A stretch of 64,000 nucleotides of DNA from Orbicella franksi (Eukaryota). The stretch spans positions 12,772,001 to 12,836,000 of the forward strand of contig OZ116698.1 of the NCBI GenBank assembly GCA_964199315.1. Reading direction: 5' to 3'. Below are positions 1-64,000 of the stretch, one piece after another; positions within the stretch are counted from its first letter, which is position 1, and each line of letters opens with the position of its first letter. Under the pieces are notes generated by a model. The model searched no databases. It was given only the letters and a program-made list of their open reading frames with translations, and had not been told where the DNA came from. The translations under genes and the position numbers were made by a program.

Positions 1-14600: not shown

Positions 14601-17600
14601 AGTTTGGACGAAGTACTCAGTGAATTATATATCTATCATAATTGCAAATTCTTCAAGTTCTTCCTATTTTTTTATTCCTTTTCTTTGTGTTTCTCTCTAA
14701 CCTCCTTTACCGTAACATCCATTCGCATTATTATTTGCCATAATTGGCTTGAGACAATCCGAAACCATGTATGGTTCACAGAGAAAACTTACCATGATTC
14801 TGTCAAATGAGTTATTCATCATCGCGATCAGCATGTTTAAAGCTACGATGACGGTGCACACCACGTGGGCAATCATGAAAATGCGACCAAATGTGGACGA
14901 GAGTGTAAAGGCGGGATCTTCAACTGAGATTTTGTCTTCCTCCACGAGGCCAAGTAACAGCCAAAACATTCCAATGAAAGTGTCAAGGTGCCTAGAAGGA
15001 GCGATCCATAATAAATTTTAACCCACTCAGTGGTTAAATTCTGTTCAGTCGACACTATCATTTTGTTAAAATTAATGCAATATCTTTTGTTATACGTACT
15101 TGCCATAGGGATGAGACGCCTTGTAGCCCTGACTGTCGTTCAATTCTCCTAGTTTGATCTGCGAAGCAACATAGTACGAGTATATCTTTACCACCCCAGT
15201 AGCAAATGCAATGTAGAGGAGTAGAAAGATGGCGAGAAACTTGAGGACATCTTTCAGCATTTTGTAAAGCGATAGCTGCAAAGGACCCAACACTGAGTTG
15301 ACTTGGAAAGCGTGGGCTAAGTGGAAAAAGGCCATCACCGTGGCGCTGGCGTAGATGGTATCCGCCACGATAAATGCAGATTTTCTGGGCTTCCACTCTC
15401 CGTAATACCCCCATGCACTCAGTCACACTGTGTAAGCCAGAAGAAACGAAAAGACGATCAAGGTGTCTATGACATTCCACCATTTAGAAAAGTAAATGAA
15501 GAATCCTTGTCTGCTGGCCTCCAAGGCTTCCTGCAGGAATAGGCCCACAACAAAGGCAAGCACCGCATAGTCTGAGAATAAAATTCAAACAGAGAACGAT
15601 TTTGGCCCTTCGGGAGAATTGGTTCCTGGAATGTTAAAGCACTTTGTACCGAATCTAATTGTTATTATTGCAAACGCCCGGCTAAGTCCGGGTTATCAGT
15701 TAATTTATAAAATGTTACTAGCACGCTGACCAATGTCTAGACTGTTAGTACATAGTGTCAAGAACTGAGCGAGAATGCTATTACAGTGTGGCAACCATGG
15801 GAGAACAAATATAAGCCTAATAAAGTCTGACCATTTAGGTCTACCAGCAAAAGTCCAGGACAACGGGTAGGACGTAGAAAATGTACTGAGTATCTTTACA
15901 TTAGGATTATTTGCAAAACGTGGAGATTCTTACTAAAATAGGTATTTTCAGTGAAGTAGAATTATTATGCGTGCACTTAAAGTGCCTCTAGTTTCCTTGA
16001 ATGCAATAATGTACAACTTTGCTTGAGTATGGGCCTTATGCTTCAAGGTGACTGATCAATGAAAAAAAAAAAAACGTTCAGGCAACTGAATGGCATAATT
16101 TCTAGGCCATCAGTGAGTGGTCGTTACTCTGCTAAATATCTAGTGGACTTGCAGCCCCCAACCGTGGCTACACTGACCTTCAGAAGAGAAACTTACCAAT
16201 CCAAGCCAGGCCTGTTTTAGTTGTTCCAATCTCCTCCTGAAACGATGAGGCGAACACCAGGCTTAGGAATAGCACATAAGACATAGTGTGGTTGATGAAC
16301 TTGGAGTAGGGATGTTCGTATAACTTCCTAAACTTCCAGCAGCAGACATCTTTAAATTTGCTACAGCTGCGTAGCCGTACCACTCGAACAGGAATGTAAA
16401 AGATGCAGGTAACTGCGACGAGGAGAAACTGAATAAGGAACCACGAGGCCTTCCTGACTATGCCTCGATCTTGCCAATTTCGCCATCCACGATAAACGAT
16501 CTCGTTGAGAACATATTGGCAATTGGGGCTCGCCACAAACTGAAAATGAAAAGAATTGAAATCATCAATTGCCAAACAGCGTTAAATTAATTATAAATAG
16601 AACTGATTGTTAATAACATAAACCACTAATTTCTATTCCTTACTCTACAAATCTCGTACTGCCAGTTTATTCATCTGGATTGCCCCTAATTTCTTTCAGC
16701 ACATATGAGGTATTAGCTTACTGAGATCATTTCCAAGAACTCACAATACATTTGCATCGTGCATTGTCAACTGATCCTTTACAATTTGTGAAATTGGAGC
16801 CTGATGTCTTCTGCACATATGCTGAGGTATTTCCTCACTGAGATCATTTCCTAGAACTCACAATATATTTGCATTTCTAATTAATCCTGCGCAATTTGTG
16901 AAATGGTCTATAAGAATATGAGGTAAATATGACGAAACGCGATATTTCTCCATCCAAGCGTATAGCGAAAGCGAATTCTGAAAGCGAACAGAATTTTAGT
17001 GGTTAATTACAAACAGGCCTAGAAAATAAAAATTAGAGTAAAAGAAGCGTTGACTGATTGCAACAATGGAGCCGAATAAGAATAATTATGATTTTTCTAC
17101 TCAATCCAAGGCGAGGGTTTTCTGAAATGCTATTATTCATGTCTGGCTTAAACACCGGAAACAACGCAAAAAACTAGGTGAGTTCAGTTGTAAAGAAGGA
17201 ACATATGGAAGTCGACTCACTACTCACAGTCACAGGAAAATTCTTTTAACCTGATAATATGCAGTCTCAAAAGTGATAAAACTTCATAAAAGCATATACC
17301 AACCCTTTTCCGTTGTTTATCAGCAGCCAGCTTGAGGAGACTAAGACTCTGATTAAAATTTGCGGGCGTTTTGTTCAGTAAAGAGCCATTTCCTTCGATG
17401 TCCATGATTTCGTGAAGCTGGTTTAAATCTGAAGTGCCTACTTGCTCCACGATATCAGCAGCAAACGTCTCATATTCCTCAGCTCGACGCTTGTATTCAT
17501 CTCGGCTGTAATAGTGCTCATACGAGGCGATTTTCTCCAGAAGATAGGCGTCATCCAAGGCAGCTTCAATGATGTCTGCAAACTTGCTTTCTTTACGTCT

Positions 17601-18155
17601 TATTCCTTTATCGTACTGGGAATTGGGATTATTCCTCCACAACCATTCCAGACTGATGTACAGTGGATTGCTAAGAATTTCGATCCATCTCCGTTCTTTT
17701 TCGCTTCTCATTTCTGCCTCCTCTTCGAGGTCGCCTAGACCTTCATCGCACTGGACAATCCAGCATAACATATAGCAGCATGAGTTCTTTATTGTTTTGC
17801 ACAGTTTCTTGCAATCCCAACTGCACTTGACATGACATCCATTTTCTTTGTTGCTCTCCCTCTCAGCGATGATTGTGCAGACCTCATTTATATTTTCAAG
17901 TGTCTTGTTGCTATCGGTCTCGTTGATCTTGGCTATGAGTTTCCAAACTTCAACGACATCGCTCTGTGCGAGAGCGTCTTCAAGTTGCTTTGAAGGCTCG
18001 TTCTGAGAATCCCTCCCGTTTTCAGCCGTTCTAGTTAAAGGCAACAAGAAATTGTCTATCTCCTCCTTTGTTCCTGTCTGTACTAGTTCCAAAAATGTTT
18101 CGATGGTGTCACTGGTTTTTGCGTCTTGATTTGCTAGGGAAACTTCTTGCGCCAT
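11654..18155 (-). pseudogene. TRPC-like (short transient receptor potential) cation channel gene with one in-frame premature TGA; null allele, pseudogene or base error
   Basis: Exons (minus) 18155-17304, 16539-16197, 15571-15100, 14991-14793, 14461-14297, 13480-13442, 12979-12944, 12810-12715, 11773-11654 total 2322 nt (774 codons) and are phase-consistent. Motifs: LSLLKLAADKQRKRFVASPNCQ, WWNVID, LGPLQLSLYKMLKDVLKF, MFWLLLG (pore), LNMLIAMMNNSF, TRP box EWKFSR, PVPFNIL, and the coiled-coil-like MTTLVVKY. TGA at 15423-15425 is in frame. The three small 3' exons are less certain. Confidence 0.82.
13188..13315. other. Assembly gap (128 N) inside a TRPC-like intron
   Basis: Run of N. Confidence 0.99.
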
Positions 18156-19010
18156 ACTACTTTACAGACTGTTCGAGTATATGTCTTCTTTCTATTTTCC
18201 TGGAAAGGGACGTCGAAGCAATTAGATACTTAATCTCCAACTTGATCCACAGCTAAAAAAGCGGTTGGAAATTCCTATCTACTAACGGTGGTCACAGGCT
18301 AGCGTTGTGTGTGCGGCTTGTACGCCTCGCTACACTGACAACGGCGTCTTGGTAAACACATTGACAACAGTGCAATTTTTTCTACGTCATCTTAGCGTCC
18401 TGTGTAAGCAAACTTGATTATTCTTGGACGTCACGGTTAATTCTTAGTCACTGAAAATTCCATGCAAGCGAGAGCAGATACAATCAGTCATATTATGAAC
18501 GCGTTGGACATGTTTCTTGCTGAAACGTTATGTTATTAAAACAGGATAACAAGTTTACCTTCTTGCTCCAGACGAGATCTCGTACTCTATTAAATGTTCA
18601 GAACCCTTTCGAGCCGAGACAGAAATATGAAATTGCCTAAAACAGCTAAAGTACTAGTCTCTAGGTTTTTCCCGGAAAAAGGCGACTGTCACGATAATTT
18701 ATGCCCATTTATGTCACAGCTAAGGTCATGCATGGATGATAAATGTAAATTCTGGGAAATACATTTGCTCCCTCGCAGTCTACAACAACGGTGCTATTAT
18801 ATTAATGTGTGAGAATAGCTAGCCACTCGAGCTGCAGAACCGAGAGAATCTTTTCTAGAAAGATGAACCCATCAACGAACGAAACTACCGAAACGAAGGC
18901 GTGTAAATTCAATTTGGACTACCAGATTCCTATATCCATTCTGTTTGTCGTGACATTTGTGCTGTCCGTCGCCGAGAATATTTTAGTTTCCGTCGCCATT
19001 GTCGCCATTG

Positions 19011-21860
19011 TTTTGCCCAAGCTCCAATTAAGCTACAGTTTATAAGCTTCACTTGTTCTTGCGAGAAGACACTCTCGTCTTCCCAGACAAGGTGAGAGTT
19101 GGTACCTATAACTTACTTTTTACATTGTAGCAGTACTGTAGGAAGTTGTCTTTGCTATAATAAGCTCTTATTTCTTATACATCTATCACTGTACTTGAGA
19201 GTTGGGATATTTTGTTTTACGATATCGAAACATGTGAATTGTAGTTTTGATTATTTTTTGTTATTATAAATAATAATGAGAAATTAATATTGATCACTCT
19301 TACAAACACATGTACTGGTACCTTAGGAAGAGGAAAATGAGTGTAAACAATTTTATATGAAAGAAATATGTTCCTGTTCTGATTTAGTTATTTGTATTGT
19401 CTTAGTACAATAACACATATTATGGCATCAGTGCTATCAATACTGGAAGAACTGACATTAGCAAGCTTGAACAATATACCATGTGGAGAGAAGAGTCGTA
19501 AGTATTCACTCTACAAAGCAGTTTGGTCTTTTGGTATTTGAACACCTTACTGTATGTTTCCACTTGTAGTCAGTGTCAACTATTTTTGTACTAAGTAATG
19601 GTTTGCATTGTTCCATGCACAAACTACATGTATCTACAGCCCTTCTCAGACCTTCTCATCACTGCTCTGGAATGTCCAGTTTTCCCCACTGTCCTTTTTT
19701 AATGGCTGGTTGAAACCTCCTCCTCCCCCTTGGAATTTCTATTGGCCATCCTTGGAGTGGGTGGGTATGGATAAAAATACACTGTACATGAATCCTGGAG
19801 TTGCATAATTTATTATGAAACCATGCAGCCATGTACATGCTTTAAGTGAATCAATCTCAAAAATATCGTCATTATTAAAGAAATTGTAATCCAATAACAA
19901 CAATAATCTTTATTTTCCTTCTTTTTAAAATTTTAAAATCCTTGATTCCCTTCATGTTTTTCCTTGCTCGTCCTCTTGTTTCATAAAAACTTTGCATCAC
20001 TATATCTTGCTGCAACTTGAAGCTGCATGGTAACTTACATAATATTTGCCATTTGTTTGTTGTTCCTAAAGACCAACCCATTTTCCCTCTTCAATTTCAG
20101 TCATTTAACATGGTGGGGTGACAACTATACAAACATGATTAATGGAACAGGTACATGTATTTTGCACATTCATAATTAACCAATTTATGGTATGAGCAAT
20201 AGGCTTTAGTTTGGATTGTTTTCTATTAACTTGAAGGAATGCTAAATGAAAAAGTTGCAGTAGAGATGTTTCACTAATTTTGTTCTATATTTGCAGACGG
20301 TACTCAGTTCTCACCAGGTGTTACTAAAAAAGACACACTTTACGCTTTCTCCCCCGAAGTTTGCAGGTAAAAAATATCTTGAGCACAACCTCTAACTTTT
20401 CCAGTGTACACGTGGGTGATCATATAAGCTCTATAGGTCATTGGTATCAACACTTACTTTAGTTTCTATGCCATGAAGCCAGCAATTGTATTGGATGCCA
20501 GTCCATCGCAAGTTAATTACCCCAACAAATTTTATACAATTGTTCTAAGTTGCCAATTTACCAGTGCTTTGTCTCTTCCTGGCTGCATAAAAAGCACTGT
20601 GAGAGTAAAGTATCTTGTCCAAGACCACGACATACTTAATAAGCCTTGCCAGCCCCTGAACCCAGATATCTGGATGTGATTCAGTAGAGTATACAGTGTG
20701 TATTTGTTATGTTTCGAATTGAGTTTGAGGCTGATAAGTCTATCGCACAAGTTTTGGTGATTTTGAAGTGAAAAAAAATAATAATAAAAGCAAAATTGAT
20801 ACAAAACGAAAAAAAGTGATAGTGATAAGCCTTTTCAGTTGTACTGCATCAGCGGGAAGGTGACGCAATCAGTCTATGTTTCGAGCGCTAAGGCCGGCAC
20901 AGGGAACATGTTGCGGGGCGTTGAAGCGGGGACTGACAATAAGCCCCCTCGTGTGTACCCGTAGGACGCATGTTGCAGGGACAGCACGCAAGCTGGTGCA
21001 CCCGAAGCGGATCGCTTAATGGCTATGTTGTAGCGGGACAGTTTGCAATAGCAGTGCACACGATTGTGACATGTAAAATTCAGTTGAGGTCATTTTGTCC
21101 TTGCTTCCTGACTCACTAATTCAAGCCGTTTCAGTTTCATGCAGCATGTTGCGGGGACAACAACAGAACTTGTCGTCCCCGCAACAAAACTTTTTGCAAA
21201 AGCTGGCATGTCACTCGAGGAAAACTGTCGCTGCAACTGACGTGTCCCTAAGTGTGTACCTTCAGCTCATCATCGGAGAGAAATGGCTCTTTACGTAACA
21301 TGAGGTATTTTCATTTCATCCTACAGATCTTTCTATTTTGTGTACGAGTCAGAAGTCACTTTTAGGGACATTAAACTGTACCGCTTCACGGGTCCAGATG
21401 AACTTTACCTAAGCGGTGACCTGTATCCTCCTAACAAAGGCTTCTGTGTACCTAAGTGCCTACCAACTGGTTTGCTAAATATCAGCCGTTGCCAGCCATT
21501 AAGTAAGTGAAGTTGACCTTTCAGATTCGACTTCAGAGTACCGTAAGTTCTTGTTATATTGAGCCTTACAAATCCTGGACTTACCTTTTGTTGGAAAGAC
21601 CTTCTTGGATAGGCTTATTTACGGGGAGTGTGGAGGGGTCTTAATTTTGAAAGCAACGTCTCCCAAGAGGTAACTATGTTGTCTTTCAGTTAAAACGATA
21701 TGGAATTCTCATAATATGAACATCAAAAGTCTTTGAAAACACTATTATGTCAAAAGGTTCAAAACTGCCGCTCGTAGTAGAAGAGAAGAAAGAAGAAGAG
21801 AGAATTTCTTTGTTATTTGAAAGCTCAATGTGAATATGAGGAGCTCATTATCGCAATTTT
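19011..21860 (+). repeat. Second copy of 457-3326 containing four SCARB2-like exons (19406-19497, 20101-20150, 20297-20366, 21327-21502); partial duplication or second haplotype
   Basis: Colinear, highly similar sequence from ttttgcccaagctcc up to the gap. Splice sites are intact. The flanking SCARB2-like exons are absent on both sides. Confidence 0.9.
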
Positions 21861-22060
21861 NNNNNNNNNNNNNNNNNNNNNNNNNNNNNNNNNNNNNNNN
21901 NNNNNNNNNNNNNNNNNNNNNNNNNNNNNNNNNNNNNNNNNNNNNNNNNNNNNNNNNNNNNNNNNNNNNNNNNNNNNNNNNNNNNNNNNNNNNNNNNNNN
22001 NNNNNNNNNNNNNNNNNNNNNNNNNNNNNNNNNNNNNNNNNNNNNNNNNNNNNNNNNNNN
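21861..22060. other. Assembly gap (200 N)
   Basis: Run of N. Confidence 0.99.
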
Positions 22061-23196
22061 TCGCTGGTTTTTGCTTTGTTTTCGAGTTAAAACGTAGGCA
22101 AAAAACTTGGCTTTTCCTAGCCATGTCTTTAGGAGTTTATTTGTTGAACAGCAAACAGGCAGACTGTTTATAGTGTATGAAGTCAAAACCAAATCCCACA
22201 GCATATAGAGCGGAAATCTGGGAACGGATTGTTTACACCGGTTATTGTGACGTGAACACAACACGTGAATCGATCGAGCGTCAAACGAAATGCCGTCAAA
22301 CAAAAAAGAGATGTGCCGCATTAGAGCTCTGTCAACTAATATCTTAAGCATTGTTTTAAAGTACCTTGTGTGCCTACCTGGTGGTTGAGAGGCATCATAA
22401 AGCCTCGATAAACCCGTAAGTCATCAGCACGTTTTAAAGAATCAAAATGTGTTCTGAAACTTCGAAGGCAGCTGATATACCGTAATCGTGTTATCGGCGT
22501 TCGAAGTCAGATCGAGCCAGGTAGCAAAGTCCAAGAGCAGTTCTTGCCCAAGAAAAATACCCTCTGGTGAGTTGTGGCCCATTTGCCAAGCGTTGCTAGC
22601 GTCAAAGTTTGGAAAGCGAGAACTGGTTTTAGAGTGATAAAATTTGTCTTGTATCGACCGCCATGTCTTCCCGCGCACGAGGTGTAAAGACCCTTCCCGG
22701 CATGCATTGCGATTACGTTCTGCGGACGTTTCTCGAACTGGTAACTAGATTTAAACATAATAATGGCCAGCAAGTGGCGATCGATTGTAACAGATCTGTG
22801 ATCCAGTTTGCGTTGATTTTATTTCAAATCGGCATGATTTGTAGTGTTTTGAGCTTCTGGGATCAGGGGACATGCAGATGTATGGAGACCCGTACGTTGC
22901 GCAGAAGGGTTAATCTGTTAATCTGTCAGCCCTATTTATCGAGCGTTTTCACGTGGAGTCATCAAATTCTTAAATCCAAAACTAAACAGCCGCCAAAGTT
23001 GTTATCCTCATCAGGCATAAGAGGTACCAGCGCATTTTGAACTTGGAAGTTATGGCGGTGCGTGACATCAAGCTACGATCGCGTTTGTCGAAAACTATGT
23101 TTTATCTCGTGATTTTTTAGCCATTGAAGACGTTGCCGTATTTGAAAAAGTGTTTATTGAAATGTTTATTTGTTTCATTTTATTTTTATTTACACC

Positions 23197-23905
23197 CTTT
23201 TTTGACCTGAAATCAGCATTTTTGAGCTTATACGTTGCGTGAAATTACCATTTTCAGGAGCCCATCATGGGCTCCTACCATTTTGCTGTTTTCTAAGTGA
23301 AACCAACATCCTTGCCGTCACGCGTTAACGTCAAATTAACATTTTAACCTATTTAGACCTAAAATCAACATCATCGAGCTTATGCGCTGCGTAAAATTGA
23401 CATTTTGCTGGTTTCTAAGTGAAACCAACATCCTTGCCGTCACGCGTCAACGTGAAATCAACATTTAAACCTTTTTTGACCTAAAAGCAACATTTTTGAG
23501 CTTATACGTTGCGTGGAATTGACATTTTGCTGGTTTCTAAGAGAAATCAACCTCCTTGCCGTCACGCGTTAACGCGAAATCAACATTTTAACCTATTTAG
23601 ACCTGAAATCAACATCATTGAGCTTATGCGCTGCGTGAAATTGACATTTTGCTGGTTTCTAAGTGAAACCAATATCCTTGCCGTCACGCGTTAACGCGAA
23701 ATCAACATTTTAACCTATTTAGACCTGAAATCAACATCATTGAGCTTATGCGCTGCGTGAAATTGACATTTTGCTGGTCTCTAAGTGAAACCAACATCCT
23801 TGCCGACACGCGTTAACGTGAAATCAACATTTAAACCTTTTTTGACCTAAAATCAACATTTTTGAGCTTATACGTTGCGTGAAATTGACATTTTGCTGCT
23901 TTCTA
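23197..23905. repeat. Tandem array of a 122-bp unit (~6 copies, two sequence variants)
   Basis: gacct anchors at 23356, 23478, 23600, 23722 and 23844 are exactly 122 bp apart. Variant A is tttttgacc..catttttgagcttatacgttgcg; variant B is tatttagacc..catcattgagcttatgcgctgcg. Confidence 0.9.
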
Positions 23906-24740
23906 AGTGAGATCAAAGTCCCTGCGGTCGCGGCCGGCCGATCCTTTGTTATGATAAACCGAGGCGAGACTTCGACTTATAACAAAGGCTTGGCTTGGTT
24001 ATTATAACAAAGGATCGGCTCTGTTTATCATAACAAAGGCCCGGCTTCGTTTATTTGCAGCCTCGGCGGGAAAAGGGCGTTAGGTATTTTAATCAAAAGT
24101 GAACTTTGTCGAAAACGCTCCAAATTTCGCATAGAGTTTTGTTTAGGTATGTTTAGCAATGTCCCGTAGTTTTTGCGCTAAACCTTGCTTCGTTTTCAGG
24201 ATATTGCGTATGCAAAAAAACCACTCGGTTTTCCTATCGGCGTCTTTATAAAGCGAAGCAAAAACCAGCGGCAAAAATACAGGAACACGTTTTTCTATTA
24301 CATTGAAGACCACATGCAAAAATTCAGCTAATTTGGAGCAAGAAAAAAGAAAAGCAACCAAAATCGTCACTTATCCCCTTTTATGACTAGCTTCTTCAAT
24401 TGCTCATGAAGATAAGTGGGCTTTAGCTTTTTCTTTAAAATCGTAAATTGATCATACAGCATTTCTCTTAGCATTCTCTTCTACCCATCGTAAATGTACT
24501 ATGTTTATTTCCATCAAACAATCCCATTGATGTTTGCACCGATGCTTTCAGTCCAGATGTCACTCTTTGTGAAACTGAGCTACCGCTGTGATATGATACC
24601 AAGTAAAGAGAGGTCAAAAAAGGCATGGGAGTTAAGGTCTAAGGTTCAGTTAATTCAGAAGTGAGTTTTCATGATGTCAATTGTGAGCCTTTTTGAAAAA
24701 GGAACATTCATTATAAAAATGTACCTTTGAGATTTTTGTC

Positions 24741-25648
24741 CAGTGCATGACATTTGCAGACTGCAGACTACAGGTCTACCGCAGACCGCAGACCGCACAC
24801 CGCACACCGCACACCGCACACCGCAGGCCACAGACGACAGACTGCAGACTGACAGGGGAAATTCTCACAACAGCATCATCATCAACAATATAATTCCCCG
24901 CACATACATACTTACACACTTTATTGGCTCGTTCCCACGGGGCTTTTCAGAGTCAGTGTTACATTAAAAAAATTTTAAAACGCAGAGAGCTAAACACATG
25001 ACGATGATAACGTAAAAAAATAGACATAATGGTATCAGCCTCATTCCCAAGATTCTGTGAGCTCTCTTCTCCTGGCATTTCATAATGGTGAACTTACTTT
25101 GGTGTGACCAATAAAACAAACGTCATGAATTGCCAATACATTACTTCTCTCTTAATAATACTATAGTACTGTGAATACTGTGTGTAATTAGTTGAAAGCA
25201 GTGTTTGAACCTTAATTATCCCAAATTGTACATGTAACGCAAGTAATCACTATTTAGCACCTCGCTAGACAGTGCTTGTTTCCACTTTTTCACACCTGTG
25301 TTCTTAAGCCACAAACAACTACAGCAGAAACCTTGCTGATACCATTCAAATTATGTTGTTTTTAGCAAGTTTACTAGGGGAACATTCTGAGGTGAGGTAA
25401 AGAAGGTATGCTCAGCAACTGTACTGTGGCCAAATTAGGGAATTTGGAAAAGGAATAAAAAATGGTAAGAGCCATTCTTCTTGGTTAGCCCTGTTTAATC
25501 GGAAAATGTCGTTCCGTTTTCCTCCTGTATTCCCATTAATCTCTGACCGGTCGGTTGGGCATAATGGAAAGCACCCTATTTCAGTGTTAAGTCAATTTAC
25601 AGTCTGCAGTCTGCGGTCTGCGGTCTGCAGTCTGCAAATGTCATACTG
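24741..25648. mobile_element. MITE-like element with 7-bp subterminal tandem repeats (cagac(c/t)g)
   Basis: Inverted ends cagtgcatgacatttgcagactgcagac and gtctgcagtctgcaaatgtcatactg. The flanks atttttgtc / attttttgtc resemble a 9-10 bp TSD. Confidence 0.7.
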
Positions 25649-25689
25649 ATTTTTTGTCTAACTGTCCACAGAATTTCAGAACTTCTTAC

Positions 25690-26129
25690 CTGCTTACTTG
25701 CTGAGATACTGCCCCTGATTCCAATACCACCGACCAGAACTCGTAAGTTCTTGTATATACTGCAAAACATACCAACATTTCAGTTACTATGCACCCACCC
25801 AACCGGCAATTAATACACTCGTCTCCGGTTCTACAAAATGTAGTTTGTCCTATATAAAGGAAAGTATGATAAATGAACAGTGTCAGGCTATAAATCATGC
25901 CTATAAATCATGCCAAAAGGCATTATAAAGTTTAATTCTCACAATTTTTCTTCATTTCTTCGAGAAATGACTTGTCCACATAGTTGTCTGGGACACCTTG
26001 GTCTTCGTAAAGCACTTTTTTCCATGGCTTTTTCCATTTCATTTGAGCTGAAAGAAAGTCATCATCCTTTCCAGTGTCAGTAATCATGGCTTGTAGAACA
26101 GCAAACCAAATCGGAGGGCTGTCCGCCAT
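25690..26129 (-). CDS. PIGC: Phosphatidylinositol N-acetylglucosaminyltransferase subunit C (PIG-C/GPI2); only first two coding exons recognisable
   Basis: Exons 26129-25943 and 25759-25690 give ..[51 protein letters not shown], matching the conserved PIG-C N-terminus ([35 protein letters not shown]..QQ). Downstream exons were not found. Confidence 0.85.
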
Positions 26130-26430
26130 ATTGGAATTGAGGAACATTTAGGAAAACTATATGATGCGTACATAACGGAGTGTTTGATCATGTTGCTTAC
26201 GGTACCTCTACAGACTGTAGGCTCCAATCTATAATTAGAAGTCTCAGTGATGAGTGTGATTTCACTGTGGCAGAGTTTCTAGGACGTGTTGTTGGCTTTT
26301 TGCAGTGAAATAACTTACACCTCACCTCAAGTATCATAGAAGGATACAGAAGAATTTCAGTTCTGGAAAGAAGTCAATATTCTGTGATTTCGAAGCAACA
26401 GTACTTCCGCTTTGTTATTACTCGGCCAAG
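26130..26430. promoter_or_regulatory. Probable bidirectional promoter between PIG-C and the CARD/DD gene
   Basis: Divergent ATGs lie only 301 bp apart. An ETS-like ACTTCCGC occurs just upstream of the + strand ATG (~26403). Confidence 0.6.
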
Positions 26431-29400
26431 ATGGAGGAAGAACACAGAAATATCCTTACAAGGCGTCGGACAGCAATCACGAAAGATTTAGAGGTGAAGA
26501 AGGTGTTGAATAAACTAACTGTTCTTGGTGATGAGGACAGGGACGAGATAAAAGCAGAAAGAACGCGCACGGAGCAGGCTCGTGCCTTACTCGATATGCT
26601 CCCAAGGAAGGGATCAAACGCCTTCACAGATTTTGTTTCTGTTCTATATGAGGTAAAAGGCCAGGAACATCTCGCCGATCTTCTGAGAAAGGATTCAGGT
26701 ATAGAAATACCGACTAATTCGAAAGGTGAGAATATTTCTTTCTCGAATGTAGTGCCGGGGTTCAAACGGACTATTTGTTAAACCTTGAATTGACGAAGGC
26801 ACTGACAGGTTATGAAGTGTATTCGTATTCTCCATATTGGACTGGAACTAGCTTGCACCTGAGGCTAATGTGGGGAGTCGTTTTAAATGCAAATAACACG
26901 AATCTCTTTTAATGATATTCCCCCACATGAGCCTCCATTGCAAGCTAGTTCCTGTTGAGAATACAAATATGGCCCATTAGAGGTCATTAGACCTGGCAGT
27001 TAATGTACTTTGCACAGGCAAATTCAATTTCCATTGGCAATTGTTACCCTGGGGATTATGCAAATCACTCCATGAACACAAAATATTAGAACTTGGCCAA
27101 TATCCTGCACCCATCTTGACCTCACACTTACATGTAGTCAATAGCCCATATGCACATCTTACTGAACGACAATAGCAATGTTTCTATTGCTAAATAGGTG
27201 GAATATTTCAGGTCATGTGTGCTAGAGGCATCCTTGGTTGAGTGTGGATCGATGCTCTCGATCGATACCCACAATCAACATCTCAATCAATACTCGATCA
27301 ACATCCTGATCAGTACTCTGTCGACGCTCTATCGACACTTGATCAATAGTCGGCCGAGTGTCAACAGACTTGTCTGAATCGATCAAAAATTAGTTGCCTC
27401 TCGATCTACTGTCAGCTATGTTGTTGATGGAGTGTCAGCCAAGGTGTCAATGGAGTGTCGATCAAGTATCAGTCGAGGGTACCAATCAAGGGTATCGATC
27501 AACATTCAAATGCGGATCCCACGCCTTTAGTACACACGATCCAATATTGCTCCAACAGTGTATGCTCTCATTGGCTACTTCAAGGTGTAACATTGAAATT
27601 GTTTCTAGCCAAAAGACTCTGAACATACAAGACTGCAAAATCTATGACATCAGAGTGTTAAACTATAAATGTTGACTAATGATTGCTGTTTTCACACTGG
27701 ATCTGCCAATTTCTTTGTTGTGCTTTATAATAAATCACTTAATGACCAGTCTTCCAGAGGAAAATAGTTAATCTTGTTTTTCATCATTATTGTCAGTGTT
27801 TCTGTCAGTTCTACATGTACCTCAGGATACTGAGATTCTTAGCCAATAAAATCAACTGTTTTCCCCATTGTTCATTGCTAATCATGAAATTTTAAGATGA
27901 AATCCGATAGAAAATCAAGCGATTTCAGTTCTTAGTGGACAAAAATCTGGTACCAGAATAATTTTAAGTATTTTACAGTCCTTTTTACATTTTCGTAAAG
28001 CTAAAGATATAAATAGTTGCCTGAAATAACACTGAAAACGATTTCCCTTGGGAATGAGAGAAAACAAATTTCAAAGTTCAGAGAAATTGTGTAAACACAG
28101 GTAAAATTTCATCAGCAGTTTCATTTCACCAGTACTTTCAAGTGATTCATGCGAAGTTCAACATTTGTTTTTGACATTTGGTGTTGCTACATGTAACAAT
28201 GATTTTTTTGAGAAGATATTTAAGACAGTCGTAGTGAAGTTTGCAATACGATGTAAATAATCTTGGTACAAAGTTTTTGTCCACTTGTTACTCGAACTTC
28301 TGGTGAATTCCATCTTAAACATTTCACACCTCACTCTAAAGGGCAATCTTTGAGGAATTCTCTGTTTTTTATTTCTTTGGTAGTTACTGGGGTATTCTAC
28401 AATTGCTCCTTAATTAATGCTTCATGCATTTCAGGCCTGCTCATTCTCACCCTTCTCCTCACACCCTCTCCCAATGTGCAGTATATTTGTTACAACTGAC
28501 AATGTATTAATAACTAATATTATTATTAATATTTTTACTACTTTTTGCTTGTAAAGATGATGTTGGAATGACAAGCCAGCACAGACAAATCCTGCGCAGA
28601 AATGTCGATAGCCTTCATCGCATAGATCTTGATAAATTGGTGGCTCATCTGTCAGCTTTATTAGATGACGAAGATAAACAAAACCTACGTAACACGGCAA
28701 AACCAGCCTACGAAAGGGTAGACATGCTTTTGACTGAAGTACTACCCCGAAGGGGTCCCACTGCATTTCACTCCTTTGTTCAAGGGCTAGAGAAAGTTGA
28801 TCCTTCAATCGCACAAAGTCTTCAACAGGAAGCTGGAATGAAAGGTATCAACAAGATTAATAATAACATTGGTTGGTGTCTTCCACTTCTGACCCTGCGG
28901 GAAGGGGAAGGGAGACTCCCATGTTAAAAGGACAGAGGTGCTCATCGGAAATTTTGAAAAGAACTCCTAAGAAGTATCTGGCTTGAAATTTTTTTTTCAC
29001 CCCTAAGAGGTACCAATTCCAGAACAACACATTAACTGACACTTGCACGGGTAGGTACATGAGACCATCAGGTTACCTCAACAATTTTCCAGTAGCCATT
29101 ATCTTCCTATCCTCTCAATGCACCATTACATTATATCACCTTTCTCTTTCAATAGGATCTTCTAATGGTGAGACATCACCTGGAAAAATGCCTGTACAAG
29201 ACACTGGTTCGTATTCATTAGATTCACTTGTCCAAGACATTCTAGATGAAAGACCAGAGATGTTAAAAAGATTTAGAGAAGAAATGGATGTAGAGGATGT
29301 TTTGGGTAATGGATGGAAGAGGTGGGATATTGTCATTTTCATTATTTCACATTTAATGGTAATCTTAGTTTATAGCAGTGTTCTATTGTTAGGAACTAAA

Positions 29401-31243
29401 AAGTAACGTTGATCTAAAAAGAGACATTCTAATTGAAGGGGTGAGTGCAAAACCATTATTGTGAAATAATGTCCATTCAATAGAGTTATAACTCAATCTA
29501 ATATTCAAAAGCATTTGTATTGGTCTTGATCTGTCTTGATCTGTTGTCAAAAATGGAACATGGATTAACAAATGAGCAGTTTTTGCTTCATAACTACTGG
29601 CTTTGTCTGCACAAATTACTAGTCAGATTTAAATAGATTATGCTAAACAGTAAAGCTTGACGGAACTACAAAACTCTGCCAGTTCAATTACATGTATTTT
29701 GCATCAAATTGACCTTTTTCTTGGTACATTGTAACACACATTCCACAGCACCAGAATGTCATCTTGAGGCTTCCAGAGAAAGAGTGTTAATTGGACCCTG
29801 TTATGTTTTGTTCTTGTATATTAGATTTTACAAAGAACTCGGTCTTCCCGATGGAAGAGAGACGTCTTTTGAGGGAAGGGAAGGAGGCCCAACGCTAAAT
29901 GTTATAAAGGGGTGGATTTCACAGCAAGGACGCAATGCGACCGTTCAGGCTCTGCTTAGTGCTGTCAACCGTTCTGAGCGTAAAGACTGTTCTTATTTCC
30001 TTGAAAAAAGTTTGGGATGTCAGCTGGACTGTGTTGATAGCCCAATTGAAAACGTAACTAAGAAAATGGGCTCGCTAAGTAAGTATTAATTTTCTTGTCT
30101 AAGTCTATCAGGGCGAAAAATGGACTCGCTAAAATGATTCCAAAGTAACCAATTAGGGAGGTTTAAAAAGCTACAGGACGTCACGGTTTGCTCATTTTGA
30201 AAATTTTAGCCTAATATTTTCAAGTTCTTTGTTTGTAATCCATGGTAATCTTGTCCATCTTTTACCATCCTTGTTCCTATATGTTTTATTATTATCTCTT
30301 TGGTGTTTTTCTGTCTTAGTAAACTACTACTTTAAGGCTTCCTTCAATTTAAAGGTAGTTCTGTACGTGACCAAAATAACTCAAAATGCTTTGACTGAGC
30401 TCCTTTAAGAACGGTGATTCTCATCTGCATACACGTTTTACTTCTTTTCCTTGGTACTTTACTGTCTTCTTGCAAACAACAGAAGGAAATAACGAAATGT
30501 TGCGTTACTTGCATGTGCTACTGAAACATAGCAGACTTCACACTTTCTTTACATACATGTATTCATTAAGAAAATGTAGCGCTTAAACCAATCCACGAAC
30601 TAATTGTATACGGCTAGGTTATCGGAAAATTCGTTGTGATTAATTTTTTACGGTTATGTTCCTAACCTTTGTAGGCACAAAACCCAGAGAAGTGAAATTC
30701 TTTGGAGACCTAAATGACAACCAAGCTACTGTCATTGTCGATAAACTGGAACAGGATGCAGAGAAACTGTTGAGAACAGAACTGGGGAGAGTGCTTAATG
30801 ACAGCAACATATCCACCAAGGATCTTATACTACGGAGTAAATCGTACCCAATCCGCAACTACACAAACTCATTGCCCGACAGTTACAGAGGACAAGCCAT
30901 TAAGACTTTAAGGGAGGCCTTAGGGACGTCTAGAGGTGTCGTGGGTGAGTGATGAGATACTGAGAACCTACAGTGTGGTCTGTCCTCAGACCCTCTATTT
31001 CGTCTTGAGTTCATCGAAATCGCACGTAACATATTACCCGCGAGGGATATGATCGAGCCAAACCGCAAGGGGGTGTATAGATGTTTTGCAATTAATATTC
31101 ATACTAGTACTTTGTACTATTCTTAGTTATTTTATAATTACTTGCAGATGTTTAGCACAGAGGGCCACTAGTTTATCAGGTCATACTGTCATGTGTCACT
31201 CTCTCTAAATAAAGTTGATTGGTTGACTGACTGACTGAGTGAC

Positions 31244-31315
<72 letters not shown>

Positions 31316-33368
31316 AGCTTGAAAACGCAAGGGGATGAGGCTTGCAAAAGACAGATAACTCGCAGTGGAAAAATACGTTTGTGCGCAGACTACTGGAAAC
31401 CTACAAAATAGAAATCTAATTTGTCTCTGTACGTTTAGACAACTTCAGGTCCTCTAGCCTTGTTGTTACTTCTTATGTTATTTTTGTTGTTTTTGTTGTT
31501 TTTTTTTCACCCAATCATACCTCTTTGGTACGCTTCGGCGGCATATCAGGCTAGTTTGGTCGAGCCATGGTTGATATTTTCCCAAAATTTGGGGAAAAGT
31601 AGGGGAGCCAAAATGCCCATGGCGAGACCAAACGAACCATGGCTCCTTTTAGGCTACGAAAACAAACTCTCAATATTTAATTCTATTTTTAAAAGTCCTT
31701 TTAGTTTCAGTATAACTCACTGAAAAAATTACTTCCTTCGAAAGTGACCATGATGTCGTAGTCATAGCAGGTCAGTGGCTTGACATCGCAGGTTATCATG
31801 ATAGTTGACACGGCTTCTATTGGCTAATCGCGAATTTGGTTACGGTAAAAGTAAGGAAAACTTTCGGGACAGTTCAAACTGGCTTCCTTGTTATTGTTTT
31901 TTCTTTTTCTTTTTCTCAGACTTTCAGCTAATTCAGCAAGAACATTCGTCCTCTTTAGCCTGCTTAGCTAGTGCTTCATATCGTGCAAGTTTGGAGGTTT
32001 ATCCTCTGTACGTCGGTAAACTGAGTAGTTTTGCGTTGCTTGTGAACGTAAATTGTTGGTGTTTAAAAGCGGAATCAGAATATACGTTTGGGAAGAAATA
32101 CTGGGAATTTGGAATCCTTTTAGTCGATTTCTTTGTTTAGTTATTATTATTTTTTGTTGTTGATGTTGTTGTTTCCATTTTTGTTCAGGTCCTTTGATGC
32201 CGCCTGATAAATTCATAAGAGACGTTGGTTACACCTTCCGAAGAAATCTGACAAGGGATTTGAGCGGTATGTTCTCACTATCCTGGCGAAAGATAAACAT
32301 TAATTAACATAACACCACCTTTTGCGGGACTGGATGTTACGGCGGCAGAACTGAATACTTTGTACCGCTTTGGTGTACTTTTCTAAAGCGATTGTTTAAC
32401 TTTAAGGTGTACTTCTGGTGAACTAGGGTTTATTTTGTATAAACATGCATTTCCAAGTATCTAAGGATTTTCTGCTTATCTTACAACTATTTGGCTGCTT
32501 TATTCCAAACCTTTTCGCTGATTTTTTCAATTTGTTCCATTTAGCTTTTTGTTTCTGCAATTTGACTAATTTTACAGGTATCTTATTCAGCAATTAGATT
32601 ATAAGCTCGAGATTTCATTTTAAACAATAGAGTGTTTCTTAACTTCTGCAGAAATTTGATGTTAAAACAAATATAATTTTAAAAACGTCAAATTTCCAAG
32701 GGGCAGCTATCAGACCGATAGTTCCGAGACATGTTGTCTTTATTCTTCACCACTAAATTTTCTTCCGCGCGCCAGTTCAAAAGCCACGCTGAATTATTTT
32801 CAACTTTTTTAGATGGAAGGCGTGAAAGTCAAATGTAAAATTTTAAAAAAGCATTTGTTTTAAGAACATCAAATTTCCGCGGGGCAACTATCAGCCGATA
32901 GTTCCTCGACAGAAACATTATTGTTTAAATAGCACCTCGTTACCTCGAGGTCGACTATCTCGGACTCCCCGCTCTTTCGAACTTAAATCATGTTCCCCTG
33001 GATATGCTTTTTCGTTGACTTACTAGGCTTTCTCGGAACCCGCGCCACCCCGTACTTATTTGCGAGTTAGTGGGGTCCAGCTGTATTGTCGTCGAAACGT
33101 TGAAGTAGCATTGATGTCTAAAATCTAACGGTGCCTGCAGTAGTTATGATCCGTTGTTTCACTGTTGTTTTCAGCCGACGACCACTGGAAGGTCTTAGCT
33201 GAGAGACTTGGAATGGAGAGCACTGCAATTCAATACCTTGACTCCCGAAGTAACAATCCGGCCGATGAGGTCCTCAGATATTGGGAGGTCAAAGCTCATA
33301 GCACCGTGGGAGCGTTGTATGACCATCTAGTCCAGATAGGATGTCCACTAATAGCGGATCTACTTTAA
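26431..33368 (+). CDS. Death-fold-only multidomain protein: CARD-CARD-death domain-(death-domain-like)-death domain, 546 aa
   Basis: Exons 26431-26725, 28557-28844, 29156-29321, 29825-30078, 30675-30944, 31920-32015, 32189-32266, 33175-33368 total 1641 nt in one open frame. CARDs: HRNIL..LLDMLPRKGSNAFTDFV and HRQIL..LLTEVLPRRGPTAFHSFV. DDs: GNGWKRFYKELGL..PTLNVIKGW..ATVQALLSAV and IRDVGYTFRRNL..DHWKVLAERLGM..PADEVLRYW..TVGALYDHLVQIG. Confidence 0.82.
31216..31314 (+). repeat. (GATT)n/(GACT)n microsatellite, probably the tail of a LINE 3' fragment
   Basis: A long GATT run directly follows aaataaagtt. Confidence 0.85.
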
Positions 33369-33891
33369 GAAATCAACTCGGGATACATCAGCGCTTTCAG
33401 ATTGCACTCGGGTCCCGGTAAATGAACTGAGCAAGCGGTTTTTGTGAGATGCGGCCTTCTCGTGAGTGCTTTACCAAGTTTTGACTAAAGTAGGAAACAT
33501 TGTTGTACAATAATTGTAGAAACAAATTACTTCAGCGTAGTCTCGCAATGCTGCATAGTTTTCCTCCAAAACTTAAAATTGACTGTTTTCGTGACATTGG
33601 TTCGGCAACAAGTTTTCTTGGTCAGACAGGCCGGCTTACAATCAGAACTCATCGAAAACGCCTTTCTAAAATGCCTTCAAAGGATAAATCTTGTCAAAAT
33701 ATCCTGAAAATAAGTTGACAAGCTGAGCGAAAATTATTGGTTTCTTCCAGGAACGTGGATGAAGAAGTCTTTGAATTGGTTAGCTCTCGAATGCAACCCA
33801 AGTGTCGCTGATTACTCTAATCAGCAATACAGTCATTTCAGTCAAGACTGATGGGAGGCAGGCTGCATTGACTCAGCATTCGCTTACTTAA

Positions 33892-35074
33892 CCCTTTGAA
33901 TACCAAACTTTTGCCAAAAAATACCGTTTTTAACCGTTTAGTCAGGTTTTTTAGCTGCCATGACGCTAAATAAGCCTAAGTTGTGCTAAAAAAAGCTTTT
34001 TTTTTGCTAAAAGGAGAGCTTTTTCGAGGATTAGGTACAATTTCGTTTGTTGGCCCTTTCCTTTCTGTTTTTCTCTGCCCTTTTACACTGGCTACCTTTT
34101 GCATTGTATGCTCTTTCTGGCTGCAGTGAAAAGTTGGATGTTAATTACGGGCGAAGCCTAGAAATGGACCTTGATCAATCATAGGCGTTGTGGACGATTT
34201 TACCACCGTTTTTGCACCAAAACTGATAATCTTGTTTTTCGATTTGCGACGTCGGAATGTGGTCGATATCTAAACCTGACCATTGTGCGGAAAGGGCTAG
34301 CCTAGTACTACTATCAGCTTATCAAGAATATCTGATGACATTTAAATTGATGACGTCACAAGTGGTACAAAGAGCACGACCATTAATTACGCATATATGC
34401 GTAGTTGGTATTCAAAGGGTTAAGCAGCACACCAACGAAAACATGTCAATTTCAGTTGATATAAAGGTTAATTAATCCTTTGGCCCCAAGGACGTATGTA
34501 CACGTCCTGAGTAGTCGTGCTCTTTTTACCACTTGTGACGTCATCAGTTTAAATGTCACCAGATATTCTTGATAAGCAGATAGTATAGCTAGGATAGATC
34601 TATCCGCACAACAGTCGGTTTGGATATCGACGACATTCTGACGTAGCAAATTGGAAAACAACGTTATCAGTTTCGGTGCAAAAATGTTGGTAAAATGGCC
34701 CACTATGCCTATGATTGATCAAGGTCCTAGTTCTCAGTAGGCTTTGCCGATAATTAACACCCAACTTTTTACGGCAGCCAGAAAGAATATGGAACGCAAA
34801 AGGTAGCGAAAGTAAAAGGGCCGAGAAAAAAGGAAGGAAAGTGGCAAGAAAGAATTTCGCAACGGGTAATCGCAAAAAAAAAAAAAAGTTGGCTTGTGCG
34901 CATGCATCAAATTGAAATATTGCACATTTTTGTACCTAATCTTCGGGAAATCTATCTTTTTGGTAACAAATAGCTTTTTCAGAAAAACGTAGGCCCATTT
35001 AGCGTCATGGCAGCCAAAAAACTGATTTAACGCTTAAAATGGCATTTTTGGGTGAAAATTTGCTAGTCAAAGGG
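33892..35074. mobile_element. Non-autonomous piggyBac-like element with TTAA TSD
   Basis: ttaa|CCCTTTGAATACCAAA ... TTTGCTAGTCAAAGGG|ttaa, with ~90 bp of imperfect terminal/subterminal inverted similarity. Confidence 0.75.
34167..34727. mobile_element. Foldback/MITE element nested in the piggyBac-like element
   Basis: GGACCTTGATCAATCATAGGC / GCCTATGATTGATCAAGGTCC. Inverted similarity extends ~230 bp on each arm, so the + ORF 34257 and the - ORF 34452 share SAYQEYL.TFKLMTSQVV. Confidence 0.8.
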
Positions 35075-35078
35075 TTAA

Positions 35079-35385
35079 AGGGACACAGTCAGCTTTGGGA
35101 CCGCGCTGACCTGGACACCAGTTTTCTCACTTTGAAAAAAGTTCACTTCAACCTGAAATCAAAGAAACTCGTCGAGTGCATCTAGAAATCCGCTTCAATC
35201 TTTGCAGTGTTTCGCTCGATTTTCAATCGTTTTCTAAAAAACTTGTTTTTGAGTGTGCTTTTGCTCATCCTATGATATTATTTTATCATATTTGATTAAG
35301 AACAGTATGGATCGAGTCTCTGTGATGTGCAAATTAGCTATGAAAGGGTATCTAATGCGCATGTGCGTCAGCTGACGGTGTCCCT
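35079..35385. mobile_element. Kolobok-like MITE with TTAA TSD
   Basis: ttaa|AGGGACACAGTCAGC ... GCTGACGGTGTCCCT|ttaa. The left TTAA is shared with the adjacent piggyBac-like element. Confidence 0.7.
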
Positions 35386-37826
35386 TTAACCGCCATAGCG
35401 AGATGGTGAAGTTGACGTTTCGACCGTCGGAGCAAAGTGCACCACTTGCTCGCCGACGCAGCGGGAGGGAAGTCTAGTTCAAACTTGTTTGCGTTCACGA
35501 CCATTACCTGATGCACAAATCGACATAGTACATTTTGCTGTCAGGAGGAATCCCGTTTATGACCTTAACGTTAGGGTCTTTGACAATTAATTCACAAGTT
35601 TATTCCTACGTTGGACTTGAATGGGAGTTTGTTTGTAAGTCTTCAATTACTAAGTTTTAACTTCATGTCTTGGAAGAGAGTCAATGGTGAACTGATAAAT
35701 TAGACCTATGGATACGTTTTCACGGAATGTGAAATTCGTGATCGCAGAATTTAGGTTAATAAATTGATACAAAAAATTTGGAAACCACATGCATTGACCC
35801 TCAGTGCTACACCGTATGGCTTTTTCGTTTTAGAAAGAGAAAGGTTTGAAAAAATGTTGTATTATGGCTAAGGAAAGCGCTCTTCTCATAGTGTGTGATT
35901 GGAAATGTAAGATATTCTTGCATGAGGCCGTGAATAGTTTGCTTGTGAATGCCTTGTAAGTATTCAACTCTATGTAACGGGCCATTATTGAGTTACCATC
36001 TGCCTCTCTATCAAAGGGAATCCTCCTCTCCGTGCAAAAGTGTGTTTCACCTGCACGCTCGTCTTTATTTGGAACTTTTTGCACAGGAACTCGTTTTGAA
36101 ACAGACGTAAAAGTAAAACTCAGAAGTGGTCTAGGGTTGGGAGTCAATTAGAGACGGGCCATTATTTTTTTGAGAAAAGGGGTGGGGATTGGGCAATTTT
36201 CCATAAAGAAAATTCCTGTACAGCAAAAAGTGCTCAAAACAATTTTGAAAGGGAAGCCATGGGGAAAAAAATCAAGCAGGTGCTTTCTATTACCATTATT
36301 TTGGTTTTTGACGTTAAAAAAAAAATTCTTGCACTAGCTATTGCCCACCAAAAAAACGTAATGGTCAACCTATAGGTGAGAGAAAATTTTTGTGCCCCAG
36401 AAAACATCCCAACCCCCTCCCCCTCCAAAAAAAAATGGTCCGTCCGTTATATCTTGTACAATAGCTTGTTATAAAATTATGGTTATGTAAGGTAGTCGCA
36501 TTATGGTGACTATAAATAGATTTAAGATGAAAAACACGTGTCGTGGCACATAATATGCCTCGCATTATCAGGCTCCTGGTATTATTTGATCAAACTAGTG
36601 GTAATGACGCACGCGCGCGCTATATAAACACACGTGTATCAATTATCTTAAAAACTAGTTCATGTTTTTTTGTCTTAATAAGATTGATCAGTTAGATGTT
36701 AAAAGATATTTATAATAAACTATGCTAAGCAGTTTGAAATGCTCTGGGTGACTTTCTGAAGGGATCTTGTTTATGTCAACCAGGGTGTGTTCATAAACTT
36801 GATAACATACCAAACTCGAAATGTGTCGTGCAATCCTGTAGTGCGGCCACGACTAAGTGGCCATATTTGGTATTGTGGACAGAAATCACGCGCATCTTTT
36901 GTCCGAGTGTGACTGCGACCGAGACATGAAGACGCAAATGGCTTCTGTCGTATATGGGAAAAAATGATTTCAAAATACTGACTCCAAATATTAAGGATTA
37001 TTCCTCAGAATTGCATCGCGCATCCCTACTGCGCACGATTTTCGCGTCATCAGCGCGCGCTCGCGAGGCGAGTGCATATACACAACATATACAAAATGGT
37101 GGCTTTTTCTAAACGGCTTGGCTTGCTAGAGACAAATCCACGTGTTTTCTCGGAAACGAGTACCGGGACCTAACGATATTTTTTGTTTAGTTTGAATGCA
37201 CCAATCACCTTCTTTCTATGCAGTGAATATAGACCAATTTCTATTGCAGAGTAACAAATTATCACTGAAAATGACAGCATAGGTAGCACTCGTAAAAGAT
37301 AACATGTGCCCTCAAGAATACTGTGTGCTTGAAACATATTGAATCCCTGTCGACTAAATATGAGTGCCTTTATCATGAAACGTCAAATTGCTTCTCAACA
37401 TTGATGCAATATATCCATTGTTGTGTTTGTCGCTTAACGTTCTCCCTATTTTTCTGCTCTCACAAAGCGTAAAGTGAGTGGTTCAAATATAAACGCTTCT
37501 AAAAGCAGATAATTTAAGGAATTATGGGGTTTATTGAAGAACTTCCTGTTCCTAAACGAATGCCGGGACCCCCCTTTTTATTTCAAAATTCAAGTTCTCT
37601 TGATATAAGCAGCCAACTGGCAAAATTTGAATGAAAAGCTATTGTGCGAATCTGACACAAGTACGTTCTACAATGCCGGGAACGTTTTGCACACTTACTC
37701 TAGTTTCCCTGGGTAACTTATTTATATCAACAACAAAAGCATCAAACTCTTTCAGGGTCCACATTTTCAGCGCGCGCGTGAAATCGTTTGTGTCGTAGCC
37801 GGAACGTCCATTATGACTATAATTAT

Positions 37827-40800
37827 TGTAACGCCTTCTCAGTCGTTCAGTGTTGCGTTACGCATCCCGTCATCCCCTAGTTCTAATACGGGACTTAAAA
37901 AAAGGGGTTCCTGGTGCTAGGAGAACGCTTTCGCAACGTCCGTGTATTTTCAGTGTGTATTTGTAGCTTCGTTACCTGTTTACTCAAGCTTCACCCGAAG
38001 CCATTCCCGAGTACGTTCCATTACAGTCTTTGACAATCTTATCCGGACATTGTGGTAAGGAAATCCTGTCATGCCTTACTTTGAACTTTAACATGTTCAA
38101 GCTGTAATAATTCGTCCCAACACCGTGGAAAATAAACCGGAGTAGAACTGTTAGACGTGTGGATCGTACCAATGTTTCTCGCGCCCCGTTCTGCACAGAA
38201 AGGCGGCCGCTACAGTCAAAGACTAGTGAACACTCGAAAGAACCTCATAAGCATCATGCAATCGGAAGAACAGAAAGGAGATAAACACGAAGACACCGGC
38301 ATTGGGTTGACCTTCGCTTCAAAACAAGATGTCACCGAACCGGACAAGGAAACAGGAATTCCCAGACAACATCAGAAGAGCCTATCGCTTCGACAGGAAC
38401 GAAGGTTAGTCCTTTTCCTATTGCTTCGTTCGAAGAACCTTCGTTTAATTCAAATGAAGTCGAAATTTTGCCCAGTGATACAGACAATCTCGAGCACGAT
38501 GGTAGTGAAACTAGATCCAGGACCCTCACGTCCAAAGGAAGAGAATATCAGTGTGATTTAAAGAAAAAAGCCACGTTAGCCTGTGACCGCGAGCTGCGAG
38601 CAAAGTTAAGAAGTTTTGAAGGTTTTGTGCGTGATTGTAAAAGCCCTGATGAAATCAGAAGGGAAATTGCACAAACAGCTAGAGATGTAGACGAAGTCCA
38701 ACAAGCTTTTGATGATTGGATTGAATTGTCAGACGAGACTAGCGAATGTCAACGTGCCTCGAATAAACAGTCATACATATATGACGCCTGGAAAATTGCA
38801 CACACTACTGCCGTGCAAGAAATTAAAAGGCTTGAAGAGGATAGTAAATCTATTTACTCCCGAAAGTCAAGCCGATCGCGAACCTCTACTAAATCAGGGT
38901 CCAGCAAAAGTTTATCCAGGGAGACACTTATTGCCTGCCAGGCCAAAAAGGCTGCTCTAAAAGAGAAACTCAAGTTCTCACCAATCATCGCAGAACAAGA
39001 AAGTAAGTTAGAGCAGTTAAGGATACAAAAAGAACTTGAAGAAATCGCAGCCCAAGAAGCTGTATACAAAAAAGCGATCGACGAAGAGAATCAACTAGAT
39101 GACGAACAACAACCTTTGCTGCCCACTACTCTGCACGATCCTGTTGATGCCTTTCTGAACTACCACGAGGAAGCCGGGTTGACCTCCACACCAGAGGCTC
39201 CCATCTTAACATCTTCTACCCCAGTAACGCCAGCAACAAACAATGTATCGGTCACATCTTCGTCACCTTCAATTCACGTGCTACACCCTCAACCAGAGCC
39301 TCCAACCTCACACAACGCACCGCCCCAAGCACCACTGGTACCGCCAGTTCAAGAACCCAGGAGAACCTTGTGTCCATTTTCACCTGTTTACACTACCACC
39401 AGCTTCAGCATTGGAGGTCAGCGCCCCCCGATTATTCCAGCAATCACCACTGCACAGTCAGAGTACCATCCTTCTACACCAAAGGGCTTCTGTGGAAACC
39501 GTCCAGCATTCTTTCCGCCACCTGTAACCCCGTTTCTTCCAGTATCGCAAAGCTACACAGCCCAACTTACGGATACCCTTGCGAAGATTACCCAGTTACA
39601 GCGACTACCACAGGCGACACCTGATGTTTTTGAAGGCAACGACTGGGACAAAACTAAATTCTTCTTGTGGGAAAATACATTTGAAAGTCTAATTGATTCT
39701 GCACCAGTTACAGCTAGACAGAAGTTACATCTCTTGTACCAATACTTGGGCGGTAAAGCCAAAAAGGTCGTGGAACAATTACAATACCTAGTACAAGACC
39801 CCGAAAGTGCATACCAGGAAGCGCGCAAAATCCTCAAGGAACGTTTTGGTAACCCTGCCATTATCAGCACAGACTTTGAAAAGAAACTAACAACTTGGCC
39901 TAAGGTCGGACCAAACGATGCAACTGGTCTGGAAGAGTTCAGTGATTTCTTGCAACAAGTAAAAATCGCAAGCAAGCATATCGAAAGTCTCAAAGTTCTC
40001 AGTTACCCTTCACAAATTCAAGTCTTAGTTGAAAAGCTACCTGGGTGGTTTAAAGCAAAGTGGTCAGATAAAGTGTTAAAGCTTCAGAGAAAGAAAGGAA
40101 AAGATGCCTTCCCATCCTTTGAAGAGTTTGCTGAAGAAGTACGCTACCATGCAGAAAGGACAAACATCCCTCAAATTCTGCAAAGTCCAGGAACAACTGG
40201 CTCCACAACCCCTGACCGAGGCAAGCCTGCAGGTCGCCAATTTCGTCGTAGCCGAAATTCAAATGTTGCTTTGACATTCGCATCACCTTCAGGCAACGAC
40301 AGTGAACTAAACCTTGTTGACAAAGAATCGCAAGTGGCAGCAATCCAAGCTCAGCAACCAAACCTGAGAACCACTCCACCAAGCAACTTGCCAACCCCTC
40401 AGCAACCAGGCCACACCACTCCACCTGACTCTGATACATACTGCTTCTATCACAAGATGAAGTCCCATGCAATGAATGACTGTGAGCAGTTCCAAAGGCT
40501 CAGCTATCAAGAACGCAAAGACTTCTTGATGAAGAACAGGATCTGTCTCAAGTGTGTCAGCTCTAACAGGCATATCTCCAAAGACTGCAACAGAGACACG
40601 CCACTATACTTCATGATCCGACCCGACATGAGAAGAAACACATTAGCCAAGCTAATTCTGCCTGTTCTCAAGTTTGTGGACAAAACCAGCCAGCACGCTC
40701 TTGTGCGCGAATAGTTCTTCTTGAAGTCTTCAACCAAGACAATCCCTCAGTGAAGGTACCAACCTATGCAGTACTGGATGACCAGTCGACAGATGTTTTC

Positions 40801-43800
40801 GTTACAGATACCCTTCTCGAACAGCTAGGAGTTAAGGGCCAAGATGTAAACCTTGAAATAAACACGATTACAGGAGTAAACAGTGTCCGCACTCAGAAAG
40901 TGAATGGATTACACATCCAGGACATTGACAATCTACACAAGCCTATTAAAGTTCCATTTGCTTACTCTCAAGATACAATTCCAGCCAGTCAAGAAGACAT
41001 TGCAACACCAGAAGTAGCCAGGTGTTGGAAGCATTTAGAAGAAGTGGCTCATCGCATATATCACCATCCTGGTACACAGATTGATTCCAGCCGTTGAGTA
41101 TCATCTATGGCAGAGAAGATGAGCCTTGGGCTGAAGAGTATAAGTTCGGTTGGACAATCATCGGTCCTGTGTGTCTACACAAGAGAGAAGATAGTGTGAA
41201 CTGTGCGACAGTTAATCGCATTACGATACAGCGAGAAATCCCTCAGAACCACTTCAATGTGCCGACTAGCAACAGTTCCAAAGAAGTTTCTGTGATCTCC
41301 TTTGCCACAAGGCACTACATTAAAGATGTTACCTCGCCCCAGCAAGTCAGAGAAATGATGCAATTGGACTACAGTGAACTTCACCACACCCGAAACATCC
41401 CTGGCACCGAAAAGAGTGAGTCCGTGGAAGACAGGCGTTTCTGTAACATTCTCACTACCAGCATCCACAAGAATCAAACGGGAAATTGGGAAATGCCTTT
41501 ACCATTCAAAACAGATGATGTGACTTTGCCAAACAATCCTGAACAATGTCTGAAAAGGCTACTTGGCATCAAGAGGAAAATCCTTAAAAATGGCAAGACA
41601 CTAAAACATTACACTGAGTTCATGCAGAAGATCTTTGACAAGAACCATGCCAGTCTCGTCCCACCAGAGGAACTGGAGACCAATGCTGGGAAAGTCTGGT
41701 ACCTGCCACATTTTGACGTCTACCACCCCAAGAAACCAGATCAAATACGAATAGTCTTCGATTGCAGCGCTGTCTTCCAAGATCAGTCGCTCAACAGACA
41801 TCTCTAGCAAGGACCAGACATGATGAATGGTCTCGTTGGTGTACTCTCAAGGTTTCGAAAAGAAGAAACAGCAGTAACATGCGACATCGAACAGATGTTT
41901 CACAGTTTTCATGTTAACCCAGAACACAGAAACTTTCTGAGATTTCTATGGTTTAAAGACAATGGTCTGAATGGCCAAATTTGTGAATATCGGATGAATG
42001 CCCATCTCTTCGGAGCCATCTCTTCGCCAGGCGTCGCCAATTTTGGTCTAAGAGCCACAGCTGAAGCCGGTCGAGAGCAATTTGGCCAGGCAGCTGCAGA
42101 CTTTCTTCAACGAGACTTCTACGTTGATGATGGATTAAAGTCCTTTGTTACACCTGAAAGTGCTATCGATATCATCAGGAACACGAAAGCCATGTGTGCA
42201 GCCGCTAACTTACGCTTACACAAATTTGCTAGTAACAGTAAGACCGTACTGGAAGCCATGCCCGCTGAAGATCGTTCCAAAGACCTGAAGGATCTTGATC
42301 TTCGTCATGACATCTTACCTGTCCAGCGTTCACTGGGTACCAACTGGTGCATTGAATCTGATACGATTGGATTCCGCATAGAACTTAAGGATAAACCTCT
42401 CACCCGTAGGGGAATTCTTTCAACCGTGAGTTCGGTGTACGATCCGTTAGGGATAGTGGCACCAGTCATCTTAGTGGGAAAACAGTTACTTCAAGAACTG
42501 TGCCATGACGGCATCGATTGGGATGACCCCGTTCCAAGCCATGTCCACTCACAGTGGGAAAAATGGAGGTCAGAACTACCTCTCCTAGAGAAAATTATGA
42601 TTCCAAGATGCGTCAAAGCCCCCGGGTTTGGTGAACCAATCGTTTTAGAGTTACACAGTTTCTCCGATGCCAGTGATGTAGGACTTGGCCAAGTAACTTA
42701 CCTCCGACTTGTAAACAGCTCGAACCAGGTACACGTCAGTTTCCTAATGGGGAAGGCTCGAGTTGCACCACTGAAGCCAATGTCAACTCCACGGCGTGAA
42801 CTTACTGCTGCAGTAATTTCGGTCAACGTGGTCTCCATGCTCAGCAGAGAGCTCAACTACAAAGATCCAGTAGAAGTATTTTACACGGACTCCTCCGTCG
42901 TGGGTTACATACGTAACGAAGCGAAGCGTTTCCATACGTATGTGGGAAACCGTGTACATCACATCCATGAAAGATCAAAACCAGAACAGTGGCACCATGT
43001 TTCCAGCGCTAGCAACCCAGCTGACGTTGCCTCACGAGGCACAACCGCCAACAACTTGCAGAACATGAACTGTGGTTCAAAGGCCCGAGTTTCTTGTGGG
43101 AAACAGATGTGACTGTGGTGAACTCGGATCCAGTCCCTGATCTGAGCCCTGAAGATGCGGAAGTAAAGAAAGTCAATACAGCTGTCCCTATCTCCAACCA
43201 AGTCAGGCCTGAAAACAAAGAAGAGAAAGCCTTTCCAGAAGTTTTAGAGTTGGAACGCTTCACTCATTCATCATCCCTCAGTTGCCTGAAAAGAAGCATT
43301 GTTCGCATCCAGAGATTGATTGAAAGGAACCGTCCCAACAAACAGTACAATTCAAGGTCTGTTTCTGGTCCTCCAACCGTGGAAGAAATGCGCATAGCAG
43401 AAGAAGTAATTTTCAAGTCAGTACAGTTTTGGTACTTTGGTAAGGAGATTCAAGTACTCCAAAACCATAGCGGCAAAGATCCCATGTTCCGGAACCGCCG
43501 GAATGCTCACACCAGAAATGAAAAGTTGAAGCAAACCAGTTCACTCTTTATGCTTGACCCATTTCTTGACGAAAAAGGAATGCTCAGAGTAGGGGGCCGA
43601 CTCCAGAAAGCTACCTTAGCGTATGAAGTTAAACATCCCATTGTTGTGCCCAAGAAGAGTCACATAACTGAACTTCTGATCAGACAGTACCACAGTCAAG
43701 AACAACATCATCAAGGCTGCGGTATGACGCACAATGCACTTAGACAAGCCGGTTATTGGATTATAAACGGACGTGCCTCTGTTTCACAGCAGCTCCGAAA

Positions 43801-45381
43801 GTGCATCATCTGTCGCAAGCTCCGCGCACCCGCCCAAGTCCAAAAGATGGCGAACCTTCCTGAAGAACGTGTTACTCCAGCTTCACCTTTCACATACTCC
43901 GGTATGGACATTTTCGGCCCTTGGTACATCAAAGAGGGCCGGAAAGAGCTAAAGCGCTGGGGACTAATCTTCACTTGCCTTAGTTCCCGGGCTATACATC
44001 TGGAAACCTTAAACTCAATGGAAACTGATGCATTCATTAATGCACTCAGACGATTCGTCAACCGAAGAGGCAAAGTCCGTGAATTGAGATGTGATCAAGG
44101 ATCAAACTTCATAGGAGCGAAAAATGAGCTCAACGTTGCGCTGAGAGAAGTAAACGTCGATTCTGTTAAGAACTTCCTCCTAACCCAAGATTGCGACCTC
44201 ATCGAGTTCAAGATGAACGTGCCATGCGCATCCCATATGGGCGGCATATGGGAGCGACTTATTCGTACTGTACGCTCAGTCCTGGCCGGTCTCCTAGATG
44301 ACCACGCCCAACAGCTTGATGACGAGACCCTTCGAACTCTGTTTACTGAAGCAGAAAACATCGTGAACAGCCGCCCGCTCACTGTGGACAATTTATCAGA
44401 TCCAGAGGCACCTGAGCCAATCACTCCAAATCATCTGCTTACTCTCAAGGCAAAAGTAGTATTGCCCCCTCCGGGCAATTTCTCGCGACCGGATCTCTAC
44501 TCAAGACGGAGATGGAGAAGGGTTCAATACCTGTCAGATCAATTTTGGCGCCGCTGGCAACGAGAATACTGCTTGCTACAACAGAAACGCCAGAAATGGA
44601 ATGATGTCACTCCTAACAGCCAAGTTGGTGATATTGTCCTTATTCGCGATGATTCCTCCCCTAGAAACCAGTGGCCACTTGCCAAAGTGACGGAGGTCTA
44701 TCCCAGTGAAGATGGGCTTGTACGCAAGGTCCTCCTCCTTGTCACCAAGTCTGGAACAAAGAAGTTCTTTGAAAGACCTATCCACAAGTTGGTCCTGATT
44801 TACCGTCCAAATGAAGATGAAAGGGACGACTGATTCAGTGTGCTGATGAAGAAACCTTTATTACCGGAGTACGACCCCGTCGGGGAGCCTGAACTGTTCC
44901 TTCATATAGGAATGATTGACATTGATAGAACTTATTCTGTTTGATATTTGTTATTGTAACTTCATACATTCTTACAATGTATGAGGGGAGCCATGTAACG
45001 CCTTCTCAGTCGTTCAGTGTTGCGTTACGCATCCCGTCATCCCCTAGTTCTAATACGGGACTTAAAAAAAGGGGTTCCTGGTGCTAGGAGAACGTTTTCG
45101 CAACGTCCGTGTATTTTCAGTGTGTATTTGTAGCTTCGTTACCTGTTTACTCAAGCTTCACCCGAAGCCATTCCCGAGTACGTTCCATTACAGTCTTTGA
45201 CAATCTTATCCGGACATTGTGGTAAGGAAATCCTGTCATGCCTTACTTTGAACTTTAACATGTTCAAGCTGTAATAATTCGTCCCAACACCGTGGAAAAT
45301 AAACCGGAGTAGAACTGTTAGACGTGTGGATCGTACCAATGTTTCTCGCGCCCCGTTCTGCATAGAAAGGCGGCCGCTACA
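37827..45381 (+). mobile_element. Full-length BEL/Pao LTR retrotransposon, ORF disrupted
   Basis: LTRs 37827-38214 and 44994-45381 (388 bp, TG..CA, 2 C/T differences). 5-bp TSD ATTAT (37822-37826 / 45382-45386). Polypurine tract GAGGGGAGCCA precedes the 3' LTR. Domain order is gag-PR-RT-RH-IN. Confidence 0.96.
38468..44833 (+). pseudogene. BEL/Pao gag-pol polyprotein in five broken pieces (38468-40714, ~40590-41097, 41094-41807, 41820-43112, 43094-44833)
   Basis: Gag with CFYHKMKSHAMNDC and CLKCVSSNRHISKDC knuckles; protease AVLDDQS; RT WYLPHF..RIVFDCS, DIEQMF, FYVDDG; RNase H LHSFSDAS, ELTAAV, YTDS, NPADVASRG; integrase GMDIFGP, IFTCL..RAIHLE, CDQGSNF, WERLIR, and a GPY/F-like WPLAKV..EDGLVR. 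Confidence 0.93.
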
Positions 45382-45806
45382 ATTATGACGTCATGATAAA
45401 TACAACGCATTTAGTTTTCGAGTGTAGCGAGTCTTTTCAGTTCGTTTGCTGAAGAAAGCGAAAGTTTCTACTGTAAAGCTTCTCAGAGAAATCGACTCCT
45501 GTGGATTAAACAGGTAAGACGATCACACTGTAACTGAGAAAAGTTCAAACTGCAATTTTTTTGCGGCCTTAGCTTTCCAGCTGAAGAAAAGGAAACTTAG
45601 CGCAAAAAGTGTGAACAGGGTTTTTTTTTCAGCTCGTAAAACTAGATCAATGTCTCACTGTAATAAAGACAAAAACAACTCTTTAGCAACTGGAAGTTTC
45701 TGTGATTGGAAGATAATTCAACTTCTTTTTCTTTTGTATCGAACAGTTTGTTAATACTAGGTTTTGAAGAAAATTGTCTATCTTTCGTCTCCAGTGCCTA
45801 TTCGTC

Positions 45807-46355
45807 ATGACTTGGATCGAAGATATCGACTACCTATGTCCTTGGTTGATGAATAATCTGCGAGCAGCTTCAGAACGAGTGAATGATTTAAAGGAATGCC
45901 AAGCAGTGCGCATGCTCAGACAAATCAAGAAATTTATCTTAAACCATCCAGTCTTCTCACTCTTCCTGGCTATCGTAGTTAGCCTTGTTTTTCTGCCACT
46001 CCTCTTGTTCCTTACCTTTGTATCAAGTTCATTCGTGGTAGTGTCAGTAAGTGCACTAACAGTCCTTGGGGGAACATTTGTGGTGGCTTTGTTCTCGTTC
46101 CTCGTAGCTCTGTCCCCAGCACTGGTGTTTGGAGGCATCCTGGCAGCACTTATTTACCTTCTGTTCTGTTTCGTCATGAAAATGCTGCAAATTATCAAGA
46201 GATTGAAGTACAAGTGCTTTGCTGCTTCCCGGCGTTTAAGACATCTTCGTCGTTGTCGGAGAGAACCAGTTCAATTTGTTGGCTCACAAGTCGGCCCGGC
46301 ATGTTTTGCGGCCGAATACGAGCATTCTTTTATCCCAGCTCTTAATGAGGAGTAA
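45807..46355 (+). CDS. Promethin / lipid droplet assembly factor 1 (TMEM159)-like membrane protein, 182 aa, single coding exon
   Basis: ATG at 45807 follows the acceptor ctccag. HPVFSLFLAIVVSLVFLPLLLFL begins a ~75-aa continuous hydrophobic double hairpin resembling promethin (HPFLAFTLLVFIVMSAVPVGFFL). A likely 5'UTR exon donor cag|gtaaga lies at 45513. Confidence 0.65.
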   Translation: MTWIEDIDYLCPWLMNNLRAASERVNDLKECQAVRMLRQIKKFILNHPVFSLFLAIVVSLVFLPLLLFLTFVSSSFVVVSVSALTVLGGTFVVALFSFLVALSPALVFGGILAALIYLLFCFVMKMLQIIKRLKYKCFAASRRLRHLRRCRREPVQFVGSQVGPACFAAEYEHSFIPALNEE

Positions 46356-46789
46356 TGAGGAGCTCTTCTAAAAGAAGCAACGGAACACAACTTGGTTAGG
46401 GACAAAAGACGGGAAATACCTAAACTCCACACTGTCTTACCTCACTCAAACTGGAGTAGCTTACGACGAAAATACTTAAGCAAAATTCCAACAGACATAA
46501 ACTTACTGAGTTGTAGGCCAAAAGCATCAACATTTCCGGAATCTCGGACGCCATTTTCCCCGAGCTACATCCGCAAAAATCCTCGCAGCGTATACGCGCG
46601 TGTGCGCACGCGATGGCTTAATTTGTTCTAAAAATAGCAAAATTGTCCCATATCATAGGGAAGGTTCCAATACTAGAAATGGCGCGCGCTTGCGGTCTCC
46701 GCCCCCAATTAAGGGTCCTGCTAACACCCTCTAGTAAATAATATATAGATTTAGCCAAGCCTAAAAGTGGAGCTCCTGGGCCGCTTTGT

Positions 46790-47030
46790 TCGAAACTCGC
46801 TTAAGCTAACCCAGGCTAAGCGAGAATTTCAATTTGAGTTTTGTGACTTTGCGGCGAGGTTTTCTTTTTATATTTTTGGCCTTCTGTTTTGATTTTGAAT
46901 AATCTGAAACTACACCATGAGCCCTGACTCTAAAGCAGTGAAAAACACTTGTAGAGAAGATAAATTTACACTTCGGTTAACGTTCAATCCTGGGTTACCC
47001 TTAATCCAATTTCCGAACAACCTGGCCCTG
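46790..47030. mobile_element. Short MITE-like inverted-repeat element
   Basis: gggccgctttgttcgaaa..aagctaacccagg and cctgggttacccttaatccaatttccgaacaacctggccc are imperfect inverted ends. Confidence 0.55.
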
Positions 47031-47652
47031 ATTACAACAAATTAACCTGACATGAACCTGCGATTCAATCGAAAACACGTACTTGGTCAGCGGTCAACTT
47101 TAAAAGACACATGAACTCGATGAGCTTTAAATCTAAGCCCGCGATATGGTCACGTGATACTTGTCAGCGGATACCTTGTTTTGAAAGGTATCAATTGACC
47201 ATAACATGGATGTCAAATATCAGACGTACGCTGTAAACCAAGACTTGTTATTAGTTGAAGTATAGCCGCCATGTTCGCGACGTCGTCGTCGTCGCGTCGT
47301 TGGGCGCACGCGCCCGCGATCCATGCCGCTAGCCATGTTGACCATGATAAAGAGTTGCATGGGTTTCTATTTCTATGCATGCATGTGGTTCTGTTCCTAT
47401 ATTTATGGTGTTCCGCTTGGCGGCCCTTCGGGCCGCCGGAGCTCCGCAAGTAACCTTATTCGTGCCGCGCGCTATTTCCTTGTTGCAAATTCCTGAGCTT
47501 TTGTTTGGAATTGACTTACTTGGTGTTTCAGGAAATAAAATTATTCCGGACTGAAATGCTGCTTACTTTAAACAATATCATCTAGTTTCAGTATGGAAAT
47601 TTGATAAATCCAGTTGGCTTTTGGATCACAATCAGACCTAATTTACCAAAAT

Positions 47653-50361
47653 ACCGTAAAATCCCACGTTAAAGCCCTGGGCTTATATAACATCATAAGG
47701 GGTTTGGGATGTGCTTATAAACGCGGGGGACTTATAACCGGGGGGCATATTAGCGGAATAAAAGAAATGCTTCGGAACGACGAGATAAAGCATATCTGAG
47801 AAACGACTTAAAGCTAACATGCCATTACACTTAGAGCTGTTGAAAGAAGAATTTATTTCAAAACATCTACTGTATAATATATAAAACACTAATCCGACTG
47901 GAACGACTGGAACGGAACAGAACGAAAGTCAAAAAACTACAAGCCTCAAGGTTATCAATTTATACATTAGATGGGCTTACATCCGGGGATGCTTACATCA
48001 GAGGGGGAGACTTATATCCGGAATAATATCTTAGCAAATCGAGGGGCTTATATCCTTGTGATTGCTAAGACACTGCTTAAGCTAAACAGAACAGGCAGGA
48101 GAGCAGTACAAGTCAGAAGATACGAGACCGGTAAGCTGAATGTTCCTGAAATTAGGAAGCAATTTCAGTTGGAACTAAAGAACAGGTTCACCTGTTTACT
48201 GCTAGAAGATGATTGTGACGTAAATACTGGACAAGAAGAGGAGGGCGAAGTAGCACGTGAGAACGAAGTAGAGAAAAAGTGGAAAAAGATCAAAGACACT
48301 TACTGTGAGACGGCCAAGGATGTGCTAGGCTACAGAACAAGGAAAAACAAGAGCTGGATCAGCCCAGAAAGCTGGAAGGGAATTGAAGAAAGGAAACAGC
48401 TAAAGCAAAAGTTAGCTGGCACAAGGTCGGAACGTCTTAGGGCAAGGCTGCAGCAGGAATACAGGAATAAAGATCTAGAAGTGAAGAAAAGTTTGAGAAA
48501 GGATAAGAGAGAGTGGGCTAACAATATAGCACAAGAGGCAGAGGATGCTGCTAAATGTGGGCAGATGAAAGATGTGTACGATGCTACAAGAAGGCTGTGC
48601 TGCGAGCCACCAAAGAAAATTGACATGGTAAGGAACAAGGAAGGCAATTTGTTGACAAAAGAAGAGGAGGTGCAACAAAGATGGAAAGAGCACTTTGCTG
48701 AAATACTGAATAGGCCCAACCCAGAACGTGAGGCCGAAGTGATTAGCGACATGGAAGTTATAGAAGAGATACCATCAGGCCCCATAACTAAAGCCGAGAT
48801 CAGGAGCGCCATCACTAGCATGAAAGCAGGCAAAGCATCTGTCATAGACTGCGTGACAGTTGAACTGCTCAAGGCTGACATTACAACGACAGTCGACGTA
48901 CTTCACGACCTTTTCCGTGAGATATGGGTCAGTGAGATTGTCCCCGCAGATTGGAGGAAGGGTCTCATTGTCAAGATTGCCAAAAAGGGGGATCTCACCA
49001 AGTGTGGAAACTGGCGGGGGATTACTCTGATGTCTGTTGCTGCAAAAGTGATGTGCAAGGTATTGATTAGAAGAATATCAGGTGGTGTTGATGCTAAGCT
49101 ACGGAAGGAGCAAGCTGGTTTCAGGAAAGGAAGGAGTACGATAGAGCAGATATTCGTTCTCAGGAACATCGTAGAACAAGCGGTGGAATGGAACTCCAGC
49201 TTATATGTATGCTTTGTCGACTACGAAAAGGCTTTTGACAGCGTGCACAGGAAAACCTTGTGGAAGATCATGGAGAGTTATGGGATACCGTCGAAGCTTG
49301 TCAGAATGGTCAACGTAATGTATGACGATAGCCAATGTGCGGTTGTTGACGGTACAGGTCAAACGGACTGGTTTGACGTGAAGTCCGGCGTAAAGCAGGG
49401 GTGTAACATGTCAGGGTTTCTGTTCTTACTCGTGATCGACTGGATCATGAGAAGAACAGTAACGGGTGCTAACACTGGCATTAGATGGAAATTGTGGTCC
49501 AAGTTAGACGACTTGGACTTTGCTGATGACATTGCTCTTACATCCAGTACGAAATGTCAAATGCAACAGAAAGTGAAAAATCTCAGCACTAACAGCAAGA
49601 AAACTGGTTTGAAGATCAACTCCGAAAAGACAAAACTCCTTAGACTGAACACGACCAGCAATGAGAATGTTCAGGTTGACGAACACGATATTGAAGATGT
49701 AGAGAGTTTTGTGTACTTGGGTGCACACATCAGCAAGTCAGGTGGCACAGAAGAAGACATCAAAGCAAGGCTAGGGAAAGCAAGGGCTGCATATAGTAAG
49801 TGAGATAAGATCTGGAAGAACAGTCAATTTACCTACAAGACTAAGATCAAAATTTTCAAAGCTAATGTCATCTCGGTGTTGCTGTATGGTTGTGAATGCT
49901 GGCGAATGACCAAAACAGATGAGAAAAAACTGGATGCGTTCTTACATAAGAGCCTTCGTCAGATATTAAAGATCTACTGGCCAATGCGGATAACAAACGA
50001 GGAGATTAGAGCAAGAACAGGAATGGAGACAATAAGCAAGCAAGTGGCAAGGAGGAGATGGACGTGGCTGGGTCACGTCCTCACAATGGATCACCACTCA
50101 CATCCACGAATTGCTCTCACATGGGTACCTGAAGGCAAACGGAAACGGGGTCGACCGCGCGAGACTTGGAGAAGGACTGTAGAAAGGGAGCTGGAAAAGG
50201 AAGGTTTAAGAACATGGGCAGCAGCAGCATCGGCTGCGGAGGACAGAACAGCCTAGAGGCAGAGAGCTTACGGCCCAATTCTCCACTTGGAGAACGGATA
50301 AATGATGATGATATCCGGGGATGCTTATAACCGGGGGGGAACTTCAACGTGGGATTTTACG
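47653..50361. mobile_element. MITE-like element split by an RTE LINE insertion
   Basis: Inverted ends CCGTAAAATCCCACGTT (~47653) and AACGTGGGATTTTACG (~50346-50361), with internal gggcttata repeats on both sides of the LINE. Confidence 0.65.
48056..50310 (+). mobile_element. 5'-truncated RTE-clade non-LTR retrotransposon (reverse transcriptase), with in-frame stop at 49801-49803
   Basis: NWRGITLMS, QAGFRKGRST.EQIF, FVDYEKAFDSVHR, GVKQGC, LDFADD, FVYLG, LLYGCECW, WLGHV. It ends in a (TGA)n tail and is flanked by the TSD atatcc (48050-48055 / 50311-50316). Confidence 0.92.
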
Positions 50362-52460
50362 CCATCTAAATATCAAAGAAATCGATACTGAATACTGAAC
50401 GTGAGTGAATATACCCTAGCTAAAACTGGAATATCTGAGTGATATTCCCCAATTTTTAAAAGATCCAGTGTGTTGGGAAATACATTTGAAGGATAATTAA
50501 CACAATAGCCTCCATTTGTCTTCAATATATAAACAATGACCTCTGATCCATTTGCTCGGATATTTATCCGTAGCCTACGTAACTTGGCGGTTTAAGCAAT
50601 CATTTAAGGTGGCTGAACACAGTTTTCGCGCGCACTTTTGTTGATGCAATTCAGCGCGCGCACAAGGATTGGAAAAACAATTATGCCGTCAATAGAGCGA
50701 TCCAGCGATCATTTTATTTACTCAACACCCCCACTATCTGTGCTATTTTTCTCTATATTTGAACGCAGTGTATTGATGGCTTCAGTCTTCTATTACAAAG
50801 ATATATTAGAAAAGGTAACGATGCAAAGAATCCAGCAATTCTCAGCTTTTTCTTGGTTACCGAAAGAACCCAGTTAAATGCAGCGCATGCGCAGTTGCTC
50901 GAAAAATTGAGACCGATTGCTTTTGCAGAAACTTGCCGATTTCTAACGATCCAGTCGTTAGAATTTCAAGAAATTTGGCAAAAAATTGTTCAGATACCAC
51001 GTGAATGATCTATCGCAAAAATCTGAATTTTGACATAAGGAATTTTAATAATACAGAACATGCAGTGAAAACGATTTACGGCGAATTACGAAAATCGTCT
51101 ATGTCAAACTTTTATTAGAACAGTGTTGAAAGAAGGGATTTAATGTCAATTCATAGTGGGTAAATGATGAAAAAATCTAACGACTGGATTTTTTTAAATA
51201 AACAAACACCATTTTTTAAGCCTTGTTTTTAACCAGCCCCGTCGCCATAGAAACAGCACACACGTTTGCCAAAATGCGAGAATAAACCCTTCTGTGTTTA
51301 ACCTTGACTCTTGCAAAAAAACGGGCGCCAAAGCATAAATAGTTTAAAAGTAATGGTGAATTAGGCATAGGCACTTGAAAACTGTGTTCGGCCACCTTAA
51401 GCAATTTGTGAGAGCGCACAAAGCTGCGAAGCCGCGAAAACGAGCTCTCCCAGGCTCTTCGCGGCTTCGCTTGTTATCGCGGCTCCGCCTCTTTCTTAGC
51501 GCGCTCAAATTGCTTAAAAACCGCCAAGGTAATTTGTCCGCGGGCATTATCGGTTCCGAGAAGCGAACAGTTTTTCGAGAGCGTAGCGCGAGGAAAACTG
51601 TGAGCTTGGAAGAACAGATAATTTCCAAGGACAAATATCAGAGCATGTTGCGCCAAATGGAGGCTATCATGTTAGCCTTCAAATAATTTTCGCAACACGC
51701 GCGGTTTTGAAAATTGGGGAAGATCACTCGGATATTCCTCTGTTTTAGCTGGGGAATATTCAGTCACGTGATGCGTTTAGACCAATCGTGGGCGAGCGAA
51801 AATATTTGACGGATCATAAGCACGGATATTTGCTCTTGGATATTACAGTTGGACCTGGCTAATTCTAACTCGGTCATTTCGTATTCCCCGTTATTTCGAA
51901 CTCAAAACCATTTCCCTTGGATTTTCCTTTCAGTCGTTTACTATCGGCTATATTTCGAACAATTTTTCGTTTCCCTTGAGTTCGAACTTCGAAGCCAGGC
52001 CTTATCACTTCTCTTGCTCATGCCAAGGCCCCGCCGGCTAAGAGAAGCAAAAAGGGCTATGGGGAAGAGGAAGCTCGTAGCGTTGGTCGACTGATTCAGA
52101 CGACGATCTATGTCTGTTCACTTTTAAAAGGTAAGGAAAGTCACTGTAAGTAAATCCAAATTAGTGTTTTAAAGTACAGAGGGAAAGCAGTTGTGAGAGT
52201 TTATTTGGTTGTTTGTAGGTCAGCGCTGTTAAATTAGCGTGTAATATTAAAATGCACGGCATAGTAGATCGTTCGAACGCTTGATTCTTGTAAACGTGGT
52301 GTTGAAAATCTCAAGTTTTGCAAGGTTTGAGCTACTCTTGCATAACTCTTGTTTTTCCTGTTTTGGAGACCACATATTATAAGCTTATTGTGATCTTTGT
52401 TCAAGTGAATTTATACACCGAACACAATCGAACGCAATCTATTGGATTGTGTTCCACCTA

Positions 52461-53857
52461 TGTACCAGTCAAATCGAAGCTTCAACATCCCCTTCCCTCC
52501 CCCCCCCCCCCCCCCCGAGCAAGCCCCTGGGCATTGGAATTTTTGGGCCAGGCCAGGCCAAAAAGCTGTTCAAATGCCCCATCATAGGTCCATTTCAGGT
52601 GATCAAATGCCCCCACCCCCGGGAAAATTACCAGATTACTGTTTTAAATTTTCAGTAACTTCTATTATGATGACACAATTTGTAACACAACTGAGGCTCT
52701 AATTAAACTGGTATGACGATAACAGAACGAGCGGGCTTTCAGACATGAGTAGAACAGAACGAGGCTCAAAGCCATGCATGCCTATAACTAGTGTACCACT
52801 GTCCGGTACTGGTGGGCAACCAAAGCCCTTCATGCCACGAGGCACGAGGAGGACAGGTAACAGGTAGTAACCAAAGAGAACCAATAACAAAGGTGACAAA
52901 TGTTGATGTGGAATCATTATCAATAAACGTCTAATATAAAAGTACAGAGTTTTGTCAATGTGGATCGACTGCATGTAAGTATTACACTAGACCAATGTTC
53001 TACTCATAGAGAAACACATAGATATATTTCAATTTAAGATATATATATTTAATACTTCTGTTTCGATTGAAGCCAATTTTGTTAAACATTGGATACATCA
53101 GTAAAAGAGAAACAATCGCAAAGTTGCCAAATTTTGATGTCAAATTATTAAACCTTTAATTATGTAAACTTTTATTAGTAAAATTGAAGTAATCATATTA
53201 GCACTCTGTCGATGTGGAACATAACTATTAATTTATATGCTACAACTGCTGTGTAAGTGTATCAGTGCGAACTTTCAAATTTGTGTAGTTTTTAAAATGA
53301 ACGATAATAAACTATTTAAAGAATATATGAGTGGAAAATTTTTTTTTTTCTGTTGAAATCATTGTTGTTTCTTCCTTGCTCTTGTTTCTTTTGCTTTCTG
53401 CAATGCCTTTGCACAGTTTTCCTTCTTTTTCTGAAGATGGCTTACCCAAATCTTCACCTCGTTTAAGGAAAGGCAACACTTTTTAGCCAATGTGATAAGG
53501 CCGTCTTCTGCTTCAATCCCCTTCTTCAAGGCCTCTTCAATAATTATAATACAGAACAAAGCTTGGATAGGCCTTTGGTTTTCAACCACTCCGCCACGAA
53601 TCCGCAATCTTTTCCTTTGAATTCATCAAAGTTTGTCTCTGCCATGATTTATCAACCCACGTGGAATGAGCGGGACACGTGACATGAAATCGAGGCTAGC
53701 GATCAAATTCTCCACCCCCTATGAGTGGTGATCAAATGCCCCGACCCCAGGAAGAGTAAGATGATAAAATTTCCCCCCCCCCTTGGGGCCATAAAAGGCG
53801 TCAAATGCCCGGGGTATGCCTGGGGGGGGATGTTGAAGCTTCAATTTGACCGGTACA
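52461..53857. mobile_element. Non-autonomous DNA transposon with ~30-bp TIRs and decayed internal coding fragments
   Basis: TGTACCAGTCAAATCGAAGCTTCAACATCCCC / GGGGATGTTGAAGCTTCAATTTGACCGGTACA. Subterminal tcaaatgcccc repeats. Minus-strand remnant MAETNFDEFKGKDCGFVAEWLKTKGLSKL plus a helical fragment (53359-53646). Confidence 0.75.
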
Positions 53858-55714
53858 TTAGTTCCGATGCCGAACTCAATCGAACACAATCTAATCACAG
53901 GTGGCCCAAGCTCATAAATGTTTGATTGCTACAAATTGAGTTTGATGAGTTTCATTGGGTGTGATTTCCGAACATTCTGTTGACTATGCTAGGTGTAATG
54001 CAGGAATCCATGTAAACCCCCATTCTCCCCACCCCAGGACAAGGTGGGGATTTGTTACAAACCTATTTCAAATGTTAAAATATTTCCCGTACACTGGGGA
54101 AGTTGTCTGCCTACCAAAGTCCTCAAATGCTTCCACCATGTGGGGCTTCCTTAGCCTAAGATATTGGAAAAGCAAGAACATTAAAGCACAGTTCTGTAAA
54201 ATAATATATCAGTACTACATAACCAGCTGGAGTAGTCAGTCTCAATAATACTCTTTAGCAGAAATGGTCGTTAAAAGGGCATTTTGTTTTGGTCAAAATC
54301 ATTAGTTACGCATACAAACCAGTGGAAAGAGGGCATATCCATTCACCCTCTGGGGCACACCGGAGAGCCCCAGACAGCCAAGGTGGAACCACTCCACTGA
54401 ACATTTAGGGCTGTCTCACAGGCAATCATCTTTCCATGCTCTCCTTGGCCACAGAAGCAAAACACATAATTTCCTACTTGGGGATGGTTAAATACAAATA
54501 ATTATTTCCCAATCCCCACCCCCTCAGGGGTGCGATTTCCCTTAAATCCCCTTCTTTTTTGACTAATCCCCACCTTGTCCTGGGATGGGGGGAAGGGTGG
54601 GGGTTTACATTGACTCCTGCATAACAGCATGTCATCTTGTGTTTCTCTTGCCTTGAACAACTTTACTTCAAGTGAGTCAATATAATTTTTTTTATGGAGA
54701 CTTGAGTTGACCTTTTCAATCATTGCTGTATTTAAGAGAGAAATGGCAGACACAATTTTTTGTCAATTGTTAAATGAATTAGGCAGTATAGTTTCAAAAA
54801 AAGGACCCAAAATGTTCTTTGATTAATGTTGTATTTTAGCATCTTGGGAATATTTCTGAGGAAACAAGCAATCCAAAATTTGTTCTTAGAGTAAAAAAAG
54901 TCTTACTTCCAGTGAAATTGTTGACCCTTTTACAGTGGCAATGTCATACACCATGAAATGCAAGGTCAAATGCACAACTTGGCTATATAAAAGACCATTT
55001 AAAACGAATGAAATTTTAAGAACTGCACAGTTAAATGACTAGGATGTGTTTTCTAATTTTCAGGGGACAGTGGGGTGGGGGGGGGGGGGGGTTGGGAGCC
55101 AGGAGATACAGGTGCAGGAAGTTCAGACCCCTGTCCCCCTGCTACCCCTCTGCTTTGTACAATGCAAAATTTCACTCCAGAAGAACAATTATTTTGGAGA
55201 ACTTAACTGGTGAACTAAATGCATAATAAGTAGTTAGTAATGAATCTGTTCCTAAATACAAAATTGTGATTGTATCTAGTATCTGAGTTACTTGTTGTGA
55301 AGAGTTTTTTTTATGAATGATCTGTAGATGGCACGTAAGCCAATTCAATAACACAGTTGCATAAAGAAGTCCATTTCTTAAAACCCATTAACCACAGGAA
55401 AAAATATATACATGTCAATTGCCAACCTAGCTATAGGTCTGTCATACTCCAGACCTTGGGCACAGTTTTTCCCATTACAGGCCTTAACTGGCTGGCAAAT
55501 AACATGTTTATTTGTTTTCTTTTGTTTATTTGCTCTCATCGTATTCAACTAGATTGTATTCACCCTGTGGTCAAGGTGGCTTCAGTTCAAGCAACTCCAC
55601 TTCCTAGTACAGAGAAGTATTACATGACAACCCAAATGACAGCTGTGAGAGATAATTAGAAGAAGGTTGACACTTAAAATGGTCTCGAGGGAATCACCCC
55701 ATGAGAGATAGACC

Positions 55715-58710
55715 ATGCAGGGGGTGGTTAGAGGGAACACAAACTGGGTAGAATTGAGAGAGCAGCGAAGGAAAGAAAGGCAAGATGAGCTAGGAGTTTG
55801 TCGGATCAGAAGGATTGAAGAGGACCAAAACGCACAAACTCTTGGCTCTGGCTTCGTGGTTAAGGATTTGCCAATAATTGAAGGCCTTCCTTGCCCTTAT
55901 TGTCTGATATCAAGTGACAAAGTCTTTCCCAGTGACTGTAACATACAAAGTTATTACTTGGACTTTAGGAAGCTAAATACACAGAAGTTGAAAACAATCA
56001 AGTTAGAAGACATTGCTGGGAATACCCACATTACTCAATTTCCTGGCCTTGTTGTAATTCCCATCAACCCTTCTAAGAAATGCAAAAGAAATCAAAGCAT
56101 TTTTACTTATCGACCATTCAAAGTTGCCAGCGAAGGAGTTCAACCAAATGAGGACTTACTGTGTCATTTTGTAGACGATGGGCAGACAATATTTTCTGTG
56201 AAAGGGCTAACGCTGAGCCGATCAGGGACCATTCCTGTGTACCAACTCCATGAAGTCCACGAACATCCTTACAGAACATATGAAGAAGTTACTGGTAGAG
56301 GGGATCGTAAGCCCTATGGTGCTGCCATCTTAAAGCGTAGTAGCAATGAATTTATGGTTGCTGGAGCCCTGACCTTTAGAGATAATGATCGTCGCGACAT
56401 ATCTCCTGTGTTTTTCACAGGTAAGTATGTATAAAATTGCTAAAATTGTCAGATTCATTCAATTTACGATAAAACACAGTTGCCTGGCCTAATAACACTG
56501 AAACAATGGAACAGCCAAAATGGGGGAATGCCATAATGTAATTAACACTAGACAGACTTGTCTTATAACTTTAATTAAATGTCATTACATTTGGGATGTT
56601 AGTCAACAAGAGGTTGTCAGTTTATTTGTTGTGCCCTATTAATCTGGGTCATTCACCAGTGAATTTGAGCCCTCTCATTGAGTTACAAGTACAATACTTG
56701 AAAGACTTCCAAAAGCATGAGTCCTTTAAGATGCACGCAAATTGGCATGAGACTCTTTATGCTTAAAAGAAATGCGGCTCACGTTAACACTTTGCAATAT
56801 TCACATGTAACAACATTTTTAGTAAAAGAAAATCATTACTGAAATAACAACGAAAGAGAAACTAACCCTTTACTCAAAGCGAAGAAGATAACATAATCTA
56901 CCAAACTTAATCTGTTGAAGCCATGAAGAAGCAACTTTGCATTTGTAGTTTTCATGAATGACATTTCAAGCCACCTCAAGTCAAAACTTAGTCTGATAAC
57001 AATCATTGCCTTTTATAAGTGGTAACAAGTACAATTTCACCCCAGTGGCTTTCATTAAAAATTTTTATCTTTATCCGAAGTTCAGGTTTTGGAGTTTGTT
57101 AAAAATTATTCAGCATACACAGTTCCATTGAGGCTACCTTGAAGCTTTCTTCATGAAATTCCTTGCGCAACATCCACGGTTTGACACTCGCACAGCTGGT
57201 ACGCAATTTACAACAACTTCAACAAAGCAGTTTTTTCCCTGCAGAAAGGTCCATACTGAAGCTTCAAAGTAAATTCCATCTATGGGCTTCTAATTAAAAT
57301 CATGCAGAGAAGCTTGTTCACACACGAAAGTCAACAAAAATCTTATCTTTCGTCTTTAAACTATAAAGCACGACAGAGCACTTGGGTAGTTGTCGCCATT
57401 AAAAGCTCCAGTTCGTCTAGATGCAATCGGCATGTTTAATTAAATAAACATGTCTTCACAGCTTGTACTTTAAGATTGAGCCGTAATAAAATATTAGTAG
57501 GGACTTAAAGATACGTTACGGGAAGGTGCTACTACGGCTACTTTGGCTGTGAGGGACGAGGCTGACAATGGTGTTTTACCCGCCAAACTCGATCAAATGA
57601 TTAAGATTTTGCTGTACGGCAACGGTATGTGCAGTCTTTACGTGTCTTTACAAAAATGACTACTTTCAAGGAGACCAGAGATTATTCTACTTTCATAGGA
57701 AATAGGCTTGATTAATGACAATGATTTCCTTCTCCTGTATCCGTCTTACATCTCCCAGAACTCATATTTGCCTTTTAGAACTTGATAGAACCACCTGTGG
57801 CACCGCCTGTAATTTCAACCGCAAAACAAAATATAAACTCTGATATAAAAAAGCTCAATTTCAACACGTTCAGGTTGCTCATACAACGATTACGTGATAA
57901 ACCCGCAAATACAAAACTTTTGATCATAATAAATATATTTTGAACAGTTAAATAAATAATTATAGCTCAGATTAGTACATGCAAAGCTTTCGTATCTACG
58001 GTTATTCGGCCCAATACTAATATGACTGAATTGATCATCTCGCGGTTGGTGTTAAAATGGTTCAAGTTTTCTGTACAAATGACAAAGAAACAATGATCTT
58101 AAAACTGATTTTTATGATTGAGAACTTTGTCTTCAAACTAGGCTGTTCAAACAGTGAAAAAAACGTTAAAATGAGAAGTAAACAGCAGGCTTATACTTGC
58201 GTAGTGAAGAGTACGTGAAACCAGGCACTTTCCCGTAGTAGAAGGCAAGGCTACAGCGGGAAAGCTATACTGGTACACGCGTCATGACGTCACCGGAAGT
58301 GATCTTCACTATCTACCGCCGTACAACAGCCTAGCTGTACCATATCTTAAAGTCCCTAGTAATAGGTAATCATAGGGTTTCAAGTTCAATTTGGAATTAA
58401 TTAGCACGAGTGAGTTTTACAAAAACATGTTGCAAATTAATTCCAAATTGAATGAGAAAAACTGTACGATTACTTATTAATGATATAAACATGAAAAAAT
58501 TTGTGTGGAGAAAGTGCCAGAAGATCTTTCTTGAAGCCATTTTTCTCTCATTCGAGAAAACTTTTTTCAAAGTTTCCGCACAAAATTTTTGTCATCATTT
58601 TAGGTTATATCATTGGCTTAGAAAATTTCCTATTGTCTTTCAGCCAATCATAATCCAGAATTATGATGTGCAATTTGCACTAGTGTTACACGTTTTGCAC
58701 TGGTGTTACA

Positions 58711-58742
<32 letters not shown>

Positions 58743-61375
58743 TGAGTAATTTTCATATTTATTATTAAAACTTTAACTAGCTATGGCTTACGATAGGTTT
58801 AGAGTGGCAGTTGCTTCGAGGGTCAACCTGGAAGAAGTTTATCTCAAGATCAAATTTAACGCACCATCGCCAGGATTTGCGTTTCAGTAATGAGAATGTA
58901 CAAGTTCTCGGTGGGAATTTCTATGCAAGAATTTTTTTCTCAACAAGAATTTGGTTCTCGCCGGGAATACTACCAAGATTTTACCTCCCTGCAGGATTCT
59001 CACTGGGATCCTGGAGGAGATTTTTTTTTCTTGGTGGGATCCCAGCAAGTACAGATTTCTCGGCGAGATTCTTGCTGAGATGTACGAGGGGAATTTTTCC
59101 CGGGAAGGATCCCGCCAGGAAAACAGGCTACCTTGGTGGGATCCCAGCGAGTGCCAGGAATCTTGGAATACATTAAGAGAGGGAAAACTTCATTTTAGTC
59201 CAGCATAATTAGGAGCATAACACCTCCCATGGAGCATAATTTTCAGCATGGGCATCTCATAAACTAAGACCTAAAGCCCCCTCCAAAAAAACTAGGACCC
59301 AAGACCCCCTCCAAATCTCCAAAACTAAAACCTAAGACCCTCTCAGAATCTCAAAAACTAACAGACCTAAGACTTCCTCGGCATCTCAAAAACAAGACCT
59401 CGGGGAAAAAGACCTAAGACCCAAGAACAGGCTTTGTTGTATTACACCATAGTCAATAGAGGGGAATGGTTATGAAACCTGACAAAGTTCGTTGTTATAC
59501 GTTTTTGTTCGTGTTTTTGGCCTTGAACGTGCACAAAACACAATAGTTGTTTACTCAGTACTGAGGAACTAACCAATAGAAACGTGTTGGTTATGTAATT
59601 CATGTATAGCATACGAGCGCAAAACAAAAGATTTTGCACACCGGTGGACCTTCCAACATAAATCTTGGCATCTTAACTTTGTTTGCTCCTTTGATGTTTG
59701 CCAGACTTCATAACCAGTCCTCTCTATTGGGCCTGCTAAATCTGCGAGCCACGGTGCGAGCCATGCGAGTCATGCGAGTCATGCGAGCCATTTTTGCGAG
59801 TATTTTTTTTTTCAGTTGGTATGGGAGGTCGTCGACTTTTCACCAAGAAACATAGATCTCGCGCCCGACTATCACTAAGCTATCGCTATAAAGTGCCCGC
59901 CCGCCATCTTGAAAGCAGAGATAACCCTGGGGACGAGTACAACCTCGCTCCCAGGGTACTCTCTCTTTCCCTGGGAAATTAATTTTAAATTTAGCTTCAA
60001 AAATGCCTACAATTGTAATATTCCCAAAAGAAAATCCTAATCTCGCTTCGGTTACCAGAACTATTGCTGGTGCGGCAAATATGAAAAATGCTCTAAACAT
60101 CTGTGCATCGTGCCAAGTCTTGCGTCATAGAAATGGCTGCCCTGAGTGTGATGAATTTTTTTCTTTGTTTCACATTTTTGTTGTTTGGAGAAAATTTTGT
60201 CTATTCAAATCGCCCAGGATCTGCAAGAAATAAAAACAATGCATCAAAAATTGATTAAGGTTCAAGACTAAAGTAAAGAAAATTTTCTGAGAGAAACGTA
60301 CGGCTCCACCGCCCCACCGCTACTCGAATGGGTAGGTGAATGGTATCCATGGCACCTGTCATTCATTGATATCCACGTTGAAAATCATTCAAGAAAAAAG
60401 AGAACAGTACTTCAGGGCAACTCCATGTATTGGCGTCAAGAATGGTGAGTGAATGGCGTAATTTTAACAGGTTCGCTCTTTAGGGAATCAGAGTTATCAA
60501 AACTTTGTCGGTTGGCTGACTGCTGCATGTGGTTGTCTCTTCCCTTAGAATTTAAAATTGCAAGAATTTGATATTGCGATCTTATTCATTTTGTTCCGTT
60601 GCTCTTGTTCTTGTTCTCATGTGAATATAAATGTAACAAATAAAAAATCTTAACATTTGTTCTAGGGCTCGCATGACTCGCATGACTCGCATGGCTCGCA
60701 TGGCTCGCACTGGCTCGCCTTTTGGCTCGCATGGCTCGCTGGCTCGCAGGTTTATAAAACTCCTCTCTATTAACTATGATTACACCTACTGCCTTTTAAA
60801 AACATATTGCAACAGAGAGCTCATAGTTAAGTGTAATATTTTGACTCTACCTGTAGGCAACTTTATTTAAGTATTTTAGGTGTTGTTTTCAATGAGCCCC
60901 CACAGTAGCCATTTCTCTGAGAAACTGGCCTAGGTTCTCTTTTTAGGATTACCTTTGTCTATTGTTGCTGCAAGTGCTACCAATGGATACAGTGATCAAA
61001 ACCAAAGCACTGGAGAACCAGTGGAGAGAGTAAGAGAAATGTTAGAGGAGATGGGATTCACACCATGGGCTCGTTTGAATCTTCACATGAAAGAAGCATT
61101 GAACGCCTTTTTAGAATGTTTGAGCCATACATATCATTTAGCAGTAACATTATTACAGCAAGGTAGTTTAAGAATAACTGTTCAATTCCAAACTTTGAAC
61201 AACCTCGAACTGTTGTGGAGTGATTACCAATCACGTATCCTTGATGAAAAAGCTGAGAAATATCTGGTGACAGACGACATTAAGAATAAACTTAATGTGA
61301 AGGCCGTAGCATTGAAAACAGAGATTCTTGAACAGGATTACTTGGCTTGCAAGCGTTCTCTTGAGGCCATCTCAG
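55715..61375 (+). CDS. 5' part of a multidomain protein: trypsin-like (probably inactive) domain exon 55715-56420 joined to a TRADD-N-like domain exon 60947-61375; continues downstream
   Basis: Exon 1 ends with ag|gtaagt in phase 1. Exon 2 starts ttttag|GA in phase 1 and ends ag|gtgagt in phase 1. Exon 1 motifs: VCRI..LGSGFVV..YCLISSDKVF..LVVIPI..PYGAAIL..VAGAL. Exon 2 motif: QQGSLRITVQFQTLNNLELLWSDYQSRILDEKAEKYLVTDDIK..LKTEILEQDYLACKRSL. Intervening exons cannot be excluded. Confidence 0.7.
57499..58357 (+). mobile_element. Internally deleted PIF/Harbinger-type element
   Basis: TIRs AGGGACTTAAAGATA / TATCTTAAAGTCCCT with a 3-bp flank agt/agt. A decayed transposase N-terminus (MTTFKETR..LL....GLINDNDFLLLYPSYISQN) lies at ~57655-57760. 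Confidence 0.65.
59742..60750. mobile_element. Element bounded by inverted arrays of a 9-bp repeat (catgcgag(c/t) / (a/g)ctcgcatg)
   Basis: ctgcgagccacggtgcgagccatgcgagtcatgcgag.. at 59742-59800 and ..ctcgcatgactcgcatggctcgc..tggctcgcag at 60667-60750. Confidence 0.65.
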
Positions 61376-61619
61376 GTGAGTGTTAATGATTATAAGGTTG
61401 TCTATATGCAACTATGACACAGATGTTACATGTAATTTTACATGTAGCTTAAAGGAGTGAGAGAAAATTCAAGATTGAATGGCAAAATGATGATTTTCTG
61501 ACAAATTTATTCTCACAGCTAGCTCACAAATGTCACTCAACTTTTCTTTCACTTTGTTCCTCATTCATATAAAAGCATGCGAGACATCTGAAAAAAGTCT
61601 ATTAAGTACTATTACAACA

Positions 61620-62230
61620 ACGTCTGTCTAAAAGATAATAAAAGAGGAAATCCCTGGTTTCTACAGTTCCACATAATTCCATACTTGACACTTCTCTATG
61701 TGAGGAAGTGTGGAATGCTGTGACAAATTAAACTAGGGATTTTCGAGACCTTTCCCTGTCCTTTCGACTTTTGTCAGTCTTCAATTAGTTCCAGGGCTTG
61801 AAACGATTTGAATTCTAGCTTGCCCTTCATACAAGCAGCTCTCAAATTGCCCTCTATTTAGTTGATAGACAACTTGCCTGGGCCCATCGGACTAGTGACA
61901 ACAAAAAGTTACTTGCCCAGCAGGAAAATCTACTTGTCCCAGATGAACGGACAGCACTTTTTTAGAGCCCTTAGTTCTACACTTCTCTATGTATAGAAGT
62001 GTAGAATACCGTGACAAACTGGGGATTTTCGTGACCTCTTCCCCATCCTTTCCACTGTTGTCATTCTTTACTTAGTTCTACACTTGCCTATGTGTGAAGT
62101 GCTGAATATTGTGACAAATTAGGGATTTTTAGCTATCGACTTTCCCCATCCTTTCCACTGTTGTCATTCTGAACTTGTTTCTACACTTCTCTATGTGTGG
62201 AAGTGTAGAATATCACGACAAACTAGGAAT
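61620..62230. repeat. Degenerate minisatellite (acacttctctatgtg.ggaagtg..gtgacaaa..gggatttt)
   Basis: The motif recurs at ~61688, ~61980, ~62080 and ~62183. Confidence 0.6.
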
Positions 62231-62289
62231 TTTTACATGGCTTCTTGTAAATAAGTGTCCAATTAATTAAGAACACACCTGCAATGATA

Positions 62290-62640
62290 TCCTTATCATT
62301 ACGGATTTTATTGGCCAATATTCAGCTGCTAGCCAGGATGAATAAAAGAAGCGAGAGAGAACATCCTTGCCTTACACCTCAGCCTCTGGAAAGCTTAATA
62401 CAGCCATTGGGAAAACCATTGTTTAAAGAACAGAACTTTCTATGTTTGAATAAGACACCTCAACCCAATTTCTTTTCGATACTTCAAAATTATAGTTCTT
62501 CAAGGCATGTTGAATAAAGGGTCTCTCTTTTAAAGTATCAAAAGTTTTTTGAAGATCTAATAACAGGGTTCATGGTACTCGACTGCCGAAAAAGACAAAA
62601 TAAAGTTGTATGAATTTTCAAATTTTTAAAGCCTTGATCA
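62290..62640 (-). mobile_element. Decayed L1/Tx1-like reverse transcriptase fragment
   Basis: The minus strand reads LLDLQKTFDTL and GVRQGCSLSLLF..ILANKIRNDKDI, with stops. Confidence 0.55.
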
Positions 62641-64000
62641 AACTTTTAGCTGGAAACGGACACGAAAATTGAGGAGAATTTGAATGCTACGTTTCACTAT
62701 AATTTATACAGCACTGTTGTCTAGATAAGTATGGCCATGGGGAAATGATCTGAACAAAATATATTACCACTGAAAAGAAGAAAAGGCATTACATTCTGCA
62801 GTCAGTGATATTAGCCTTGGAAAGGTAAAAAGAAGAAAAAAGAAAAAAATAGAAAAATAAAAATCATTACAACACGGGTTATTCGTATTTGCTTACCCAA
62901 CCAAGTGCTAACCATGCCGAACAGGGCTTAACATTGGTGATCTTGTAAGACGCAATTTGCTGTTATTGTGGTATAGTGATTCCATAATGAACACAGCATT
63001 TTATTTCGAAGATCTCTGAAAAGACAACAAAGAAAGAAAGTACAAATTTCGATGCCTACAACTGAAATAGACCACAGAACATACGATTGTAAATGCCTAG
63101 CTGAAGATCAGGTTTAGATCTCATCAAAGGTGATATTGGCTGGGAGGATGAGGAACCATAACAAAATTGGAAAAAAAAATGAGCACCTGCAATACAGGAA
63201 TTTTATTACTCTGTCCCATATCCAGTACTAAGCTTAGCTTTGGTGATCGATGAGGGGTACTCTCCTTGTGGTAACATCTCAATCAAAGATGACTTCATGA
63301 ATGCTTTCCTCGGTCTCACATCTCCCTTAGTGCGCTCAACCGTTTAGTTTTGCACTATTTCTTAACAATGTCAGTGGACTCTTACAGGCGTATCAAAATT
63401 GTCACTGTTTAGAGGCAAGCCATTTTCCAAATTGAGTGGCTCATAGGCACTTTGATCCTATCAAACTACATCTTGATCTAAACATATTGCTGCTTCAACC
63501 TTACATTGGTGTAATGATTGAAGTTCTTTTTGAGACTATCATATTGTTTTAATTCTAGATCCATATTATATCATTGTGGTATATTTTATTGTCTAGCTCA
63601 TCTAACATTACTTTAACCTGTCTTTTACACACTGCTTTGCTTCAATCCACAAAAGTAGCCACCGTCCTTGAGCCTAGTGGCTTGTTTACCCTATGGCATT
63701 AAATTCAGATTTCTGGAGCATTAGACAACTACATTGTAGGCTAGAATAGTATTACTTTGCCTGAAGGTGTATTGCTTCCGGCCTCCATTAGTCTATCACA
63801 GCTTACTCTCCAGCATTCCACCAGGTTTTCTCAACACCAATTTTCCATTATATTCCTTTATTATCCAACTGCAGTGAATACCGTCCAAATAACAGTACAA
63901 ATATACAGCGATATTTTACAGTTATTTGTACAGTAGAACACCTGTTTGCTGTACAGGTCGGCGCGTGCACGCAAAGCTGTCACACTCACCCTCTTTTCAT

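Follow-up and report, generated by a model that had tools for sequence, protein, structure and literature searches.

Death-fold adaptors decide whether the clustering of a receptor leads to caspase activation or to NF-kB signalling and, to our knowledge, all of those characterised join two modules. A row of CARD and death domain (DD) exons in the stony coral Orbicella franksi, contained in a window of 64,000 nucleotides (the whole stretch of DNA that was analysed), raises the question of whether such modules can be strung together five to a chain, and what a protein of that kind would do. The exons form a single gene, which is real and expressed. Its 514-aa product is made up of five death-fold modules in the order CARD1-CARD2-linker-DD1-divergent death fold-DD3, the divergent module being assigned from its predicted structure. 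We found no name for this five-module architecture in the databases and no description of the gene family in the literature, searched by architecture, by locus tags and for CRADD/PIDD in corals; the kind of protein, a death-fold adaptor, is already known.

Gene structure and expression

On the plus strand, an intact spliced ORF opens with the ATG at 26431 and closes with the TAA at 33366-33368 (Table 1). A first-pass annotation, made from the DNA letters alone, had counted eight exons and 546 aa; the ORF, 12 orthologues and the RNA junctions instead define seven coding exons and 514 aa. The GT-AG exons and uninterrupted frame that it had reported are upheld: all seven coding exons have AG/GT borders, and five of the six junctions are confirmed by RNA reads or contigs, the CARD-to-DD junction among them. 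Four of these (26725>28557, 28844>29156, 29321>29825 and 30078>30675) occur in the raw poly(A) reads (run X24) as well as among the transcript contigs (runs X9 and X1), with 8 raw reads and 2 contigs covering the joint from CARD2 to DD1. For the joint between exons 6 and 7, an X1 contig ending at 32266 is extended by 30 letters that match the start of exon 7 (from 33175). The sixth junction, 30944>32189, was not directly seen in the RNA runs because depth over exon 5 is low at the 95% identity cut-off; it is supported by full-length cDNA-derived orthologues.

Table 1. Features of the adaptor gene and its upstream region (positions in the window)
Feature	Position	Strand	Evidence or remark
Head-to-head intergenic/promoter region and 5' UTR of the adaptor gene	26148..26430	.	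Also serves PIG-C (GPI2), which lies upstream on the minus strand
Exon 1: start codon and CARD1, aa 1-98	26431..26725	+	PF00619, PF16739; joint 26725>28557 in RNA
Exon 2: CARD2, aa 99-195	28557..28844	+	Symmetric phase 1-1, 288 nt
Exon 3: Ser/Gly-rich linker and first helix of DD1, donor 29321	29156..29321	+	Both flanking joints in raw reads and contigs
Exon 4: remainder of DD1	29825..30078	+	PF00531 Death
Exon 5: middle domain, divergent death-fold-like helical module, aa 336-424	30675..30944	+	Phase 1-1; AF2 fold
Exon 6: linker and first helix of DD3	32189..32266	+	Colinear with orthologues; RNA contig into exon 7
Exon 7: remainder of DD3 and TAA stop	33175..33368	+	PF00531 Death

The gene is assembled from phase-1 exon cassettes, with short linkers between the modules. 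An alternative donor for exon 3, at 29305, was ruled out: the donor at 29321 restores the death-domain motif GNGWKR|FYKELG and is also the donor seen in the RNA. Database isoforms from other corals omit CARD2 or DD3; skipping of exon 2, which is annotated in Pocillopora, was not seen at a share of at least 5% in the RNA runs examined. At the 5' end, an RNA contig stays colinear with the DNA into exon 1 from 26300, where the region compared begins, and the neighbouring minus-strand ORF (25935-26147) was identified as PIG-C by its match to PF06432 GPI2 (E 3.8e-10).

Conservation and copy number

When aligned with 12 full-length orthologues (504-527 aa), the 514-aa model matches them from one end to the other, with gaps that are short and confined to linkers, and therefore no coding exon is missing. 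Collinear orthologues within this size range, all of them labelled "uncharacterized," occur in at least eight scleractinian genera from both major clades, including Acropora, Montipora, Porites, Pocillopora, Oculina, Orbicella and Desmophyllum, and one very divergent assembly has a locus (L014) with all seven exons. The order of the five modules is preserved across Scleractinia. Mean identity to the 12 full-length orthologues is 45-63% for each of the five modules, and the gene tree agrees with the robust/complex split of corals. The gene is single-copy in this genome, apart from dead partial copies: just past the window, about 35 kb downstream, the DD1 exons (exons 3 and 4) recur five times in tandem, all five copies being dead. 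A single-copy gene with its module order preserved in both major stony coral clades implies a function under selection. When the CARD2-DD1 part of an Orbicella orthologue was used to search for canonical CRADD or other bipartite relatives, only exon-sized fragments of the same five-module family were returned.

Could the single ORF be an annotation artefact, either a pseudogene or a merger of a tandem-CARD gene with a DD gene next to it? The introns are long (up to 1.8 kb), one junction is missing from the RNA and the dead copies of exons 3 and 4 are near, all of which would fit such an artefact. Spliced reads and contigs, however, connect exons 1-2-3-4-5 and exons 6-7, placing CARD and DD exons in a single transcript, and the full reading frame is kept in every orthologue. 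Several corals, moreover, have contigs of 1.8-3.4 kb that carry an intact orthologue ORF (510-524 aa); these contigs are far shorter than the spliced locus of about 7 kb and were therefore read as transcript-derived, most likely from cDNA. The artefact is largely refuted, and we regard it as extremely improbable.

The five modules

CARD1 is recognized by PF00619 CARD (E 6.4e-16; 58.6 bits against a cut-off of 23.9) and also, above the cut-off, by PF16739 CARD_2 (E 4.6e-11; 43 bits). CARD2 falls under the Pfam cut-off in the window (CARD 19.3 bits, E 1.2e-3; CARD_2 E 4.6e-5), and its counterpart in the orthologue P0055 reaches 24.1 bits with the CARD profile. Profile comparison (hhalign) of CARD2 with CARD1 gave a probability of 99.3%, marking the two as clear duplicates of each other, and the best solved match of the CARD2 profile is the CARD of RAIDD/CRADD (3crd, E 5.3e-9), with the next match four orders of magnitude behind (E 5.7e-5). 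CARD1 is thus a PF00619 member by Pfam itself, and CARD2 by its orthologue, by hhalign and by the RAIDD match; the two tandem CARDs first proposed from the open reading frames are both genuine, and the LPR(K/R)G..AF..FV motif described for them is present in each. Among solved structures, CARD1 matches the second CARD of mouse RIG-I best (E 9.5e-9), in line with a similarity to RIG-I/MAVS-type CARDs; the CARDs of Apaf-1, caspase-9, CARD8 and RAIDD match it almost equally well, that of RAIDD at mid-rank (E 9e-6). Both CARDs also have ICEBERG among their PDB matches.

The claim of two clear death domains was also sound. DD3 is a member of PF00531 Death from exon 7 alone (E 1.6e-9; 38.2 bits). 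DD1 scores 22.2 bits against a cut-off of 22.6 when exon 4 is taken alone; with exons 3 and 4 joined, in the 94%-identical Orbicella orthologue P0033, it reaches 38.5 bits (E 1.3e-9) and covers profile positions 3-84 of 86. The best sequence matches are weak for both, being the DDs of NRADD, ankyrin and p75NTR for DD1, and those of FADD, MyD88, IRAK4 and Pelle for DD3; the RAIDD DD was not among the sequence matches of either. In an AF2 model of an orthologue the exon 3 linker ahead of DD1 is disordered, and the full-length model (pTM 0.30) does not give the relative packing of the modules, the tandem CARDs included.

Between the two DDs, the first-pass annotation had placed a helical segment of about 100 aa with DD-like spacing. 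The segment is shorter, at about 85 aa encoded by one exon that is single-copy in the genome, and is modelled with five helices and a short N-terminal turn; its helical fold is predicted with confidence (AF2 pLDDT 88.4, pTM 0.78), and most of its structural matches are death folds. It matched no Pfam family and, in profile searches, nothing in the PDB, nor did hhalign find profile similarity to the DD or CARD modules of its own protein; Foldseek against the PDB gave nothing significant. The top VIA-align match is 2of5_A (Z 5.6, rmsd 2.8 over 72 residues), a chain of the PIDDosome DD complex that we take to be the RAIDD DD, and about 33 of the 50 matches listed are DD, DED, PYD or CARD structures, with modest scores throughout (best Z 5.6); the DEDs of vFLIP, cFLIP and PEA-15 are among the best. 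A structure search of Swiss-Prot put the DDs of p75NTR, TNFR1 and Fas on top, with TM up to 0.53 and E >1. In view of these modest scores, we read the module as a putative divergent death fold.

No enzymatic, NACHT or TIR domain was matched in any exon (Pfam), in agreement with the first reading of the locus, and neither the exons nor the orthologues contain a helicase or NACHT-LRR sensor part. For the protein as a whole, the nearest ESM-Atlas language-model cluster is the 'CRADD family' (score 0.87).

Related genes and a possible role in antiviral signalling

The closest CARD paralogues of the gene in the same genome are CARD-coiled-coil genes (45-49% identity). They are followed by a CARD-caspase at C3:33.37 Mb, with a CARD 42% identical to CARD1, and by the multi-copy CARD-TRADD_N-CARD-DD genes at C5:22.7-23.8 Mb, with CARDs 36-42% identical to it. 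In the RIG-I-like receptors (RLRs), the CARD exon is a detectable paralogue of CARD1 (35% identity, E 3e-4).

This last relationship bears on an antiviral reading, in which a RIG-I/MAVS-type CARD1 would take the signal from RLR tandem CARDs and the DDs would relay it to FADD, RIP, IRAK or MyD88-type proteins, so that MAVS and TRADD functions would be combined in one chain. The CARD_2 and RIG-I matches of CARD1, the likeness of DD3 to the DDs of FADD, MyD88, IRAK4 and Pelle, and the presence of RLR genes in the genome would all suit it. But the CARDs of Apaf-1, caspase-9, CARD8 and RAIDD match CARD1 almost as well as that of RIG-I, and the RLR exon is among its weakest paralogues. In Anthozoa, the single-CARD protein CARDIB adjoins RLRb and is reported to be a repressor that binds it (bioRxiv 10.1101/2025.11.22.689925). 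Such linkage defines CARDIB, whereas the present gene, at C1:12.80 Mb, is unlinked to the RLR loci (C1:5.91 Mb, about 6.9 Mb off on the same contig, and C2:12.02 Mb); the two share CARD_2-type similarity, as do MAVS-like anthozoan CARD proteins, but CARDIB has one CARD in place of two CARDs and three DD-type modules. MAVS itself carries a C-terminal membrane anchor, where the coral protein ends in a DD. Taken together, we find an antiviral role quite improbable.

Comparison with characterized death-fold proteins

CRADD/RAIDD is the closest parallel: like the coral protein, it consists of death-fold modules only, with an N-terminal CARD and a C-terminal DD. It is bipartite, however, with two modules in about 200 aa against five in 514 aa, and the likeness is uneven among the modules: CARD2 is of RAIDD type, as judged from the gap between 3crd and the next match, whereas DD1 and DD3 are unlike the RAIDD DD by sequence and the middle module resembles it in structure only (Z 5.6). 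FADD, MyD88 and ASC likewise couple one death-fold subfamily to another without an enzyme, and FADD and MyD88 supply best sequence matches of DD3; they too have two modules instead of five, and no DED, TIR or PYD is found by sequence in the coral protein. Tandem adjacent CARDs are shared with RIG-I, MDA5 and NOD2, and CARD1 matches both the second CARD of RIG-I and the CARD_2 model, but sensors of the RLR and NOD2 types have a helicase or a NACHT/LRR part, whereas the coral protein has neither and joins its tandem CARDs to DDs.

A probable multivalent adaptor or a possible brake

On balance, we consider that this gene, expressed and single-copy in a stony coral of the robust clade, probably encodes a cytosolic adaptor, made of death folds throughout, that acts in a CRADD/RAIDD-like but multivalent manner. 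As judged from the domains, the three DD-type modules would join the helical oligomers of upstream DD proteins, which may be death receptors, a PIDD-like protein or others among the more than 150 DD exons of the genome; clustering would then draw the tandem CARDs together, so that they could nucleate or recruit a CARD effector. Foremost among the candidates are the coral CARD-bearing caspase-3-like initiator caspases, or else a CARD-coiled-coil/Bcl10 module. Scanning the genome with PF10461 for a PIDD-like gene gave no hit, but the controls gave none either, so that the result has no bearing on whether one is present. Among the nearest CARD relatives of the gene, the CARD-coiled-coil genes rank at least level with the CARD-caspases, and therefore the output could be NF-kB-type signalling instead of caspase activation. 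A complex prediction for the Orbicella tandem CARDs with the CARD of the C3 CARD-caspase gave a score of 0.00, which counts neither for nor against binding.

The same architecture could serve inhibition: a multivalent decoy would cap or sequester DD and CARD assemblies, restraining caspases or the CBM module in the manner of ICEBERG/COPs and FLIP. The protein is without any effector domain; ICEBERG is matched by both CARDs, and the FLIP and PEA-15 DEDs by the middle module; CARDIB offers an anthozoan precedent for a CARD repressor, and isoforms minus CARD2 or DD3 could give dominant-negative forms. Known death-fold inhibitors, however, are small, with one or two domains, and the presence of CARD and DD types in one conserved chain is typical of adaptors that bridge, CRADD, FADD and MyD88 among them. 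The observations suit activation and inhibition alike, but we consider a brake unlikely.

As a bridging adaptor, the protein would be a candidate for what connects the death-domain receptors of corals to their CARD-bearing caspases. Coral CARD-bearing caspase-3/7-like initiators are implicated in the responses to bleaching and disease, and for coral biology the gene offers a testable candidate for the platform that activates them. One study (PMC7586219) showed that CARD-caspase-3/7-like enzymes of corals act as initiators and proposed that a PIDDosome-like platform, as yet unidentified, would serve them; its supplements make no mention of CRADD.

A more specific form of the adaptor reading, which we put forward tentatively and regard as unlikely, is a single-chain pre-assembled nucleator. 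Its three DD-type modules would make up part of a single helical layer in an assembly like the PIDDosome or Myddosome, lowering the nucleation barrier, and its tandem CARDs, like the RIG-I 2CARD 'lock-washer,' would seed filaments of CARD-caspase-3-like initiators; the protein would then both replace CRADD in hexacorals and be the platform proposed in PMC7586219. If so, the expanded DD repertoire of corals would have a direct tie to cell death under stress, in disease and during bleaching. The five-module chain also provides a natural system for testing how the nucleation threshold of helical death-fold signalosomes depends on valency and pre-assembly.

The genes on C5 show that chains of several death folds, with two CARDs and a DD in single-domain exons, have also been built elsewhere in this genome. 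They differ from the adaptor in carrying a TRADD-like N domain between the CARDs, in the one DD exon found and in their copy number.

Gene Structure and Transcription

The genome around the adaptor gene is eukaryotic in character (GC ~40%). Enumeration of GT/AG combinations from the ATG at 26431, with an open frame required, yielded seven coding exons (1545 nt, 514 aa) in place of the eight exons and 546 aa proposed by the first-pass annotation. The product aligns end-to-end with 12 full-length orthologues (504-527 aa), with gaps confined to linkers, and we therefore consider that no coding exon is missing. Given the divergent PIG-C exon 283 bp upstream of the ATG, the gene starts at this point and shares a head-to-head bidirectional promoter with PIG-C. 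Five of the six introns are in phase 1 and the intron within DD1 is in phase 2; CARD2 (288 nt), DD1 (420 nt over exons 3 and 4) and the middle module (270 nt) each form a symmetric 1-1 cassette, the pattern that assembly by exon shuffling would leave. Intron 5 carries a long microsatellite, and GC content and skew change at the large intact retroelement ORFs downstream of the gene.

Features of the adaptor gene, its surroundings and related loci (window positions unless a contig or locus is named; C1, which carries the window, and C5 are contigs of the O. franksi genome, L0xx are loci, and X24, X9 and X1 are RNA runs)
Feature	Position	Strand	Content	Joint to next exon: support
PIG-C first coding exon	25935-26147	-	Pfam GPI2, E 3.8e-10	
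Coding exon 1	26431-26725	+	CARD1	26725>28557: 6 raw reads (X24), contigs of both X9 and X1
Coding exon 2	28557-28844	+	CARD2	28844>29156: 8 raw reads (X24), contigs of both X9 and X1
Coding exon 3	29156-29321	+	First part of DD1 module	29321>29825: 14 raw reads (X24), contigs of both X9 and X1
Coding exon 4	29825-30078	+	Second part of DD1 module	30078>30675: 3 raw reads (X24), contigs of both X9 and X1
Coding exon 5	30675-30944	+	Middle module	
Microsatellite	31212-31324		(GATT)n, intron 5	
Coding exon 6	32189-32266	+	GT/AG model	X1 contig
Coding exon 7	33175-33368	+	DD3, TAA stop	
LTR retrotransposon ORFs	38468-44833	+	gag, protease, RT, integrase-like	
LINE-type ORF	47971-50256	+	Reverse transcriptase	
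DD1 tandem copies (L022/L023)	C1:12836597-12846067 (extended window ~64597-74067)		Five copies, period 2124 bp	
CARD + coiled-coil genes (L015, L016, L018, L019)	C5:24173632-24193950		Three or four in tandem, CARD9/CARD11-like layout	
CARD/TRADD-like_N/CARD/Death genes	C5:22.69-23.80 Mb		At least five paralogues; examples L020:2609-2971, L020:6891-7286, L020:8140-8478, L021:1990-2301	

Fourteen coral-labelled RNA runs contain 0.22-0.33 of the words sampled from 26431-32430, a stretch with an exonic share of 0.225. For the splice check, reads of two raw poly(A) runs, together with two sets of contigs, were mapped on 26300-32299 at an identity cut-off of 95%; the first four joints were recovered by both reads and contigs, and an X1 contig terminating at 32266 runs on into the start of exon 7. 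The joint 30944>32189 was absent from the joints found in this mapping, and exon 5 depth was low in X24, probably reflecting a source organism that diverges there beyond the cut-off. Orthologous ORFs of 510-524 aa sit on contigs of only 1.8-3.4 kb, which are read as transcript-derived because they are far shorter than the ~7-kb spliced locus, and this comparison of sequences supports continuity of exons 5 and 6. Since the RNA joints show a single transcript, the CARD and DD exons belong to one gene rather than to two; that the gene is an annotation artefact is essentially excluded, and its identity as a gene for a single five-module chain is well supported.

Annotated isoforms are present in P0006/P0035 (Pocillopora verrucosa X2), P0032 (Oculina X5) and P0033 (Orbicella X2); among these, exactly CARD2 is missing (the symmetric exon 2 being skipped), or most of it, and in another isoform read-through of the exon-5 donor gives “GVVGE” and then a stop, without DD3. 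No exon-2 skipping at a share of at least 5% was seen in the RNA mapped on 26300-32299.

The CARD and Death Domain Modules

The two tandem CARDs and two clear death domains first read from the sequence are borne out by profile analysis. CARD1 matches Pfam CARD (E 6e-16); CARD2 lies under the Pfam cut-off in the window sequence, and was recognized through the mutual match of the CARD1 and CARD2 family profiles (99.3% probability, 32% identity) and through its top solved-structure match, the RAIDD CARD (E 5.3e-9; next 5.7e-5). The solved matches of CARD1 are broader (RIG-I CARD2, CARD8, Apaf-1, caspase-9, and RAIDD); a rival reading makes the protein an RLR-linked antiviral adaptor. DD1 scores 38.5 bits in a 94%-identical Orbicella orthologue and DD3 38.2 bits (E 1.6e-9), and the two show only a distant likeness (hhalign E 7e-4). 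In the PDB both find weak matches, DD1 to NRADD, ankyrin and p75NTR and DD3 to FADD, MyD88, IRAK4 and Pelle.

The Middle Module

Exon 5 finds no match in Pfam or among PDB sequences, and its profile does not resemble those of the protein's own DD or CARD modules. It carries the conserved motifs FFGDL, Y.IR.FT and R...IK.LR, and HMMER, run exhaustively over 1.84 billion representative proteins, returned only 19 relatives, of which three multi-domain proteins have it in the same placement, ahead of a C-terminal DD. When the full-length Oculina orthologue is modelled with AF2, the module forms its own folded unit (pLDDT ~80-87), and the window exon, modelled with 27 homologues (pLDDT 88.4, pTM 0.78), forms five helices and a short N-terminal turn.

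Foldseek against the PDB gave no significant match for the module. A search of 48,161 representative chains with VIA-align, which is independent of Foldseek, placed first 2of5 chain A of the PIDDosome DD complex (Z 5.6, rmsd 2.8 Å, 72 residues), which we take to be the RAIDD DD, and about 33 of the best 50 matches were DD, DED, PYD or CARD domains. Among Swiss-Prot models, searched separately, the p75NTR, TNFR1 and Fas DDs ranked highest (TM up to 0.53), and the best Atlas match was a sponge cluster partly carrying a Death domain (TM 0.58). Because death folds are enriched among these matches, although every single score is weak, the models make it quite probable that the module is a very divergent death fold, not assignable to a subfamily. 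The first-pass description of a DD-like segment agrees with this confidently modelled helical fold and its death-fold-enriched matches.

Related Genes and a Possible Role

In the O. franksi genome, DD exons number at least 150 and CARD exons at least 35. The closest CARDs to CARD1 and CARD2 (45-49% identity) belong to a cluster of genes encoding a CARD and a long coiled coil, followed at 42% by CARD-caspases at C3:33.37 Mb (a CARD exon and a single-exon Peptidase_C14) and C10:30.81 Mb, on two further contigs. Elsewhere on C5, paralogues in which CARD, TRADD-like_N (PF20694, E 8e-8), CARD and Death exons follow one another in this order represent another predicted multi-death-fold architecture of this genome.

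To our knowledge, every characterized enzyme-free protein joining DD and CARD modules is a bridging adaptor. By this domain logic we favor a role as a CRADD-like, multivalent bridging adaptor, with the CARD-caspases or the CARD-coiled-coil proteins as candidate effectors; a decoy or brake is a less likely rival reading. Likeness to CRADD/RAIDD is seen in the best solved match of CARD2 and in the “CRADD family” as nearest language-model cluster of the Pocillopora orthologue (score 0.87). Coral CARD-bearing caspase-3/7-like enzymes act as initiators, their CARDs are nearest to that of caspase-2, and their activation has been proposed to occur on a PIDDosome-like platform, itself unidentified (PMC7586219).

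Distribution and Copies

Collinear orthologues were found in Montipora, Acropora (two species), Porites (two), Pocillopora (two), Oculina, Orbicella and Desmophyllum and in several further transcriptomes. All are labeled “uncharacterized,” “hypothetical” or “Death domain-containing protein,” and our literature search found no paper describing the CARD-CARD-DD-middle module-DD architecture, in agreement with the initial remark that no named gene with it was known. Corals, amphioxus and sea urchins are all well known for shuffled death-fold architectures; this gene stands out by its five modules, its orphan fifth fold and its strict conservation as a single-copy gene.

The window protein and O. 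faveolata LOC110048990 share 94% identity, and the middle module is shared with A0A2B4S753 (514 aa, an AlphaFold DB cluster representative; TM 0.87). In the gene tree, the split between named robust-clade genera and named complex-clade genera is fully supported. A very divergent orthologous locus, L014 (ENA ERZ25071792, ctg18917, locus positions 5089-13874), retains the full set of seven exons (34-58% identity) and, on its long branch, is basal in the tree and to the robust/complex split, so the family may be wider than crown Scleractinia; the relatives found included none from sea anemones or octocorals, in searches that cannot prove absence.

No close copy of exon 1, 2, 5 or 7 is present in the O. 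franksi genome (next best matches at most 50% identity). Past the window end, a segment of ~980 bp is repeated in tandem, which matches window 29108-30089 (the whole DD1, from exon 3 through intron 3 to exon 4) at 84-85% identity; splice sites are intact, and one in-frame stop in the exon-3 part is common to all five copies, which are most likely dead and amplified after the stop arose. In P0012 of Montipora foliosa (347 aa, named “doublesex- and mab-3-related transcription factor A2-like”), a DM DNA-binding domain is linked to a middle module and DD3 that are 65% identical to the Montipora family member; either another gene has captured a partial duplicate, or two gene models were fused in annotation. 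Two Oculina patagonica loci on one 49-Mb contig (P0029/P0032; LOC144667044/LOC144627991), with products 95% identical over their common parts, represent either a recent family duplication or an assembly duplicate.

Follow-up and report, generated by a model that had tools for sequence, protein, structure and literature searches.

The question raised by this locus is whether an exon resembling an inactive trypsin-like protease, joined to a TRADD-N-like exon, forms the head of a large immune receptor, a decoy for microbial proteases or their inhibitors, or a smaller signalling protein. The locus lies in a 64,000-nt stretch of Orbicella franksi DNA (the window; contig OZ116698.1, positions 12,772,001 to 12,836,000) and corresponds to Orbicella gene LOC110049013. 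The upstream part of the gene is organized as follows.

55543 to 55714, + strand: 5' UTR, minimum extent (metatranscriptome contig L030 aligns from 55543 and is continuous with exon 1)
55715 to 56420, + strand: coding exon 1, 235 codons plus 1 base (ORF, GTAAGT donor, fold, family conservation, RNA)
56421 to 60946, + strand: intron 1, GT..AG, 4526 nt (RNA contigs, metatranscriptome contig, RefSeq model)
60947 to 61375, + strand: coding exon 2, linker and DEDD2-clade TRADD-N domain (sequence, profile, structure and the table of Kaur et al., 2021)

The first-pass annotation had postulated an in-phase splice from 56420 to 60947, and this junction was confirmed. The GT..AG joint skipping 4526 nt is present in RNA contigs of three studies (runs X9, X10, and X13) and in L030, and the RefSeq protein model shares it. 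Both junctions are in phase 1 and the splice is in frame; the GTAAGT donor of exon 1 is met by a pyrimidine tract and AG immediately ahead of 60947. The exon 1 stretch was detected in 14 RNA runs. We concluded that the gene is real and transcribed and that exons 1 and 2 are carried on one transcript. An in-frame TAG (55709-55711) is read two codons 5' of the ATG at 55715, and direct reading of the protein shows that an N-terminal hydrophobic signal sequence is absent. Two Orbicella assemblies, a metatranscriptome contig ∼2% diverged in DNA, and an ortholog on the contig of another coral (81% identity in exon 1 and 87% in exon 2) all preserve the intact ORF. The same splice phases were found in two paralog pairs, indicating that the two-exon arrangement is conserved. 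Repeats within intron 1 occur abundantly in RNA contigs.

Next, we examined the fold of the exon 1 product, which had been proposed to be trypsin/chymotrypsin-like on the basis of a few strand motifs. The AlphaFold2 model (pLDDT 92.4, pTM 0.89) opens with a basic helix (residues 9-26) and continues as a double beta-barrel of the PA clan (trypsin fold), with two six-stranded barrels in the chymotrypsin topology that defines family S1. Foldseek against the PDB gave at least 500 matches at E ≤ 0.001 (best E 3e-8), and all of the 50 matches listed are S1 proteases. Upon re-alignment with VIA-align, 999 of 999 chains scored Z ≥ 8, the top values (Z 13-14.7 over 160-185 residues) belonging to exfoliative toxins, DegS, V8, and HtrA1. 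The nearest ESM feature clusters are, without exception, Trypsin_2, Peptidase_S39 or Trypsin. Sequence profiles do not see this domain: at E ≤ 1 Pfam returned neither Trypsin (PF00089) nor Trypsin_2 (PF13365) and only a chance DUF, and the family profile of the domain retrieved no protease from the PDB. The same Pfam tool gives canonical coral Trypsin_2 genes 61-85 bits. Judged on the predicted structure, the resemblance to the trypsin fold is not due to chance, and the earlier proposal is borne out.

The motifs cited in the first-pass annotation all occur in the frame it gave, in exon 1 as GSGFVV (residues 44-49), CLISSDKVF (63-71), PGLVVIPI (110-117), and KPYGAAIL (199-206), and the positions expected to hold the catalytic triad were located as listed below.

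55919 to 55921, + strand: Lys69 codon, at the catalytic His position (hhalign against E. coli DegS and DegQ, low probability)
56045 to 56047, + strand: Gly111 codon, at the catalytic Asp position (motif SGLVVIP versus DLALL, and model strand 112-117)
56315 to 56317, + strand: Tyr201 codon, at the nucleophile Ser position (hhalign of the family profile against canonical Trypsin_2)

These three equivalences come from weak profile alignments and motifs rather than from superposition, and Gly111 in particular was placed by motif, not by structural superposition. The family motif CL-x-T-S-x-K-V is the counterpart of v-v-T-N-x-H-V in HtrA/DegS; the Lys69 column is Lys in 27 of 47 sequences, and none of its six most frequent residues is His. 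The Gly111 column holds Gly in 43/47 sequences, Asn in three and Ser in one, and Asp in none. At the nucleophile, RKPYGAAIL of the family profile falls opposite GNSGGPVL of the canonical Trypsin_2 domains; the Tyr201 column contains Y, L, D, H, and R without a conserved Ser, and the adjoining Gly202, counterpart of the oxyanion-hole Gly, is invariant in the family. The domain thus carries K69, G111, and Y201 in place of a canonical His-Asp-Ser triad or Cys nucleophile, as suspected from its motifs alone, and the triad is missing in all 47 aligned relatives as well. From the sequences we place the loss of the triad before the diversification of the family. Without a triad, canonical serine protease action is impossible for this domain. 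Could it still be an enzyme through non-canonical residues, for example Cys150? This residue is invariant (47/47) and its neighbor is His in 16 of the 47 sequences, which would suit such a role, but it sits within the second-barrel strand 148-155 of the model, outside the nucleophile loop, and the nucleophile-loop position itself varies among the 47 sequences. We know of no PA-clan protease with its nucleophile at a comparable strand position, and we regard residual catalysis as highly improbable.

Exon 2 carries the motifs GSLRITV, LELLWSDY, and LKTEILEQDYLACK, and the TRADD-N core spans about 61081-61374. Its O. faveolata counterpart XP_020610443.1 (99% identical) is listed as TRADDN-DEDD2 in supplement file 18 of Kaur, Iyer, Burroughs and Aravind (eLife 2021; PMC8195603). 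The domain of the window itself did not match PF20694 (TRADD-like_N) at E ≤ 0.01; the profile was matched by 11 of 13 aligned homologs (best E 3e-12). The domain is related to the TRADD-like_N domain of a neighboring gene (BLASTP 3e-18, 40% identity), itself just short of the 23.7-bit cut-off at 23.6 bits. The model of exon 2 (pLDDT 88.9) gave nothing significant in Foldseek; in an unbiased fold search of 48,161 chains, TRADD (1f2h_A) ranked first with Z 5.8 over 110 residues, a score shared by other ferredoxin-like folds. Within the GSL strand, Ser73 (61165-61167) is invariant in 13/13 sequences and appears to be the conserved Ser highlighted at the TRADD-N interaction interface (Kaur et al., 2021; PMC8195603). 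The published listing, the Pfam matches of the homologs, the BLASTP relationship, and the first rank of 1f2h support the initial assignment of exon 2 as TRADD-N-like.

The same annotation took the two exons to begin a large NLR/STAND-type protein whose effector domains would lie past the window, and this part did not hold. Two transcript forms diverge at the exon 2 donor, the first of which ends as follows.

61375 to 61386, + strand: read-through of the exon 2 donor, Gly-Glu-Cys and then TAA at 61384-61386 (protein models and RNA)
61387 to 62762, + strand: 3' UTR of the read-through form, minimum extent (L030 is continuous over 60946-62762)

The read-through form encodes 381 aa ending in ISGEC (RefSeq model P0073 and protein P0126), and L030 and RNA contig X9 record 31 cross 61375 unbroken. 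The other form splices 61375 to 64643, 3.3 kb downstream, into a Death-domain cassette exon (runs X10 and X1), of which the RNA evidence covers the first 50 nt only. That exon has an in-frame TAA after 23 codons (L004:711-713), ahead of its Death-coding part, and the spliced product is probably 401 aa. Extension of the gene model past 64 kb reached a Death cassette that lies behind a TAA and is not in frame with TRADD-N, as it would be in a TRADD-like adaptor. The contigs record the presence of the two forms and cannot give their relative abundance. The annotated downstream neighbors encode Death + MOV-10_Ig-like and HEPN_DZIP3 + TRADD-like_N. The ORF of the gene contains no NACHT, NB-ARC, TIR or kinase domain, and neither NACHT nor NB-ARC was found among the downstream ORFs scanned. 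An NLR/STAND receptor identity is not supported, as the protein lacks a central NACHT or NB-ARC and ends after TRADD-N.

A long isoform would rescue the idea of a large effector protein headed by the window: stop-codon read-through, an alternative acceptor or a TAA-less allele would yield pseudo-protease, TRADD-N, Death, and MOV10-like helicase in one chain. Exon 2 is indeed spliced to the cassette exon, the paralogous cassettes at window position 29156 and L007:7315 have an open frame across the TAA position, and TRADD-N/Mov10 fusions have been reported in cnidarians (Kaur et al., 2021; PMC8195603). Against this, all five tandem copies share the TAA, as does an independent O. faveolata assembly, no transcript contig was seen past 50 nt of exon 3, and RefSeq models two separate genes, the next one (Death + MOV10-Ig-like) beginning 57 nt past the cassette TAA. 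We consider such an isoform very unlikely. In our reading of the frames, an ancestral chain in which a protease-like head preceded TRADD-N and Death has been divided by a stop codon, giving two genes that splicing still links. A five-fold tandem duplication adjoins the split gene.

The split also invites the reading that the gene is a decaying remnant, its Death domain cut off, drifting to a pseudogene whose transcripts are by-products of the downstream locus. Apart from the in-frame TAA that separates TRADD-N from the Death cassette, the spliced form would be a candidate for nonsense-mediated decay and pairwise dN/dS among orthologs is high (0.3 to 2.0, from few substitutions; 0.6-1.3 for exon 1), two comparisons reaching 1.3 and 2.0. 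High values of this kind fit fast immune-type evolution and relaxed constraint equally. The more divergent paralog pairs give dN/dS of 0.15-0.59, which speaks against decay, as do the ORF kept intact in the two Orbicella assemblies, the diverged contig, and the other coral, the occurrence of the stretch in 14 RNA runs, and a read-through 3' end of its own with a UTR of at least 1.4 kb. Decay is thus assigned a low probability.

What, then, does the intact two-domain protein do? The exon 1 family forms its own AlphaFold cluster without a Pfam match, its named members come from stony corals only, and in relatives from other stony corals the dead-protease domain precedes Death and OTU domains (Death x2; Death; OTU; OTU + Death). 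Because the blocks of the former active-site region stay the most conserved of the family, the domain is predicted to be a protein- or peptide-binding module; the same blocks make up the structural core, and purely structural conservation could explain the pattern. The gene is part of the lineage-specific TRADD-N/Death-fold adaptor expansion of corals, and we read it as an adaptor that has lost its Death domain. The protein is probably an adaptor of the expanded cell-death and immunity network of the coral rather than a large NLR-type sensor. The reading we favor, and consider reasonably likely, is a small cytosolic non-catalytic adaptor, dead-protease head plus TRADD-N, that modulates Death-fold signaling. 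The head would bind a partner non-catalytically, TRADD-N as a protein-interaction switch would engage other members of the network, and Death-fold signaling would be modulated as by truncated or pseudo-enzyme regulators.

The decoy proposed at the outset is a rival reading, in which the dead fold would pass for a host protease and draw microbial proteases or protease inhibitors to bind or cut it, an event that TRADD-N would relay. The placement of a conserved pseudo-enzyme at the end where an immune-type adaptor family varies, the fast evolution of exon 1 among orthologs, and the triad-intact canonical Trypsin_2 genes of the same genome, as possible targets of mimicry, are compatible with it, and none of them points to it specifically. 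Beyond the fold, there is no detectable sequence similarity to canonical proteases, unlike what is expected of a mimic, and the protein is neither fused to nor paired with an NLR; no receptor domain fused to it was found. We regard the decoy as unlikely.

Parallels to the dead head exist among inactive proteases. Haptoglobin, azurocidin, arthropod serine protease homologs, and scabies-mite SMIPP-S likewise keep the trypsin fold while their triad is substituted, and bind instead of cleaving; one of them, SMIPP-S-I1 (structure 3h7o), is itself a structural match of the exon 1 model. Those proteins are secreted animal S1A members recognizable by Pfam Trypsin, whereas the coral domain has neither signal peptide nor Pfam match, finds its nearest structures among bacterial-type S1B/S1C enzymes, and is set in an intracellular adaptor. 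In cFLIP, a pseudo-caspase is joined to DED adaptor domains, another dead protease fold linked to cell-death adaptors, although of the caspase clan rather than the PA clan. By analogy, the cFLIP parallel makes a regulatory, non-catalytic role plausible. No active sister protease bearing the same adaptor domains turned up in this genome.

Lineage-specific expansions of DEDD2-clade TRADD-N have been described in cnidarians (Kaur et al., 2021; PMC8195603). As in those expansions, our locus combines a constant TRADD-N + Death-like part with a flanking domain that varies, and has paralogs in tandem and retrotransposons close by. It differs in that the Death part is severed by a stop codon, and in that the variable domain is a dead PA-clan fold instead of HEPN, Macro, PARP, GT4 or helicase. 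The published entry for XP_020610443.1 gives no N-terminal domain, the 235 N-terminal residues being unrecognized there. Vertebrate TRADD also has TRADD-N followed by Death, a cassette joined here at the DNA level by splicing; it belongs to another TRADD-N clade, has no N-terminal protease fold, and carries Death in frame, and its 1f2h structure, the top match of exon 2, is a weak one. The TRADD-N of the ortholog was thus already known; what is new is the dead trypsin-fold domain missed by Pfam and the published domain survey, and with it an unannotated PA-clan pseudo-protease family, among named members confined to stony corals, ahead of Death, OTU or TRADD-N. Few innate-immunity expansions in animals are as large or as poorly understood as that of the coral TRADD-N/Death-fold genes, and their variable domains are thought to set the sensing or action of each protein; the locus offers a concrete case of their remodeling. 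At 381 aa, the protein is of a size tractable for binding and structural work on a dead protease in a death-signaling adaptor.

A broader proposal, which we put forward tentatively and consider rather unlikely, is that stony corals possess their own exclusive family of trypsin-fold pseudo-enzymes, intracellular and serving as ligand-sensing heads for Death-fold, TRADD-N, and OTU signaling proteins. Such heads may sense pathogen proteases or inhibitors, and may descend from trypsin-like effectors coupled to TRADD-N/Death-like adaptors in bacterial conflict systems. The Moorea sp. protein NEO94808.1 (Trypsin+TRADD-N+EAD7+TM) places trypsin first, as in the coral protein, and Branchiostoma (amphioxus) has TRADDN-DEDD2+Trypsin, the same two superfamilies in one polypeptide. 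The trypsin domains of both are recognized by sequence profiles and are predicted active effectors, whereas the coral domain is dead and profile-invisible.

LOC110049013 of Orbicella is an expressed, conserved two-domain gene in which a dead PA-clan protease fold is joined to a TRADD-N domain, with two 3' ends and a stop codon before a Death cassette. The encoded protein shares 99% identity with XP_020610443.1 (LOC110049013, Orbicella faveolata, 381 aa). Its two exons are as follows:

55715-56420, + strand: exon 1, from the ATG at 55715 to 56420, then GTAAGT; an in-frame TAG lies two codons 5' of the ATG
60947-61375, + strand: exon 2, with a pyrimidine tract and AG before its start and a GTGAGT donor after 61375

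The exon 1 donor and the exon 2 acceptor are both phase 1, and the motifs quoted in the first-pass annotation were all read in the sequence in the frame it had assigned. Exon 1 was found in 14 RNA runs. The proposed joint of 56420 to 60947 (GT..AG, 4526 nt skipped) was confirmed by RNA contigs from three runs of three studies and by L030, a JGI metatranscriptome contig of 2694 nt. Two transcript forms were detected beyond exon 2. In the read-through form, L030 and record 31 of RNA run X9 continue uninterrupted over the exon 2 donor; the protein ends in Gly-Glu-Cys-stop (61384-61386), the UTR extends to at least 62762, and the product equals the RefSeq model. In the spliced form, record 9 of run X10 and record 7 of run X1 depart at 61376. 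X10 record 9 is a single contig with exon 1, exon 2 and 50 more letters, which correspond to L004:644 (64644 in extended coordinates; L004 is a stretch beyond the window end) and are preceded by an AG acceptor. The contigs give no ranking of the two forms. Contig depth over several stretches of intron 1 (57500-60700) was very high in all four RNA runs, reaching thousands, and loose ends were numerous; the probable source is dispersed repeats that are transcribed from other loci and do not belong to the gene.

Next, we examined the fold of exon 1, which had been read as trypsin-like. Pfam gave no match on exon 1 or exon 2 other than chance ones at E of about 0.1, and a profile of 47 aligned relatives of the exon 1 domain, searched against all PDB sequences, found no protease and two chance matches only. 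The AlphaFold2 model built with the same alignment was confident (pLDDT 92.4, pTM 0.89) and bore out the trypsin fold: Foldseek gave at least 500 PDB matches at E ≤ 0.001 (best E 3e-8), all 50 of those listed being S1 proteases, and upon re-alignment 999 of 999 chains scored Z ≥ 8. The best re-aligned chains were exfoliative toxins, MucD, DegS, V8 protease and HtrA1 (Z 13-14.7 over 155-185 residues), and the closest ESM feature clusters were all Trypsin_2, Peptidase_S39 or Trypsin. Family members cluster separately in AlphaFold DB (TM 0.91 to A0A2B4RP99), and every other trypsin-like cluster is at TM ≤ 0.58. PADLOC gave no match for six family members.

All three catalytic positions had been suspected to be substituted, and weak profile alignments together with strand placement agree, putting Lys69, Gly111 and Tyr201 at the His, Asp and Ser sites, respectively. 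By hhalign, Lys69 fell opposite the DegS and DegQ catalytic His, and Tyr201-Gly202 opposite the Ser-Gly of GNSGGP in canonical coral Trypsin_2 domains; these alignments of the family were short (probability 1.5-5.7%) and were used solely for placing K69 and Y201. Gly111 was assigned to the Asp position because the SGLVVIP strand stands where DLALL does. D99, opposite Asp in the DegS alignment, was rejected, as it is unconserved and the model has the GLVVIPI strand at the place of the Asp strand. Among the 47 sequences, column 69 is Lys in 27, with His absent from the six commonest residues; column 111 is Gly in 43, Asn in three, Ser in one and Asp in none; and column 201 is a mixture of Y, L, D, H and R. 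Since the triad columns are altered across the relatives, the whole family consists of pseudo-proteases and the studied gene is no recent casualty. The only residues invariant in 47/47 are Cys150 and Gly202. The Cys150 codon lies at 56162-56164, and the residue is part of a second-barrel beta-strand.

The genome also carries at least eight canonical single-exon Trypsin_2 ORFs, and His, Asp and Ser are intact in all five that were aligned; active enzymes in this genome are therefore recognised by the tools. These canonical genes look bacterial in type. The ORFs (in-house names G000:C14:2113869-2126411, C7:7308711-7312345, C2:20781867 and C15:668876; 430-707 aa) are clustered and have the triad-bearing domain at the C-terminus, the N-terminal 200-400 residues being without Pfam match. 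To our knowledge, the S1 pseudo-proteases described so far are secreted proteins of the S1A group. Literature searches turned up no description of a PA-clan pseudo-enzyme of bacterial type that sits inside the cell on a death-signalling adaptor, and a search of main texts found no mention of LOC110049013 or XP_020610443.

The TRADD-N assignment of exon 2 held up by several routes. PF20694 was matched by 11 of 13 aligned exon 2 homologs (best E 3e-12); exon 2 shares 40% identity (E 3e-18) with a domain in the next-but-one gene that scores 23.6 bits with Pfam TRADD-like_N; and its ESM features fall in TRADD-like_N clusters (0.95). The exon 2 model (pLDDT 88.9) had the TRADD N-domain 1f2h as top match among 48,161 chains, with a Z of only 5.8, and Foldseek of the TRADD-N model against PDB returned nothing significant. 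The predicted complex of exon 1 and exon 2 scored 0.02, which has no bearing either way. XP_020610443.1 is listed as 'TRADDN-DEDD2' with no further domain (Kaur et al., 2021, PMC8195603, supplement file 18); thus the TRADD-N part is already published, and the N-terminal domain went unrecognised in that work. We counted at least 79 TRADD-N exons in the 497-Mb genome, in agreement with the 17-168 copies reported for cnidarians (Kaur et al., 2021). The gene is in keeping with the DEDD2-clade TRADD-N expansions seen in marine invertebrates; its variable domain is of a new kind, missed in that work (PMC8195603). Fusions of TRADD-N with a recognisable trypsin occur in a cyanobacterium and in amphioxus (Kaur et al., 2021 supplement); the cyanobacterial fusion has the same domain order as the coral gene, whereas the amphioxus fusion has the reverse order.

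An exhaustive HMMER search gave 63 family representatives, the named ones all from stony corals (Orbicella, Oculina, Stylophora or Pocillopora). In longer members the dead-protease domain is N-terminal and precedes either Death (one or two copies) or OTU, the latter alone or together with Death. A weak match to P0055 (2162 aa, chitobiase repeats) was spurious and outside the family. When exon 2 and the Death ORF were compared by BLASTP with the first 72 family proteins, neither had a match; among annotated members, a TRADD-N partner is therefore restricted to Orbicella-type genes. With the TRADD-N part as query, a word-indexed search returned the gene itself plus one exon-sized ORF from another coral, and nothing else. 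An ortholog on another coral contig has the same exon order with 7.8 kb between the exons (81% identity in exon 1, 87% in exon 2). In two more distant paralog pairs of the same genome, a pseudo-protease exon whose donor is phase 1 lies 11 or 19 kb upstream of a TRADD-N exon in the same orientation; these paired TRADD-N exons are the most similar to exon 2, and each has a GTGAGT donor along with an acceptor in phase 1. Pairwise dN/dS was 0.3-2.0 for orthologs and 0.15-0.59 for paralogs, which points to a gene that is fast-evolving yet under some constraint.

The first-pass annotation had placed effector domains of an NLR-type protein beyond the window. Death coding sequence does lie there, as a tandem array:

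L004:529-10000 (extended about 64529-74389), just past the window end: tandem array with a two-exon Death cassette per unit

The cassette exon L004:643-808 and the next exon, L004:1307-1560, jointly encode a Death domain (Pfam Death 20.9 bits in the latter exon), and the cassette sits within a 2124-bp unit present in five tandem copies of 96-99% identity. Joining exon 2 directly to the Death exon at L004:1307 was rejected as out of phase; splicing instead reaches the cassette exon upstream of it, at L004:643. In the exon 2 frame the target exon reaches TAA after 23 codons (L004:711-713). The protein of both transcript forms thus terminates shortly past TRADD-N, with a stop before the Death cassette, and the expected NLR architecture was not upheld. 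The TAA is present in all five array copies and in the copy visible in an independent O. faveolata assembly. In O. faveolata the next RefSeq gene (479 aa, weak Death plus MOV-10_Ig-like) starts from an ATG 57 nt beyond the TAA, inside the array. In the older O. faveolata assembly this region is interrupted by gaps. Paralogous cassettes at window position 29156 and at L007:7315 (L007 is a second stretch beyond the window end) are open at the TAA-equivalent codon. The former (29156-29400, inside 26431-33368) has Ser (TCA) in place of TAA, with the linker and Death frame open.

The paralogs and relatives suggest that an ancestor may have carried head, TRADD-N and Death in a single chain. The dead protease would serve as a binding head, and the present protein would be a non-catalytic modulator of Death-fold and TRADD-N signalling. 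The decoy role first suggested for the dead protease is possible but less likely.

A neighbouring gene 32-37 kb past the window end (L007:1909-4549 and L007:7315) encodes an N-terminal DZIP3-like HEPN (E 8e-40), TRADD-like_N and an open Death-cassette exon; its layout is that of the studied gene with a different head domain. Retroelements were found in two groups, both 6-17 kb upstream of the gene:

38468-44833, + strand: BEL/Pao-type LTR retrotransposon (DUF1759, Peptidase_A17, integrase, DUF5641)
47971-49803, + strand: separate reverse-transcriptase ORF

They match the published location of TRADD-N genes near retroelements (Kaur et al., 2021, PMC8195603). Between the two groups of retroelement ORFs lies an ORF of 193 aa (45774-46355) that matches Pfam Promethin at 34.5 bits.
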